A DNA stretch of 63,800 nt, filler included, from 3 parts of 3 records of this genome joined end to end with filler, not necessarily neighbours in it; one strand, 5' to 3'. Counted from the whole stretch's first letter, positions 1 to 63,800 are shown. Numbers and translations: made by a program. Notes: generated by a model from the sequence alone, not told the origin.

Positions 1-617
1 CCCATTCGCTTGATTGTTGTTTCTGCGAAATCCTGCCTAGATGAAACTATTTTCATTTCTAATTTACTATTAGTACTAACAAACTTAAAAATCAATTGTT
101 CATTATACAAATATGTGTCATACTTGCCTAATAAGTTTTCAAGCACTATTGATACATTTATTAACCCCCTATCATTTGGCTTATTGTTCATAAAAATCGA
201 TATTATATCATTCATAGAAATATTTTTATTGTTTTCGAATTCAATAAATGATTCTTTAATCTGCACAAGCATTTCATTACAGCTCTTATTAGCATCTAAT
301 TTATCAATGAATGGCAGTATTCGAGCAGCATCTTCAACTCCCTTTACAATAGAGTGACATCCAAATACAAAATCTATCTCTTCGCGTGAATAATTAAAAT
401 ACTTATCAATCAAAATACTCACCCCTGTAATCAATACCACATATAATGAAGGCATTGATTCTTTAGTTAAGAAAGATAATTTATTTACTACTTCTGTATT
501 AAAACTATATTTTTTTTGAATAGCAGCAATATTCTTCTGATTTCTATGAACTTTTCTTGCAAACTCATTCTCAGAATGTATATTAAAGAACTTGTCTTCC
601 CAGTATCTATTTATCAT
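1..617 (-). CDS. NRPS, N-terminal fragment starting with a half (C-lobe only) condensation domain; truncated at window edge; absent from ORF track
   Basis: Hand translation: ATG at 617 overlaps the end of the upstream gene; open to base 1: MINRYWEDKF...SLYVVLITGVSILIDKYF...ILPFIDKLD...QDFAETTIKRMG, matching the second half of a C domain. Confidence 0.75.
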   Translation of the reverse strand, partial: MINRYWEDKFFNIHSENEFARKVHRNQKNIAAIQKKYSFNTEVVNKLSFLTKESMPSLYVVLITGVSILIDKYFNYSREEIDFVFGCHSIVKGVEDAARILPFIDKLDANKSCNEMLVQIKESFIEFENNKNISMNDIISIFMNNKPNDRGLINVSIVLENLLGKYDTYLYNEQLIFKFVSTNSKLEMKIVSSRQDFAETTIKRM

Positions 618-1302
618 TATTTTTGCCCCTTACTATACTTTTTACATCAGAGTTATTATCAATATTGCATAAAGTTAAATATACAATTTCATCAATATTG
701 CATCCTTTACCTACAACTATTTCTTCACATACTATTTTTTTAACAACACAGTTCTCAACTTCAACTCTTTTAGCATTAATGCTGTCAACAATAAATTTGG
801 AAGGCTGATTATAATTATTTGAAGATATTCTTTTTTTCCCAAATTTATCAAAGTAATTTTCTTGATCCATTATATGAACTACATTGCCATCTATTGATTT
901 AATGCTTGATCTTCCATCGTTACAAAATTCAAATCTATCACATTTTAATATACTTGAAACCTTTAGCTGTCCTTTTCCCGAAAACTCATTGCAATATAAT
1001 TTCTCTGTTTTTACGCTTCCTCCAATTACGAAACTCTCACATTTAATATCCTTTGTAGTTAATGTTCCGCTTGAAAGTATCTTATTGCTTTCAATCTTGT
1101 TATTGCAAATAATTGTTCCCTTATTATTAAGTATTTCAAACGAACAATCCCCTTTAACTATGGTTGTCCCAAAATTGTATAAACTTTTAGCGATTATATT
1201 TTCTTGTGTATTCAGGTTTCCCTTTACACATACGCTTTTAGCCGTATAGTTTTGATTAATGTTCACACTTCCTCTAACCGTTTTTCTTTCATTAATAGTC
1301 AT
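607..1302 (-). CDS. Polymer-forming cytoskeletal protein (bactofilin, YhbE/YhbF-like)
   Basis: Beta-helix-type repeats (VKGNL, VKGDC, IGGSVKT) and C-terminal IVVGKGCNIDEIVY motif. Confidence 0.7.
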   Translation of the reverse strand: MTINERKTVRGSVNINQNYTAKSVCVKGNLNTQENIIAKSLYNFGTTIVKGDCSFEILNNKGTIICNNKIESNKILSSGTLTTKDIKCESFVIGGSVKTEKLYCNEFSGKGQLKVSSILKCDRFEFCNDGRSSIKSIDGNVVHIMDQENYFDKFGKKRISSNNYNQPSKFIVDSINAKRVEVENCVVKKIVCEEIVVGKGCNIDEIVYLTLCNIDNNSDVKSIVRGKNNDK

Positions 1303-1363
1303 AATTACTCCTTACTAGAATATCCACTTAATTAAATTGTTAAGATTTCTTTGAATAGTTGCA

Positions 1364-2176
1364 TCAATTATCAAACACTTTGTCTAAAACAGATGCAATG
1401 AATTTTGAATGTTGAGAGTTAACTATAGTATTATGGGTTGCATTCATATCATATCGAATCATATTGTTGCCTATGTACCTTTTCCATCCTATTGTGCAAT
1501 TATATGGATTATTATTTGCAGCAAAAAACAATGTTCTATTGTTAAACCTGCATTTAGGCTCATAATAAAAATGCATTTTACTTAAAAACGATATTATACA
1601 AATTCGTTTATACAGCTCATTTACTTTAAATTTTTCATAACTAGGGAAGTTAAATTGATATTTAGTTTCAATCATTTCTATAGCCATTTGAACTTCATCT
1701 TCATTCGTCGATATATCATTTAATTTATAAGAATAATATTTTTTGTTAATATTATTTAAAAGTTTCAAAATTTCTTCATAATTACGCATCTTTTTTATCC
1801 CCAAAAAATACATGATTTTATTTGTTATTAAATTATTTTTCTCACTTAAAAATGAATCAATGAGAATTAAATCAACTTTTATACCCTTATTACTTAATAT
1901 CGAAGCTATTTCAAAAGCGATTACTCCACCTAAACTCCAACCTAATAGAATAACATCTTCATTTACTAAGTAAGCTAATATTTCTCTTGAATACTTTATT
2001 GAAATTGACTCTATTGTACTGCATTCTTCTTGATTAAAATTATACTCAATGCCATATGCCATGAAACTAGTTTCTAAATTCTTTAATATGTTCATATAAC
2101 CTATTAGTTCGCCAGCACCATCATGAATAAAAAACATCTTTTTATTTCTTTTATTACCATCTTTTAGCAACAACAT
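1364..2176 (-). CDS. Stand-alone type I-like thioesterase
   Basis: FFIHDGAG, GWSLGG nucleophile elbow, LIDS, C-terminal His (ATHNTI). Confidence 0.85.
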   Translation of the reverse strand: MLLLKDGNKRNKKMFFIHDGAGELIGYMNILKNLETSFMAYGIEYNFNQEECSTIESISIKYSREILAYLVNEDVILLGWSLGGVIAFEIASILSNKGIKVDLILIDSFLSEKNNLITNKIMYFLGIKKMRNYEEILKLLNNINKKYYSYKLNDISTNEDEVQMAIEMIETKYQFNFPSYEKFKVNELYKRICIISFLSKMHFYYEPKCRFNNRTLFFAANNNPYNCTIGWKRYIGNNMIRYDMNATHNTIVNSQHSKFIASVLDKVFDN

Positions 2177-2218
2177 ACTCTCACCTTTATAAATAATGTA
2201 ATAAATCCTTAATCTGTA

Positions 2219-5200
2219 TCATATACTTTCTATCTTATTATATGGATTTTTAATCGTGTTGAAAATTGCCCTTTTATATTCAGAAAACAGAGTTGATATC
2301 GTATCTTCTCTAAACCTTTCAGAAGAATATTCAATAAATATATCCAAATTGGGATTTGTTTTAGGAATAGTAATATTAAGCTTAGCATGACAAATATTAT
2401 ACTCAGTTTCATATGCAGAAAAATACATGCCATTTATGTTATAGTCATTTACCTCAACATTTCCAAAATCCTGTGTAGTGAATGTAATATCTAAAAGATT
2501 ATGTTCATTCATTTTTGGCAAAAGATTTCTTATCATATCAATAGGTAATTCTGAATTTTCAAATCCCTTTATTGTAGATTGCTTAACTTCTTTTAAATAA
2601 TCAATTATTCTCTTATTCTGTTCTGGCTTCAACCTAATTGGTATCATATTTATAAAGACACCGATGATATTATTTAATTCTTCATGAATTCTCCCTGATG
2701 TGGATGTACCTATAACAATATCTTTTGAACCACTCCATTTACTAACTACAATTGTAAATATGCACAATAGGAACATATGCATAGTAACTTCATGTTTACG
2801 GCAAAATTCCGCAATCAGCTTTGTATTTTCTTCGTGTATACTAAATGATACAACTTTACCTTCAAGACCATATGTTTCACGTTTATAGTCAACAGGTAGT
2901 ATTAATTCTGAAGGCATTGTAGAATAAACATCTTTCCAATACTTAAGCTGATTATCATAATAGTTAGAGTTAATTAATTTATGCTGCCACTCTGAATAAT
3001 CAGTATATTGAACTTCTAACTCACTAGGCTTATATCCATTATAGAATTTACAGAATTCATCTACGAATATATACATAGACAATCCATCAGTTATAATATG
3101 ATGCATATCCAATATCAACAGATATTTATTGTCTTTATCTTTATATTTTGCAACACCTACTCTTATCAATTGTCCTTCTTGCAGATTAAATGGTCGCACA
3201 TATTCATTTATTAGTTCATTCTCTTCACCTGTTATTATTTTAAACTCATCTACTTTGAATGGTTTTAGCTCATTAACAACTTGTTTAATTTTACCTTCAA
3301 TATATTCAAATGACGTTCTAAGGCTTTGCTGACGATGAATAATTTTACTTACACTTTCTTGCGTCAATTCTATATCTATTACGCCGTCAACAATAAATAC
3401 TGTCGGTGTATTGTAAAGTATACTGCCTTTATTTAACTCATCAAATATATACATCCTTCTCTGAGAATACGAGCAATCATAATATTTTTTCATCTCTGCT
3501 TTTTTCAATATATACTTTTCATTCACATTTGCCCTATTTATTAATTCCGCCTGCATTTTAATTGTCTTTGCTTCAAAAAGTCTACTTAATTCAAGCATAA
3601 CATTGAATTCTTTATATACTTTACCAGCGATTGTTGCTATACTAAGCGAATGCCCGCCCTTAAGAAAAAAGCTGTCTTCTGTACCAAAATTATCATGTTC
3701 CAGCACTTCTACCCAAATATCAAACAATACTCTTTCTGTTTCATTATTTGGCATAACCTGTACTGTTTCTTTTCTATCATCATCAATTAATCTATCAATT
3801 AAATCTAAATCCAACTTACCAGTATTATTCAAACTCAAATTTTCAGTAAACACAATTCGATTAGGAATCATATATCTAGGAAGCAACGTGTATAAATTTT
3901 CAGTCAATTCTTTTTCCTTATGATATTTTCTTCCAGATTCTATTACTGCAATTATACATTCATTTTTATCGTCAACTTTTAGTACGACATCCTTTACTCC
4001 ATTTTGATTTAATATAGCTTTTTTTATTTCACTTGTTTCTATGCGCATGCCTCTTACTTTTATCTGATCATCAGTTCGTCCTAAATATTCCAGTCTATTA
4101 TCTGGAAGGCATTTCACCATATCTCCTGTCTTATAGAGTCTATCTCCATTCTTAAGAACATTTTTTATGAACGCTTTCTGATTTAATTCTTCATTACCTA
4201 TATACCCTGGGCTTAAACATAGTCCACCTATATAAAGCTCTCCAATACCATATTCGGGTACACAATTTTCATCTTTATCAAGAACATAGACATTACAATT
4301 ACTTATTGCATCTCCCAGAGATACATTAAGCCTATCTTCTTTACCATACTCACATCTATAACACATACACCCTACAGTTGCTTCAGTAGGACCGTATTCA
4401 TTATAAATTATCAGATTTCTATTGAATTGATTCCAAGTTTTGTTTATTAAAAAATTCGTAAGCGCTTCCCCACCTAATATAATTTTTTTGGCTTCTATAT
4501 TATGTACAGAGAAACTATTAAGTATCTTTAGTTGGCTTGGTGTCATCTTAATAATATTTATCTCATCATCAAGTGAAACATATGCTAATTTCTCAATATT
4601 ATTTGGTGAGTAATGCACTTTACAAATCCCCCCACATACCAAAGGTAAAAACAATGAGGTAACTGTCAAATCCACACCTATTGATGTGAAAAATGGCATA
4701 ACGGGTAAAATATCATTACAATATTCTTCTTTTGCCCATAATAAATAGTTTGATAAGTTCTCATACGTTATCTGAACGCCTTTAGGATTCCCAGTACTAC
4801 CTGATGTATAAATCGTATACAAAATTGACTGCATACTTCTTTTTATATCTAAATCTTTTATCGTTCTAAACATTAGCAACTCACTCATGCTAAGTGACTT
4901 TGTATCTCCGTATTCCAAATCACTACTTCCATCTAAGCATACACAATATTCGCATCCAGAACATTTTACTATATCTTTAATCCTATTTTCAGGATTATCA
5001 ATACTTATGGGCACGTACGTTAATCCTGCTTTTAATATTCCTAAAACGACTAGAATAAATTCTATTGAAGTTTCACCAATAACAGCAATAGACAAAGAAT
5101 TATCAAACTTTTTTTCTAAAAGGTTTTGTGCTATAAAATCAGTTTTTACTTTGAGTTCACCATAAGTTATGCATTTATTATCGTTCTTTAAAGCTATTTG

Positions 5201-5899
5201 CTTTTCGTTATCAGTACATACTTTGTCTATAATGTCAATCACTGGCTGAATACTGGACTTATCAATCTTATTTGCTTTATTATACCCTTTTCTAACCTCG
5301 ATTTCTTTTACCCTTATATCATATATAAATAATCGATGTTTAAGTATAAACATGATATTTTCCAAAAGATATCTAATATAATTATAACTATAGTTACTCT
5401 TATCAAAAACGCATCTTATACAAAGCTTTTTGTTCTTTCTACTAATGTATATCACTGTTTTATATGACGATATATTATTAAGTCCTATGAATTCTTCACT
5501 AGACCATACAACTTTAAGTTCACAGCTTTCACTATTCTGTTCACCATAATTTTCATTAATTAATCTGCTTGTTTGGTTTACTATTTCACTAAAAAAAGTA
5601 TTTCCATTTATAATAGATTTAATCTTCTTTATTTGATTGTTATGTGCATCCTTGTCTATGAAATCAAATAGAAAAGTATTACCATTAGTTAACTTGTACA
5701 TTAATACACTAATTGCTGAAAGTATATAAGATTGTTGCTGTGTTTTATTATAGCTTCTTAGTGCGTGAACCACACCATTCAACATTTGTACTCCTGTTAA
5801 TTCACAGTCTATACCACCATTCTCAATATCATATGGTATTTTATTAATTTTCATAATGCTTTTAGTTCGGTTTTGAGTTTCTATTAATAAATCTCCCAT
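2219..5899 (-). CDS. NRPS: degenerate half-C / A(Asn) / PCP / C
   Basis: YTSGSTGNPKG, YGPTE, YKTGD, GGHSL PCP, HHIITDG C domain; hand-read specificity code DLTKLGEVGK = Asn. Confidence 0.92.
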   Translation of the reverse strand: MGDLLIETQNRTKSIMKINKIPYDIENGGIDCELTGVQMLNGVVHALRSYNKTQQQSYILSAISVLMYKLTNGNTFLFDFIDKDAHNNQIKKIKSIINGNTFFSEIVNQTSRLINENYGEQNSESCELKVVWSSEEFIGLNNISSYKTVIYISRKNKKLCIRCVFDKSNYSYNYIRYLLENIMFILKHRLFIYDIRVKEIEVRKGYNKANKIDKSSIQPVIDIIDKVCTDNEKQIALKNDNKCITYGELKVKTDFIAQNLLEKKFDNSLSIAVIGETSIEFILVVLGILKAGLTYVPISIDNPENRIKDIVKCSGCEYCVCLDGSSDLEYGDTKSLSMSELLMFRTIKDLDIKRSMQSILYTIYTSGSTGNPKGVQITYENLSNYLLWAKEEYCNDILPVMPFFTSIGVDLTVTSLFLPLVCGGICKVHYSPNNIEKLAYVSLDDEINIIKMTPSQLKILNSFSVHNIEAKKIILGGEALTNFLINKTWNQFNRNLIIYNEYGPTEATVGCMCYRCEYGKEDRLNVSLGDAISNCNVYVLDKDENCVPEYGIGELYIGGLCLSPGYIGNEELNQKAFIKNVLKNGDRLYKTGDMVKCLPDNRLEYLGRTDDQIKVRGMRIETSEIKKAILNQNGVKDVVLKVDDKNECIIAVIESGRKYHKEKELTENLYTLLPRYMIPNRIVFTENLSLNNTGKLDLDLIDRLIDDDRKETVQVMPNNETERVLFDIWVEVLEHDNFGTEDSFFLKGGHSLSIATIAGKVYKEFNVMLELSRLFEAKTIKMQAELINRANVNEKYILKKAEMKKYYDCSYSQRRMYIFDELNKGSILYNTPTVFIVDGVIDIELTQESVSKIIHRQQSLRTSFEYIEGKIKQVVNELKPFKVDEFKIITGEENELINEYVRPFNLQEGQLIRVGVAKYKDKDNKYLLILDMHHIITDGLSMYIFVDEFCKFYNGYKPSELEVQYTDYSEWQHKLINSNYYDNQLKYWKDVYSTMPSELILPVDYKRETYGLEGKVVSFSIHEENTKLIAEFCRKHEVTMHMFLLCIFTIVVSKWSGSKDIVIGTSTSGRIHEELNNIIGVFINMIPIRLKPEQNKRIIDYLKEVKQSTIKGFENSELPIDMIRNLLPKMNEHNLLDITFTTQDFGNVEVNDYNINGMYFSAYETEYNICHAKLNITIPKTNPNLDIFIEYSSERFREDTISTLFSEYKRAIFNTIKNPYNKIESI

Positions 5900-5939
5900 A
5901 GTTTCTTATCCTCTTCCTTAAGTATTGTTAATTAAAACA

Positions 5940-7166
5940 TTAATCTATTAAAATGCTACTTTCATTTTTGATTTTATTCAATTGATATTTTTGTTCTGTA
6001 TCCACAACACATTTTTCTTTCATAACATTAGCAGCAAGTTTTATTAAACCTGAAACATCATCCATACACAACTGTGATCTGTTCTGCAGCTTTTTTTTGT
6101 ATGCTCTATACTCGTTTTCATATCCAATCATCTTTTGTCTATCTATCTCAGGGTTATTATTAGGAGTAGCAGTGAAAACAATTCTGTACACTCTATCAAC
6201 AAAATCACAAGCATGTTTTTTTAATAACTGAATATTTTTATTGTTGCTAATATCATTACGATCTTGTTTGACTCCATAACAAAAAACATTATTATTTAGT
6301 GTAATATCCTTTATTAGCCCTTTCAAATATGCTTTTGCACCCATTTCAATAAAAATCGGATCCTCAATACGAGATAACATACTTATTATCTGGTACCACT
6401 TAACTGGTTGATTTAAGTGATTAATAACATTTTCATTAAATTGGTCCTTTGTAATATATCCTATCCTATCAGCTGTAACATTTGATATAACACTATACTC
6501 ACCTTCGCATATATCAATTGTATTTAATATTCCCTTTAGTTCGTGAGTATAATCTTTCATATATAATGAGTGAAGGGGACCAGAGCCTATTATTGGTGTA
6601 ATATTGGCCTCTAAATCGAGTGCCTTTTCTTCTACTTGCATTACTGCATTTGCTGACCCACAAATTGCATATTGAGTTGCACTATTATAGCAAGAGATAC
6701 AGACCATATCAGTATCACATGATACCTTGTTGCAAATCAAATGCAGCTTATCTAAATCTATGTTATCTATGATGCTCATCGTTCCTAGTTCCGTTGCCTT
6801 ACTAGCAATCTCTCCTCTGGTTTTAACAAGCTTAAGAGTATCCTCAAACGAAAGCACTCCTGCAGCAGTCATTGCTGTATATTCGCCTAAACTATGTCCT
6901 ATATAACAATCTGGAACAATACCATGCTCAACCTTGAATTGTCTAAAAACTGCCAAACATGTAGTAACTATTGCTGGAAATAAAACTACATATTTATTTA
7001 AATCACTTATTTTTCCATTAAAACACATATTAGCTACATCATAACCTAAAACACTACTAGCTTCTTCATATGTATTTTTAACCACACTGTACTTGTCATA
7101 AAAACTTTTGCCCATGCCAATAAACTGCGCACCTTGTCCTGGAAATACTGCAACAAATTTGCTCAT
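5940..7166 (-). CDS. Trans-acting malonyl-CoA:ACP acyltransferase (FabD-like) with C-terminal extension
   Basis: FPGQGAQ, GHSLGE, conserved Arg (KTRG), PLHS. Confidence 0.9.
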   Translation of the reverse strand: MSKFVAVFPGQGAQFIGMGKSFYDKYSVVKNTYEEASSVLGYDVANMCFNGKISDLNKYVVLFPAIVTTCLAVFRQFKVEHGIVPDCYIGHSLGEYTAMTAAGVLSFEDTLKLVKTRGEIASKATELGTMSIIDNIDLDKLHLICNKVSCDTDMVCISCYNSATQYAICGSANAVMQVEEKALDLEANITPIIGSGPLHSLYMKDYTHELKGILNTIDICEGEYSVISNVTADRIGYITKDQFNENVINHLNQPVKWYQIISMLSRIEDPIFIEMGAKAYLKGLIKDITLNNNVFCYGVKQDRNDISNNKNIQLLKKHACDFVDRVYRIVFTATPNNNPEIDRQKMIGYENEYRAYKKKLQNRSQLCMDDVSGLIKLAANVMKEKCVVDTEQKYQLNKIKNESSILID

Positions 7167-7243
7167 GTTCTATATGATAGCCTATTTGGGACTATCTACT
7201 CCTCTCTTAGTTAGTTATAATGGTGATTATTAACAATTAAGTA

Positions 7244-10200
7244 CTAGAATGTAAAGTTGAGTTCTGATAAATCTGCTCTAAAATTATCATATATAATAGA
7301 TACAATTTGTTGAATATCATCGTCTTGGTTGTCGACTGCATATTCTAATAACATAATGAATCTATCACACATTCTTTTAATAGTAGTATCAATAAACATC
7401 TCTTCTGAATAAATAATATCTATTTTTATTTTGTCATTAAACTCGGTAACACTAACTTCCAATGGCACTTTTACATATCTTTGCAATATGTTATGGTATG
7501 TGAAAGTGGCATCTTCAATTTTAAATGATAAAATATCATAGTATTGATAAGAAAAAATTGTATTAAATATTTTGGAATTCTTAATATCAAGCTTATTTAT
7601 AATATCGCCAATTTCGAAATTTTGGTTAGCTGTTCCCTCAATTACATTTTCACGCATATCGCTAAGAGTATCAATAAATTTTTTATTATCATTCACATAA
7701 GTTCTAATAGGTAGAGTATTTACAAACATTCCAACTACTCGGCTCAAACTATCCTCTGTACGCCCACTAAATGGGATACCTATAATTATATCGTCAGACT
7801 TGTAATAATGTTTAAGTAAAATATTGAAGACAGATACTAGAATTACAAACGTTGTAAATCCTTGCTTCCTCCCAAAGTTTTTTAATTTTAAATATACTTC
7901 ATTTGTTAATTCAGCTTCTTCAACTCCTCCTTTAAATGTTGACTGTTTTTGCACAAAGTAATCAACAGGTAATTCCATCCTTGGTAAAGTACCTTTAAGC
8001 TTATTTATCCAATATCTATTTTCTTTTAGTACTATTTGTCTTCGTTTTTGACTTTCATTCCAATCAACAAAATCTTTAAACGTGATATCAATAACTTCAA
8101 GATCATCTCCTCTATATAACCTTAAAAAATCATCCATAAGTATATGTAGTGATGTGCCATCAGCAATAATATGATGTATTTCAAAAAATATGACTTTTAC
8201 TAACTTATTATCTAGTATTGAAAAACTATATAAGCTTTCATCTTCAAAGCTAAAAGATGTCTGACTGCTATAAATTATGTCATCAATAGCAACACCCGGC
8301 ATCACTATTTCCTTTATTTGATTAGATACTTTGGGCATTATTTCTTGTACTATTTCACCATCTACTTCCTTTACACTAGTTCTTAGTGCTTCATGCCTAA
8401 CGGTTAACTCATCCAAAGCTTTTCTGCATTTCTTAATATCTAACGCACCTTCAACAACTATTGCTGTAGATATATTATAAATTCTACTTTCCAAATTCTC
8501 TTTACATGCAAGAAACAACTTTTTTTGCATTGAAGATGTAGGATAGAATCCTCTTTCCTCAAGCTTAGGTATATTAATCTCTTTTACACTTCTTGCATTT
8601 ATAATTTTAGTACAAATTTCTTTTATATTATTTGATTTAAACATCTCATCTATTGATAAACTAACCTTATACTTTTTATTTATCTTGGTTATAATTGTTA
8701 TTAGCAATATTGAATCGATTCCAATATCAAATAGCTTACTACTTAAGTTAATGTATTCATTTCCAGAAATTTGTCTAATAGTATCTAAAATGTCACTTTC
8801 CATGTCATTTGTTACCACAGGTTCCATACCATTTGCTTCCTGATTACATTTTGGTATAGAAATCTGTTGCTCAATTACTTTACGAGATAAAGAACTGTAG
8901 TCAATTTTCCCATTATAAGTCAAATCAAACTCATCCAATATATATATATACTTAGGAATCATGTAATCAGGTAAATAATTAGATATCTCGCTATTAATCA
9001 TACTATATTGAATTCCACCTTCAATGGTAACAAATCCATAAATTGCATTATTCTCAACAATTACTATAGCTTCTTTAACGCCATCCACAACGTGTAAGCA
9101 TTTTTCTATTTCACCTAGTTCTACTCTATATCCATTAATCTTAACTTGATTATCTTTACGCCCGAGGAATTCAATGAAACCTTCTTCTCTAAAGATTCCA
9201 TAGTCACCTGTTCGATAAATATATCCTAACTCGTCATGATTAATAAACGCTTTTTTCGTTTTCTCAATATCTCCACAATATTCAGACGCAACTCCAAGTC
9301 CTCCAATACATATTTCTCCAATAACATCTATTGGACATTGTTCTAGCATTTCATTTACAACATACATTTTCTGATTTGCCAAAGGCATACCATATGGAAT
9401 ACTATTCCATTGCTTATTTATACATTCAATAGGATAATAAATTGACCAAATTGCACCTTCTGTAGCTCCACCAAGGCTTATGACACTTGCTTTTTCAAAT
9501 ACACTCTTAACTATATCTGGTAGTGTAACAGGTATCCAATCACCACTTAACATAATTACTCTTACTGAATCATTATGAAAATCAATATTCTGAACAGCCA
9601 GATTGATAATCGCTGGTACTGAATTCCATATGGTTATTCTTTCTTTATTTACAACTTCTATTAACTTAATAATATCCCTTTGATCTTCTATCATTATCAA
9701 TGTTGCCCCAGCCATAAATGCTCCGAATACATCATACACAGATAAATCAAAACAAAATGATGAAATACCAATAATTTTATCTTCACTACTTACATCAAAC
9801 TTATTATTAATATCAATTATTGTATTTATCACTGATTCTTGAGTTAGTACAACTCCTTTGGGTCTGCCAGTGCTTCCCGAAGTATATATGGTATACATTT
9901 TATCCTTAATTGAGTAATTAACATGAGGTAACTTATCTGGTAATTCATCTATATTTTTAGCATTATAAGTATCACATGTAATGACATTTATACACTTGCT
10001 GTTTTCAAGAATATAGTTTCGTCGCTCATCTGGATAATCATTATCAATTGGTACATATGCTGCCCTTGCCTTTAGAACAGCAATAATGTTAATCACTGTC
10101 ATTATATTACGTTCAGTAATAATAGCTACAAAATCATCCTTTTTTACTCCTTGGTTAATTAGATAATTGGCCATTTTATTAGTTTTATCTTCTAACTCTT

Positions 10201-13200
10201 TATATGTTAAGACTTTATCATTCAATTTTATTGCTACTTTGTCAGCATGTATTTTTACCTGACGATTGAAGGTTTTTACAAATGGCTCTAGTTCAAATTC
10301 TTCAAAAGTGTCATTGTATGCTTCTAAACCAGGAAAAATATCAATACGAGGTGTATATTCTATAGTACCTTTTAATACATCTTCTAAAATCTTATTATGA
10401 TAGCTAAACATATCACTTACCAAATGATTATCTAATGCTTGTTCAACGAAATCCCATACCATAATTAGTTCTCCGTTAAATGCTCTTGCTTGATTATCTA
10501 GGTAAACCTGCGGTGTTTGATTTGTACCGAAAATTTCCCTACCAATAAAGTCCATGTCAATATCATCTTGTTCACTTATTACACTAGTAAAAACTACTGG
10601 AAATAATGCTTTGCTGTATTCTCCGGTTTTAGATAATATACTGCTAATCACTTCAACACCATCATAATATCGATTTGCTATTCCTTCTAATATATTATTT
10701 TGAATATATCGTACTTTTTCCCAGAAGCAAAGTTCTGGTGAATAGTCTGCTACCAGCAGTAATACCGATGTAAAGTCACCAACTATTTCATTTATATTTT
10801 CATTAAATCCGTATCTATTGTAGCTAGCAATATTAATGATAAAATTATTGTTTACACACCACTTTCTTAAAGTTTCAATATAAGCTGTACACAAAATTGA
10901 TGAAATAGTAACACCTTGGCTTTTTGCAACTTCTTTTATCCTTCTTAAACTATTTTTGCCGAAGTTTTTTTTCTTTCTCTTAAAATAAGGCTTTGTAATT
11001 TCTTCAATACTTGTTTTGTGAGGTAATTCTGGTGCATACACACAATTTTCTATTTTATTAAGCCAGTAATCCTTTGACTTATTATAATCATCTGTTCCTT
11101 TAATGCTATTATACTGTTGAATGTAATCCCTGAATGTATATTTAACTTCATCGAACTCCTTTTCACAGTTATTGTAAAACTGTATTAAATCTTTTAATAT
11201 TATCTGCAAACTTATGCCATCTGCAATTAGCAAATCTATATCAATATGTAAGTATTTTGTATCTTTAGTTTTCACACCTCTAATCTCGAACAATGGCCAT
11301 ACTTCTGGATTAAATATTCTATGTGACATCTTTTCACGCAAATTTTTTATATGAATATCTTTCTTAATCGAAGATTCGTTTGTAAAATCATCCACTTGTA
11401 TTTTATATCTTGGAACTATCTCTAGTATTTTTTGATACATATCGTTGTATATTACTGCTCTTAGCATTGGATGCTTTTCAATTGTTCTATTTAGGGCATC
11501 TTCAAGCCTATTAAAATCCAAATCAGTTTCATATTCAAGATACATATGTGTTGATGTATTGCCTAATGTATAATAGCTGTTCCTCCCCAACATATATGCT
11601 TTCTGAATATTTGTTAATTCAAATTCATCATATTTATTGTCCTCACGATCGGCATAATTCTCATAAAGCTCTATCCTTTTTTCACCATAAAATATACTCT
11701 CTGCTAATTTACAAAGATTTAACCCAGAAGCGAATAACTTCATATCCAAAACGACATTGTATTTTTTTCTTATTTTATCTACAATTTTCATCATAGAAAT
11801 AGAATCTAAACCTAATTCAAAAAAATTATCATATACATCAATTTCTTTAAAACCTAATACCTCTTTTAATGTTTCACCTATATATATCTCCACCTCTGTA
11901 TAGCTATCTTTGCCAAATAGTTTTACTGACTCATTTATTCCTGAATTTTTCTCTTCAAAGCTACTAATAGTGTTACTTCCTATTTTCCTGAGCTGTGGAG
12001 CTGGTTTGGTATTAATCCACATCTTTTCCTTGTCAAATACGTATTTAGGTAAAGATAGCTTTTTATTATTTAAATTATCACTATATAAGTCTGTCCAATC
12101 AATTTTTGCTCCTTTACAGTAAAAAACTGATATCTGTTCAATTGCAATTTTATAAGGTTCATTCTGTATAATTCCATTAATAATCTCATTAATATTATTT
12201 TGTTCTGCTAATGTTATCTCTCCATCATTTTGTATTTCCTTTGCAGAATAAATAATCTTATGGTACCTATACTCAAACCATTCTTTATTGCAATTAATCC
12301 CTTCTTTACATATTAATTTTATTTTTTCTAACAAATCTAATGTTGAAGTTGCTTGAATAGCCAATCTATATGAATAATGTTTTTTACAGCAGGCTAAATT
12401 CCATACAATTTCATCAATTGCCAATTCCTTAATATCTATATAGTATTTTTCATATTGATCTAGGATTTTTTTAAGTGAAAACTCACTATTTGCAGAAAAA
12501 ACTGCAACATATAAGTCTTTTTCATTCTTTAAACTTACATCAGAGCTTTCATTTATATACTCCTCAAGAATCAAGTGTGAATTGGTACCACTATATCCAA
12601 AAGCACTAACGCCACATCTTCTAGGATAGTTACTTTTCTCCCAATATCTATTCATATTGTTCACATATACGGGAGAAAGCAGAAAGTCAATTTTATCATT
12701 AACACAGCTATAGTTGATAGTTTTTGGGAACATCTTTTTTTTGAGTACTAAAGTAGCTTTAATAATAGAAGCAATTCCAGCACACTCATACAGATGACCT
12801 ATATTAGATTTTACCGATCCTATTGCACAAAAATTAATGTCATCAGTATACCTACGAAATGCCTTTGTTATGCTATTAACTTCAATGGGATCACCTAAAG
12901 AGGTAGCTGTACCATGAGTTTCTATATACTTAATGGTATTAGGGTCAATATTAGCATTTTTCCACGCTTTTATTATAACAGCTTCTTGTGATTTAGGGTT
13001 TGGAGCAGTTATACCCACTGACTTACCATCCTGATTAAGTGCAATTCCTTTTATAACTGCATAAATATTATCATTATCCCTTTTAGCATCGCTTAAGCGC
13101 TTTAATACTATTGCTGCGGCACCTTCACCAACACCAGAACCAGTTGTCGCTCCATCAAATGCTCTAGTGTGTCCGTCGATAGATTCAATACCTAATCGAT

Positions 13201-13945
13201 AATCTTTGTCGTCAACGGGCATCAGGTGAATTCTTACTCCACCAGCAATTGCAATATTACAATCTTTTTTCACTAAAGATTTTATTGCTATATCAACCGC
13301 AGAAAGTCCAGATGAGCATGCTGAATCAACCACTAAACTAGGTCCCTTCAAATCAAGGAAATAGCTAATGCGACTAGCCGTTATTGATGAAAGGTTATAT
13401 GGTATTGAGCTTGAAATTTTCTCTTTATGTGACATGTTAATTATTGTTTGATAGTTACCATTTATTGAAGGAGAATATCCTAAAAATACGCCAGTACTAC
13501 TATCGTGAATGTCATCGTTTAGATATCCTGAGTCTTCTAGGGCTTTACTTGCAACTTCAAGAAAGAGTCTTTGGTTTGGATCCATAAGCCTAGCATCATT
13601 CGGTGTTATATTATAAAAATTATAATCAAATCCAGAAATACTATCCAGATAACCCGCTTTATATAACTTTCTCTCTTCTCCGTAAATATTTTCTACAAAG
13701 GTTTTAATTTCTGTAACTCTGTTTTCTGGCAATTCCCGTATACAGTCTACTCCATCACAAATAATCTTCCAGTAGTCTTCTATACTTTCTGCACTTGCAG
13801 CTTTGATTGACATACCAATAATTGCAATATCATCACTTACACTACCTTGGATTCCCTTAACTTTTTGTAATAATTCAGTAGTTACAGATTTATTAATATT
13901 ACCATCTTTATAATTTTTTGAAATACACTCTATTAAATTCTGCAT
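7244..13945 (-). CDS. Hybrid trans-AT PKS/NRPS: KS / ACP / Cy / A(Cys) / PCP / C
   Basis: KS DSACSS, HGTATSLGDPIE, KSNIGH; ACP GLDSI; Cy LTNIQKAYMLGR and DLLIAD; A code DLYNLSLIWK = Cys; PCP GIDSI; C HHIIADG. Confidence 0.93.
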   Translation of the reverse strand: MQNLIECISKNYKDGNINKSVTTELLQKVKGIQGSVSDDIAIIGMSIKAASAESIEDYWKIICDGVDCIRELPENRVTEIKTFVENIYGEERKLYKAGYLDSISGFDYNFYNITPNDARLMDPNQRLFLEVASKALEDSGYLNDDIHDSSTGVFLGYSPSINGNYQTIINMSHKEKISSSIPYNLSSITASRISYFLDLKGPSLVVDSACSSGLSAVDIAIKSLVKKDCNIAIAGGVRIHLMPVDDKDYRLGIESIDGHTRAFDGATTGSGVGEGAAAIVLKRLSDAKRDNDNIYAVIKGIALNQDGKSVGITAPNPKSQEAVIIKAWKNANIDPNTIKYIETHGTATSLGDPIEVNSITKAFRRYTDDINFCAIGSVKSNIGHLYECAGIASIIKATLVLKKKMFPKTINYSCVNDKIDFLLSPVYVNNMNRYWEKSNYPRRCGVSAFGYSGTNSHLILEEYINESSDVSLKNEKDLYVAVFSANSEFSLKKILDQYEKYYIDIKELAIDEIVWNLACCKKHYSYRLAIQATSTLDLLEKIKLICKEGINCNKEWFEYRYHKIIYSAKEIQNDGEITLAEQNNINEIINGIIQNEPYKIAIEQISVFYCKGAKIDWTDLYSDNLNNKKLSLPKYVFDKEKMWINTKPAPQLRKIGSNTISSFEEKNSGINESVKLFGKDSYTEVEIYIGETLKEVLGFKEIDVYDNFFELGLDSISMMKIVDKIRKKYNVVLDMKLFASGLNLCKLAESIFYGEKRIELYENYADREDNKYDEFELTNIQKAYMLGRNSYYTLGNTSTHMYLEYETDLDFNRLEDALNRTIEKHPMLRAVIYNDMYQKILEIVPRYKIQVDDFTNESSIKKDIHIKNLREKMSHRIFNPEVWPLFEIRGVKTKDTKYLHIDIDLLIADGISLQIILKDLIQFYNNCEKEFDEVKYTFRDYIQQYNSIKGTDDYNKSKDYWLNKIENCVYAPELPHKTSIEEITKPYFKRKKKNFGKNSLRRIKEVAKSQGVTISSILCTAYIETLRKWCVNNNFIINIASYNRYGFNENINEIVGDFTSVLLLVADYSPELCFWEKVRYIQNNILEGIANRYYDGVEVISSILSKTGEYSKALFPVVFTSVISEQDDIDMDFIGREIFGTNQTPQVYLDNQARAFNGELIMVWDFVEQALDNHLVSDMFSYHNKILEDVLKGTIEYTPRIDIFPGLEAYNDTFEEFELEPFVKTFNRQVKIHADKVAIKLNDKVLTYKELEDKTNKMANYLINQGVKKDDFVAIITERNIMTVINIIAVLKARAAYVPIDNDYPDERRNYILENSKCINVITCDTYNAKNIDELPDKLPHVNYSIKDKMYTIYTSGSTGRPKGVVLTQESVINTIIDINNKFDVSSEDKIIGISSFCFDLSVYDVFGAFMAGATLIMIEDQRDIIKLIEVVNKERITIWNSVPAIINLAVQNIDFHNDSVRVIMLSGDWIPVTLPDIVKSVFEKASVISLGGATEGAIWSIYYPIECINKQWNSIPYGMPLANQKMYVVNEMLEQCPIDVIGEICIGGLGVASEYCGDIEKTKKAFINHDELGYIYRTGDYGIFREEGFIEFLGRKDNQVKINGYRVELGEIEKCLHVVDGVKEAIVIVENNAIYGFVTIEGGIQYSMINSEISNYLPDYMIPKYIYILDEFDLTYNGKIDYSSLSRKVIEQQISIPKCNQEANGMEPVVTNDMESDILDTIRQISGNEYINLSSKLFDIGIDSILLITIITKINKKYKVSLSIDEMFKSNNIKEICTKIINARSVKEINIPKLEERGFYPTSSMQKKLFLACKENLESRIYNISTAIVVEGALDIKKCRKALDELTVRHEALRTSVKEVDGEIVQEIMPKVSNQIKEIVMPGVAIDDIIYSSQTSFSFEDESLYSFSILDNKLVKVIFFEIHHIIADGTSLHILMDDFLRLYRGDDLEVIDITFKDFVDWNESQKRRQIVLKENRYWINKLKGTLPRMELPVDYFVQKQSTFKGGVEEAELTNEVYLKLKNFGRKQGFTTFVILVSVFNILLKHYYKSDDIIIGIPFSGRTEDSLSRVVGMFVNTLPIRTYVNDNKKFIDTLSDMRENVIEGTANQNFEIGDIINKLDIKNSKIFNTIFSYQYYDILSFKIEDATFTYHNILQRYVKVPLEVSVTEFNDKIKIDIIYSEEMFIDTTIKRMCDRFIMLLEYAVDNQDDDIQQIVSIIYDNFRADLSELNFTF

Positions 13946-15765
13946 GCTATCTCCTCAACATTTACTATTTCCCCATCTTCAAGTTTAATAATTCTATCAG
14001 CAAAATTAAAGAATCTATCATCATGAGTTATTGCTATAACACATTTTCCTTCTTCTTTTAGTTGTGGAAGTAATTCTGTGTAGAAATAATACTTGAATTC
14101 TGGGTCTTGTTCTGCTGCCCATTCATCAAAAAAATATATGTCATTATCTTCAAGATAACTTATTAACAAAGCCACTCTTTTCTTTTGTCCAGAGGACAAA
14201 TCTATATCATTTATTTCTCTATCATCTATTTTTATTTTGTCAAGTAGTCTAATTTGCCTAATAACATTATCTGCCTTGCTCTTGTCATAATCTTTATCTA
14301 CTCCATAAAGCTTTTTAAACAAATGATGATCATAGAAAATCGTTGAAAAAATCTCGCCAATCCTTTGTTGATTAACATTTATAGAATTAAATAGTACATC
14401 TCCTTTGTCAGGTTTATATAATCCAGTTATAACCTTACCCAAAGTTGATTTTCCACTCCCGTTTCCTCCAATAATAAATGTTATTTCTCCTCTTTTGAAA
14501 TCAATATCCATAGGTCCTATTTTAAAAGCTTTATCAACTTTATTCTTATATGAATACTCTATTCCCTTATAACTAATATCCTCAAACTTCTTATCAAGTA
14601 CAGGATGTTTTATAATATTACTATTTTTTTCAGCTTCATAGCTTAATTTTGAAATAAACTCATTGACTCGCTTTCTGCTTGCATTAATCTTTGGAATCTG
14701 TGGCATCGAATTTACAACTACGTCAAAATGCCCCTTTAGCATCAAAAATATCACAAAAAATTCGCTTACATCACTAATAGTCACCACATTAGATAATAAC
14801 GGTAATCCCAATACAATAAATCCCAAAAACATAAATATTAGAGCTTCAGTTGCAAATGCTACATAAGAGAAAAATGCATCCGCCTCGACTCTTGCCTTTG
14901 TATATTCTGTATTTTCATTATTTATATCCACCATATATTCATCCATTTTTTTCTTTTTCAATATTAGGCTAGTAAATCCTTTTAATAAACCATCAAAATA
15001 CTTGTAAAATACTTCTTGATTTACTCTAACCTTATCCCATTTTTTTTGTGATAGAAATGATATACCAACAATAACCAAAAATACGACTATAATAGTTACT
15101 AATGCAATAGAAAATAGCCTAATATTTGATACTGCCATATATACACAACAACATACCATAACAACCAAACTAGTTATCCCAGAAATTGCAATACCAATTA
15201 TATTACTAATATTCTCAGTATCGTTATTTATACAAGTATAAATATTCTCTACCCCTATTTGTTCATAAGATTCATAGTCACATTTAGCTAATGTATCAAG
15301 CATTTTCTTACGCTTGTAATAAACATACTCATTTGTTATAGTTGTAATTTCTTTTCTTACCACTTTCACAATATATGAATACAAGAATAATGATCCAGCA
15401 AATAGTACCGCAACATATATCGATATTTCTAGATTTAGTGTAATAATATTATTCAGTGTATATGTCATTAGTGTAAAGGAACATCCACTAATTACACTTA
15501 ATGATGCAATATATGCAATAAAAAACACATTTGCTCTTTTCTTTTGGATGCGTTTTGATACAAAGTATGCAGAGCAGTAAATAAAAATGACTAAAAAGGC
15601 GACAGTAAACGCTAAAGTGTTTCCGATACTACTCCGTGTAAATATTGACTGCCATGATATGTTAAATAAACCACTAGGCAAGTAATAAATTACAACTGCC
15701 ATCAAAGATACCAATATAATTGTAACAAAAAAATCTGATAACTTTTCTCTATTACTAACTTTCAT
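13933..15765 (-). CDS. Cyclic peptide export ABC transporter (SyrD/PvdE/YojI family)
   Basis: TM domain plus GGNGSGKS, LSSGQKKR, family motif DEWAAEQDP. Confidence 0.9.
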   Translation of the reverse strand: MKVSNREKLSDFFVTIILVSLMAVVIYYLPSGLFNISWQSIFTRSSIGNTLAFTVAFLVIFIYCSAYFVSKRIQKKRANVFFIAYIASLSVISGCSFTLMTYTLNNIITLNLEISIYVAVLFAGSLFLYSYIVKVVRKEITTITNEYVYYKRKKMLDTLAKCDYESYEQIGVENIYTCINNDTENISNIIGIAISGITSLVVMVCCCVYMAVSNIRLFSIALVTIIVVFLVIVGISFLSQKKWDKVRVNQEVFYKYFDGLLKGFTSLILKKKKMDEYMVDINNENTEYTKARVEADAFFSYVAFATEALIFMFLGFIVLGLPLLSNVVTISDVSEFFVIFLMLKGHFDVVVNSMPQIPKINASRKRVNEFISKLSYEAEKNSNIIKHPVLDKKFEDISYKGIEYSYKNKVDKAFKIGPMDIDFKRGEITFIIGGNGSGKSTLGKVITGLYKPDKGDVLFNSINVNQQRIGEIFSTIFYDHHLFKKLYGVDKDYDKSKADNVIRQIRLLDKIKIDDREINDIDLSSGQKKRVALLISYLEDNDIYFFDEWAAEQDPEFKYYFYTELLPQLKEEGKCVIAITHDDRFFNFADRIIKLEDGEIVNVEEIACRI

Positions 15766-15807
15766 TTCATTCTCCTGATGTTAATAACTTGATTACTAAT
15801 TAGAATT

Positions 15808-16491
15808 TTATTTTTCATCTAGTATTATTCCATCACGTAATCTCATTAAACTAGTTCCATATTCTGATGCTTCTTTAGAATGTGTGACCTGTACTATAGT
15901 TGTTCCGTATCTCTCATTTATTTCTTTAAACAGTTCCATGATCTTCTCACCAGTTCTTGTATCCAGATTACCTATAGGTTCATCTGCTAAAAGTATTTCT
16001 GGCTCTATTATTAAAGCTCTTGCAATAGCAACCCTTTGCTGCTGTCCACCAGAGATTTCACTGGGCAAACTATTTAGTTTGTCTGATATACCTGTTAGTT
16101 CTAGAATTTCTGCTAACTTTTCTTTGTATTGCTTTATATTTCTCTTATCGATATATAATGGAAGCAGAATATTATCTTTAACGGTAAGATTAGGCACAAG
16201 ATTATAGAATTGAAATATAAATCCTACAACTCTTCTTTTAATCGCTGCTAGTTCTTTAGAGCTTACGTCGTTGTAGTTTTTACTATTAATCAAGATTGAA
16301 CCTTTCGTAGGCTTGTCCAGTGCTCCGAGCATATATAGCAGCGTTGATTTTCCGCATCCAGAGGGTCCCATTATAGATAAAAACTCTCCTTTTTTTATCT
16401 CAAAACTGATATTCTTTATTACTTCTAATTCTTTGCTACCAAATTTAAAAGATTTGCTTACATTTCTTGCTTCTATTGCTAAGTTATTCAT
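15808..16491 (-). CDS. ABC transporter ATP-binding protein (LolD/MacB-type)
   Basis: GPSGCGKS, ISGGQQQR, LADEP. Confidence 0.92.
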   Translation of the reverse strand: MNNLAIEARNVSKSFKFGSKELEVIKNISFEIKKGEFLSIMGPSGCGKSTLLYMLGALDKPTKGSILINSKNYNDVSSKELAAIKRRVVGFIFQFYNLVPNLTVKDNILLPLYIDKRNIKQYKEKLAEILELTGISDKLNSLPSEISGGQQQRVAIARALIIEPEILLADEPIGNLDTRTGEKIMELFKEINERYGTTIVQVTHSKEASEYGTSLMRLRDGIILDEK

Positions 16492-16507
16492 AATCTTCTC
16501 CCTTTAC

Positions 16508-19000
16508 TTATTCATATCTAAGTTCATCGATAATAGATAGTTTATTTACTTTAATTCCCATCAGTAATCCAGCTATGATAATCTCAATAAATACAATACT
16601 TGAGTATGTTAAAAACAGTCTAATATTAACTGCAACATCAATGTATATTCCTATAAAATGCAATACTTCTTGAATATTTTCAATAACCAAATAGTATGTA
16701 ACTATGCTAATTGTAATACTAATAATCCCAATAAATATATTTTCTAAAATTATAATCCCCTTCTTTTTTCTTCTATCTATTCCTATTGAATCATAGGTAG
16801 CTAGCACCTTCTTCCTTTGTACAAAACTAATAATAATGTTGTTTATTACACCTATTGTAGCTAGGATTATTGTAATGATAGACACTTTCTCAATTATATC
16901 TAAGAAGGATGATGTCATTTTTATGTCTTGATCCTTTTTCGTAGATTCAAGCACTACTGATTGTATTTCATCATTAATCTCACTTCTCTTTACTTTGTTA
17001 AAAAAGGCATTTATGTCTGCGTCTTCTTTTAATTTCATACTTACACTGTTTGGATATTCTATTCCAAAATCGCTTTTCATGTTTTCAATACTGATTAATG
17101 CAAAAGAACCCATATATGCCATTCTTGCATTAAAGCTGCCGGCTATTTCATACCTTAGGATTTCCTCATCAGGTGATAAAAGGATTATCTCATCACCAAC
17201 CTCTTTATCATACTTATCTAAAAGTGCAAGAGAAAGGAGTATTAGTCTATCGTCATCACTCAATTTATCTAACACCTCTACACCATCTGTATATGAGAAA
17301 TACGTATTAAACTCTCCATATTTTTCATATTCTACCCCTTGAACTAAAGATATACTATCATCATCTTTTATAGGCATCTGATTATATGAATAAAAATAGT
17401 AGTAATCTTCTATTTCATCTGCTCTATCTATATAGTCATATAGCTCTTGCTGCTCTCCATACATTAGAATGGATAAGTCAGAATTATACCCTGAAAAGAG
17501 TTCATCAAAACCATCAATAACCGCAGTTGATATAGTACCAACTAGTAAAACAATAGTCACGCATACAATAATTAAATTTATATTGTTTATAAGCATTTTG
17601 GTTGTAAATACATTTTTTAGAGATATATATCCGATTGGTAAGTTGTTCACGAATAATTTCATATCCTTTACTGCTAAAAAATCAAATATAAGTGGCAAGA
17701 ACAGTATCACAGATAAAACTGTCACTACAATTATTAATATGCTATTTATAATAGAGCCTCTAAAAATAAAAGCAGCTATTAATAATACTACAATAATTAC
17801 TATTCGTGTTATAATAACCTTTAAACTGCGATTTTTAGAATAATTATTATGTTTACCAAGTATTAGGTGTTTTATTGTGACACCTCTGAGTTTGCTAATT
17901 GAAAGAGATACAGTTATTATAGATAGGATTACTGCAAATAGTATACTTGTAGCTCCGTATAACCAATTTATTTCAATACTTTTTAGCCATTCTATACTAA
18001 TTCCACTAAATCTACTGTCAGCTAGTATTGACACAATCAATATGCCATTACCCAGCCCTAGGCATCCACCCATTAGCCCTAAGAGAGCTGCTTCAGCAAG
18101 CAGTATCAAAATTATCTTAATATATCTAATACCAACACATAAAAAAGTACCAATAACTTTCAATCTTTCAAGTAATACAATATTGTATGTTGTAAATATT
18201 ATTAGTGCGCCCATGATGCTGCTGACTATTAGAATTAGCAGTAAAGGCAACCCAAGATTTGAGTTCAACGAGTCTTCCACAAGAGATGTATCAATTTCTG
18301 TAAAATACAATTCATCATAGTTTATTTCTAACCTTTCAATCATTTCATCTTTAGCTGCGTCAGATTCGTCAATATTATCTATATACAATACATTAAACAT
18401 ATCTTTAGTTCCAATAATCTCATTAGCATCATCAAATGATACCATGATTTTTATATCACTAGACTCGTCATATATGTAACCCTCATTCTCCAGTATTTCA
18501 GTAATAACAAACTCTATTTTCTTATCAACAGCTTCAACCTCTATTTTGTCTCCAAGATTTAGAGAATACTTTTCGCTGATAGCTTCTGATATACCCGCAT
18601 GATTCTCTGCCTCTCCAGAAGCAATTAATATTGAATTATAATCAACAATGTTTCCGATGTCATCATCCTTAATACCAATCAATAACACATCATTTAATAA
18701 ATCATTATGGTCAAAAGTTGCTGGTATCACACAAAGAGGTACTTGCATAGAAATGTTCTCATCTTGAATCTCTTCATCCATAAGAAAACTCTTTGTAATA
18801 TCATTTGATCTAGCTATTATATCTGTCTCACCATATTCTGACGTTAAACTCTTTAATGCCTCAATTTCAACATACTCATTAAAGTATATTGTTATATACA
18901 GTAACATTGCAGAAACGCCAATCGATAAAACAATTAGAATCGTCCTACCTATCTTTTCTTTCATACTATTTAATAAATACTTAAAAAACATCATTTTCAC
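16508..19000 (-). CDS. FtsX/MacB-type ABC permease with duplicated architecture
   Basis: Two repeats of TM + large extracellular domain + 3 TM; ERLKVIGTFLCVG motif; adjacent ATPase. Confidence 0.85.
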   Translation of the reverse strand: MKMMFFKYLLNSMKEKIGRTILIVLSIGVSAMLLYITIYFNEYVEIEALKSLTSEYGETDIIARSNDITKSFLMDEEIQDENISMQVPLCVIPATFDHNDLLNDVLLIGIKDDDIGNIVDYNSILIASGEAENHAGISEAISEKYSLNLGDKIEVEAVDKKIEFVITEILENEGYIYDESSDIKIMVSFDDANEIIGTKDMFNVLYIDNIDESDAAKDEMIERLEINYDELYFTEIDTSLVEDSLNSNLGLPLLLILIVSSIMGALIIFTTYNIVLLERLKVIGTFLCVGIRYIKIILILLAEAALLGLMGGCLGLGNGILIVSILADSRFSGISIEWLKSIEINWLYGATSILFAVILSIITVSLSISKLRGVTIKHLILGKHNNYSKNRSLKVIITRIVIIVVLLIAAFIFRGSIINSILIIVVTVLSVILFLPLIFDFLAVKDMKLFVNNLPIGYISLKNVFTTKMLINNINLIIVCVTIVLLVGTISTAVIDGFDELFSGYNSDLSILMYGEQQELYDYIDRADEIEDYYYFYSYNQMPIKDDDSISLVQGVEYEKYGEFNTYFSYTDGVEVLDKLSDDDRLILLSLALLDKYDKEVGDEIILLSPDEEILRYEIAGSFNARMAYMGSFALISIENMKSDFGIEYPNSVSMKLKEDADINAFFNKVKRSEINDEIQSVVLESTKKDQDIKMTSSFLDIIEKVSIITIILATIGVINNIIISFVQRKKVLATYDSIGIDRRKKKGIIILENIFIGIISITISIVTYYLVIENIQEVLHFIGIYIDVAVNIRLFLTYSSIVFIEIIIAGLLMGIKVNKLSIIDELRYE

Positions 19001-19020
19001 TTTCTATAAATCTTTAGACT

Positions 19021-21066
19021 CTATAAATCATTTAACAATTGATCTATATCATATATTACTTCTTTTTGCTTAAATGCATTATGCTTATACTTTTCTTCCT
19101 GTTCTTCTATATATTTTGCTAAATCTTGTATCGTATGATAAGTAAACAAACTAGATATCTCTATATTGCAATTTGGATAATAATAATTAACTTTATCAAG
19201 AAGTGTAATAAAGTGCAATGAGTTTATTCCGTAGTCAGCAAAACTTTCATTTCCATTAATATCTATCCCAGGGAATGTTTCTTTAAAAATCTTCTTAAGC
19301 TTTTTTGCTACAGCAGTACTGGGCTGATATATAGTTGAGTTTAGCTTTACCTCTTCATATAGCATATCAACCTTTTCTTCAATCTCCAAGTAATAATTAT
19401 TCAGATATCTTTGTTTTAATAACACTCTTTGAATTTTACCACTGCTTGTTTTCGGTAAATTTCGTACTGGTATTGATTTAGCATTTACACCTACATATAT
19501 CCTAATAATTCGTTTTACAATATTACATGTTTTAATTGTATTTTTATCAATTTCTCTACTATTAAAGAAAACAATTATTTCTTCAACTTTTGTCTTATTA
19601 TTCATTACGCCAATAACTGCAACGTTGTATCTATCCTGATTAATACCTTTAGCTACCATCCTCTCAATATCATTAGGAAAATAATTCTCACCATTTACGA
19701 TAATCATTTCCTTCTTTCGTCCAGTTATGACTAAATTTTCATCAATTGTAAACCCTATGTCGCCAGTTTTTAGCCATAAATCATCAGTAAAAGAATTCTT
19801 CGTATTTTGGGAATCATTATAATATCCATTAGTAACATTATCACCACAAATTTCTATATTACCAACAATACATTCACCTACATTTTCTCCAGTGTCATTT
19901 GTTATTCTGTAGTTACAATCGTCAATTGCGCTACCTAGTTTTACAAACTTTACACCTTCAACATTATTCACACTTACTTGCTTTACAGTTGATCCAATAT
20001 TTAAATTTTTTCTATCAACACAAACTGCTTCAATAGAATCATTTACACTAGGAAATGTTACTGCTAAAGAAGCTTCTGCCATCCCATATACTGGAAATAT
20101 AGCGTTTTCACTAAGATTATTCTTGCTTAGTAATTCTGAAAACTTTGAACATGTATCGTAATTAATAGGTTCAGCTCCATTGAATATTACACGAATACAA
20201 TTAAGATTCCAGTCTTCAGCTTTCTCTTTCGAGTACATTTTCATAAAATACTCATATCCAAAATTTGGCGAGTTTATTATTGTCGACCTATGTTCATTTA
20301 CTTTGCCAAGCCATAACATTGGTTTTTTCATAAAGAGCATCGGTTGCATGAGGTATTGGTTTATCCCACAGTACATTGGTGTTAAATGAAATCCAATCAA
20401 TCCCATATCATGCGATAATGGCAACCAAGAAAGACTGCTATCTGAACACTCATATGTTCCTATTGCTCTAACTATAGCCCTTATATTAGTAATTAAATTA
20501 TTATGAGTAAGTGTAACTCCTTTGGGAGAGCCAGTTGAACCTGATGAGAACTGTATAAATGCAATATCATCTTTATCAGGAGAAATTACGCTAATATCTT
20601 CAATACCAGTATCATTATGTATAAAATTGTAATCAATACTCCTGTCTTTAAGAATATTTAATAAACGACTGTTAGATGTTTCTTGCGCAAACTCATTTAA
20701 CTTACCAAGCATATTTTCGCCAGAGAATATAAAGGGGTTATTTAATTTATTAGAAATATTCGCAACTTTTGTTTTTCCTTCGAAACTATTGCTGCAAGAT
20801 ACCGGCACAGCAATATATCCTCCTAGGATACATGCCCAAAAGCACATCAGAAATTTCGATATATTGCTAGTAAGAATAATGATCTCATTATTTAGTTGAA
20901 CACCTTTGTTTTTCAATACCTGTAAAAATATCCTAGCCTCAGAATACAATTCCTTATAAGACATAAATACCTCTTCTTTGTTGTTAATCAATATAACTCC
21001 AGAATTATTATTTTCCTTCTGCAAATTAATCATTTCAAACAATGTCTTCATATTTTTACCTCTCAT
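19021..21066 (-). CDS. Fatty acyl-AMP ligase / ACP didomain (lipopeptide starter); start may be MKTLF at 21051
   Basis: FIQFSSGSTGSPKG, SWLPLSHDMGLIG, YGMAEA, PKTSSGKIQR; C-terminal ACP YGINSL. Confidence 0.87.
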   Translation of the reverse strand: MRGKNMKTLFEMINLQKENNNSGVILINNKEEVFMSYKELYSEARIFLQVLKNKGVQLNNEIIILTSNISKFLMCFWACILGGYIAVPVSCSNSFEGKTKVANISNKLNNPFIFSGENMLGKLNEFAQETSNSRLLNILKDRSIDYNFIHNDTGIEDISVISPDKDDIAFIQFSSGSTGSPKGVTLTHNNLITNIRAIVRAIGTYECSDSSLSWLPLSHDMGLIGFHLTPMYCGINQYLMQPMLFMKKPMLWLGKVNEHRSTIINSPNFGYEYFMKMYSKEKAEDWNLNCIRVIFNGAEPINYDTCSKFSELLSKNNLSENAIFPVYGMAEASLAVTFPSVNDSIEAVCVDRKNLNIGSTVKQVSVNNVEGVKFVKLGSAIDDCNYRITNDTGENVGECIVGNIEICGDNVTNGYYNDSQNTKNSFTDDLWLKTGDIGFTIDENLVITGRKKEMIIVNGENYFPNDIERMVAKGINQDRYNVAVIGVMNNKTKVEEIIVFFNSREIDKNTIKTCNIVKRIIRIYVGVNAKSIPVRNLPKTSSGKIQRVLLKQRYLNNYYLEIEEKVDMLYEEVKLNSTIYQPSTAVAKKLKKIFKETFPGIDINGNESFADYGINSLHFITLLDKVNYYYPNCNIEISSLFTYHTIQDLAKYIEEQEEKYKHNAFKQKEVIYDIDQLLNDL

Positions 21067-21069
21067 AGA

Positions 21070-21750
21070 TTAACAAATCAAAGTCTTACGTATTTCATCA
21101 ATTATTTCATTCGAGTAGTGATTAATAAAAAAATGGTCACCATCATATTGTTTGAAATTGCAACCATTTCTACAGTAATACTTCCAAGCAAGCTTTTCTT
21201 TGTTGTTTACTGTTTCATCCCTTACTCCATTAAAAATAGTTACGCAACAGTCAATTTGAACTTTATCTTCTACCTGATATTCTTCATTAATTTTTAAATC
21301 ATTCTTAAGAATTGGATTGAATGCATTAAATATAGTTCTATTTTCAAAAAACTCTTCATTAATTCCACCTAACTTAAAGACAGCTTCTTTATACTCATCG
21401 CCATTAAGCGTAGATATTCTTTTCCTTGGCTTAATATGAGGGGGCCTTGTGCCCGAGATAAATAAATGTTTTGGCAACTTATATCCCGCTTTTTTTATTT
21501 GTCTATACATTTCATAGACAACTAACCCTCCAAGGCTATGACCGAACAAAGCATAATCACAATCCTCACTTAACCTTATAACATTCTCACAAATATCACT
21601 TGATACCTCTTGAAGACTATTCATTAATTTCTCACCCATCCTGCGACCATGCCCACTATAGTCAAATGCATAATATTTTATCTCATCATCAATCCACTGA
21701 CTGAAAAACATTGAAGTCCCTCCTGCAAATGGCATCAAAAACACTTTCAT
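21070..21750 (-). CDS. Type II (editing) thioesterase
   Basis: PFAGG, GHSLGG, GDHFFI. Confidence 0.92.
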   Translation of the reverse strand: MKVFLMPFAGGTSMFFSQWIDDEIKYYAFDYSGHGRRMGEKLMNSLQEVSSDICENVIRLSEDCDYALFGHSLGGLVVYEMYRQIKKAGYKLPKHLFISGTRPPHIKPRKRISTLNGDEYKEAVFKLGGINEEFFENRTIFNAFNPILKNDLKINEEYQVEDKVQIDCCVTIFNGVRDETVNNKEKLAWKYYCRNGCNFKQYDGDHFFINHYSNEIIDEIRKTLIC

Positions 21751-23345
21751 ATGTAACCTCTTTGTTTTTCTATTTTATACTCTCTAAGTTTATTAAGTAG
21801 ATTCACGGAATCAAAATCACTTTTTAAATTCATTTTAATTCCATAATTAAATATTCTTAGTAGATTTTTAACCTCATCTATATTAATTCCGTTATTTGTT
21901 AAATAGAATATTGAATCAAAATCAAAATCATATTGCGGTATCCAAACAGACTCAGTAATCATCATAAACAACTTTTCTATCCATTCCATTGAGGTTTTAG
22001 AGTCCATTGTATTATGAGACCACGTAAATTGTGATCCTTTCAAATTAAAGTCTTCCTTTCTACTATATATGTCCGTAAGTTTATCACAGTACCATAGCTG
22101 TATACGATAGAAGTCTGGTTTGGTTCTTTGTATAAAATCATATGTTGCTTTAATCGTTTTTTCAGTTTCCCCTGGAAAACCTATGATAAATGACGCAAAT
22201 GTAGTTATTCCATTTTCCTTTAAATGCATTATTCCGTTTTCAACATCATTAATTTTCGCTCTTTTATTCATTAAATCAAGAATTTCTTGACTCCCTGATT
22301 CTACTCCAAGAAAAACCCCTTCTGCACCACTACGTTTCATCAACTCTGCGCTCTCTTTGTCAATGTACTGGCTTCGTATATATGCATGCCATTTAAAATC
22401 GTATTTTTTCTCAATCATCTTTTTTAATAAATTTTTGAATCTTCTCTCAGGAATATTAAATGTATCATCTATGAAATGTATACTCTTAGTCTTATCAATT
22501 GCTTTTAGCGCGTCTAGTTCATATTCTATTCTTTCAATACTTACGCTTTGGAAATCTCCTGCATGCTTCGGAAATGCACAAAATGAGCAATTAAATGCAC
22601 ATGATATACATGTTCTAATAGCCACATGTTTCAAATCGTATTCTTTAAAATAAGACCAATCTATCATATTAGGGCTTAATTTAACGTTTTCTTCAACTAA
22701 ACTCGTATATTTATATCCACCATCACATCTATAAATGATGTTATTAATGTTTTCAAAACAGCAGCCATTTTTGATTGCATTTATAATGTTAAGTAAAGTA
22801 CATTCACCTTGAACAGAGTTTACATATATATCTGCACTAATGTATGCAAACAAATAATCTTGTACTGACTTTTCTTGCAGCATACATATATTAAATATAT
22901 ACGGACCTCCAATTATCACTTTAGCATTCTTCTTAAAATCCTTAATGTGATTCATTATTTCAATGATTGGCAAATGTGATACATATAAAGTTGTTGTTAT
23001 AGCAATTGTTTTATACTCATTTTTTTTTAATTTATCCAGTAATAGTTCTTTCTCATATTGGTAATTTTGTACAAAATCAAATGTAAACCCTCTTTTGCTT
23101 CCATAACTAATTAAATATGCTATAGTATTACTTAATGTTTTACCAAATGATATTTTGTCACAGTTGTTTGCGCTAATAAACTCATTGTACATATCAGAAA
23201 AAGTATATGGTTGATTTTGAACCATAATAAAACTAAACATCAAATCACGATAGGCTTCATTATTAACCCCTGTTTCCCTAATAGTGCTCTCATAATTATT
23301 AAAATTCATAACATTATGTCCTACAATTAAGCAATCGTACATCAT
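21747..23345 (-). CDS. Cobalamin-dependent radical SAM methyltransferase, PhpK-like family
   Basis: CAFNCSFC motif, N-terminal DCLIVGHN...AYRDL, B12-binding-like AITTTLYV/IIGGPY, FIDDTFN, GVESGS, IIGFPGET. Confidence 0.8.
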   Translation of the reverse strand: MMYDCLIVGHNVMNFNNYESTIRETGVNNEAYRDLMFSFIMVQNQPYTFSDMYNEFISANNCDKISFGKTLSNTIAYLISYGSKRGFTFDFVQNYQYEKELLLDKLKKNEYKTIAITTTLYVSHLPIIEIMNHIKDFKKNAKVIIGGPYIFNICMLQEKSVQDYLFAYISADIYVNSVQGECTLLNIINAIKNGCCFENINNIIYRCDGGYKYTSLVEENVKLSPNMIDWSYFKEYDLKHVAIRTCISCAFNCSFCAFPKHAGDFQSVSIERIEYELDALKAIDKTKSIHFIDDTFNIPERRFKNLLKKMIEKKYDFKWHAYIRSQYIDKESAELMKRSGAEGVFLGVESGSQEILDLMNKRAKINDVENGIMHLKENGITTFASFIIGFPGETEKTIKATYDFIQRTKPDFYRIQLWYCDKLTDIYSRKEDFNLKGSQFTWSHNTMDSKTSMEWIEKLFMMITESVWIPQYDFDFDSIFYLTNNGINIDEVKNLLRIFNYGIKMNLKSDFDSVNLLNKLREYKIEKQRGYI

Positions 23346-23346
23346 T

Positions 23347-24015
23347 CTATAATCTCACCTTTATATTTATATATTCTATACATTCATTTAAATCATCTAA
23401 TGTTAATTTTATTAAGCCAGCTTTACGCAAACTACCGCATACTGATAAACAATAGTCTTGAAAACTATATAAACTAAATTCACAATTATATTTTATGAAT
23501 TGATCACTTATTACTCCTGAAAAATCCAATGAGCACATTTCATTTGTTAAACCGGTACCTTTATACTTCAGATAGCTTTCTTTCAACACCCAAAACTTCA
23601 TAAATGTTATATTTTTTTTACTTGCACAGTACATTTCTGTCTTTTCATTTTCATTACAAACAGATTCAATTATTTTACAGTCATATGACTGATAATCCTG
23701 AATATCTATTCCAATTTCACTGTCAGAAACAGCACAAGCTACTCCTAAATCACAATGGCTAATACTAAATTGAACCAAACAATCCTGTATTTTCGGTTTT
23801 CCAAACTCGTTATAATTAAAATCAACTACTCTTCTAATCCCATACTCATTATTTAAACTGTATAGCAACATAATATATGCAACTACTCCTAATACGGCAT
23901 CCTTGCGTCTGTAGTACCTCTTAATTCTATCTAGTCTATTTTGCGGTATATAGTTTAAGAATCTATTATAATGAATCTGATTAATTTTATCTAAATCATC
24001 AAAAACATATATCAT
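23347..24015 (-). CDS. Sfp-type 4'-phosphopantetheinyl transferase
   Basis: FGKP, FSISH, IGIDIQ, FWVLKESYLK. Confidence 0.92.
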   Translation of the reverse strand: MIYVFDDLDKINQIHYNRFLNYIPQNRLDRIKRYYRRKDAVLGVVAYIMLLYSLNNEYGIRRVVDFNYNEFGKPKIQDCLVQFSISHCDLGVACAVSDSEIGIDIQDYQSYDCKIIESVCNENEKTEMYCASKKNITFMKFWVLKESYLKYKGTGLTNEMCSLDFSGVISDQFIKYNCEFSLYSFQDYCLSVCGSLRKAGLIKLTLDDLNECIEYINIKVRL

Positions 24016-24244
24016 CGTTTACTAGCTTTAACTCAATATAGTTTACTACGTCCTTGACTTTCTCTAGCTGATACATATCCTCTATATCAATCTCAATATT
24101 GTAGTCATCTTCAACTTGATTGCATAACTGTATTAATCCTATCGAATTCATACCTAGGTCTTTAACCAAGTCAGAATCTCCACTTATCCCCTCTTCACTA
24201 ATACCTTGGTAATTACAGATGAAGCTTATAATTTTTCTTTTCAC
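23999..24244 (-). CDS. Stand-alone acyl carrier protein
   Basis: 81 aa acidic protein, DLGMNS motif. Confidence 0.88.
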   Translation of the reverse strand: MKRKIISFICNYQGISEEGISGDSDLVKDLGMNSIGLIQLCNQVEDDYNIEIDIEDMYQLEKVKDVVNYIELKLVNDDICF

Positions 24245-24256
24245 TAGTTTCTACCT

Positions 24257-25909
24257 CTATATCGTTTTATTTCTTTTAATTTTGCCAGTAGTCGTTTTTT
24301 CAAATTCGTTCTGTCTAATCTTAATATGTTGGATTCTTTTGTAATTAGGTAATGTTTTATTGATAACGTTTATTTCATTATTAATATATTTTTCTATATT
24401 TTGAACACCATGCTGTTCGATATAATCGTAATTAGGAACTATAGTAGCGCATATGGCAATTATGTCATTAATATGTTCTGAATGAACAATAACTTCATCT
24501 ACTATATCAAGTGGCTTTATATGCTCTTCTAGTTCTTCTGGTGATACATTTTCTCCATTATCTAGTATAATCAAGTTCTTCTTTCTGCCAGTAATATACA
24601 AGAACCCTTTTCTGTCAATATGTCCCATATCCCCTGTTTTAAACCACTTACCTTCAAATGCTTTTTTATTGGATTCAAAATCATTATAGTATCCCTTCAT
24701 TACAATACTTCCTGCAACTTGAATCTCTCCATTAACAATACGCACCTGACAATATTCACATGGTGCTAATCTTCCAACAGAATTTAGTTTCTTATCTCCT
24801 ATCATGTTACATGATACAACTGGTGAACATTCAGTAATACCATACCCGTTTAATAGATTAATTCCAAAAGCATCAAATTCTTTTACTAGATTACTTCCCA
24901 AATGAGCACCTCCGCAGACAATTGTGTTTAAATTGCCCCCGAAGGTATTATGAATTTCCTTGAATAGTTTCTTCCTAACGTCAATCCCAACCAACAAGAG
25001 CATCCTGCTTAAAAATAATGCAAACTTAAGCTTTTTATCCCTTTTTTCAGCCCTTGCCTTCATCCATATTCTTTTACTAAGCATCTCAACTGCTTGCGGA
25101 ACTAATATAAGTATAGACGGCTTAAAAAGTATCAAACTTTGTTCAAAGTATCGTATACCTTTTCCTATACAAATTGTAGCTCCAACATATATTGGACATT
25201 GTATACCTGTTGTAAGTTCAAATGTATGATTTACTGGCAATAAGGGAATAGTCGCAGAATAATCTCCATTACCAACTAAATAATAACTACATAAAAGATT
25301 GTCACATAGATTTCGATGTGATAATATTACTCCTTTGCTTACACCTGTTGTACCAGACGTAAATACTATAACTGCTGTCATGTCTCCGCTTATTATCACA
25401 TTATTATACTCATTAGCATTCCCTTGTTTAATAGATTCCTCTGGAAGCTTTATACAATCCTCATGGTCATCTATGCAAATAGTAAAACGGATATCTTTAA
25501 GTGCTTCTTGCATTTTATCGATATGTTTTTTGTATTTCTTTTCGTAGAATACTGCATCTGCCTTAACTCTTTTTATCAAGTCTATAATGTTTTCATCATT
25601 AAGCTTAGTGTCCATAGGGACAACTGTCATTCCTGCACTTACAATTCCATAGAATGCGACTATCCATCGATAACTTACATCAGCTAATAAAACTATATTT
25701 GCTAATTCGTACTTTGAACTCAATAATTTATTAGCTAATCTGCTAACATCATCTTTAAGTGCTAAAAAGGATTTTGTTAAAACCTGATTACCTTCAATAT
25801 ATTTAACAGCAGGCTTTTCAGAGTATTTCGACGCTGATAGATTAATCAACTCTTTCATATTTTCAATGTAATCAATATTAATCCCATTTATCGAAGTTAT
25901 GCTCTTCAT
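24257..25909 (-). CDS. Long-chain acyl-CoA/acyl-ACP ligase (AMP-binding)
   Basis: FTSGTTGVSKG, GYGITE, WFKTGD, GRKKNLIILDNGENVSPEE, KTTTGKIKR. Confidence 0.88.
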   Translation of the reverse strand: MKSITSINGINIDYIENMKELINLSASKYSEKPAVKYIEGNQVLTKSFLALKDDVSRLANKLLSSKYELANIVLLADVSYRWIVAFYGIVSAGMTVVPMDTKLNDENIIDLIKRVKADAVFYEKKYKKHIDKMQEALKDIRFTICIDDHEDCIKLPEESIKQGNANEYNNVIISGDMTAVIVFTSGTTGVSKGVILSHRNLCDNLLCSYYLVGNGDYSATIPLLPVNHTFELTTGIQCPIYVGATICIGKGIRYFEQSLILFKPSILILVPQAVEMLSKRIWMKARAEKRDKKLKFALFLSRMLLLVGIDVRKKLFKEIHNTFGGNLNTIVCGGAHLGSNLVKEFDAFGINLLNGYGITECSPVVSCNMIGDKKLNSVGRLAPCEYCQVRIVNGEIQVAGSIVMKGYYNDFESNKKAFEGKWFKTGDMGHIDRKGFLYITGRKKNLIILDNGENVSPEELEEHIKPLDIVDEVIVHSEHINDIIAICATIVPNYDYIEQHGVQNIEKYINNEINVINKTLPNYKRIQHIKIRQNEFEKTTTGKIKRNKTI

Positions 25910-25940
25910 ATCAAATCTCCTATTAAATCCAAATATTCAA

Positions 25941-26090
25941 TCACTTATTTATTTGTTTCATTAGTTCTTTAGGTACCTTAGGTTGGTTAAAGAAAAACCA
26001 ACAATTAAAAAACAAACTAGTTGTCGCAACAATAACTGCAAATGCACCGAGATGAGCCAAAAAACTACGCATTAAACTCTTTTTCTTCAT
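25941..26090 (-). CDS. agrD: AgrD-type cyclic autoinducer peptide precursor (49 aa; predicted core CWFFF)
   Basis: AGAGG RBS before ATG at 26090; hydrophobic leader, C-x4 core, QPKVPKEL tail typical of clostridial AgrD; follows agrB. Confidence 0.88.
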   Translation of the reverse strand: MKKKSLMRSFLAHLGAFAVIVATTSLFFNCWFFFNQPKVPKELMKQINK

Positions 26091-26261
26091 TTTAATAAAC
26101 CTCTTTATATATAATATTTTAATAATCACAACTTATTTGAATAGCTACTTTCCTTAACTATATTTTCTATCATTTCATAATAGAAGCTTTCTCAATCCCT
26201 AAACTTATTTATTTTCTCTGTATGAAAAAATCGTAATTTCAAGCAAACTTTACTATTACAA

Positions 26262-26828
26262 TTATTTTTTTTGTGGAACTAATGTAAGAGATTCAACAAC
26301 TAGACCACTTGAAAAATATGTAATGATATATAATTGCTCACTACATAGTATCGATGCTATTGCTAGAGTAATAGTATATATTACCACAAGGTATCTACTA
26401 ATCTTCTTATGTTTGTTTTTTTGTTCTGTGCTTAATGGCTTGTTCTCTGAAGTTTTGGGCGAATAGGTAAATACTATAATAATGCTTATTGCACATGATA
26501 AAGCAATGTATAATGTATAGTATCTCGAAATTATTATGCAGACTATCAGACAATAAACTAAAAAGAAGGTCACAATATAGTATAGTACACATTTAAAGTG
26601 ATTTTCTGCATGGTATCCACCAGCAAAAACTCTTAATGAAGCAAATGTAAGAATATAGCATAAAGACTCTGTAAAGCATCCGAACACAATAGCTATAAAT
26701 GTAATTGCACAAAGGTTAATAATTGTTGATAAAATCAATTGAATTCCATAATAATAAACATGATAACTTATATCTTTATCTTCATTATTTCTATATATCG
26801 ATTTTGCAATTTTCTCTACAATCACCAT
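26262..26828 (-). CDS. agrB: AgrB membrane cysteine protease
   Basis: YGIQ, LRVFAGGYHA...C catalytic motif, SP...NKP. Confidence 0.92.
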   Translation of the reverse strand: MVIVEKIAKSIYRNNEDKDISYHVYYYGIQLILSTIINLCAITFIAIVFGCFTESLCYILTFASLRVFAGGYHAENHFKCVLYYIVTFFLVYCLIVCIIISRYYTLYIALSCAISIIIVFTYSPKTSENKPLSTEQKNKHKKISRYLVVIYTITLAIASILCSEQLYIITYFSSGLVVESLTLVPQKK

Positions 26829-26878
26829 ATCAAAAGCCTTTCTCAGATTAAATTCAATATAATAATATAAATAATAAT

Positions 26879-26906
26879 AAAAAAAACAACCATCATTTGA
26901 TGATTG
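26879..26906 (-). terminator. Possible intrinsic terminator after agrC
   Basis: Minus strand CAATCATC-AAAT-GATGGTTG stem (one G-U pair) followed by a T run; AT-rich and weak. Confidence 0.45.
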
Positions 26907-26931
26907 GACCTTAAGTCATTATAAATGAATA

Positions 26932-28242
26932 TTATACACATTCATCTGTATTATGTAATGTAATCAATAATTGAAATTCAGTATCAGTATTATCTAAAAA
27001 CATTTCACCATTATATTTCTTAGTTATATTATTAATATTTAATAATCCATATCCGTGAACATCTTTATTTTGCTTATTAGTAATATATTGTCCTTTTTCT
27101 TTTTTAATATATATACTATTCAAGCTATTATTACAAGCAATCTGCAAGTATTTAAAACGTGTACTAATCGAAAAATCTATTTTAGGATTAACTTCAACCT
27201 TCTTACAAGCTTCAATTGCATTATCCAGTATATTTCCTATGATTATACACAAATCCTTATCTTCTATACAAATGTCTTTATCAATTTTAGAAACAATATT
27301 AATCTCAATATCTTCATCTATAGCAATTAAACTTTTAGAATAAATAATGCTAGAAAGCACCAAATTCTCTGTAATACCGATAATCTTTGTTTTATTAATT
27401 GGATTTACTATTGTTCTTACATAATCATTAAGTTCATCATATTTTTTCAACTCTAGATACCCCAATACACAAGTCATATGGTTAGCGAAATCATGACGTA
27501 TTCTTTTCATCTCTTCAATAGATGACTTCACATCACTAACATATTTATACTGCATCTCTTTTTGAGTATTGAATACTTTTTTCTCTAACAGTTCCTTAGC
27601 CTGTGAGATTATTATCAAGTATAAACAAACAGCTAAAACACAAATAACAGATGTGATTATTAATAGTATAATAACATATACTGATTCTATACTTAAACTT
27701 TCGTAAATCTCAAATTGTAGCATCATAAACACAATTATGCTTATCAAAAACACTATTACGATTATTATGATTTTTGGGTTGGTTTGTATTGATAAAAAAG
27801 TATGTGATGATTTATTTATATAAAAATAAATAAGAATTATAGTCAAAAATTTTGCAAATAACAATGCAATTAATCTGTAAATATTATTATCTGCGAAAAC
27901 AGTTACTGGTTGTCCAGTAATCCATATGAACATGCTAAGCACAATATTTTCAATTAATATCATACTTACTATTGTAAATAAAAAGTTAAGAAATAACACA
28001 AACAACCTACCATAAAACAAAATTGCAATCGATAAAAATAATAATGCATAAAGTAACACTTTGATTTTTAAGCTGGCATTAATATATAGCATTATATAGG
28101 AAAGAATAGCTACTACAATAACATAAATAACTGTAATCCCCTTAGAATGTTTTCGTGTAAAGCAAGCATTAATATAAAAAAACAATATAATTGTATCAAT
28201 TAAATTTGCAAATAAGCCAACAGCTTCCCATAAAAAATTCAT
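26932..28242 (-). CDS. agrC: AgrC-type GHKL sensor histidine kinase
   Basis: Multi-TM N-terminus, RHDFANH H-box, GNILDNAIEA, HGYGL. Confidence 0.9.
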   Translation of the reverse strand: MNFLWEAVGLFANLIDTIILFFYINACFTRKHSKGITVIYVIVVAILSYIMLYINASLKIKVLLYALLFLSIAILFYGRLFVLFLNFLFTIVSMILIENIVLSMFIWITGQPVTVFADNNIYRLIALLFAKFLTIILIYFYINKSSHTFLSIQTNPKIIIIVIVFLISIIVFMMLQFEIYESLSIESVYVIILLIITSVICVLAVCLYLIIISQAKELLEKKVFNTQKEMQYKYVSDVKSSIEEMKRIRHDFANHMTCVLGYLELKKYDELNDYVRTIVNPINKTKIIGITENLVLSSIIYSKSLIAIDEDIEINIVSKIDKDICIEDKDLCIIIGNILDNAIEACKKVEVNPKIDFSISTRFKYLQIACNNSLNSIYIKKEKGQYITNKQNKDVHGYGLLNINNITKKYNGEMFLDNTDTEFQLLITLHNTDECV

Positions 28243-28968
28243 TTATATACCCAAATTCTTATAAAAACACTTTTTTACTTTGTTAATATTCTTCTTACTA
28301 ACAGGAACAGTATAATCTTTTTCTAAATATAGCATTTGCTTTTCATAATGAACCACTTTATTAATGTTTACAATAAATCCTTGATGAGGCTGAATAAATT
28401 GTTCATCTTCTAATTTAACAATTATATTTTTAAGACTATCATAGTTTTCATATATTGAATTGTCACATACATATTTAACTTTATTCTTAATCTTTTCAAT
28501 ATATAACAACTGATGTAATTTTACTTTAACAATTTCCTTATTATAGTCAATTACAAGTATACTGTTTTTCTTGTTCGAAAAATTTTTACATAAGCTTAAT
28601 GCATCTTCTAATGCTCGCTTTAACTGTTTATCATTAATCGGTTTAATAATATAATCAAAAGGTCTACTTTCATAGGCATTTAGAGCATAATCCACATATC
28701 CTGTAGCGTAAATAATAATCACGTATTTATCTAGATCTCTAATCATTTTCCCGAGTTTAATTCCATTAATTTGTGGCATTTCAACATCTAATAAAATTAT
28801 ATCATATCTTACTTCCCTCGTTTTTATCTTCTCATAAATCTCTTTACCTGATTGATACAAATCTGTTCTCACTTCTTCATTTAATTCTTCAAATATATTA
28901 TCTGTTTTATCTTTAAGAATCATTATCTGTTCGGAAATATCATCGCAAATAGCCATAGAATACATCAT
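28243..28968 (-). CDS. agrA: AgrA-type LytTR response regulator
   Basis: ICDD, LDVEMP receiver domain, FIQPHQGFIVN LytTR motif. Confidence 0.9.
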   Translation of the reverse strand: MMYSMAICDDISEQIMILKDKTDNIFEELNEEVRTDLYQSGKEIYEKIKTREVRYDIILLDVEMPQINGIKLGKMIRDLDKYVIIIYATGYVDYALNAYESRPFDYIIKPINDKQLKRALEDALSLCKNFSNKKNSILVIDYNKEIVKVKLHQLLYIEKIKNKVKYVCDNSIYENYDSLKNIIVKLEDEQFIQPHQGFIVNINKVVHYEKQMLYLEKDYTVPVSKKNINKVKKCFYKNLGI

Positions 28969-29338
28969 TTATATTCCTACCTCTCGTAATATTTATATTC
29001 ATTAGTAATCTTATACAAGTTTCACATAACACTAATATCTCTGTTTATACTGCTACAATGTCCATTTTGTATATTATTTTGATTAATCTATTAAATTCTA
29101 CAATATAAAGCGTTTAAACTTAATTAACTTAGCTGCATAATTAATCACTTTCTATTTATCCTTAAAAATAAATACTAAGTTCTTAGCTTTTATTTCTACA
29201 ATTAACTCTTTATAATAATTAATTTTACTAAACCCTTAGTTCTTAACAAGTATACTAGTTATTTTACCATATTTCTATATTTAATGGCAATATTTTTATA
29301 TTACTACCATAAATTCTCATTCATATACTATGTAAAAC

Positions 29339-29455
29339 GGTTCTGGTGCAAATAATTTCAGAAGCTAAAAAATTACCAGTTTGCTATCAATATCCTATGC
29401 TGCTTCATTCATAATTTCATTTATAAATTGCACCTCAGACTGGACACATCGAATA
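29339..29455 (-). mobile_element. Right end of an IS6-family (IS240-like) element: transposase C-terminus and terminal IR
   Basis: GGTTCTGGTGCAAA at 29339-29352 matches IS6/IS240-type ends; frame 29454-29395 reads IRCVQSEVQFINEIMNEAA*; contig breaks here. Confidence 0.7.
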
Positions 29456-29555
29456 NNNNNNNNNNNNNNNNNNNNNNNNNNNNNNNNNNNNNNNNNNNNT
29501 TAATTAATTAANNNNNNNNNNNNNNNNNNNNNNNNNNNNNNNNNNNNNNNNNNNN
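29456..29555. other. Artificial contig spacer
   Basis: N44-TTAATTAATTAA-N44. Confidence 0.99.
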
Positions 29556-29901
29556 ATCACCGGCTCTCTGGCTCTTTACCGCTGATATCGCTGTCCCTGC
29601 TCCATTCATGGCGACGCATGCAATCGGATCTGGTGCTCGCCTGAAACTGCATTTCTCCCAAGGTGAAAATGCTCGCCTGAACGAATTGTTTTTTTTGTTT
29701 ATATTCTGATTAAACATTTATTATGTAAGTAAATGGTAGTTAGCTTGAGTTAATTTTTTAGTTGCAAAATCTTGCACAAATAAATCATTCGTGTATATGA
29801 TAGGGGTGTTAAAATACCAGAGATCGGTAGTAAACCTTAAGCTTGTGTCCACTTTTTTGTGAATCATCGCTGCTCTCGATCTCACCCTCTGGCATTATGA
29901 A

Positions 29902-31029
29902 ATGAAACAGTATTCTGCAGAATTACTCAGGCACGAAAAAAACGCAAAACTATTTATAATTGCCGTCACACTGGCAAGCATTGCAGCCGCCTTCTATCTC
30001 TTTCATCTCAGGATGCAAATTACGACGCTCTGCCATGAGTCTCTGGTTCTGGAACAGGTCGAGGACAGGATTTCCTTTGGGAGCCAAGACCGCATTCTGA
30101 ATCTCGACGATATTACCCAGGTCGCCATGGGCGTAATGGACGCCAATAGCCGGGAGGGCGGCGGGGCGTATTTGGATGAACTGTCACAGTATTTGTTCTT
30201 CCTCCAGAGAGACGAACGCATGTACGGAAAAGCGGAACCCCTCGTACTTGACGAGCTGCAGCGTCTTCAGGAACATATTCCGATGGTTGCGCAGAAACAT
30301 CAGCAGCTGTGCTTTGTGATTAGCTGTATCATATCAATCCTTCTGGGGGCAGACTCTTTGCTCCTTCTGTTCATCTTTCTCAAGAGGCGTAATCATAAAG
30401 AGGCGGAGAGACTTGTCCAGAGGATGGATGAGCGGTATATGGATATTCTGGAGCAGGACAAGAATCTGGTTGCCTGTGAGCTGCATGACGACCTGGCTCA
30501 GAAACTGGCGCAGATAAACCGTTATTTTCAGGATCCCGAAGGTGAGAAGGATTCGGTGGATCTGTTAAAACGTTATTCGGGTGAGGCCATCCAGCAGATC
30601 CGCATGGTCACGAACCGATTGAAGACTCCCCGTATTCAGGATCAGAATCCCAGGGAAGCTTTTGAAACCCTTTTCTCCGACTTTTCCGTCCTTACGGGGA
30701 TAAATCTGGAATACTCTCTTATCGGGTTAAGCTATCTCAAGGTTTCCGGGGATATTCTGATCCATGCCTACCGCATTGTGCAGGAGCTTTTGAACAATGC
30801 GATTAAGCATTCGGGGGCGGAAAAGCTGTACGTGGCTATTCTGTACAGCCATCCGGAGCTGTTGATAAAGTACAGTGACGACGGCATCGGCTACGATCCG
30901 AAGCTCAGCAGGGACAAGGGCCTGGGACTGGAGAGCATCCGCTTCCGTATGGACTATCTGAAGGCTGAATATCTTAATTACAGTACCGATGGCGGTGTGG
31001 AACTCTCCATAAGGATACCGATTGTATGA
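29902..31029 (+). CDS. Two-TM sensor histidine kinase (HisKA_3, NarX/ComP type)
   Basis: ELHDDLAQ, QELLNNAIKH, DDGIG, GLGL. Confidence 0.9.
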   Translation: MKQYSAELLRHEKNAKLFIIAVTLASIAAAFYLFHLRMQITTLCHESLVLEQVEDRISFGSQDRILNLDDITQVAMGVMDANSREGGGAYLDELSQYLFFLQRDERMYGKAEPLVLDELQRLQEHIPMVAQKHQQLCFVISCIISILLGADSLLLLFIFLKRRNHKEAERLVQRMDERYMDILEQDKNLVACELHDDLAQKLAQINRYFQDPEGEKDSVDLLKRYSGEAIQQIRMVTNRLKTPRIQDQNPREAFETLFSDFSVLTGINLEYSLIGLSYLKVSGDILIHAYRIVQELLNNAIKHSGAEKLYVAILYSHPELLIKYSDDGIGYDPKLSRDKGLGLESIRFRMDYLKAEYLNYSTDGGVELSIRIPIV

Positions 31030-31640
31030 ATGTACTTCTGATTGACGATCACAGGCTAATCTACCAGGGCTTTGAGAGGCAGTTCGACGATCTGGTCGAT
31101 CTCTACTATGCCAGCGACGCGGCGTCGGCCAAGGAGATCATACACAGCCGCACCATCGATATAGCGGTTGTGGATATCTCTTTAGGACGGGAGAACGGCT
31201 TCGATGTGGCCAGGGATATCCGAAACTTCGTCGACAAGATTTTTATGCTGACCATGCACAAGTCGGGGATCTATCTGCAGCAGACCATTGACGAGGGATA
31301 TCACGGCTATTACCTGAAGGACGAGTCCCTTGAGCTGATGGGAGAGGCCTTCCGGGATCCCGATAAACGGGAGTTCTGGATGACCGATGAGGTCGCCTCT
31401 GTCAGAAAGGAAGACAGGTTTACCCAGGACGAGCTCTATGATAAGCTCTCCCCCCGTGAACAGCAGATCCTGCGGATGATCGCAGAGGGGAAGGGCTACC
31501 GTGAGATCGGGGACGCCCTGAGCATCAGCGCCAAGACCGTCAACGTGCACAGGGCCAATATCATGAAGAAGCTGAATATAGAGAATCAGATCGATATTGT
31601 GAAGTACGCCTTGAAGATCGGGATAATCAATCTGGACTGA
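31026..31640 (+). CDS. NarL/LuxR-family response regulator
   Basis: LIDDH receiver, LSPREQQIL...SAKTVNVHRANIMKKL HTH. Confidence 0.93.
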   Translation: MNVLLIDDHRLIYQGFERQFDDLVDLYYASDAASAKEIIHSRTIDIAVVDISLGRENGFDVARDIRNFVDKIFMLTMHKSGIYLQQTIDEGYHGYYLKDESLELMGEAFRDPDKREFWMTDEVASVRKEDRFTQDELYDKLSPREQQILRMIAEGKGYREIGDALSISAKTVNVHRANIMKKLNIENQIDIVKYALKIGIINLD

Positions 31641-31646
31641 AACATT

Positions 31647-32240
31647 CTAACCCTTTCTTTTCAATCGGCCGAGAAGGATCACCAGGCCATAGGCGGCGAA
31701 TACGCTGATCATCTTGTCGATGATGTTGGTAACCAGAGATGTCAGTAAGACGGCGGGAACCAGGGGGAGTCCCGAGTCGTAAAGGATTGCGGTAATATGG
31801 TCGACAGCTGTTGCCGTGAATCCCCCGCAGGCTACGATGGTTGCCGCCGCTGCCATCAGCGTACTGATCAGAGCCAGTAGCATGGCGGCGGCCATGAGAT
31901 GCATGGCGTCTTCAAATTCGCCTTTCCTCGCCATCAGACCTATGAGAAGGCCGGTTATCATGCTGATGGGAGCATAGTATAGGTAGCCCGCTTCACCGTT
32001 CGTGATGACGAAAAGGAGAAGGTGAGTCAGTAAACCTGTTCCGAGACCGATAAGGGGGCCGTATATCATGCCGGCGACGATAGTAAAGATGGTATCCAGA
32101 AAGATTGGGGATGACAAAACGCTGTCATTCGTTATACTTAAAATTGAATTTAATAAGGAAAACAGGACGATATAAAAATACACTTTTCTGAGAGAGTACT
32201 TTCCGGGTGCATATCCTTCCATGGTGTTCATATGATACAT
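31647..32240 (-). CDS. ECF transporter S component-like membrane protein
   Basis: PIFLDTIFT...YGPLIGLGTGLLT, NIIDKMIS; about 5-6 TM. Confidence 0.75.
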   Translation of the reverse strand: MYHMNTMEGYAPGKYSLRKVYFYIVLFSLLNSILSITNDSVLSSPIFLDTIFTIVAGMIYGPLIGLGTGLLTHLLLFVITNGEAGYLYYAPISMITGLLIGLMARKGEFEDAMHLMAAAMLLALISTLMAAAATIVACGGFTATAVDHITAILYDSGLPLVPAVLLTSLVTNIIDKMISVFAAYGLVILLGRLKRKG

Positions 32241-32269
32241 GATGAAATCATAATCCTAAACGGTATAAA

Positions 32270-33397
32270 ATGAAACTGAGACTGAAAAAATTATTACCTT
32301 ACCATAACAGTATTTTTATTTTGATCAACATCCTGATCATACTTTCGGTCATTTTTTATATTTACAAGAACTATAGCCGCACCCTGGATACCCTTCTCTC
32401 CCTTCAGCATGCCAGCTATGAAGCGGTGTCGGTGGGGCCCGATGGCAAACAGACCATTGATAAGGATATGATAAACGAAGTTCTGGATGCCCTGACTGTC
32501 GGGGGCAGTCTGGAGCACCAGAACACCGTCCTGACCGTTACAAGCGAAATCAAGTATTCTATTGTTCAATACAGCAGTTCCGACGATCCGGAAGTTCATG
32601 ACGAGCTGTCCCGGAGAATTGCAAACCGGATGAACTGGCTTATGATGGACTATGTCCGTATTCTGAGGGAACGCCTCCGCAGCATGAGCATTCTGCGTAT
32701 GTTTGCTATGATAGCCTTTCTGGTATACTTCTTTTCCACTGTGTTATTTCTGGCCAGGCGCTTTCAAGAGCGTTACAGCACGCAGATATCAAAGCGGTCC
32801 CGGGAGCTTCTCCAATCCATCAGGGAGAAGGAGAGGGACCGCCTGGCCATGGTTCTTCATGATCATGTGTTACAGAATATGGCGGCCCTGTCCATGCAAC
32901 CCGAGCTGAATTCCTCTCCCTATCTGAAGGGAGCCTTCCGGGATATTAACAGCAATCTGAGGACCATTATCCAGGGATTGCATCCCGAGCATTTGGCCCA
33001 TTTCGGTCTAAAGGCATCGCTGGAGGACTTTATCTGTTCCTTCTGCTCCCGGGGGACGAGATTTCAGTTGCAGGTGGATCTGGAGGACGATATTTCCCAT
33101 GACCTGCTGCTCGCTTATTCCATCCTGCAGGAGCTTCTTCTGAATATCAGTGAGCATGCCTATGCTCAAAACGCCTTTATAAACCTGATTACCGTCGATT
33201 CCACATTGGAGATCAGCGTCATAGACGATGGAAAGGGCTTCTCTATGGACCCGAAGCTGAGGGATTACACCATGATCGGTCCCACACTGGGGCTGCTTCA
33301 GCACCAGGTACAATACGGCAAGGGCATCTTTACCATTAGCTCCGCACCCGGCAAGGGATGCTCGGTTTACATTCTTTATCCTCTGAAACCCGAATGA
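32270..33397 (+). CDS. Second HisKA_3-type sensor kinase with degenerate N and G2 boxes
   Basis: RLAMVLHDHVLQ, QELLLNISEHA, DDGKGF, SAPGKG. Confidence 0.85.
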   Translation: MKLRLKKLLPYHNSIFILINILIILSVIFYIYKNYSRTLDTLLSLQHASYEAVSVGPDGKQTIDKDMINEVLDALTVGGSLEHQNTVLTVTSEIKYSIVQYSSSDDPEVHDELSRRIANRMNWLMMDYVRILRERLRSMSILRMFAMIAFLVYFFSTVLFLARRFQERYSTQISKRSRELLQSIREKERDRLAMVLHDHVLQNMAALSMQPELNSSPYLKGAFRDINSNLRTIIQGLHPEHLAHFGLKASLEDFICSFCSRGTRFQLQVDLEDDISHDLLLAYSILQELLLNISEHAYAQNAFINLITVDSTLEISVIDDGKGFSMDPKLRDYTMIGPTLGLLQHQVQYGKGIFTISSAPGKGCSVYILYPLKPE

Positions 33398-33553
33398 TAC
33401 TGTGAAGATTGTGTGGTGATCAGGTTATGAAACGGTATTGATTGGGTGTTTTTATCTTTCTGCAATAATAAACAGTACCCCAGAAAATTATAATCGGTAG
33501 TATCGAATTTGGATAGTAGGAAAATTTCCTATTTTCTGAAGGAGGCTGCCGAT

Positions 33554-34732
33554 ATGAAGTATGTATTGTTCGCGCTCCTCTTCCTTGTTTTTTTTGTGTC
33601 ATGTAACGACGGCTCCAGATCCTATAAAGATATTGACGAAATAGAAATTGAGGGAAGAAGCACCCTGTCCTGGGATGATGCCTCCCGCGTGAAAATCGCT
33701 CCGCTTGAAGGGGAGTCGGGCAGCTGCTTCAGTTATCCCAGGCTGGAGGAGCTGCCCGACGGTACCCTTCTGGCGGTTTACGAAGACTGCTCCGGCGGGA
33801 GGATCATTCTCAAGCGAAGCGGTGACGGCGGCCTGAGCTGGGGAGAAGGATTTATCCTGTTTTCCAGGCGTGACAACATCAATCCTGCTGTTCCTGAGAT
33901 CATCCTCCTTGATGACGGCACCCTTCTTTCGGCGGCTAACTACCGTCCCGCTCAGCCCTACAGCAGCGACAGGCGCTTCGGTATCTCCGTGAAAAGAAGC
34001 GCGGATAACGGATACAGCTGGTCCGGGGAGGACATCCTGTATGAGGGGGGCTGGACCTATGAGAACGGCTGCTGGGAGCCTGTGTTCCTTCAACTCCCTT
34101 CGGGGGAGGTCCATCTCTTCTTTGCGGATGAAACCCCCTATGCGGATTCGGACGATCAGAACATCTCTATGCTCCGCTCTTATGACAGGGGGAAGAGCTG
34201 GACGGAGGCTCCCGAGATCGTCAGCTATCGCTGGGAGAGTCGGGACGGCATGCCCGTTCCCCTCTATATGGAAGATCAGCAGAAGGTCCTCCTGGCTATT
34301 GAAGACAAGCATATCGGCGCCTTCAAGCCCAGCGTCCTGCATGAGCGGGGGGCGTCCTGGGATGAGCATGTGAACGGCAGCGACATCCGCCGGGATTATC
34401 ACCCCCTGGTGGCCGAGCTTCCAAAGGATACCTATGCGGGGGCGCCCTATCTGGAAAGACTGCACACCGACGAGGTGATCCTCTCCGTTCAGACCAACTT
34501 CAAAAGGGGCGGCGATTGGACCAACTCCATACAGATGGTGCTGGTGGGAGACAGCACGGGAGCCGCGTTTGCCCATCCCAGCTATCCCTTTCCTCTGGGC
34601 TCCGGCAAGAGGGCCATGTGGAATTCCCTTGAGGTCCTGTCAGACGGCACCGTGCTGGCTGCGAGCGCTACCACGGGCTACTCCGCTTCGGGCGAACAGG
34701 AGATCTGGCTGGCCAGGGGAACGGTAAAATAA
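33554..34732 (+). CDS. Lipoprotein BNR/Asp-box beta-propeller glycoside hydrolase (sialidase superfamily, GH93-like motifs)
   Basis: AAGGAGG RBS, lipobox FVSC, three Asp-boxes (SGDGGLSW, SADNGYSW, SYDRGKSW), YPR, WEP, RDGMP, GAPY. Confidence 0.8.
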   Translation: MKYVLFALLFLVFFVSCNDGSRSYKDIDEIEIEGRSTLSWDDASRVKIAPLEGESGSCFSYPRLEELPDGTLLAVYEDCSGGRIILKRSGDGGLSWGEGFILFSRRDNINPAVPEIILLDDGTLLSAANYRPAQPYSSDRRFGISVKRSADNGYSWSGEDILYEGGWTYENGCWEPVFLQLPSGEVHLFFADETPYADSDDQNISMLRSYDRGKSWTEAPEIVSYRWESRDGMPVPLYMEDQQKVLLAIEDKHIGAFKPSVLHERGASWDEHVNGSDIRRDYHPLVAELPKDTYAGAPYLERLHTDEVILSVQTNFKRGGDWTNSIQMVLVGDSTGAAFAHPSYPFPLGSGKRAMWNSLEVLSDGTVLAASATTGYSASGEQEIWLARGTVK

Positions 34733-34915
34733 AGAACGCGTAATCCGTTTTAGGTCCTCCGGAAAGGGGTTAGCTGCTGTTTAAAACTCGTGATCGCAAG
34801 TAATTAAAAAATACCTGTTCAAAATAGGAAATTGTCCTATATTCGCAAATCCGACTCGTTGCTATCCTTGGTTTCGGTAAAGAAACTGACAAGGAAAGGA
34901 ACGGAATCGGGAGTT

Positions 34916-36577
34916 ATGTCTCATGCCATACAGCCTCTACAGAACATAGTTATTTCCTCTTCGGAGCCCGTACCCGGATCACTCTGCTACAAGGGTGTGG
35001 CCTATGAGGGTAGGCAGGGCTGTCTCACTCTGGAAAAGGGCGGCGAGCTGGATTTTGCGACATATTTCAATGCCTTTCCCTGGGAGAAGTGGAGGCTCTA
35101 TACGGGCCTCTCCTCCCTCTCCCTTTGTCTGAAACTGCACGGCAACTGTCTTCTCACGCTCCAGAGCTATAACGAGAAGGGCGATCCTGTCAAAGGGTAC
35201 GAATATCCGGTCATGGCCAGCGGCGATACCCTTGTCTCCGTTCCCTCTTACCTCCTGAAGGGAAAGGTCGGCTTCAAGATCTCCGCCGTTTCCCATACCC
35301 GCATCTGCTCCGGATTCTGGGGGGGCGGGGATCTTACCCATGCCAGGGATGTCCGCCCCGTCTTTATCACCTGCACCTACAATAGGGACGAGTACCTTTT
35401 CTCCAATCTGGAGCGTCTGAAGCAAGTGAAAGGCGACTGCGATGTGATGGTCGTGGACAACGCCTCGCGCATCCCTTCTCACGCCATGGACGCTCTGGGA
35501 GAGGGATTCCATCTCTTTTCCAATCCCAATGCCGGAGGCTCCGGCGGCTTTACGCGCGGCCTGATGGAGGCCCTCTCCTCGGGCAACAACTACTCCCATG
35601 CCATTCTGATGGACGACGATATTGCCATCGAACCGGAAACCCTTATACGCAGCTGCCGTCTGCTCCGCTATCTGAAACCGGAGTATCGAAAGCATTTCCT
35701 GTCGGGCAGCATGTTCTATATGGACCGTCCCGAGATAATGTTCGAGTCCACGGGTTCCTGGAACGGCTTTCGCGTTTCCAACGGTAACAAGGACAGGGAT
35801 ATGTCCCGCCTGGAAGACCTGTGCGGAACCGATCTGGCTCTCCCGGGAAAGAACCGATACGCCGCCTGGTGGTACTGCGGCATCCCCCTCGATCAGGAGA
35901 TGAGGGATGCTCTTCCCTTTCCCTTTTTCATCTACGGCGACGATATGGATTTTTCGCTGAGCTGGGCAAAGGGCTTTCTCACCCTGGACGGCATAGGGGT
36001 ATGGCATGAGTCGTTTACCCGCAAGTTCAATCCCCTGTTCAAGAGTTACTTTTTCTGTCGGAACACCACCATACTGAATGCGCTGCATCCGTCCCGGTTC
36101 AAGTTTGTTCACAGCTTGCTGAACACGAGCATCCATTTCTGGGTACAGATTCTGGTTCACGACTACAGATCGGCGACCCTGGCTCTGGACGCCCTGGAGG
36201 ACTTTCTGGAGGGGGCCGAGTATGTTGCGGCTCTGGATGAACAGACCCTGTTGGAGCGGGAGGATGCCAAGCCCACTTTTATAATGCCGGGCAGGAGAGA
36301 GCTTCTCTTCGCCCGTTCCATAAAGGCCAACTTCCGTCGATGGTGCGCTCCTCTCTACTTTCTGCACAGGAAACTGGCGGCCTGGAATCATGACCATACG
36401 GAAGCGGAGATCCGCGTCAGAAGCCTCAGAAAGATCATCTCTCTGGTCCTCCGGCATAGTCTTCTCCGTTTCCGCTTCCTCTTTCGCTATTCCAAAGCGG
36501 CAAAATCGTTCCGCAAGCTGAGAAGGGATGAAGAGTTCTGGAAGACCCGCTTTCGGGGTATGAAGGAGAGCGCCTGA
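34916..36577 (+). CDS. Galactofuranosyltransferase (GlfT2-like GT2)
   Basis: FATYFNAF N-domain, NAGGSGGFTRG, MDDD, AAWWYC, FFIYGDD; adjacent to glf. Confidence 0.85.
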   Translation: MSHAIQPLQNIVISSSEPVPGSLCYKGVAYEGRQGCLTLEKGGELDFATYFNAFPWEKWRLYTGLSSLSLCLKLHGNCLLTLQSYNEKGDPVKGYEYPVMASGDTLVSVPSYLLKGKVGFKISAVSHTRICSGFWGGGDLTHARDVRPVFITCTYNRDEYLFSNLERLKQVKGDCDVMVVDNASRIPSHAMDALGEGFHLFSNPNAGGSGGFTRGLMEALSSGNNYSHAILMDDDIAIEPETLIRSCRLLRYLKPEYRKHFLSGSMFYMDRPEIMFESTGSWNGFRVSNGNKDRDMSRLEDLCGTDLALPGKNRYAAWWYCGIPLDQEMRDALPFPFFIYGDDMDFSLSWAKGFLTLDGIGVWHESFTRKFNPLFKSYFFCRNTTILNALHPSRFKFVHSLLNTSIHFWVQILVHDYRSATLALDALEDFLEGAEYVAALDEQTLLEREDAKPTFIMPGRRELLFARSIKANFRRWCAPLYFLHRKLAAWNHDHTEAEIRVRSLRKIISLVLRHSLLRFRFLFRYSKAAKSFRKLRRDEEFWKTRFRGMKESA

Positions 36578-37728
36578 TGTTTGAGAGGATCAGCACCATT
36601 GTCGCCGGTGCGGGTATCAGCGGACTGACCGCCGCCCGTTCCCTGGCAGAGCAGGGCCATAAGGTCCTGGTCGTAGAGAAGAAGCGCCGTATCGGCGGAC
36701 ACTGCTCCGACTATATCGACGACCACGGTATTCTTGTGCAGCCCTACGGTCCCCACATCTTTCACAGTGACAACGGGACGGTGTGGAACTTTCTGTCCCG
36801 ATTCACCGACTGGCATCCCTATCATCACAAGGTGGCGGGCTATATCGACGGGCAGCTCATCCCCATCCCCTTCAATCTGAACACCCTCCACGCCCTCCTG
36901 CCCCAGAGCATGGCGGGCAGGATCGAAGAGAAGCTTCTGAATGACTTTGCCCTGGGTGAGCGGGTGCCCATCCTGAAGCTGCAGGAATCTGGGGATGAGG
37001 ATCTGAGCTTCCTGGCCAAGTTCGTCTATGAGAAGGTTTTCCTCAACTACACCCTGAAGCAGTGGGGCGGCAAACGTCCCGAAGACCTCGACCCTTCGGT
37101 CTCAGCCCGTGTTCCCGTGGTGATAAGCCACGACGACCGCTACTTCGACGACCGCTTTCAGGGCATCCCCGTCAAGGGCTACACCCATCTGTTGGAGAAT
37201 ATGGCGGATCACCCCAATATCCAGCTCCTTTTGAATACGGATGTCCATGATCTGATCTCTCTGAAGCATGGCCAGACCATTATGAATCGCAGGCCCTACA
37301 GAGGGCACTTTGTTTACACGGGGCCCATAGACGAGCTTCTGGACTACGAACACGGCACCTTGCCCTATCGCTCGGTGAATATCGAGTTTGAGAGCTTCCC
37401 GACTACAGGGAATTTCCAATCCAGGAGCGTGGTGAACTACCCCAACAATTACGACTTCACGCGCATCACCGAATACCGTCACTTTCAGCGGAATCCGGTG
37501 GAGCGCTATACGACCATCAGCCGGGAGTATCCGGCGGAATACGTAAAAGGAGAAACCCATCCCTTCTACGTGATAGACAGCGAAGACAGCAGAGCTCTCT
37601 ATGCCAGCTATAGACAGCAGGTCGCTTCCTACGGGAATATCCATTGCCTGGGCCGTCTGGGAGAGTTCCGCTACTACGATATGGATGATGCGGTGGACGC
37701 CGCCTTGTCTTTGACAAAGGGCCTGTGA
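36577..37728 (+). CDS. glf: UDP-galactopyranose mutase
   Basis: GAGISG, YGPHIFH, YTLKQWG, LPYRS, TRITEY, GRLGEFRYYDMD. Confidence 0.96.
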   Translation: MFERISTIVAGAGISGLTAARSLAEQGHKVLVVEKKRRIGGHCSDYIDDHGILVQPYGPHIFHSDNGTVWNFLSRFTDWHPYHHKVAGYIDGQLIPIPFNLNTLHALLPQSMAGRIEEKLLNDFALGERVPILKLQESGDEDLSFLAKFVYEKVFLNYTLKQWGGKRPEDLDPSVSARVPVVISHDDRYFDDRFQGIPVKGYTHLLENMADHPNIQLLLNTDVHDLISLKHGQTIMNRRPYRGHFVYTGPIDELLDYEHGTLPYRSVNIEFESFPTTGNFQSRSVVNYPNNYDFTRITEYRHFQRNPVERYTTISREYPAEYVKGETHPFYVIDSEDSRALYASYRQQVASYGNIHCLGRLGEFRYYDMDDAVDAALSLTKGL

Positions 37729-37757
37729 AAGGGTTCTTGCTTCCTCACAGGCTGTTT
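37721..37757 (+). terminator. Possible terminator hairpin after glf
   Basis: GCCTGTGA...TCACAGGC inverted repeat followed by TGTTT. Confidence 0.35.
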
Positions 37758-37927
37758 CGGCGCCGGAGGAAGCTTTTTATGTCCGTTGGACATAAGTTTA
37801 TGAATCTGAAAACAACGTCTTAGGGCGGGTAGGGAGAGCTGTGCCCTCTCAGGTTTCCGGGTTCTGAATGTTGGAATCGTCAGGATCAGTTCTCCCTGAT
37901 TCTTTAATCTTTATATTGAGGATATGC

Positions 37928-38833
37928 ATGAACTATTATCAAAGTATTACGAAAAAGCTCGAAGCCGAAAGCATCGACATCATCAGAGAGGTAACGGCCG
38001 AGTTCGAACGGCCCGTTATGCTCTATTCCATCGGTAAGGACTCTTCCGTTATGCTGCATCTGGCACAGAAGGCCTTTGCGCCCGGAAAGATCCCCTTTCC
38101 CCTGATGCATGTGGATACCACTTATAAGTTTCCCGAGATGATTAGTTACCGGGACAGGTTCTGTGCCGAGATCGGTGCCAACCTGATCGTGCATATTAAC
38201 GAAGACGCCATCGAAGCGGGGGCCAATCCCTGGTCTCTGGGTACGGTGAAGTGCTGTTCCCTCCTGAAGACCAAAGCCCTTCTCGATTCCCTGAAAAAAG
38301 GTGAGTTCGATGCGGCCTTCGGCGGCGCCCGCCGGGACGAGGAGAAGTCCCGGGCCAAGGAAAGGATCTACAGTTTCCGAGACGCCCACGGTCAGTGGGA
38401 CCCCAAGAATCAGAGACCCGAGCTCTGGAGCCTCTACAACGGCCAGATCAATAAGGGCGAGTCCATCCGTGTTTTCCCTCTGTCAAACTGGACGGAGCTG
38501 GATATCTGGACATATATCAAGCAGGAGAATATCCCCATCAATTCCCTTTACTTCGCTAAGAAGCGCCCCGTCGTCAGACGCGGTGGCCAGCTGATTCCCT
38601 ATGTTGAGGGAGAGACGCCCCTGAGCGAAGGCGAGGAGCCCGAGGACGTGATGTGCCGTTTCAGGACCCTGGGCTGCTGGCCCTGTACGGGCGCGGTGGA
38701 ATCGGATGCGGCTACCCTGGATGAGATCATAATGGAAACCATGACGGTGACCGTTAGCGAGCGTTCCACCCGCATCATCGACCATGATCAGGAAGGTTCT
38801 ATGGAACAGAAAAAAAGGGAAGGGTATTTCTAA
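37928..38833 (+). CDS. cysD: Sulfate adenylyltransferase subunit 2
   Basis: [35 protein letters not shown]; likely start MNYYQ. Confidence 0.96.
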
Positions 38834-39618
38834 TGCTGTCCAAGGATCAGGAATCCCTTCTTATCGCCCTGGCCCGGAGGGCGGGCGATGCGGTTATGGA
38901 TGTGTACGGCAAGCCCGAGACAATGGGAGTTGAGTACAAAGGCGACGACTCGCCCCTGACCGTGGCGGATAAAAAATCCCATGGCATCATCGCATCCAAC
39001 CTGAAAGAACACTTTCCCCATATTCCGGTTATCTCTGAAGAGGACGAGGAGCTTCAGGATTGGGAGGCCCGTCAGGATATGAAAACCTTCTGGCTGGTGG
39101 ATCCTCTGGACGGTACAAAAGAGTTTATCAAGCGAAGCAATGATTTCACGGTCAATATCGCCCTGGTGGAAGAGGGGAAACCTGTCTGGGGCGTCGTGTT
39201 CGCTCCCGCCCGGGGATGGCTCTACCATGGGGGACCCGGTGTGGGCGCCTGGAAGCAGGAAAACGGCTATGACCGGAAGTCCCTTCCCTCGGTCAATTTA
39301 TATGCCCGGGACAGGATCGTTGCCGTCAGGAGCAAGTCCCATAGCCACCCCGATGAAGAGTTGATTCTGGCTGAATACGGGGTCAACAGCACGGTCAGCA
39401 TCGGAAGCAGCCTGAAGTTCTGCCTGGTGGCAGAGGGTTCTGCAGACATCTACTACCGCAAAGGGCCTACCTGGGAGTGGGATACGGCGGCTGCCCATGC
39501 GGTCGTTCTGGGAGCCGGGGCGGAGGTTCTGGAAGGGGACGGCAGCGACGGCTTTACCCTTGACTATAACAAAAAGACTCTGAAAAACGACTACGGTTTT
39601 ATATGCAAAAGGAAATGA
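38833..39618 (+). CDS. cysQ: 3'(2'),5'-bisphosphate nucleotidase
   Basis: SPLTVAD, DPLDGTKEF, SKSH, GSSLK, WDTAA. Confidence 0.94.
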   Translation: MLSKDQESLLIALARRAGDAVMDVYGKPETMGVEYKGDDSPLTVADKKSHGIIASNLKEHFPHIPVISEEDEELQDWEARQDMKTFWLVDPLDGTKEFIKRSNDFTVNIALVEEGKPVWGVVFAPARGWLYHGGPGVGAWKQENGYDRKSLPSVNLYARDRIVAVRSKSHSHPDEELILAEYGVNSTVSIGSSLKFCLVAEGSADIYYRKGPTWEWDTAAAHAVVLGAGAEVLEGDGSDGFTLDYNKKTLKNDYGFICKRK

Positions 39619-39622
39619 GTAA

Positions 39623-41512
39623 ATGAAGAATATAGATGACTTGATGGCGATCAATGAGAACTCCGATCTCCTGCGCTTCTCAACAGCGGGAAGCGTGGAC
39701 GACGGTAAGTCCACACTGATCGGCCGTCTTCTCCACGACTCCAACAATATATACGAGGATCAGCTGAAGTCGGTAGGGCAAGACTCAGAAAAGTTGGGGC
39801 GGAACCTGGACCTGGCCCTCCTGATGGACGGTCTGAAGTCGGAGAGGGAGCAGGGCATCACCATCGATGTGGCCTACCGCTACTTTTCCACCCCCAAGCG
39901 CCGCTTCATTATCGCCGACACCCCGGGCCACGAGCAGTACACCAGAAACATGGCTACAGGCGCCTCCACGGCGGACCTGGCCATTATCCTGGTGGACGCT
40001 GAGAACGGAATCCTGACCCAGACCAAACGCCATAGCTTTATCTCAGCCCTCTTCCATATTCCCCATATCGTGGTGGTGGTCAACAAGATGGACCTGGTGA
40101 ACTGGTCCCAGGAGCGCTTCAACGAGATCGTTGAGGAGTACAAGGAATTTGCCATGCGCCTGGAGATGAAGGATATCACCTTCATCCCCATAAGCGCCCT
40201 GGAAGGGGACAACGTGGTGAATTCCTCTGAGAATATGACGTGGTATGAGGGGACTACCCTTCTGCACCATCTCGAGAATGTCTATACAGCTTCGGGTCGC
40301 AATATGGTGGACTTCCGCTTTCCCGTTCAGTATGTGAACCGTCCCAATCACCGCTTCCGGGGCTTCTGCGGTACCATCGCTTCGGGTATCGTCCGACCCG
40401 GTGACGAGATCACAATCCTTCCCTCCCAGAAGACTACGAAGATTAAGTCGGTCATCGACGGAGGGGAAGAGGTCAAAGAGGCCTTCGCTTCCATGGCTGT
40501 CACCCTGGAGACCGAGGACGAGGTCGATATCAGCCGGGGTGACTTTATCGTCCATTCGGGCAATCATCCCTATGTGGGAGACGAGCTGGAAGCCATGATG
40601 ATCTGGATGAACGAGTCTCCTCTGAAACAGGGACATGAATATGTCCTGAAACAGGGCTCCCGCCTGGAGCGCTTTCGCTTCTCCGATGTTACCTTCAAAA
40701 TCAATCCCGAGGACCTTCACCGCAACGAAACGGACACCCTTCAGCTCAATGAGATCGGACGGGTAAACCTCTCCCTCTTCAAGGCCATTCCCTATGACGA
40801 GTACCATAAGAACAGAGCTACGGGTAGCTTCATCGTTATTGACAGGATGCAGAACCTGACCGTCGGTGCGGGTATGATCATCAAGAAGAGTAAGAACCAG
40901 ACCAGCAACAAGAGAATCCTGGACATGAAGGGGAGCAATATCAGAAACATCTTCCCCCAAGCCGGATTGATTTCCCACGCGGATCGCTGCGACCTTCTGG
41001 GTCAGACTCCCAAAACATTCTGGTTAACGGGATTAAGCGGTTCAGGCAAGAGCACCATCGCCTTTGCTCTGGAGAAAAGGCTCTACGATATGTCGCGACC
41101 TTGCTATGTGCTGGACGGGGACAATATCAGAGACGGTATCAATAAGGATATGAGCTTCTCTGTAGAGGATAGAAAAGAGAACATCAGAAGGATCGCCGAG
41201 ATCGCCAAGCTCTTTAACGACGCAGGCATTACGGTAATCACATCTTTTATCTCCCCCTTTCAGGAAGACAGAGAGTCTGCCAAACAGATCATCGGGGATG
41301 AACGATTCAGTGAAATCTATATCAACACTCCCCTGGAAATCTGTAAGGAGAGAGATCCCAAGGGGCTCTACAAGAAGGTAGAAAATGGTGAAATCCAGAA
41401 CTTTACTGGCATAGACTCACCCTACGAAGAGCCTGAGTCCCCCGAGATGGAAATCAAAACAACCATCTCATCCGTAGACCAGGCTGTCGACTCCATTATC
41501 GAGAAGATGTAG
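39623..41512 (+). CDS. cysNC: Bifunctional sulfate adenylyltransferase subunit 1 / APS kinase
   Basis: GSVDDGKST, DTPGHEQY, NKMD; C-terminal TGLSGSGKST, LDGDNIR, FTGIDSPYE. Confidence 0.95.
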   Translation: MKNIDDLMAINENSDLLRFSTAGSVDDGKSTLIGRLLHDSNNIYEDQLKSVGQDSEKLGRNLDLALLMDGLKSEREQGITIDVAYRYFSTPKRRFIIADTPGHEQYTRNMATGASTADLAIILVDAENGILTQTKRHSFISALFHIPHIVVVVNKMDLVNWSQERFNEIVEEYKEFAMRLEMKDITFIPISALEGDNVVNSSENMTWYEGTTLLHHLENVYTASGRNMVDFRFPVQYVNRPNHRFRGFCGTIASGIVRPGDEITILPSQKTTKIKSVIDGGEEVKEAFASMAVTLETEDEVDISRGDFIVHSGNHPYVGDELEAMMIWMNESPLKQGHEYVLKQGSRLERFRFSDVTFKINPEDLHRNETDTLQLNEIGRVNLSLFKAIPYDEYHKNRATGSFIVIDRMQNLTVGAGMIIKKSKNQTSNKRILDMKGSNIRNIFPQAGLISHADRCDLLGQTPKTFWLTGLSGSGKSTIAFALEKRLYDMSRPCYVLDGDNIRDGINKDMSFSVEDRKENIRRIAEIAKLFNDAGITVITSFISPFQEDRESAKQIIGDERFSEIYINTPLEICKERDPKGLYKKVENGEIQNFTGIDSPYEEPESPEMEIKTTISSVDQAVDSIIEKM

Positions 41513-41522
41513 GGAAAAACTT

Positions 41523-42323
41523 TTGAAATCAATAATCTCATTTTTCAAAGCAGTCATAGAGAACAGATATCTCATCTATCAGCTTACTATAAGGGATGTA
41601 ACCAGCCAATACAAAAGATCAAAGTTGGGAATGTTTTGGTCTCTGGCTGAACCTATGGCCTTTATGGGAATCCTCTACTTGGTATTTGGTATTGGCCTAA
41701 GAGGAGGTCAGTCTATGGATATGCCTTTCATATGTTACCTGATAAGTGGCATGGCTGTCGTTCAGTTCTTCACTGGTACAATGAGTCAGGGGACAATAGC
41801 TATTAGATCACATTCATATCTTTTAAAAAAGATAAACTTTAGATTAAGCATCCTTCCTATCGCAACTGTATTAACAGGAATAGTTCAACATCTAGTTTTT
41901 TTACTTGCTGTACTTATATTTTTCTTCATTAATTGTGTATATCCAACCTGGTACTGGTTTCAAATGATTTACTATTTATTTTCATTATCACTATTGCTTC
42001 TTGGAGTCTCATGGCTTACATCTTCTGTAGGTGTTTTCATGCCAGATCTTCAACATGTGATTAACGTTTTTGGACGAATGGTCTTTTATTTTACACCAGT
42101 TTTCTGGAGCTCTGAAATGTTAAACACTAAACTCCAATATTATTTGAAATTCAATCCTTTGTTTTACATTGTCATGGGATATCGAGAATCATTATATTAT
42201 CGCATTCCTTTTTGGAAACACCCGTTACAAACTATTTACTTTTGGTGTTGGGTTCTTTTTATGATATTAATAGGTATTATTACGTTTAAAAAACTTAGAC
42301 CACAATTTACTGATAATATATGA
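41523..42323 (+). CDS. wzm: Polysaccharide ABC exporter permease
   Basis: YKRSKLGMFW, TPVFW, NPL motifs. Confidence 0.9.
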   Translation: MKSIISFFKAVIENRYLIYQLTIRDVTSQYKRSKLGMFWSLAEPMAFMGILYLVFGIGLRGGQSMDMPFICYLISGMAVVQFFTGTMSQGTIAIRSHSYLLKKINFRLSILPIATVLTGIVQHLVFLLAVLIFFFINCVYPTWYWFQMIYYLFSLSLLLLGVSWLTSSVGVFMPDLQHVINVFGRMVFYFTPVFWSSEMLNTKLQYYLKFNPLFYIVMGYRESLYYRIPFWKHPLQTIYFWCWVLFMILIGIITFKKLRPQFTDNI

Positions 42324-43606
42324 GTATGAATGCAATAGAAATTAAAGAATTAACAAAAACATATAAGCTCTATGAGCGAAATGTATTTGATCGATTTGTA
42401 GATACTTTTTTACCTTGGAAAAGAAAAAAACATAAAGAGTTCCATGCACTCAAAGATGTAAATTTAATAGTGAAACAAGGTGAAATACTTGGAATAGTTG
42501 GTAGAAATGGAGCAGGGAAATCTACCTTACTTAAAATAATTTCAGGGATTACACAGCCAACCTCCGGTTCTGTAATAGTTAATGGACGAATCGTTGCTCT
42601 TCTAGAACTGGGAGGAGGATTTAATCAAGAGTATACAGGGTTTGAAAATATATATTTTACCTGCGCTTTGCAAGGAATGTCAAAAAAAGAGATTGATAGT
42701 ATTTATAAAAAAATTGTGGATTTCTCTGAGCTGGAAGAATTTATTAATATCCCTGTTAAAAAATATTCTAGTGGTATGAAAGCACGATTAGGATTTGCAA
42801 TATCAATAAATGTGAATCCAGAGATTTTAATTCTTGATGAAATACTGGCAGTCGGTGATGAATATTTTAAAAATAAATGTCTTTTTGAAATAAAAAAAAT
42901 GTTTGAAAGTGGTATTACAATAATTTATGTATCACATTCATTGAAATCAATAGAAACTTTATGTACTAAAGCAGAATTTATAGATTCGGGTGAAATTATA
43001 TTATCTTCAACACCAAAGATAGTATGTGATGAATATTGGAAAATATGTAATGAAGAAAAAATTGATCATGAAAGAATAAATAAACTTAAAAAGATTAATA
43101 GCTGTTCAATACTAAAAAAAGAATATGAAAAGAGATACATCGAGTTAAAAAATCGCAAAGAGATCAGTGTAATAAAAAAATTTAAAAATTTAACATTATC
43201 AAAGAAAAAGGTAAGTAATGAAACATTTAGTAGAATAGAAGTGAGAATCCTAAAGACTAATAATAACCAATGTGTACTAGAATGGGGAAAAACTTACCTG
43301 ATCGAAATGGATCTCCATTTACAAAAAAATATTCTTTTGGATGATATTTATATAAGTGTTCTTACAAGTAAAGGAGATAAAGTAACTGGAAGTAGAATCG
43401 ATCTAGTTAAGAGCAAGATTTCTGAAAATGCATTTCTAATTAAAAAAAATATACACAATTATTTAAGTAACGGGTATTACTGTTTGAAAATATCGATTTT
43501 TGCAAATGGAGAAAACTGCAAACCAATATATAAAGATGATGAAGCCCTAATATTTAAAGTCATAAACTCAGGTGATGAAAATGAAAAGATCTCACTTATC
43601 GAATAA
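42320..43606 (+). CDS. wzt: Polysaccharide ABC exporter ATPase with C-terminal extension
   Basis: GRNGAGKST, YSSGMKARL, DEILAVGD. Confidence 0.92.
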   Translation: MSMNAIEIKELTKTYKLYERNVFDRFVDTFLPWKRKKHKEFHALKDVNLIVKQGEILGIVGRNGAGKSTLLKIISGITQPTSGSVIVNGRIVALLELGGGFNQEYTGFENIYFTCALQGMSKKEIDSIYKKIVDFSELEEFINIPVKKYSSGMKARLGFAISINVNPEILILDEILAVGDEYFKNKCLFEIKKMFESGITIIYVSHSLKSIETLCTKAEFIDSGEIILSSTPKIVCDEYWKICNEEKIDHERINKLKKINSCSILKKEYEKRYIELKNRKEISVIKKFKNLTLSKKKVSNETFSRIEVRILKTNNNQCVLEWGKTYLIEMDLHLQKNILLDDIYISVLTSKGDKVTGSRIDLVKSKISENAFLIKKNIHNYLSNGYYCLKISIFANGENCKPIYKDDEALIFKVINSGDENEKISLIE

Positions 43607-44543
43607 AATTTTATCAGTTATTATACCTTGTTATAATTGTAATGATTTTATTAATACAACACTGAAATCAGTAACTGAAAATGATTACGGAAATATTGAA
43701 ATTATACTGATAGATGATGTAGGTGATGAAGATTTTAGGCCTATCATTGATGAAAAGTATAAGAAGTATATTAAAATAATTAAAAATTATAAGAATTCTG
43801 GTCCTGGTTATTCGAGAGTAAAAGGAATGGAGACTGCTAAAGGTAAGTATATTTTGTTCCTTGATTCTGATGACATACTTTCCAGAAGCTCTATTAGTAG
43901 AAGAATTTCAATGATGGAAAAATACAATCTAGATTTTATTCGGGGAGGATTATCATATTATAAAGGAAATAGATTCTATAAAGGTCCTTTCAATGAAAAA
44001 AATGTAATTGAGGATGATATAAACAAAAATAGCAAGGATTTTGAAATCCTTTGGGCTCCTGGATGTTATATTATTAAAAAAGAAACATTAATGAGAACAA
44101 ATGATTATAAACGATCAATGGATTATAGAATAGGTGAAGACCAAATACTGATATCAGCACTTTTAAAAAATACAAATAAATATTCAATAATTGAAGACGT
44201 TGTATATTATTACAGAGAGAATGAAGATAGCCTGATGAAAAGTGAATGGAGTACTAAAAAATTATATGACTTTGTTTTTTTTCAACAATTTATGTTCCAA
44301 AATATATTTGAAATGCCCAAATTGTATAATTTACAAAAAAAAATACGATTCTGTGGGAAATATTTTATTGAAAGATTAAATCTTATAATTAATCTTGATG
44401 ATTGTAATGAGAAAGAAGAAATGATTAATGAGTTGAAGAGATTATATTCAGATGAGTATCGAAAATCAAAAATAGAGTTATTGTTTAATATATCGACAAT
44501 TAAAACTATAAGAAAAACATGGAGAAAAATATATGAGATATAG
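43572..44543 (+). CDS. Glycosyltransferase family 2
   Basis: SVIIPCYN, IDD, FLDSDD, GED. Confidence 0.88.
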   Translation: MMKMKRSHLSNKILSVIIPCYNCNDFINTTLKSVTENDYGNIEIILIDDVGDEDFRPIIDEKYKKYIKIIKNYKNSGPGYSRVKGMETAKGKYILFLDSDDILSRSSISRRISMMEKYNLDFIRGGLSYYKGNRFYKGPFNEKNVIEDDINKNSKDFEILWAPGCYIIKKETLMRTNDYKRSMDYRIGEDQILISALLKNTNKYSIIEDVVYYYRENEDSLMKSEWSTKKLYDFVFFQQFMFQNIFEMPKLYNLQKKIRFCGKYFIERLNLIINLDDCNEKEEMINELKRLYSDEYRKSKIELLFNISTIKTIRKTWRKIYEI

Positions 44544-45477
44544 CATAATTGTACCTTTCTATAATGCAAGTCAGTTTCTTAGAGAAACTTTAAACTCTAT
44601 TTATAAGCAAAATATGAATGATTATGAAGTTATTATAATAGATGATGGGAGTGATGTACAGGAAAAGGAGAAATTATTAAAGATTACTGAAGGTCTTAAT
44701 TGTAAAATAATAACTCATTCTAATAATAAAGGGTTAGGTGAGGCTCGAAATACAGGTATAGATAATGCAAATGGAGAATTCGTAGTATTGCTGGATTCTG
44801 ATGACTATTTAAGTGATGCAAATATATTATCCAAAATTAACAATGTTATTGAAATGAATAACAGTCCTGATCTTATTAAGACCAATACACGTATACTGGA
44901 TCAAACAAATCCTAGTAAGCCTGCTATATATAATGAGATTTCTAATGTCTTATTTGCTGAGAAGCCTATAGCTTTTGAATTATACTTTAAATCTCTTTCA
45001 AGTTGGCAGTTTATATATAGAAAAAAATATTTAATAGACAATGAAATTAAATTTAAATTACCCAGATTTGAGGATAGGCCTTTTATCTATGAGGCCTTAT
45101 CTAAAACTATGAATATAGTAAGTGCTGATGAGATTATGACTATATATCGTAAACGGCCTCCCAATAGTGAAAATAAATCTATACTTCAAAAAAAGAGAAG
45201 TAAGGAGGATTTATACCTTTATTTAGATAATTGTAAATATAGTAAAGACATTGTAGAGAGCTATAGCGTAGGCCTAAGAAAATATGTTTTTACAAATTCA
45301 TTTTGTACTTTATGTGATTCTTATCATCATTTGATAAATGATTTTGATGATGATATAGTTAATCTAATCAAAGAGAAATTAGGTAACGATTTTCATGATC
45401 TAGATTGTTCATCAACAACATTTCAGATTTATGGTGCTCAAAGATATAAAGCTATAATCAATAAAATATATGGATGA
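44533..45477 (+). CDS. Glycosyltransferase family 2
   Basis: SIIVPFYN, DDGS, ARNTG, LDSDD, FED. Confidence 0.9.
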   Translation: MRYSIIVPFYNASQFLRETLNSIYKQNMNDYEVIIIDDGSDVQEKEKLLKITEGLNCKIITHSNNKGLGEARNTGIDNANGEFVVLLDSDDYLSDANILSKINNVIEMNNSPDLIKTNTRILDQTNPSKPAIYNEISNVLFAEKPIAFELYFKSLSSWQFIYRKKYLIDNEIKFKLPRFEDRPFIYEALSKTMNIVSADEIMTIYRKRPPNSENKSILQKKRSKEDLYLYLDNCKYSKDIVESYSVGLRKYVFTNSFCTLCDSYHHLINDFDDDIVNLIKEKLGNDFHDLDCSSTTFQIYGAQRYKAIINKIYG

Positions 45478-46600
45478 ATATATGAATGTTTTTAAAGAAT
45501 TTGGAATCAAAAAAGTGATAATTCATGGAGGTATCTCAAAGACAGGATCAACTGCGTTGCAACATATTTTGGAAAAATCATATTATGATTTACTTGATAT
45601 AAATGTGTTATATCCTAAGAGCATACTTTTTTATGAACCATTAAGAGAAAATAGGTCTTCTGGACATTTTTTGCAGTTAATTGTTGATAATGAAAGAAAA
45701 TTCAATACAAAGATCTCTTCAGAGATTAAGCTTTTGAATCATGATATTGATACTGTGATTATATCGACAGAAAATTTATATGAGTTTTTGAAATCTAAGA
45801 AGAATGTAAATAAAATTAATGAAATATTTAGCGATATAGATGTAGAGCTTGTAATATATCTTCGAAATCAAATTGATTGGATTGAAAGTCAATATAGAGA
45901 AGATATAATAGGGAGTTGGAGAAAAACTAATGTAGATATAAAGAATTATTTAAATGAATATCTACCTGTTAATTTAAACTATTATGAAATGTTAGGTGAA
46001 ATTGAGGAAAAAATATCTCCTAGTAAGATAAGTGTTTTAAATTATGATGTTGAAAAGAAAGATATAATGAAGTCATTTCAATTAGTAACAGGCTTGAATT
46101 TTGATTATGATAATTATGATTTTAATACTAGTGTTGATACTTCTACAATAATTTTATTTAAAACATTGAATAAATTGAACTTCAATGGAGTATATAAGAA
46201 TGTTATCAGAAAATATTTCTCTGAATATTATATTCCAAAAAAAGATAACTATACATTGATAGATGAGGGTTTTAGAGAAGAAATATTGAGTAAATACAAT
46301 ATTTCAAATGAAATGTTAGGAATACAATATTTTCACGATTCTGATTTATATAAATATTACAATACTGGCAAGGAGTACTATAAAAATGGTAATCTCGCTA
46401 TAGATATTCAGTCTATTGAATCTATGTATGATGTAATCAATGATGTTTATGGAATATATCCATTGAATAACAGTCAAAAGGTTGTATATGAGTACATTGA
46501 AAATAGCGAGATTTCAAGTCTAATGAGGCTGGTACATAAAGTACAGCATTCTAAATTATATAAAATGTTTAGACCGTTATTTATATGGATGAAGAAATAG
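45470..46600 (+). CDS. Putative sulfotransferase-fold protein
   Basis: IIHGGISKTGSTALQ 5'-PSB-like motif, IISTENL, YLRNQ...SQY 3'-PB-like motif; next to PAPS genes. Confidence 0.7.
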   Translation: MDEYMNVFKEFGIKKVIIHGGISKTGSTALQHILEKSYYDLLDINVLYPKSILFYEPLRENRSSGHFLQLIVDNERKFNTKISSEIKLLNHDIDTVIISTENLYEFLKSKKNVNKINEIFSDIDVELVIYLRNQIDWIESQYREDIIGSWRKTNVDIKNYLNEYLPVNLNYYEMLGEIEEKISPSKISVLNYDVEKKDIMKSFQLVTGLNFDYDNYDFNTSVDTSTIILFKTLNKLNFNGVYKNVIRKYFSEYYIPKKDNYTLIDEGFREEILSKYNISNEMLGIQYFHDSDLYKYYNTGKEYYKNGNLAIDIQSIESMYDVINDVYGIYPLNNSQKVVYEYIENSEISSLMRLVHKVQHSKLYKMFRPLFIWMKK

Positions 46601-47595
46601 TTTTATCTATTATAATACCTGTCTATAATACAGGGGATTATTTAAATCAATGTATTAACTCAGTTATCTTAGAATCTGCAAATTATGAAATTATTATAGT
46701 TAATGATGATTCAGATGATCATTCGCAATCTATTATAGATAAATATATTTCTGAATACTGTTTTATCAAATCGTTTAAAACTGAGAGAATAGGTTTATCT
46801 GAAGTAAGAAATTTTGGTATCAAAAAATCTAAAGGAAAATACTTATTATTTCTTGATAGTGATGATTTCTTTTTAAATAATTCTGTTGAATATATTTATA
46901 ACCATGTTTGTGGATTAGATGATGATATAATTTTATTTGACGCACTGATGTATGATAACAATAATGGCAATTATTTGAAATATTTTGATAGCGATTTATT
47001 TTACTGTATATCAAAGATTAGTAATATTAATAGATGTAGGAAGATTTTATTAAAAATGGAGCCTGCAGCATGGAAAAAAATATATCGGAAAGAGTTCATA
47101 GCCGATACTATTTTTCCCAAGAATCTTATATTTGAGGATTTACCATTCCATTTAAGTATTACAGATAATTTCAAATCAATATCTTTTCTTAAAAATTGCA
47201 GTATAGTCTATAGAATAAATAGAGAGGGACAAATCACTAGTAATGATGATTTAAGTTTGATCGATTTTTTTGATATTATAGATATTGTTTTTAAAAAGAA
47301 ATATAAATTTATATCAATAGATGAAATTTTTGAAATATATAAGAGATATGTTTTTTGGATGATAAATAAAAGGATATTTAAAAAAAAAGTATTTAGGAAT
47401 AGATTAAGGGATACTAATCGTAAGTATTTTAATTGGCCTTTTTATATTCATTATGTAAGAGAATGTTCTTTATATTCAAGAATCCAATATTGGAAGATAA
47501 TCTTATTGAGATATCATGTAACATTAAAGTTTATTTCAATTATAAATCTATATAAGAAACTGAGGCATAATAATGATCTGGATCATCGGAAGTAG
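46585..47595 (+). CDS. Glycosyltransferase family 2
   Basis: SIIIPVYN, FLDSDD, AWKKIYR, FED. Confidence 0.9.
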   Translation: MDEEIVLSIIIPVYNTGDYLNQCINSVILESANYEIIIVNDDSDDHSQSIIDKYISEYCFIKSFKTERIGLSEVRNFGIKKSKGKYLLFLDSDDFFLNNSVEYIYNHVCGLDDDIILFDALMYDNNNGNYLKYFDSDLFYCISKISNINRCRKILLKMEPAAWKKIYRKEFIADTIFPKNLIFEDLPFHLSITDNFKSISFLKNCSIVYRINREGQITSNDDLSLIDFFDIIDIVFKKKYKFISIDEIFEIYKRYVFWMINKRIFKKKVFRNRLRDTNRKYFNWPFYIHYVRECSLYSRIQYWKIILLRYHVTLKFISIINLYKKLRHNNDLDHRK

Positions 47596-48445
47596 AGGTT
47601 TGTTAGGCCGAGAACTCTGCCAGTTTCTAGGAGAGAAGGGGCTTAAGGTTATCGGGACAGATAAGGAGGTGGATGTTCTGTCTCCCGCCGCCCTGTGTCA
47701 GCATGTTAAGAGCTTTAAGCCTAACTACATTATCAACTGCTCTGGTTATACCGACATCGACAGGGCCGAGGAGGAGTGGGACAGCGCCCTGATGCTGAAT
47801 AAGATGGGACCCGAATCGATCGCTCGGCTCGCCGAAGATCTGAAGGTCCCTCTGATCCACTTCTCAACAGACCAGGTGTTTGACGGGAAGGGAAGGACGC
47901 CACTTGTGGAAAGCGATCCCACAAGGCCCTGTAACACCTATGGCGCCAGCAAGCTGGCCGGGGAATGGGCCTTAAAGAACGAGTGCAGCCGCTACTTTAT
48001 TATCAGAACAGCCAGACTCTATGGAGCCTATGGACGGAATCCTGTGTTGAAGTTCCTTTCTGTTGTGAGCAGGGGAGATCCCTACAACCTGGGATACGAC
48101 AGGATCGTCAGTCCCACCTGGACCCGGGATCTTGCTATCTTTGTATACAGGATCATAGCCTCAGGCAGCAGGGACTATGGAACCTATCACTACGCCGGGA
48201 AGGGAGAGTGCAGCCGCCAAGAGTTCGCTCTCTCGGCTTATCATCAGGCCAGGAAGAACGGATGGATGGACCATCCTCTGGACCTGACCCTGGAGCCGGA
48301 ACCGGGAAAGGCCTCGCGGCCTGCTTACTCCGTGCTTTCCTCGGAAAAAGCCGTAAAGGCCTTCGATGTTAGAGTCACACCCTGGGAAGACGCCCTGGGG
48401 GCCTTTCTCTCTACCGTATCGAAAGATCACATTGACCAGCATTAA
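47573..48445 (+). CDS. rfbD: dTDP-4-dehydrorhamnose reductase
   Basis: GSRGLLG, STDQVFDG, YGASK, RPAYSVL. Confidence 0.88.
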   Translation: MIWIIGSRGLLGRELCQFLGEKGLKVIGTDKEVDVLSPAALCQHVKSFKPNYIINCSGYTDIDRAEEEWDSALMLNKMGPESIARLAEDLKVPLIHFSTDQVFDGKGRTPLVESDPTRPCNTYGASKLAGEWALKNECSRYFIIRTARLYGAYGRNPVLKFLSVVSRGDPYNLGYDRIVSPTWTRDLAIFVYRIIASGSRDYGTYHYAGKGECSRQEFALSAYHQARKNGWMDHPLDLTLEPEPGKASRPAYSVLSSEKAVKAFDVRVTPWEDALGAFLSTVSKDHIDQH

Positions 48446-48457
48446 GGAAAATTCAAC

Positions 48458-49150
48458 TTGAATATCATCGAACTCAAAAATGTCAGCCGTAATTATCCTA
48501 TGGGAGAGGTTGAGGTGCAGGCCCTGAAAGGGATAGACCTCAGCGTCAAGCAGGGTGACTTTATGGCTGTCGTGGGGCACTCGGGTGCCGGCAAGACCAC
48601 TATCATGAATATCATCGGATTGATCGATGATCCCAGTTCGGGAGACGTTCACATAGGCGGAAGCCGAGTGGGTGGGCTTAACGATACCGAGAAGACCCGC
48701 ATGAGGCGGGACAGTCTGGGATTTATATTCCAGTCCTTTAACCTCCTGCCTGTTCTATCGGTGGAAGAGAACATCGAACTGCCCCTGATGCTCGGACGCA
48801 GGCCTCCCGTCAAGGAAGAGAGGCAGGACAGGGTCCGTGAGCTGGTGAAGAGCGTGGGGTTGGAAAAGTGGAGAAACCACAAGCCCGGGGAGCTCTCGGG
48901 CGGTCAGAGGCAGAGGGTGGCCATCGCCAGGGCGCTGATCGGCAGGCCTCGGATCGTGGTGGCCGATGAGCCTACCGCCAACTTGGACTCCGGGACATCC
49001 GATGAAATCCTGAAGCTCATGAGAGACATCAACGAGGTATACAGAACGACCTTCGTTTTCTCCTCCCACGATCCTATCATTCAGGATATGGCCGCCCATG
49101 TGGTGCACCTGAAAGACGGCCGCATAGAAAGGGAAGAACGATTCTCATGA
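48458..49150 (+). CDS. ABC ATP-binding protein (LolD-like)
   Basis: GHSGAGKT, LSGGQRQR, ADEPTANLD. Confidence 0.92.
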   Translation: MNIIELKNVSRNYPMGEVEVQALKGIDLSVKQGDFMAVVGHSGAGKTTIMNIIGLIDDPSSGDVHIGGSRVGGLNDTEKTRMRRDSLGFIFQSFNLLPVLSVEENIELPLMLGRRPPVKEERQDRVRELVKSVGLEKWRNHKPGELSGGQRQRVAIARALIGRPRIVVADEPTANLDSGTSDEILKLMRDINEVYRTTFVFSSHDPIIQDMAAHVVHLKDGRIEREERFS

Positions 49151-50607
49151 TCCTTGCCCTTTCCTACAGAAATCTCAATAGAAACAGAAGGCAGAGCTTG
49201 GTTATATTCTGCCTATTCGCCCTTCTGATAGCCCTTTTTTATATCGGAAACGCCCTGATCGCCGAATCGGGAGAGGGGCTTAAGACAAGTTACAGGCGGA
49301 ATTTTACCGGTGACCTGGTGATCAAGGCCCCCTCTGAGATGGAAGTGAGCCTCTTCGGAGCCGTTACCCCCTCCATGGGCGACTACTATGTGATGCCCCT
49401 GTTGGAAGACAGAGAGACGTTCCAGACCATTCTGGACTTTTCTGATGGGGTGGAGGGATACACCGGCCTCTCCTCCGGGGCCGCCGTGGCCCAGGTGAAG
49501 GATGTGAATATCCATCTGCCCCTTTTCGGCGTGGAAGGGGGGAGCTACTTTCGTATGTTTCCCGGGCTGAAGCTGCTGGCCGGCGAGGAGCTGGAATCGG
49601 GAGAAGAGGGCGTCATGTTCAGCAATGATCTGGTCAGAAGGATCAACGAGCAGACGGGCGATATTCTGAAGATCGGGGAGCCCGTGCTCATCAGCATGGG
49701 AGGCAACCGGGGATTCAAGATCAGGGAAGTCCCTCTGAAGGGGATCTTCGAGTACGATACCAGGAATCCCGAGCTGGACAGGATCGCCCTCTGCGACATG
49801 AGAACCCTGAACGTCCTCAACTCCCTGGCCCTTGCGGACGGGAATGAAGAGAGCATCTCCGATTCGGAGATGTCTCTGATGGACGAGGACCTCTTCGGAG
49901 ATCTGGATGAGCTTTTTGCCGATGATCTCAGCCGTGAGGATAACGCCGATACCTCGGTAGGAGTGGAAGACGTGATGGGCATCTTCGATACCGATGTTAA
50001 GGCGCCGGAATCCAGCGGAGATTGGCATTTTGTCCTGGTCAGACTGAAAGACGGGATTCGCATCAAGAGCTTTATCCGGGAACTGGAAGGCAAGTTCAAA
50101 GCCCACGGGGCGATGGTCGAAGTCATGAACTGGAGAGAGGCCGCGGGCCTGAGCGCCCGCATGGTCTTTCTGCTCCAGCTCCTCTACAACGCCGGCTTTT
50201 TCCTGGTGCTTCTGGCCGGGGGAGTGGCTATTGTCAATATCCTGCTTATCTCTGTATTCGACCGCTATGCCGAGATCGGTACCCTCCGGGCCATAGGCGC
50301 TCCCAAACCCTGGGTGGCCCTGTTGATCCTGACCGAGAATATGACCCTTGCCCTCTGCGGAGGCCTGGTCGGTCTGAACCTGGGCAACCTTGTCCTAAAG
50401 GGCATCAATCTCCTCAATCTGAGGATAGAAAATACCCTGGTCCAGACCCTCCTGGGGATGAAGACAGTGGAAATCGGGAGCCATCCAGGCTGGGCCTGGG
50501 GCTCATTGGGAGTCTCCGTCCTTCTGGGACTGGCCGCCAGCTGGATACCCGTCAGAAGGGCCCTGAGCATCCTGCCTACAGACGCCCTGAGAAGGAGCGG
50601 ATTATGA
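49147..50607 (+). CDS. FtsX/LolE-like ABC permease
   Basis: RNLNRNRRQS, EIGTLRAIG, 4 TM with large periplasmic domain. Confidence 0.88.
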   Translation: MILALSYRNLNRNRRQSLVIFCLFALLIALFYIGNALIAESGEGLKTSYRRNFTGDLVIKAPSEMEVSLFGAVTPSMGDYYVMPLLEDRETFQTILDFSDGVEGYTGLSSGAAVAQVKDVNIHLPLFGVEGGSYFRMFPGLKLLAGEELESGEEGVMFSNDLVRRINEQTGDILKIGEPVLISMGGNRGFKIREVPLKGIFEYDTRNPELDRIALCDMRTLNVLNSLALADGNEESISDSEMSLMDEDLFGDLDELFADDLSREDNADTSVGVEDVMGIFDTDVKAPESSGDWHFVLVRLKDGIRIKSFIRELEGKFKAHGAMVEVMNWREAAGLSARMVFLLQLLYNAGFFLVLLAGGVAIVNILLISVFDRYAEIGTLRAIGAPKPWVALLILTENMTLALCGGLVGLNLGNLVLKGINLLNLRIENTLVQTLLGMKTVEIGSHPGWAWGSLGVSVLLGLAASWIPVRRALSILPTDALRRSGL

Positions 50608-51890
50608 AGATAAGACATCGATTGAATCTCTCTTTTTCCTATTTCAGGAAACATCTGAGTCGCTATGTCTTCCTGTTGATCTCCCTGAGCATCGGCTTTG
50701 CGGTAATCACCGTGGTCAGTTCCGTATCCAGGGGCATGACCGGCGCCCTTCATCAGGCCGCCCGCAGCCACTACGGGGGAGACCTCTTCATCATCTCCTA
50801 CGACAAATCCCACGGTAACAAGATGCACCTGAGCCGTCCCGAAGCGGTGGAGAAAGCCCTTCAGGCTTCTGGCATCGAGTACGGAAAGCTGCAGAAACGT
50901 ATCGGCTATTTCAGGGACGGCGTGCTCTATCACGAGGGGCAGAGCGCCGGGCAGAAAAACGTCTTCGGCGTTCGGTGGGAGAACGAAGATTTCTCTCATC
51001 TGCACATTGTGGACGGTGATCTGAATGATCTGACCGAAGAGGGGAGCATGGTCATCTCCGAGGCCGTGGCCAATGAATTGGAATGCCGGGCCGGAGATGA
51101 AGTGATCCTCAAGGGAGCCACCCTGACAGGGCAGAAAAACAGCGTGCGCCTCCAGGTGAAGGCTGTCTTCCGGGATAAAAGCATCTTCGGCTACTACAAA
51201 AGCTATGCGGGGATCGAGGATATGAGAAGGCTCCTCAATTTTGAGTCTGACGCCGTCTCCCAGTACGGTCTCTATCTGGACAAGCCTGTTGGCAAAGAAG
51301 ATCTTGCTCAGCTTCACAGGCTGCTGAGTGAGGAGCTTCAGACCGCTGCGATCCTGATGAACAAGGAAGACCTGACCAGTCAGCTGGAACGGGAGAGCTG
51401 GCAGGGGGAAAAGGTCTTTCTGATCCCTCTGGGTGTCTTCGTCTCTCAGGTGGATGAGATGCTGACAGCCATGGACCTGATCAGCTATTTCCTATACATC
51501 ATGGTGGCCCTGATCATCCTGGTGTCCGTGTTCATCAGCTACCAGCTGGTCATCCGGGACAGAATGGGAGAGATCGGAACCCTCCGGGCTATCGGCATGG
51601 AGCAGAACACCGTCAGAAGCATCCTGATGCTGGAGACGGGCTGGCTTTATCTTCTGGGCATCGTCCTGGGAGCCCTTCTGACCCTTCCTCTTTTCGGGGT
51701 TCTTGGATATCTGAACTACGACTCATTACCCGGATTCGAACTCTTTCTGCGACAGGGACGGCTGGTGCCCGATATCACCGCCGTTCAGGTCCTTCTGAAT
51801 ATGGGGCTTCTGGCCCTGATCCTTCTGCCCGCTTCGCTCATCCCCTCGTTCCGGGCCTCCCGGACAGTGCTGATCGAAGCGCTGGCATAA
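50604..51890 (+). CDS. Second FtsX/LolE-like ABC permease (true start MKIRH at 50604)
   Basis: AAGGAG RBS, ATGA overlap with upstream stop, EIGTLRAIG. Confidence 0.87.
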   Translation: MKIRHRLNLSFSYFRKHLSRYVFLLISLSIGFAVITVVSSVSRGMTGALHQAARSHYGGDLFIISYDKSHGNKMHLSRPEAVEKALQASGIEYGKLQKRIGYFRDGVLYHEGQSAGQKNVFGVRWENEDFSHLHIVDGDLNDLTEEGSMVISEAVANELECRAGDEVILKGATLTGQKNSVRLQVKAVFRDKSIFGYYKSYAGIEDMRRLLNFESDAVSQYGLYLDKPVGKEDLAQLHRLLSEELQTAAILMNKEDLTSQLERESWQGEKVFLIPLGVFVSQVDEMLTAMDLISYFLYIMVALIILVSVFISYQLVIRDRMGEIGTLRAIGMEQNTVRSILMLETGWLYLLGIVLGALLTLPLFGVLGYLNYDSLPGFELFLRQGRLVPDITAVQVLLNMGLLALILLPASLIPSFRASRTVLIEALA

Positions 51891-51912
51891 TCCTTTAAAC
51901 ATTGGAGACTCT

Positions 51913-52650
51913 ATGAAACGCATCCTGGCAGGCCTGATGCTGGCCTTAGTCGCATCGGGAGCCCTCTGGGCCGAAGATTATCAGAATATCCTGGAAAAGG
52001 TAGACGCCCTGGCCAGCTTTATGGATACCGACTACGGCGCCGAATACACCATCGTGGAAGACAAGGGAAAAGACGGCCGGGAAAAGACTGTGGCCGTTGT
52101 CTTCCGCAGGGACTCTCAAGAGAAGTACGTGATCATCGTCACCGAGCCCGAGGTGAGCAAGGGACAGGGCTATCTGAAGGTGGACGAGGCCCTCTGGTTT
52201 TACGATCCCGAGAGCAGACGGTTTAACTTCACCAAGTCGAGCGAACGCTTTCAGAACACAAACGCCCGGAACTCAGACTTCACCCGTTCCACATTGTCCC
52301 TGGACTACGACGTGGACAGGGTGGAAGAGGTCAGGCTGGGCCGTTACGAGTGCTGGAAGATGCATCTGGCGGCCAATAACGATGAGGTTACCTATCCTGT
52401 GACCGAGATATGGGTGGACCGAAACTATCTGGTGCGCAAGACGCTGGACTACGGTCTGTCGGGAGAGCTGATGCGGACAACCGCCTTCCCCAGCTATCAG
52501 AGCGTACAGGGACGATACGTTCCCCACAAGATCCTTCAGGTGGACGCTCTGAGCCGGGAGAAGACCCAGATCACCATAGACAAGGTCTCTTTCAAGCCCC
52601 TGGCGGCCAACACCTTTACCAAGCCCTTTCTGGAAAAGGTGAACAAATGA
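51913..52650 (+). CDS. LolA-like outer-membrane lipoprotein-sorting family protein
   Basis: Signal peptide; KGQGYLK...LWFYDP, NARNSDF, VTYP...IWV motifs. Confidence 0.8.
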   Translation: MKRILAGLMLALVASGALWAEDYQNILEKVDALASFMDTDYGAEYTIVEDKGKDGREKTVAVVFRRDSQEKYVIIVTEPEVSKGQGYLKVDEALWFYDPESRRFNFTKSSERFQNTNARNSDFTRSTLSLDYDVDRVEEVRLGRYECWKMHLAANNDEVTYPVTEIWVDRNYLVRKTLDYGLSGELMRTTAFPSYQSVQGRYVPHKILQVDALSREKTQITIDKVSFKPLAANTFTKPFLEKVNK

Positions 52651-53399
52651 AGCATCTGGCCATCATAGGACTGGGAATCCTCCTCCCGGTCCTCAGCTCA
52701 TGCGATATGTTTAAGAACTCCGACTCCGTCAATCTAACCCTGAGGATTTCCGAGATCGGCAGCGTCTACTATCAGGATCCGGTTGCCGTAACGGGCCTTC
52801 CCTTTATCGAGCTCTACAACTACGGAGATGAGCCTGTTGAGCTCAGCGATATGGAGCTGCGCTGTTCGGCCTCCAAGATGGGGGCGTCCGGGCTCTGGGA
52901 AGGTTACTTCGATCTGCCGTCCCGCAGCATCCCGGCGGGGGCCTATGCCCTCCTCCGTTCCAATGCTCCGGCTCCCAGTTACGACCCGGACGCGTACGAG
53001 TATCTGAATGCCGGCGATATCCAGCGTGTGGATGATCCCGGGGAGGGGATTTATTACATCGCCAATGGTGCCTACTTTCCCTTCTGGACCAATATGGGAT
53101 TTGCCGAGCTGGTGAGCCAGGGACAGTCGGTGGACTTCGTCCGCTGGGGGAGTTCCTCCATCGCCAGTCCTGTGGAGGGGCAGTACGAATCGACTGCTCC
53201 AGCAACATCCTACGGTCTGATATACAGCGGCGAGTATGATGCGGATACATCCACCACGAAAGGTGAGGCGGACTGGTACGATAAATACAGCATCTACCGT
53301 ATAGACGAGGATGAGGATACAGAGAGCGGCCTTGACTGGCAACGGTCCGGCTCAGCAGCCTCCACGACTCCCAGCACACCCGGGAAGCCCAACTCATGA
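52647..53399 (+). CDS. Lamin-tail-domain (LTD) lipoprotein (true start MKHLA at 52647)
   Basis: Lipobox LSSC; ISEI, FIELYN...VELSDMEL, terminal TPGKPN. Confidence 0.75.
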   Translation: MKHLAIIGLGILLPVLSSCDMFKNSDSVNLTLRISEIGSVYYQDPVAVTGLPFIELYNYGDEPVELSDMELRCSASKMGASGLWEGYFDLPSRSIPAGAYALLRSNAPAPSYDPDAYEYLNAGDIQRVDDPGEGIYYIANGAYFPFWTNMGFAELVSQGQSVDFVRWGSSSIASPVEGQYESTAPATSYGLIYSGEYDADTSTTKGEADWYDKYSIYRIDEDEDTESGLDWQRSGSAASTTPSTPGKPNS

Positions 53400-54814
53400 G
53401 ACGATTGAGAGAGCGGGCGCTGGGGAGCCTTTTGTTTCTTATTCTGGCAGCACTGCCATTGGCCGCCCAGGACGGGGGAGACGATCTGATGGACGAGGAC
53501 CTGGACGCCCTGTTCGCCGAGGACGCGGATGTTCAGGATCTGGAAGAGGGGGAGGCCCCTGCCCCGGATTCCCAGAGCCGGAGCAAGGCAAAGAGCAACG
53601 CCAACGTGGAAGAGGTCGACCTGTTGGACGACATCATCAGGGGAGGGGACAAGTGGACCCTGGGAGCCGACTTCCGTTTCATGGGAGGTTCCTCCTCGGG
53701 CTATACCTATATGCCCTGGAAGCCCAGCGTCAACGATAATCAGGAACTGGAGACCATGGCCCTGCTGGACATGAGATCATCGGTGAGCCTGGATTTTCAG
53801 GTGGCGCCCGAGTTCCGGGTTTATCAGAAATACGGATTCAGTTTTCCCGAGTTAGAGATAAAGATCAATGAGTTCTTCTGCGACTACAATGTCAAAGAGA
53901 GGGCCTTTGTCCGCATGGGAAGGCAGAACCTGACCTGGGGAGCGTCCAGGAATTTCCCCTTTGCCAACCTGACCGCCCGGGTACCCGAGGACTTCGGCGA
54001 CCGGAATGACGATCCCGATCTGAGTGACGCCGACTCCTACTCCCTGAAGCTGGACGTTCCCGTCTTTATCGGAGGATTCCAGGGGCTGGTCTTTACGCGC
54101 AATGGCTTCTTCGAAGATCCCAATGCCCCCGCCGCCGATGAGATCGGCTACGGAGGCACCGTGAACATCGCCACCACCAAATTCGACCTGACCCTGGGAG
54201 CCTTCTATCATGATCAGCTGAACCTGAGGGGATTCTACTCCCTCAGCACCACCCTGTTCCGAAGATGGGAGATCTATCAGGAAGGGGTGCTCAGCTACGA
54301 TCACAACGACGATGACGTTCAGCCCGACCTGGACAACAATTTCGATCTGATCGATCTGACCTATCAGTATCCCCAGACACAGGGAGATTATGAGTATAAA
54401 GAGGCAAAATCCGATCCCTGGGACCTGTCCCTGAACATCGGCTTTTACGTGGATTTCTTCGATAAGAACCTCAAGCTCAACGGCGAGTACTTCTACTGCG
54501 GGGAAGAGACGGAGCTGGACATCAAGAACTCAGTCTATCCCCTGATCTGGGGGCATAACTTCGCCGCTTCCGCTTCCTACAGACCAGGGGGAGGGGACTT
54601 TAATTTCTTTACCCGTTTCAAGTACAACGAGAGCGAGAATTCGGGCACCGTCGTACCCGGCGTAACCTGGGACGCCCTGCCGTACCTGACCCTGAATATG
54701 GCGCTGCCCGTGGTCTTCGGCTCCCTGGACGGGACCTACTATCGTTACAATCCGGACAATATGGATCGGCCGGTAAGCTTTATGCTCTACGGCCTCATCT
54801 CTGGAAAAATATGA
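53396..54814 (+). CDS. Probable outer-membrane beta-barrel protein
   Basis: Signal peptide, acidic linker, alternating aromatic strands, RMGRQNLTWG motif. Confidence 0.6.
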   Translation: MRRLRERALGSLLFLILAALPLAAQDGGDDLMDEDLDALFAEDADVQDLEEGEAPAPDSQSRSKAKSNANVEEVDLLDDIIRGGDKWTLGADFRFMGGSSSGYTYMPWKPSVNDNQELETMALLDMRSSVSLDFQVAPEFRVYQKYGFSFPELEIKINEFFCDYNVKERAFVRMGRQNLTWGASRNFPFANLTARVPEDFGDRNDDPDLSDADSYSLKLDVPVFIGGFQGLVFTRNGFFEDPNAPAADEIGYGGTVNIATTKFDLTLGAFYHDQLNLRGFYSLSTTLFRRWEIYQEGVLSYDHNDDDVQPDLDNNFDLIDLTYQYPQTQGDYEYKEAKSDPWDLSLNIGFYVDFFDKNLKLNGEYFYCGEETELDIKNSVYPLIWGHNFAASASYRPGGGDFNFFTRFKYNESENSGTVVPGVTWDALPYLTLNMALPVVFGSLDGTYYRYNPDNMDRPVSFMLYGLISGKI

Positions 54815-55156
54815 TTTCATGAGCAGGTTCTGTGAATCAAAGCTCTTCGCTCTTCTCCTCAATAGGGAAACACTGCGTCTTAAAGGGATGGGACTGGGGG
54901 ATATGATAGAGACAAATCCCTCGATTCCTTCAATGCCGATATGAAAGATATGCACGGTTCTTCCATTGACCCGGCTATGCCATTGCTCTGAAAGATCTAT
55001 CCAATCGTGCTGTGGATGTGGAACCCGATCCCCCGGGGGGCCGTTGCGAGGGCATGGCCCCCTGAGCCGGATTCGTAAAACCTACTTAATTTAACTGTGT
55101 TGTCGTAATGTCCTTTGGGCAGTGCCAATCGCCCTCTGGCTCATTACAGTATTGAT

Positions 55157-55882
55157 TCAGTTTGCCTTGACCACAATGGAATCTCTATCGATATAAACCC
55201 TGTCGATGGTTTGGGTGCTTTTTATATAAAAGTACTCCCTTCTCTCTTCGTCCAGGTTGTTATGATACACATTGTGGCAGTACTCCTGGCCGTCGCTTGT
55301 CCGCAGGTAGAAATCAAAGCGGATCTCGTCAATATGGCGGGAGTAGGGATTCCCAAAGATATAGTCCACACAGACCTTGTTTCGGAATATGGAACTGTCC
55401 GATTCGTCAACCAGGTCGGCTGCGGCTCTTACCGGCGTCTCGATGGTAAGATGCTCAATGAGATCCACAACGATCATTTGGAATGTCGTTTCGGCACTGA
55501 GCCCTCTCTTATCCTTGACCGTTGCCACTACCGTCCAGTCTCCTGGATCGTTGTCCAACTTTTTCAGTGAGACCCTATACTCCTCCGGATTCTTCCATTG
55601 ACCCACATCTTCCACAGATTCGTACTTCAGTTCATCACCATAGTACACAATCAGAATGATCTCATCGATATTCTCATCCTCATCCGATAGGTTCAGAACG
55701 ACAATAGGAGTCTCTCCCCCGTAATAGGCGTTGGCTTCGTTTGATACGTTGTTTCCGTCAGTCAGGACGGCCGATTCGATGACGGGCTCCGATCCTTTCT
55801 TCGACGCCGACAGCTCGCAGTTTGAGAGAAGGGGGAGAAAAAGTAACACATTCAGAACGCATCGTTTTAGGGTCGTTTTCAT
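55157..55882 (-). CDS. Hypothetical exported (lipo)protein, beta-rich
   Basis: Signal peptide with LSNC; GGAG RBS upstream. Confidence 0.6.
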   Translation of the reverse strand: MKTTLKRCVLNVLLFLPLLSNCELSASKKGSEPVIESAVLTDGNNVSNEANAYYGGETPIVVLNLSDEDENIDEIILIVYYGDELKYESVEDVGQWKNPEEYRVSLKKLDNDPGDWTVVATVKDKRGLSAETTFQMIVVDLIEHLTIETPVRAAADLVDESDSSIFRNKVCVDYIFGNPYSRHIDEIRFDFYLRTSDGQEYCHNVYHNNLDEERREYFYIKSTQTIDRVYIDRDSIVVKAN

Positions 55883-55906
55883 GATTCAGGCTCCATGAGA
55901 CAGTCG

Positions 55907-56668
55907 TTACTGCAGGTATTTGAGAAGGCCTTTGACTGCGTAATGGGAAAAGTAGTAGAGACTTATGGGCAAGGAGAATCTTTTCACGTTTCTGTAGAAC
56001 TCCCACTGCCGCCTGGCTTCCACTCTCTTGTTTCCGGTCAGAGAGTCGTTGTGGATGCGCAGAAGAGCGAGATCCTCCCTCAGGCCGTGGGCGTATGGTA
56101 TCTTTTCCAGCAGAGTGACCCAGAGGTGAAGATCGTCCTTTGTCTTAACGTCCCTGTCCTGGAGAATGGGGCCTGTTATCTCTGTGTCCATAAGCGCTGA
56201 TGAGGCCATGATGCTACAGGTTTGGAGGATCTTGTGCCTGGTGAGGCGGGCGGGAATGGGCATGGGATAGCTGCTGATCGGTCTGCCGTCCATGTCAATT
56301 TTCCTGTAGCTTGTGTAGCTCAGGCCCGACTTATTTTTCTTCATGAAAGATGTCTGTTTTTCCAGCTTCTCAGGCTGCCACAGATCATCTATGTCACAGA
56401 AGGCGATGAATCTTCCCCTGGCCTCCTTCAGTCCCATATTCCGGGCCTTGACGGCCCCTCCGTTACGGTCCATCCGGAATAGGCGGATACGCTTGTCTTC
56501 CCTGGCGATTTTACGGAGAAGGACATGGGTCGGGTCTGTGGAAGAATCGTCGATGATGATCCACTCGAAATTCGTTAAAGTCTGACTGGTTATGCTTTTA
56601 AAAGAATCCAGAATGAACTTGTAGCCGTTGTATACCGGCGTGATGATGCTGACTTCGGGGTGTCCCAT
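55907..56668 (-). CDS. Glycosyltransferase family 2 (TuaG-like); likely start MGHPE
   Basis: SIITPVYN, DDSSTD, ARNMG, FCDIDDLW, KLEKQ. Confidence 0.87.
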   Translation of the reverse strand: MGHPEVSIITPVYNGYKFILDSFKSITSQTLTNFEWIIIDDSSTDPTHVLLRKIAREDKRIRLFRMDRNGGAVKARNMGLKEARGRFIAFCDIDDLWQPEKLEKQTSFMKKNKSGLSYTSYRKIDMDGRPISSYPMPIPARLTRHKILQTCSIMASSALMDTEITGPILQDRDVKTKDDLHLWVTLLEKIPYAHGLREDLALLRIHNDSLTGNKRVEARRQWEFYRNVKRFSLPISLYYFSHYAVKGLLKYLQ

Positions 56669-57091
56669 ACTGCCTTCCGTTTTAGTATGTTTTATTGTCT
56701 CAGATAGGGAGGGGAAGGGACTATAGGAAAATGTCCTAATTGATCCTTTGACAGGGTGTTTTTGTGGTGATTCATAAGTGAATGGCTGTGTCATAAAGAA
56801 TCGTCTGTTTCTTGAATCGGCAGAGCGGAGCCGTCCGTATAAACACATGGTAAAGGGGGCGAAGTTGTCAGATCCCTGGAGACGGCTTTTGCAGATTCCG
56901 CCCGTCTTCCGCAGGCTGACCCCGGCTGCAGAGGCGCAGCGCGGCAGTCGGGGGCCGAAGCGGCAGCGGGGGCCCGGAGAACGCGGTCCCCGCAGGGGAT
57001 TTTGTCAAAGAAACAATCACAAATCTCTATGAATTTCATTGAAATCGGGTTTTCAGCCCTTTACAACAACCTTGGGCTGTCTTATTCTTAT

Positions 57092-57115
57092 ATTGTACTA
57101 TAGGACTAGTACAAT
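57092..57115. promoter_or_regulatory. Putative YtrA-type GntR operator
   Basis: Perfect inverted repeat ATTGTACTA-N6-TAGTACAAT, 14 nt upstream of the GntR start. Confidence 0.65.
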
Positions 57116-57129
57116 GGAGCATTGGTACA

Positions 57130-57534
57130 ATGGCATTGAAAGAAGCGGAAGTAAAGAAGCTGGACTTTTCCCTGGATCCCAAGAGCGGGGTGCCCTACTA
57201 CAAGCAGATCATTCTGCAGGTGGAGCTGGCGGTGGCCGATGGCCGCCTTATCAAGGGGGAGCAGCTGCCCACGGTGCGGGGACTGGCCGTTGAGCTGAGG
57301 ATCAATCCCAACACGGTGAGCCGGGCGTACAACGAGATGGAGATCCGGGGGATCGTGACCACCCAGCAGGGGACGGGCACCTTTATCAGCGACCGGGAGA
57401 TCAACCTGGATGAGGTGGAGCGGGAGAGGGTGCTGGCCCAGATCGTGCGGCCCGTGGTGATCAAGGCCGGCTCCTACGGATTTTCCATAGATGATTTGAT
57501 CGGATTCCTGAAAAATATGAAGGAGGATAGGTGA
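57130..57534 (+). CDS. GntR-family regulator (YtrA subfamily)
   Basis: PYYKQI, LPTVRGLA, INPNTVSRAY, GTGTFI; short C-terminus. Confidence 0.92.
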   Translation: MALKEAEVKKLDFSLDPKSGVPYYKQIILQVELAVADGRLIKGEQLPTVRGLAVELRINPNTVSRAYNEMEIRGIVTTQQGTGTFISDREINLDEVERERVLAQIVRPVVIKAGSYGFSIDDLIGFLKNMKEDR

Positions 57535-57787
57535 TGAACCTGTTCAGAGAGAAACTGGAGAGAGTGAATAATCAGAAGAAGGCGACATTGAAGAGGGATT
57601 ACAGCTTTAACGCCTTCTCCTTTCTGATCCTGGGCGTTTTTCTGGCCCTGGGGATAGGGGCCCAGAGCCTCTGGGGCTGGGAGAGCGATCTGGAGAGGAT
57701 GGTTTTTTTCGGCGGGGCCGTTCTGGCCGGCGGGCTTGTGATGACCCTTATGCCCCTGTGGATCCTCAACATCCTGATGATCCTGGG
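57531..57787 (+). CDS. Membrane protein, N-terminal fragment cut by contig end
   Basis: Overlaps GntR stop, AAGGAGG RBS, hydrophobic helices. Confidence 0.6.
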
Positions 57788-57887
57788 NNNNNNNNNNNNN
57801 NNNNNNNNNNNNNNNNNNNNNNNNNNNNNNNTTAATTAATTAANNNNNNNNNNNNNNNNNNNNNNNNNNNNNNNNNNNNNNNNNNNN
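57788..57887. other. Artificial contig spacer
   Basis: N44-TTAATTAATTAA-N44. Confidence 0.99.
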
Positions 57888-58445
57888 AACAGTTGTTTCT
57901 TCGATATATTCACCAAGTTCTAACATTGCATTTGTACTATTAGCTGCAAGATAATCTTTTCTTGCGATACTAACACCAACTGCTGTTGCTTCAAGAACTT
58001 TTGAAGTTAAACCTTCACTAAATAACTCTTTTGCACCTTCAATTAATAAAGGTCTAGAAGCGTATGAAGTGATTGCAAATTTTGCCCAATCATTGTGGAT
58101 AACTCTTTCAGCACCTAAAGCGATACCTGCTCTAAGAAGTCCATTTAAACTAGGTTTCTCTTCACCAACACAATCAACACAATCACTTAAAAATGTTTCG
58201 CAAACCTTGTATCTGTTTAAATCAAGATCTTCTAAAATATCTTTTATAGTGTCTAATGCTTTTCCATCATGTGTGAAAACAATAGATCCAATTTTTTTAT
58301 TAACTCTTACATTATCTATTCCATCAACAGATTCTAAATATTGAATTAAAGATGAGTTATTAAACTCTTGAGACTTTAACTCTTCAAAATAAAACCTCGC
58401 TCTTTTTTTAGTTTTATGTAAAAGTTTTATATTGTTTCGGCTCAT
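57888..58445 (-). CDS. P1B-type ATPase N-terminal fragment (FezB-like), truncated
   Basis: RARF HMA2-like N-domain; SKVLEATAVGVSIARKDYLAANSTNAMLELGEYIEE corresponds to the first TMs of P1B ATPases. Confidence 0.75.
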
Positions 58446-58456
58446 TATCTCTCTTA

Positions 58457-58792
58457 TTATTCTTGTGCTTCCATTTCAGCTTTAGCATCTTCAAATCTTT
58501 CTTTCATCTCTTCGATTCCAGCGCTAAAAAGTGTGCTTCCTTTTGCAATTGTTCTAAAAATAGCTTTTTGAGCATTTTCATTTGTTAAAATATATGCTCC
58601 AACTGCTCCTACAACTGCGCCAAGTAAAAACTTGTTTGTATCAAATGAACCTAATAATCCAGAATCAGCATTTGCAGAATTATCGATATATGGATTTTGG
58701 TTTACCAAATTTACATCTTGTGCTTGATTTACATTAGCATTTGTTTGATTGATATATGGGTTTTGATTAATATTGTTCATATTATTTGCCAT
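58457..58792 (-). CDS. Small GxxxG membrane protein (FezA/YtxH-like) with two NQNPYI repeats
   Basis: FLLGAVVGAVGAY helix, C-terminal EEMKERFEDAKAE. Confidence 0.75.
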   Translation of the reverse strand: MANNMNNINQNPYINQTNANVNQAQDVNLVNQNPYIDNSANADSGLLGSFDTNKFLLGAVVGAVGAYILTNENAQKAIFRTIAKGSTLFSAGIEEMKERFEDAKAEMEAQE

Positions 58793-59148
58793 TATGCTTC
58801 CTCTTCTTCAATTTCTTCTTCAACAATTGGTCTTTGACATAATTTTTCACTAATTTTCTCAACAGCATAAACTCCTGCCATACCAACTGAAAGTGCAGTT
58901 AACATTTTAAATGTACTACCTTCTCCTAAATAGTTTGCAGCTGCAATTGCACTTCCAGTAGCAATTCCACCTTGTGCAGAAAGCTTTATTGAGTCACTAA
59001 TCGCTGCATTTTTACCAATTTGACCTTTTTTGAACTTGTTATAATTTATCCCTGCAGCTAATGCTCCTGCAGCTAAAGAACCACTTACAACATGACCTGT
59101 AACATTTCTTGGTGTTCCTGTATTAACAGATAATAAATTAGTTGCCAT
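58792..59148 (-). CDS. Small Gly/Ala-rich membrane protein (MamC-like / Fez accessory)
   Basis: SGSLAAGALAAG, GGIATGSAIAAA, VGMAGVY; acidic tail. Confidence 0.65.
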   Translation of the reverse strand: MATNLLSVNTGTPRNVTGHVVSGSLAAGALAAGINYNKFKKGQIGKNAAISDSIKLSAQGGIATGSAIAAANYLGEGSTFKMLTALSVGMAGVYAVEKISEKLCQRPIVEEEIEEEEA

Positions 59149-59389
59149 TGGCTACTTCTCCTTTTTCTTCAATATTTTCTTCTTTTTTCTTTGTTTTTAT
59201 AGCTTCAACTTTTTCAGTAACAGTTGCTTTCACATCTTTTGAAAGCTTTTTTGTTTTTTCAAAACCCTCTTCAGCATATTTTTTTGCTTTTGAGGCACCA
59301 TTTTTTACACTTTTTTTAATCTCACTTTTATTGTTATAAGCAACTACAGCAACAGCTCCTGCTGCAATTCCAGCGATGAAAGGTAACAT
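59138..59389 (-). CDS. Small GxxxG membrane protein with Lys-rich helical tail
   Basis: MLPFIAGIAAGAVAVVAY; GAGGAG RBS. Confidence 0.75.
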   Translation of the reverse strand: MLPFIAGIAAGAVAVVAYNNKSEIKKSVKNGASKAKKYAEEGFEKTKKLSKDVKATVTEKVEAIKTKKKEENIEEKGEVANGN

Positions 59390-59390
59390 A

Positions 59391-59489
59391 TTAATTCTCC
59401 TCTACTTTTTTAAGTTTTTTATTTTTACTGAATAGTACAGCAACTGTACCACCAACTAACGCACCTAATGCAAAAGGAATAAACGGCAT
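59391..59489 (-). CDS. 32-aa GxxxG microprotein absent from ORF track
   Basis: MPFIPFALGALVGGTVAVLFSKNKKLKKVEEN*; GGAGG RBS; fills the gap with 1-nt spacing on both sides. Confidence 0.75.
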   Translation of the reverse strand: MPFIPFALGALVGGTVAVLFSKNKKLKKVEEN

Positions 59490-59490
59490 A

Positions 59491-60267
59491 TTACACCTCC
59501 TCTTCTTCTTTAGATTCTTCTTCCTTATCTTTTACAACTTGAGATAAAACTCCAGCACCAACAGCGCCTAATAAAGCACCACCAATAAATGATACATTTG
59601 AATTATTTAATAGTTTTAAAATATCTTCTTGATTAAAGTTTCCAGAAGCAAATTTCGAAGCCATTGCACTAATTTCATCCATCTTACTTATAGCTTCATC
59701 TATATTATGTATTGAATTTTCTTGATGTATTGTATTTACATTTACATCATTTATGTTTGTATTAGAGTGTTGAGCTACTGCTTGTCTTAAAGCTGGTAAA
59801 TGATTGTTGTAAGATGCTGCTTGCAATCTGTATAAAAGATCTAAAATATCAGGATACTCTTTTGCGTATGTGATTAAATTGTCATACATTTTTATATTAT
59901 CAATCTCTTCTGCAACTGCAACTTCTGCCGCTTCTAAAAGAGTATTTGGTTCTTCAACTTTTATAACCCAGTCATTTAAAGGTGCAGGAACTTGATATTT
60001 TTCCATTAATACAGTTATCTCTTCATAATGACTAATCTCTGCTTGTAAGATATTAGTAAAAGGTGTTATCTCTCCAAATTTTTCAATTATAACTTTATAG
60101 TTTTCATATGCATGATATTCATCATACACTGCTATTCTTAGTACTTGATGTAAAATTGGTTCAGGATAACTTGGGTTAACTCTTAATCCATCTAATAAGT
60201 CTTGGTCAAAATTTGAAGTGGGTAGATTTTCTTGACTAGTTGTTTGTTCTTCTAAGTTCTCTTCCAT
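59491..60267 (-). CDS. Ferritin-like protein (DUF2202-type) with C-terminal GxxxG membrane tail (FezD-like)
   Basis: DEYHAY...PFTNILQAEISH...EEIDNIKMYD...ASYNNHL; tail FIGGALLGAVGAGVL. Confidence 0.8.
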   Translation of the reverse strand: MEENLEEQTTSQENLPTSNFDQDLLDGLRVNPSYPEPILHQVLRIAVYDEYHAYENYKVIIEKFGEITPFTNILQAEISHYEEITVLMEKYQVPAPLNDWVIKVEEPNTLLEAAEVAVAEEIDNIKMYDNLITYAKEYPDILDLLYRLQAASYNNHLPALRQAVAQHSNTNINDVNVNTIHQENSIHNIDEAISKMDEISAMASKFASGNFNQEDILKLLNNSNVSFIGGALLGAVGAGVLSQVVKDKEEESKEEEEV

Positions 60268-60269
60268 CT

Positions 60270-60584
60270 TTATACAACCTCTTTAGTAAGTTTATTTAAA
60301 ATCTCAGCTATTTCTTCAAGGTTTTCTTGATTTATCATATCTTTCCATAATCTATCTGGAAACACTGAGTTATCGTACTCAATTGTAATCGAACCGATAA
60401 TTTTATTGATTTTTATCTTTTTAATTCCCGCTATTTTATTAGGAATATCCTCAATATCTTCTAAAGTAATATCATTACTTTGTTCCTTTATTTTTGGACT
60501 TACCCTTACTCTTATTCTTCCTTTTGTATGGTGTACTAATGTTAAATAAGAGCCTATTTCAATTAGTTTTTCTACTGTTATCAA
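60270..60584 (-). CDS. HMA2-domain protein
   Basis: VHHTKGRIRVR, GIKKIKINKIIGSITIEYD. Confidence 0.8.
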   Translation of the reverse strand: MITVEKLIEIGSYLTLVHHTKGRIRVRVSPKIKEQSNDITLEDIEDIPNKIAGIKKIKINKIIGSITIEYDNSVFPDRLWKDMINQENLEEIAEILNKLTKEVV

Positions 60585-60646
60585 TATTTGTATCCTTTTT
60601 GTAATCTAATTATTGTAAAAAAAAATAAATTTAAGCTTAATATAAA

Positions 60647-62800
60647 TCAAGAATTATTATCAATTGCTAGCCTTGATGAGTTTGCCATAATACCTACAGT
60701 ATGGGCTATATGAATAAGTCCTGCACCCACTGGAGTAAGTGTTCCAAGAGCTGACATTCCAACTCCTATTAAGTTTGTACCTGTACCTAAGTAATAGTTC
60801 TGATTAACTACATTTAAACTCTTTTTACTTAAGTCATAAAGATTTACAACATCTTCAGGATGTGAGTGTGTAATTGCTACATCTGATACAGCTATTGCAG
60901 CTTCACTTCCACCTGCGGCAAAAGAGATTGCAACATCAGCTTTGCTCATTGCATAAGTATCATTTACTCCATCTCCAACCATCACAACACTTTTATACTT
61001 TTTCTTCAATTCATTTATTGCATCTGCTTTACCTTGTGGGGATTGGTTTGCGAATACAGAATCAAACCCAAAATCAAGAGCAAAACTATTTGCAACTTTT
61101 ACTTCATCTCCAGTCAAAAGAGCAATATGTTTAACACCTCTTTGTCTTAATTCTTCAATCATCTCTTTTGTTCCTGGTCTAACTTCATGAGTAAAAGCTA
61201 GTAAACCTAAAACTTCATCTTCAAGTGCAACTAAAACTACAGTTTTACCATTGTTTAGGTGTGTAGATATTTCGTGTTTATAATCTTTTGTTGAAACTTT
61301 GTATTTTGATAATAAAGCTTTATTTCCAATTAGAAGTCTTTTTCCATCAACTTTTGATTTTACTCCAAAGCCTGGAATTATTTCGCTTAATATATTTTGA
61401 TTAATGTCTATTTCTCTGTCGATTGCATTTTTTACAATTGAACTTGCAATTGGATGAGAGTTTCTATATTCTGCCATTGCAGCATAAGCTATAAGTTCAT
61501 CTTCGCTTATATTGCTAAACAATAAAATATCACTTATTACAGGTTTTCCTGTTGTAAGAGTTCCTGTTTTATCAAAACAAAACACTTCACTTTTCCCTAC
61601 ATTTTCTAAAGCTTCTCCACCTTTTATAAGAATACCTTGTTTTGCTCCATTTGATATTCCACCACTTATTGCAGTAGAGGCGGCTAAAACAGTTGCACAA
61701 GGACAAGACATTACAATCATTGTTGAAAATGCAGCTGTAAAAGAACCAGTTAAAAGAAAAGTTCCTGCAGTTAATAAAGTACCAAGTTTTAAAAGCTTAT
61801 TTGCTAATCTATCAGCTTCAACTTCACTTGGCGATTTTTGTAATAATGAAAACTCTACTTCTCTCATAGTTCTTGATATATAAGTATCGTTTCCTAAAGC
61901 TACAACTTTTATAAAAATTCTTCCTCTTTCACAAACTGTTCCTGCAAAAACTTCATCATCAACTTGTTTAAACTCTGGTTCACTTCTACCATTGATTAAA
62001 GCTTCATTTATCTCTGCACTTCCTTCAGTGATAACTCCATCTACAGGAATCTTTTCACCACTTCTGCTTACTACGATATCTCCATCTTTCAACTCTTCGA
62101 TATCAGTTTCTATCTCTACACCATCAACTAAAATATAAACTTTTTTGATGTCAAGTTCAACCAGACTTTGAATCTCTTCTCTTGATTTATTTGCAATATA
62201 TTCTTCAAGAAGCATTCCACCTCTTAAAATATATATAATCTCAAAAGCAGCAGTTGCTTCCCCAAATAAAATAGCCATAATCAAAGTACTACTCATAAAT
62301 GTATGTAAAGTAAACTTTTTTTGTTTTATATCTTCTAGTGATTCTTTTAATAAAGGAATAGCAGCTACAACTGAAACTATACCTACTAGACTGAATGGTG
62401 TTGCAGCAATAGTAAGACCTAAGATATTTTCACTTATAAAAAGATATACGGCATATCCACTTAATAATGCAAACTCAAAAAGTTTTCTTTTCCATGATTT
62501 TTCATCATGCTTTTTTATCTCACAACTACTACAACTTTGTTGTTCACAAAGCGCATTACTTGCAGGAACTGATAAAGTTATATTGAATAAATTTTTCATT
62601 TTGTCTACTATATCATCAAGTGTAACATTTAATGAATATGTGAAAATAATTGATTTACATGAGATGTTTTTTCTAAACGAGGTAAAAATATCCTCAAACT
62701 CTTTTTCTATAATCTCTAAATTACCAGTATTTGCAAATATTTCAGATTTTAATCTAACTCTGTTATTTGCTATACTTTTTACTATAATGTCATTGTTCAT
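60647..62800 (-). CDS. P1B-type heavy-metal ATPase (FezH-like second ferrosome ATPase)
   Basis: SCPCA, DKTGTLT, SHP, GDGVND, last-TM HIAHT; TGES replaced by NGRS. Confidence 0.9.
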   Translation of the reverse strand: MNNDIIVKSIANNRVRLKSEIFANTGNLEIIEKEFEDIFTSFRKNISCKSIIFTYSLNVTLDDIVDKMKNLFNITLSVPASNALCEQQSCSSCEIKKHDEKSWKRKLFEFALLSGYAVYLFISENILGLTIAATPFSLVGIVSVVAAIPLLKESLEDIKQKKFTLHTFMSSTLIMAILFGEATAAFEIIYILRGGMLLEEYIANKSREEIQSLVELDIKKVYILVDGVEIETDIEELKDGDIVVSRSGEKIPVDGVITEGSAEINEALINGRSEPEFKQVDDEVFAGTVCERGRIFIKVVALGNDTYISRTMREVEFSLLQKSPSEVEADRLANKLLKLGTLLTAGTFLLTGSFTAAFSTMIVMSCPCATVLAASTAISGGISNGAKQGILIKGGEALENVGKSEVFCFDKTGTLTTGKPVISDILLFSNISEDELIAYAAMAEYRNSHPIASSIVKNAIDREIDINQNILSEIIPGFGVKSKVDGKRLLIGNKALLSKYKVSTKDYKHEISTHLNNGKTVVLVALEDEVLGLLAFTHEVRPGTKEMIEELRQRGVKHIALLTGDEVKVANSFALDFGFDSVFANQSPQGKADAINELKKKYKSVVMVGDGVNDTYAMSKADVAISFAAGGSEAAIAVSDVAITHSHPEDVVNLYDLSKKSLNVVNQNYYLGTGTNLIGVGMSALGTLTPVGAGLIHIAHTVGIMANSSRLAIDNNS

Positions 62801-62948
62801 ATTAATCCTTAGAACTTCTCTATATTAAGTAAGATTAAATTTAAATCTTTCCAATTGTATCCCTATTTGGATTATACTTGCAAATTCTGTTCTTATATAA
62901 TTTTATAAAATTTCAAATCTTATTTAAATATAGTTATCTAGTCTAATT

Positions 62949-62965
62949 TTAATAATTAGTATCAT
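62949..62965. promoter_or_regulatory. Fur-box-like site upstream of the ATPase operon
   Basis: Minus strand ATGATACTAATTATTAA resembles TGATAATnATTATCA; AT-rich background lowers confidence. Confidence 0.45.
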
Positions 62966-63018
62966 AAAGTAAAGTTAAGTTGAAAATTTAGATTTTATTA
63001 GAAAAGAGTTTTTTATTA

Positions 63019-63049
63019 TTTAGGCTACAAAAGTAGCCTAAACTTTTTT
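63019..63049. terminator. Hairpin / intrinsic terminator
   Basis: Perfect stem TTTAGGCTAC-AAAA-GTAGCCTAAA; T run follows on the plus strand. Confidence 0.7.
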
Positions 63050-63212
63050 AATCAATAAGCTGTTTTGTAACTTTTACAATTCTATCTAGGTTTACACCTT
63101 TATTTCTCATCTTTACAATTCTTATTATTGAACATAAACACTCTTTTGGTTCATCTATATGTGCTTGTTCTATAACTCTATTTACTTCTGTTCTTAATCT
63201 ATAATCTGACAT
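63048..63212 (-). CDS. 54-aa hypothetical protein absent from ORF track
   Basis: MSDYRLRTEVNRVIEQAHIDEPKECLCSIIRIVKMRNKGVNLDRIVKVTKQLID*; AAGGGG RBS; Fur box upstream and hairpin downstream. Confidence 0.65.
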   Translation of the reverse strand: MSDYRLRTEVNRVIEQAHIDEPKECLCSIIRIVKMRNKGVNLDRIVKVTKQLID

Positions 63213-63229
63213 TTACTTCCCCTTGTTAG

Positions 63230-63250
63230 TTTTGATAATCATTCTCAAAA
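63230..63250. promoter_or_regulatory. Fur box
   Basis: TTTTGATAATCATTCTCAAAA, near-perfect palindrome matching the 7-1-7 Fur consensus. Confidence 0.75.
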
Positions 63251-63339
63251 TATTACACATAGAAAGCTTAAGAAAATATTAATTGATTCTTAATATCAAT
63301 ACTTCTATTTTTTATTAAGTTAAATTTAAAGAGTTATTT

Positions 63340-63419
63340 TTGATAACCATTATTAATATTAAGTTCTTGTTAAGGATTTTAGTATTACAATTCACCTACA
63401 TTTTGATATTAATTATTAA
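63340..63419. promoter_or_regulatory. Two further Fur-box-like sites upstream of imelysin
   Basis: TTGATAACCATTATTAA (63340-63356) and TTGATATTAATTATTAA (63403-63419). Confidence 0.55.
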
Positions 63420-63470
63420 AATAGCAATTATAATATCATTCTCTAACTTATTACACATAAAGGAAAACAT

Positions 63471-63800
63471 ATGAAGAAAACAAAATTAGTTGTAGCTTCA
63501 ATTAGTGTTGCAGCAGCACTAGCATTTAGTGGTTGTACTACTACAACAAGTAATACTGAACCAACAGTAAAAGTAGAAAATAAAACAGCAAATATTTTAG
63601 CATCTTATGCAAAAATTGCACAAACTAACTATAACGACGCTTTAGAAGATGCAAAAGCACTTCAAGTTGCAATTGATAAATTTGCATCAAATCCTACTGA
63701 AAAAACTTTAGAAGAAGCAAAAAATGCTTGGTTAGCTTCAAGAGAATCTTATGGACAAACTGAAATTTTCAGACTTTCAAATGGTCCAATTGATGCAGAA
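63471..63800 (+). CDS. Imelysin-family (IrpA-like) iron-regulated lipoprotein, truncated at window end; absent from ORF track
   Basis: AAGGA RBS; MKKTKLVVASISVAAALAFSGC lipobox; YAKIA...Y.DAL...AKNAWLASRESYGQTEIFRL.NGPID. Confidence 0.85.
   Translation, partial: MKKTKLVVASISVAAALAFSGCTTTTSNTEPTVKVENKTANILASYAKIAQTNYNDALEDAKALQVAIDKFASNPTEKTLEEAKNAWLASRESYGQTEIFRLSNGPIDAE

Follow-up and report, generated by a model that had tools for sequence, protein, structure and literature searches.

A probable fez (ferrosome) gene cluster with two P-type pumps on an Arcobacteraceae-like contig

The window, that is, the whole stretch of 63,800 nucleotides analysed, closes with a separate contig of 5,913 bases and 30% GC (57888-63800). 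Spacers of N/ttaattaattaa at 57788-57887 divide it from the neighbouring contig, which has a GC content of about 55% over its last 8 kb and 47.5% overall. Judged by sequence, the shorter contig is Arcobacteraceae-like, its best named relatives being Halarcobacter and an Arcobacteraceae MAG. Its minus strand carries a single tight operon of eight genes with intergenic gaps of −11 to +62 bases. ORF calls, Pfam, hhalign and a motif scan located everything that the initial annotation had described: two P1B ATPases with RxR-type N-domains, an HMA_2 protein, a ferritin-like protein with a GxxxG tail and four small GxxxG proteins. All the listed elements lie at the positions given, on the minus strand, although the stretch proved to be a contig of its own. 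The features are:

60647..62800, minus strand: ATPase-A, a full-length, FezH-like P1B-type pump of 717 aa (ORF, Pfam, NCBIfam, motifs)
60270..60584, minus strand: soluble R-rich HMA_2 protein, 104 aa (Pfam PF19991, motif)
59491..60267, minus strand: ferritin-like (DUF2202-type) protein, 258 aa (Pfam matches of the family, AlphaFold model, Foldseek)
59391..59489, minus strand: single-helix protein of 32 aa with PFALGALVGG (ORF, GxxxG, hydropathy)
59138..59389, minus strand: FezA-like protein, 83 aa (ORF, GxxxG helix, conservation across loci)
58792..59148, minus strand: MamC-like membrane protein, 118 aa (NCBIfam MamC, conservation across loci)
58457..58792, minus strand: NPYIN protein, 111 aa (ORF, GxxxG, conservation across loci)
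57888..58445, minus strand: FezB, first 186 residues, with the R-rich HMA_2 domain and the first membrane helices (Pfam HMA_2, identity to P0001)
62801..63047, minus strand: presumed operon promoter region (pattern matches only)
63019..63042, no strand: terminator-like hairpin with a 10-bp stem, between the 54-aa ORF and the operon promoter (sequence)
63048..63212, minus strand: conserved 54-aa ORF just upstream, on the same strand as the operon (ORF, relatives)
63471..63800, plus strand: start of a divergent imelysin (Peptidase_M75) lipoprotein gene (Pfam, E 2.3e-14)

A broken-gene reading of the second ATPase was ruled out, since the gene runs into the contig end. The contig stops at residue 186, and the part bearing D[Y/F]SCA and HNxxT falls outside the window. 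The check for D(Y/F)SC and HNxxT that the initial annotation had proposed for this truncated protein was positive: P0001, a public protein of 704 aa that is 100% identical to the fragment over 186/186 residues, carries LQADYSCALK, AVLHNGTTIGL and DKTGT, and QADYSCALK and HNGTT were found in 22/22 FezB orthologues examined. The accessible text of Grant & Komeili (bioRxiv 10.1101/2020.01.10.902569) defines FezB, or P1B-6, by D[Y/F]SCA, HNxxT and an R-rich N-terminus. We therefore assigned the second ATPase to FezB on the strength of DYSCA and HNGTT, which occur both in the full-length P0001 and in all the orthologues examined. Within the fragment, KKRARF occupies residues 13-18, with RAR at 15-17; R15 and R17 are invariant among 23 sequences, and RxR lies within the first 40 residues of 21/22 orthologues. 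Pfam recognised the N-domain as HMA_2 (E 6.3e-09), not HMA, with no CxxC metal-binding domain in the fragment. The AlphaFold model of FezB has four helices ahead of the actuator domain (101-115, 119-144, 148-161 and 165-196), and two of these are weakly hydrophobic; a hydropathy scan gave few clear segments, and the reported topology has six helices.

ATPase-A matches Pfam E1-E2_ATPase (E 8.8e-37) and the NCBIfam heavy-metal P-type ATPase profile (458 bits). Its motifs are the R-rich N-domain NNRVRLKS, MSCPCAT in TM4, DKTGT at residue 410 and HIAHT in TM6; MSCPC[AS]T and HI[GA]HT recur in 9/9 family members. These features (R-rich RVR, SCPC, HIAHT) agree with FezH, with which the protein was compared by description only. 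Its N-terminus gave no Pfam HMA_2 match; in profile-to-profile alignment by hhalign it nonetheless aligned with the FezB N-domain (probability 98.0%) and with the free HMA_2 protein (88.3%). In a quick tree of 37 rows that carried no reference Fez sequences (D. magneticus, Shewanella or C. difficile), the 23 FezB rows formed one clade; the 9 ATPase-A rows and the 5 rows of other P1B pumps lay outside it, and the ATPase-A rows formed their own clade, sister to FezB; membership in FezB is read from motifs and gene content. The accessible preprint text (bioRxiv 10.1101/2020.01.10.902569) also names CtpC-type pumps as R-rich relatives of FezB, a likeness that ATPase-A shares in its R-rich N-terminus and CPC-type TM4. 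The TM6 of the ATPase-A family reads H[IVM]xHT, whereas the next group of matches has HN[LA]ST with ACPCAAGL; that this group is CtpC-like is our guess.

The HMA_2 protein matches PF19991 (E 6.4e-10) and carries GRIRVRV, with GR[IL]R[VLIF][RK] kept in 23/23 sequences. No hydrophobic segment was found in it by hydropathy scan, and it aligned with the FezB N-domain by hhalign at 98.1%. Like FezD, it is small and soluble. The ferritin-like protein itself scores under the Pfam DUF2202 cut-off (E 0.0043, 17.3 versus 22 bits), whereas among its 23 family members 10/23 match DUF2202 and 5/23 Rubrerythrin. Its AlphaFold model (mean pLDDT 78.5) shows a ferritin-like fold for this DUF2202-type protein, the top Foldseek matches of the model being MJ0754 (E 8.5e-05) and bacterioferritins. 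The C-terminal hydrophobic helix holds a GxxxG (G230ALLG234), of which neither glycine varies among 23 sequences.

A strict GxxxG is present in this tail and in each of the four small proteins (32, 83, 118 and 111 aa), the motifs of the latter being conserved in alignments of 23 sequences. The 83-aa FezA-like protein consists of an N-terminal helix, LPFIAGIAAGAVAV, with GxxxG, followed by a Lys-rich tail; the 118-aa protein bears QGGIATGSAI at its centre and has two hydrophobic stretches; in the 111-aa protein an N-terminal NPYIN is joined by a single GxxxG helix (GAVVGAVGAY) and by an acidic C-terminal helix that is conserved, EEMKERFEDAKAE. All three are found in 22/22 related loci, and for the 111-aa protein a protein atlas gave only unnamed, mostly Campylobacterota clusters. 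The 32-aa protein resembles, in short form, the N-terminus of the 83-aa protein. By phmmer its ORF is matched in 4/22 loci (L022, L002, L028 and L030), the match in L028 and L030 falling on the gene for the 83-aa protein; in L022 and L002 blastp confirmed that the short ORFs, of 30 and 28 aa respectively, are separate.

The 118-aa protein aligns with the NCBIfam MamC profile (NF038051; E 2.4e-07) over positions 8-92, that is, 85 of its 97 positions, and 13/23 of its relatives also match, counted at E up to 0.01 (best E 2.6e-09). We rejected its identification as a MamC equivalog because its 31 bits fall well short of the cut-off of 100, and its Gly/Ala-rich helices may inflate the score. Both proteins are small, have two hydrophobic stretches and belong to gene sets for a mineral-holding membrane compartment, here a predicted one; no other magnetosome genes accompany the Arcobacteraceae locus.

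The core order, from the HMA_2 protein through FezB and leaving out the 32-aa ORF, is kept in 22/22 related loci at 30-90% protein identity, an arrangement that therefore exceeds chance. FezB orthologues occur in 100/184 Arcobacteraceae species genomes and in 169/401 genomes sampled across the phylum; only 19 of the 184 have the second pump. The gene set is common in the family (about half of species genomes) and represents a known type of cluster.

Fur-like boxes upstream of the operon, as the initial annotation had claimed, were seen as pattern matches: 62801-63470 contains 8 sites of at least 13/19 versus 1.2 expected, a number reached in 0/1000 shuffles. The best sites (14/19) sit at the promoters of the 54-aa ORF (63228-63252) and of the imelysin gene, which has boxes at 63336-63360 and 63399-63423. 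Before the operon, overlapping boxes that each score 13/19 occupy 62945-62969, and hexamers resembling a promoter lie at 62973-62946 and 62883-62854, all of them pattern matches only. A 14/19 site lies within 300 bases upstream in only 5/22 related loci, and support for a Fur box at the operon promoter is weak. The 54-aa ORF has matches in 30/184 family genomes; in G090 and G086 it lies about 170-220 bp upstream of the ATPase-A orthologue. The imelysin gene is iron-uptake context, outside the fez operon, and in L022 it leads a row of imelysin, di-haem oxidoreductase and imelysin. A Fur-family gene is present in 14/22 related loci, directly upstream and on the same strand in 11, and feoAB in 3/22. 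A SpoIIAA-like gene is also linked to the cluster in relatives.

We conclude that the locus is probably an Arcobacteraceae fez (ferrosome) gene cluster in its large, two-pump form. In other bacteria this gene set, of which the copy here looks complete, makes granules enclosed by a membrane in which iron is stored. The content matches the larger clusters of the preprint (GxxxG proteins, an R-rich HMA_2 protein, a second R-rich ATPase and a GxxxG-tailed DUF2202 protein), and the context of Fur-like boxes and imelysin, with a Fur gene and feoAB in relatives, points to iron. Counted against this conclusion are the weak box (13/19) at the operon promoter and the pump features on which an ordinary efflux or resistance operon for Zn, Cd, Cu or Mn could draw, with pumps in the cytoplasmic membrane and the small proteins as accessory chaperones. 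Both pumps exceed the cut-off of the broad NCBIfam 'cadmium family' subfamily (351 and 360 bits versus 313.5), TM4 of ATPase-A has the classical CPC, CopA-type pumps are the nearest solved structures and one ATPase-A relative is labelled 'manganese-exporting' by its source. We nevertheless hold such an operon to be very unlikely. DYSCA and HNGTT in FezB are not Cu or Zn signatures, and CopA or ZntA identity of the pumps was rejected, as their scores are far under the equivalog cut-offs (CopA, 281 and 286 bits versus 1316; ZntA, 273 and 253 bits versus 1240) and Pfam found no HMA/CxxC domain in either. In these genomes other pumps, separate from these two, have Cys-rich N-termini or, in L022, classical HMA domains. 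An efflux operon, moreover, leaves no room for a ferritin-like protein or for four GxxxG membrane proteins, and the neighbours are iron genes (Fur, feoAB, imelysin).

An assembly artefact or chimera, with the operon present in no real organism, can be dismissed almost entirely. The window does chain unrelated contigs of differing GC, and this contig is short and ends within two genes, but an identical 5,913-base contig occurs in run X1 (a run that may itself be the source). The artefact is refuted by a 41-kb contig of run X2, from another study, which covers 57888-63346 with 84 differing letters and extends past 57888, and by L022, where the same gene order lies within a 3.1-Mb contig at 80-90% protein identity. 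A more serious alternative, still unlikely in our estimation, is that fez-type genes in microaerophiles act without a visible organelle, their proteins forming a complex bound to the cytoplasmic membrane that buffers or exports iron. Known ferrosomes arise in anaerobic growth, and none were seen when S. putrefaciens and R. palustris grew aerobically, whereas many Arcobacteraceae are aerotolerant, which also counts against the fez reading. A ferritin-like protein on the membrane could store or oxidise iron without a vesicle. Granules in this phylum are unreported in the literature searched: no paper there joins 'ferrosome' with Arcobacter or Epsilonproteobacteria, and those joining it with 'Campylobacter', by their titles and abstracts, do not look like experiments in this phylum, in agreement with the initial annotation, which knew of no experimental demonstration. 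On the other side, the fez operon of S. putrefaciens suffices for granules in E. coli, and the core set is intact in 22/22 loci across the phylum. Of the earlier proposal that this lineage builds ferrosomes, the fez-type cluster is supported by FezB motifs and gene content, while granules are a prediction from the genes.

The closest known systems are the larger fez clusters of Grant & Komeili which, as far as the accessible preprint text goes, share with this locus a FezB with D[Y/F]SCA, HNxxT and an R-rich N-terminus, a second R-rich P1B ATPase (FezH, likened by description only), R-rich accessory proteins, GxxxG proteins and the iron-homeostasis neighbours Fur and Feo. In the legend of Extended Data Fig. 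5 there (bioRxiv 10.1101/2020.01.10.902569), SMUL_2748 is given as a homologue of FezB within a conserved cluster. Locus tags with the prefix SMUL belong to the epsilonproteobacterium Sulfurospirillum multivorans, of the same phylum as the Arcobacteraceae locus. The searched portion of that text makes no mention of a MamC-like protein or a SpoIIAA-like neighbour. The six-gene fez operon (FezB, C, D, E, F, G) of Shewanella putrefaciens and Rhodopseudomonas palustris is necessary for ferrosomes. With it the present cluster has in common FezB, a small soluble FezD-like R-rich protein and GxxxG membrane proteins; unlike it, the cluster has no FezC-type HMA protein bearing two membrane helices, adds a ferritin-like protein and a second pump, and has a predicted function. 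C. difficile fezAB, from the work of Pi et al. 2023 as conveyed by passages in other papers, likewise pairs FezB with a small membrane protein, is repressed by Fur (PMC12574912; 10.64898/2026.06.16.732667), a control expected here as well, and has iron storage under limitation as its proposed role (PMC12574912, PMC13463818, 10.64898/2026.06.16.732667). By contrast, it is a far smaller operon in a Gram-positive strict anaerobe.

By homology with D. magneticus, S. putrefaciens, R. palustris and C. difficile, we infer the following course for the fez cluster. Iron scarcity would lift Fur repression, and the small GxxxG proteins would be inserted in the membrane, where the FezA-like, MamC-like and NPYIN proteins may help to shape a small vesicle. 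FezB would spend ATP to move cytoplasmic Fe(II) into the vesicle, and the second pump (SCPC/HIxHT) may carry the same or another divalent metal. The soluble HMA_2 protein might dock with the pumps or pass metal to them through the shared R-rich domain, and the membrane-anchored ferritin-like protein might bind, oxidise or nucleate iron at the membrane. Iron in the vesicle would be laid down as an iron-phosphate mineral, a store that would be tapped during iron starvation.

The window is made up of three unrelated contigs and is not one molecule. They are merely chained by runs of N around a six-frame stop spacer, ttaattaattaa, at 29456-29555 and 57788-57887, and their GC contents are 29.3%, 47.5% and 29.9%; genes on either side of these joints are uninformative about each other. 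The first contig (1-29455) is a hybrid NRPS-PKS gene cluster encoded entirely on the minus strand. Its genes specify condensation, AMP-binding, ketosynthase and acyltransferase domains, a radical SAM enzyme, ABC and FtsX transporters and a sensor kinase of the GHKL/SpoOB (Agr-like) type, and its source organism is apparently not the one that carries the fez genes. On the second contig, GC in 4-kb windows falls from about 55% in the surroundings to 28% and 39% at ∼41500-49500, a stretch that could be a foreign island, perhaps with surface-sugar genes.

The fez finding is carried by the third contig (57888-63800; 5,913 bases). An identical 5,913-base contig occurs in the public sequencing run X1, which may itself be the source, and run X2, from another study, contains a 41,024-base contig that spans 57888-63346 with 84 differing letters and extends past 57888. 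These matches indicate genuine DNA of a real organism, and that the second ATPase gene is merely cut by the contig end. Contigs from two further runs, X3 and X4, cover most of the operon; both runs are guessed to be RNA, and neither this cover, nor the very high contig depth of X4 over 59194-59356, nor its lack of cover over 62442-62837 gives a reading on expression.

The initial annotation had recognized a ferrosome (fez)-like cluster, and this identification is correct: the cluster is of a known type, of which the window holds one further copy. The fez genes all lie on the minus strand, with intergenic gaps of -11 to +62 bases, and no Rfam family was found in 57888-63800 at E up to 0.1. The features are as follows.

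63048-63212, minus strand, 54-aa ORF, preceded by a Fur-like box at its own promoter and followed by a hairpin
60647-62800, minus strand, ATPase-A, a FezH-like P1B pump of 717 aa
minus strand, HMA_2 protein of 104 aa
minus strand, ferritin-like protein of 258 aa
minus strand, four small ORFs of 32, 83, 118 and 111 aa
minus strand, second ATPase (FezB), first 186 residues, cut by the contig end

Pfam and NCBIfam bear out two P-type ATPases and two HMA_2 domains, and a strict GxxxG motif does lie in a hydrophobic stretch of each small protein and in the tail of the ferritin-like protein. The RxR-type N-domain claimed for ATPase-A also holds: Pfam gives no HMA_2 match in this pump, and profile-to-profile alignment of its N-terminus (NNRVRLKS) gave a probability of 98.0% against the FezB N-domain and 88.3% against the free HMA_2 protein; for the FezB N-domain against the free protein the figure is 98.1%. 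In the protein atlas, the 111-aa protein matched only unnamed clusters, mostly from Campylobacterota.

A scan of species genomes showed that the gene order recurs in an Arcobacteraceae MAG (locus L002) and a Sulfurimonas MAG (L001). Proteins of L002 share 65-77% identity with those of the window, with the exception of the 32-aa ORF (56% over 16 residues). At E up to 1e-100, FezB orthologues occur in 100 of 184 Arcobacteraceae species genomes and in 169 of 401 species genomes sampled from Campylobacterota. For comparison of neighbourhoods we used 22 loci, namely L001, L002 and 20 hand-picked ones spanning 53-83% identity, 19 of which lie on the first-numbered contig of their genome (two of these contigs measure only 60 and 264 kb). 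The core, comprising the HMA_2, ferritin-like, 83-aa, 118-aa and 111-aa proteins and FezB, is found in all 22. An ATPase-A orthologue adjoins it in only eight, and 19 of the 184 Arcobacteraceae genomes encode one. The closest locus, L022, on a 3.1-Mb contig, has its genes ordered as on the fez contig, divergent imelysin gene included, and its proteins are 80-90% identical. Going by the 169 of 401 genomes with a FezB orthologue, the fez core is among the commoner accessory operons of Campylobacterota.

FezB, the P1B-6 pump, is defined by D[Y/F]SCA and HNxxT in membrane helices, and an R-rich N-terminus is also noted in the accessible text of the preprint of Grant and Komeili (bioRxiv 10.1101/2020.01.10.902569). 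The window fragment is the N-terminus only, with RAR as residues 15-17. Longer sequences were then sought, and the public protein P0001 (704 aa) proved identical across all 186 window residues (100%). The membrane motifs that the initial annotation had proposed to look for are there: P0001 reads LQADYSCALK, DKTGT and AVLHNGTTIGL. The next best match is a Halarcobacter protein (84%), and QADYSCALK and HNGTT occur in the FezB of all 22 loci. The source name of P0001 marks it as a Trinity-assembled ORF within a eukaryote protein set, which is no more than a hint of transcription in some setting. Three close FezB relatives, P0001, P0017 and P0008, stand under labels that do not match: the Trinity ORF and a protein labelled Anaeramoeba are in the eukaryote set, and another is assigned to a Sphaerochaetaceae MAG. 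Such labels suggest that bacterial sequence was carried over into these records or mis-binned.

The ATPase-A family carries MSCPC[AS]T and HI[GA]HT in all nine members. Among 1.8 billion representative proteins it appears as a graded family. Most of the matches scoring down to ∼395 bits (P0121-P0142) share [SA]CPCAT, H[IVM]xHT and RxR, and the named members trace to an uncultured Campylobacter, Candidatus Scalindua and Halochromatium. In a quick maximum-likelihood tree of 37 rows, the 23 FezB and nine ATPase-A rows formed two fully supported clades, sisters (support 94) relative to five other P1B pumps. This tree contains no named Fez reference, because none of the 14 control genomes gave an HMA_2 match.

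The ferritin-like protein of the window matches DUF2202 with an E value of 0.0043, which is below the cut-off and weak taken alone. Of 23 family members, ten match DUF2202 and five match Rubrerythrin. The AlphaFold model has a mean pLDDT of 78.5, exceeding 90 across most of the helical core, and its best solved-structure matches are MJ0754, bacterioferritins and ferritins. The ferritin-like call, made initially together with that of the GxxxG tail, is supported by these matches in relatives, the model and its structural neighbours. The second-helix ExxH is retained in 12 of 23 sequences (alignment A1) and lost in a more distant, probably Campylobacter-like group (L029-L036 and L038-L040), so what is conserved in this protein may be something other than a metal site.

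Two further components are unnamed in the accessible text of the preprint (bioRxiv 10.1101/2020.01.10.902569), which does not mention MamC and does not name the SpoIIAA-like gene. The 118-aa protein aligns with 85 of 97 positions of the NCBIfam MamC model (E 2.4e-07), far below the curated cut-off, and 13 of 23 relatives match the same model at E up to 0.01. A gene with a SpoIIAA-like (PF11964) domain follows fezB in 18 of 22 loci (for example, 11005-11673 in L022 and 16590-17249 in L002), immediately so in 15. On the fez contig it would fall past the contig end, and it probably belongs to the fez cluster of Campylobacterota as well.

The Fur-like boxes reported upstream of the operon withstand comparison with shuffled sequence: the 670 bases at 62801-63470 hold eight sites matching at least 13 of 19 positions versus 1.2 in shuffles, and eight or more occurred in 0 of 1,000 shuffles. 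The sites are paired at a spacing of six bases. One pair (62945-62969) shares bases with a promoter-like site ahead of the fez operon, and the stronger pairs belong to the 54-aa ORF and the imelysin gene. A sigma-70 promoter scan was uninformative (19 sites versus 28.1 in shuffles). Conservation of the boxes across relatives is unconvincing, since in only five of 22 loci do the 300 bases preceding the first fez gene contain a 14/19 site, and in many of the 22 that stretch is fur coding sequence. It is the gene neighbourhood, not box conservation, that speaks for iron control. A Fur-family gene is present in 14 of 22 loci, directly upstream and on the same strand in 11, where it is the first gene of the fez cluster, often overlapping the next start (for example, 9550-10011 in L002). 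The window and L022 are without an upstream Fur-family gene, and an imelysin operon stands there. L022 has a divergent row of imelysin, di-haem oxidoreductase (DHOR) and imelysin at 569-4287, presumed to be an iron-uptake set, and the window keeps only the first 110 codons of the divergent imelysin gene. The 54-aa ORF has matches in 30 of 184 Arcobacteraceae genomes, lies just upstream of the ATPase-A orthologue in two of them (G090 and G086) as in the window, and gave nothing in Pfam or NCBIfam and nothing usable in the protein atlas. Genes for feoAB occur in three of 22 loci. In the accessible text of two sources, C. difficile fezAB is described as Fur-repressed (PMC12574912; 10.64898/2026.06.16.732667).

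The cluster is known here as a parts list, from which we infer by homology that it most likely builds Fur-controlled, membrane-bound iron-phosphate stores, with FezB predicted to load them. Efflux of toxic metals is an unlikely role: FezB motifs are present, CxxC domains are lacking, the pumps fall far short of the CopA and ZntA cut-offs, and their partners are ferritin-like and GxxxG proteins. These microaerophiles could possibly use the fez proteins without forming visible granules. Going beyond the reading of iron-phosphate stores, we would suggest, tentatively and as a rather doubtful proposition, that Campylobacterota own a richer ferrosome tool-kit of HMA_2 chaperone, membrane-anchored ferritin-like, FezA-like, MamC-like and NPYIN proteins and FezB, usually with a SpoIIAA-like protein and a dedicated Fur and sometimes with a second, SCPC/HxxHT pump. 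In microaerophiles, host-associated Campylobacter-like species and Aliarcobacter butzleri among them, such a kit would make vesicles that store iron; its MamC-like member would be a trace of common ancestry of ferrosome and magnetosome membrane proteins, and the second pump would load a non-iron metal.

Ferrosomes are a recently found bacterial organelle, demonstrated to our knowledge in four species so far. The preprint catalogues 304 FezB homologues and, in the legend of Extended Data Fig. 5, lists SMUL_2748 among those with conserved clusters; the names Arcobacter, Campylobacter and Wolinella are absent from its main text as accessible (bioRxiv 10.1101/2020.01.10.902569). SMUL is the locus-tag prefix of Sulfurospirillum multivorans, an epsilonproteobacterium. 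Our literature search found ferrosomes nowhere joined with Arcobacter or Epsilonproteobacteria, and the titles and abstracts of work naming both ferrosome and Campylobacter reveal no apparent test in Campylobacterota. Whether other pathogens or commensals form ferrosomes is a question raised in the accessible part of a 2025 review (PMC12574912). The window itself adds just one more fez copy and is of modest interest; of the by-products, the spread through the phylum is the most useful. Since cultivable carriers exist, Campylobacterota are a practical phylum in which to address these points, and could show whether ferrosomes form outside strict anaerobes, what roles the ferritin-like, MamC-like and SpoIIAA-like partners play and which cargo the second pump carries.
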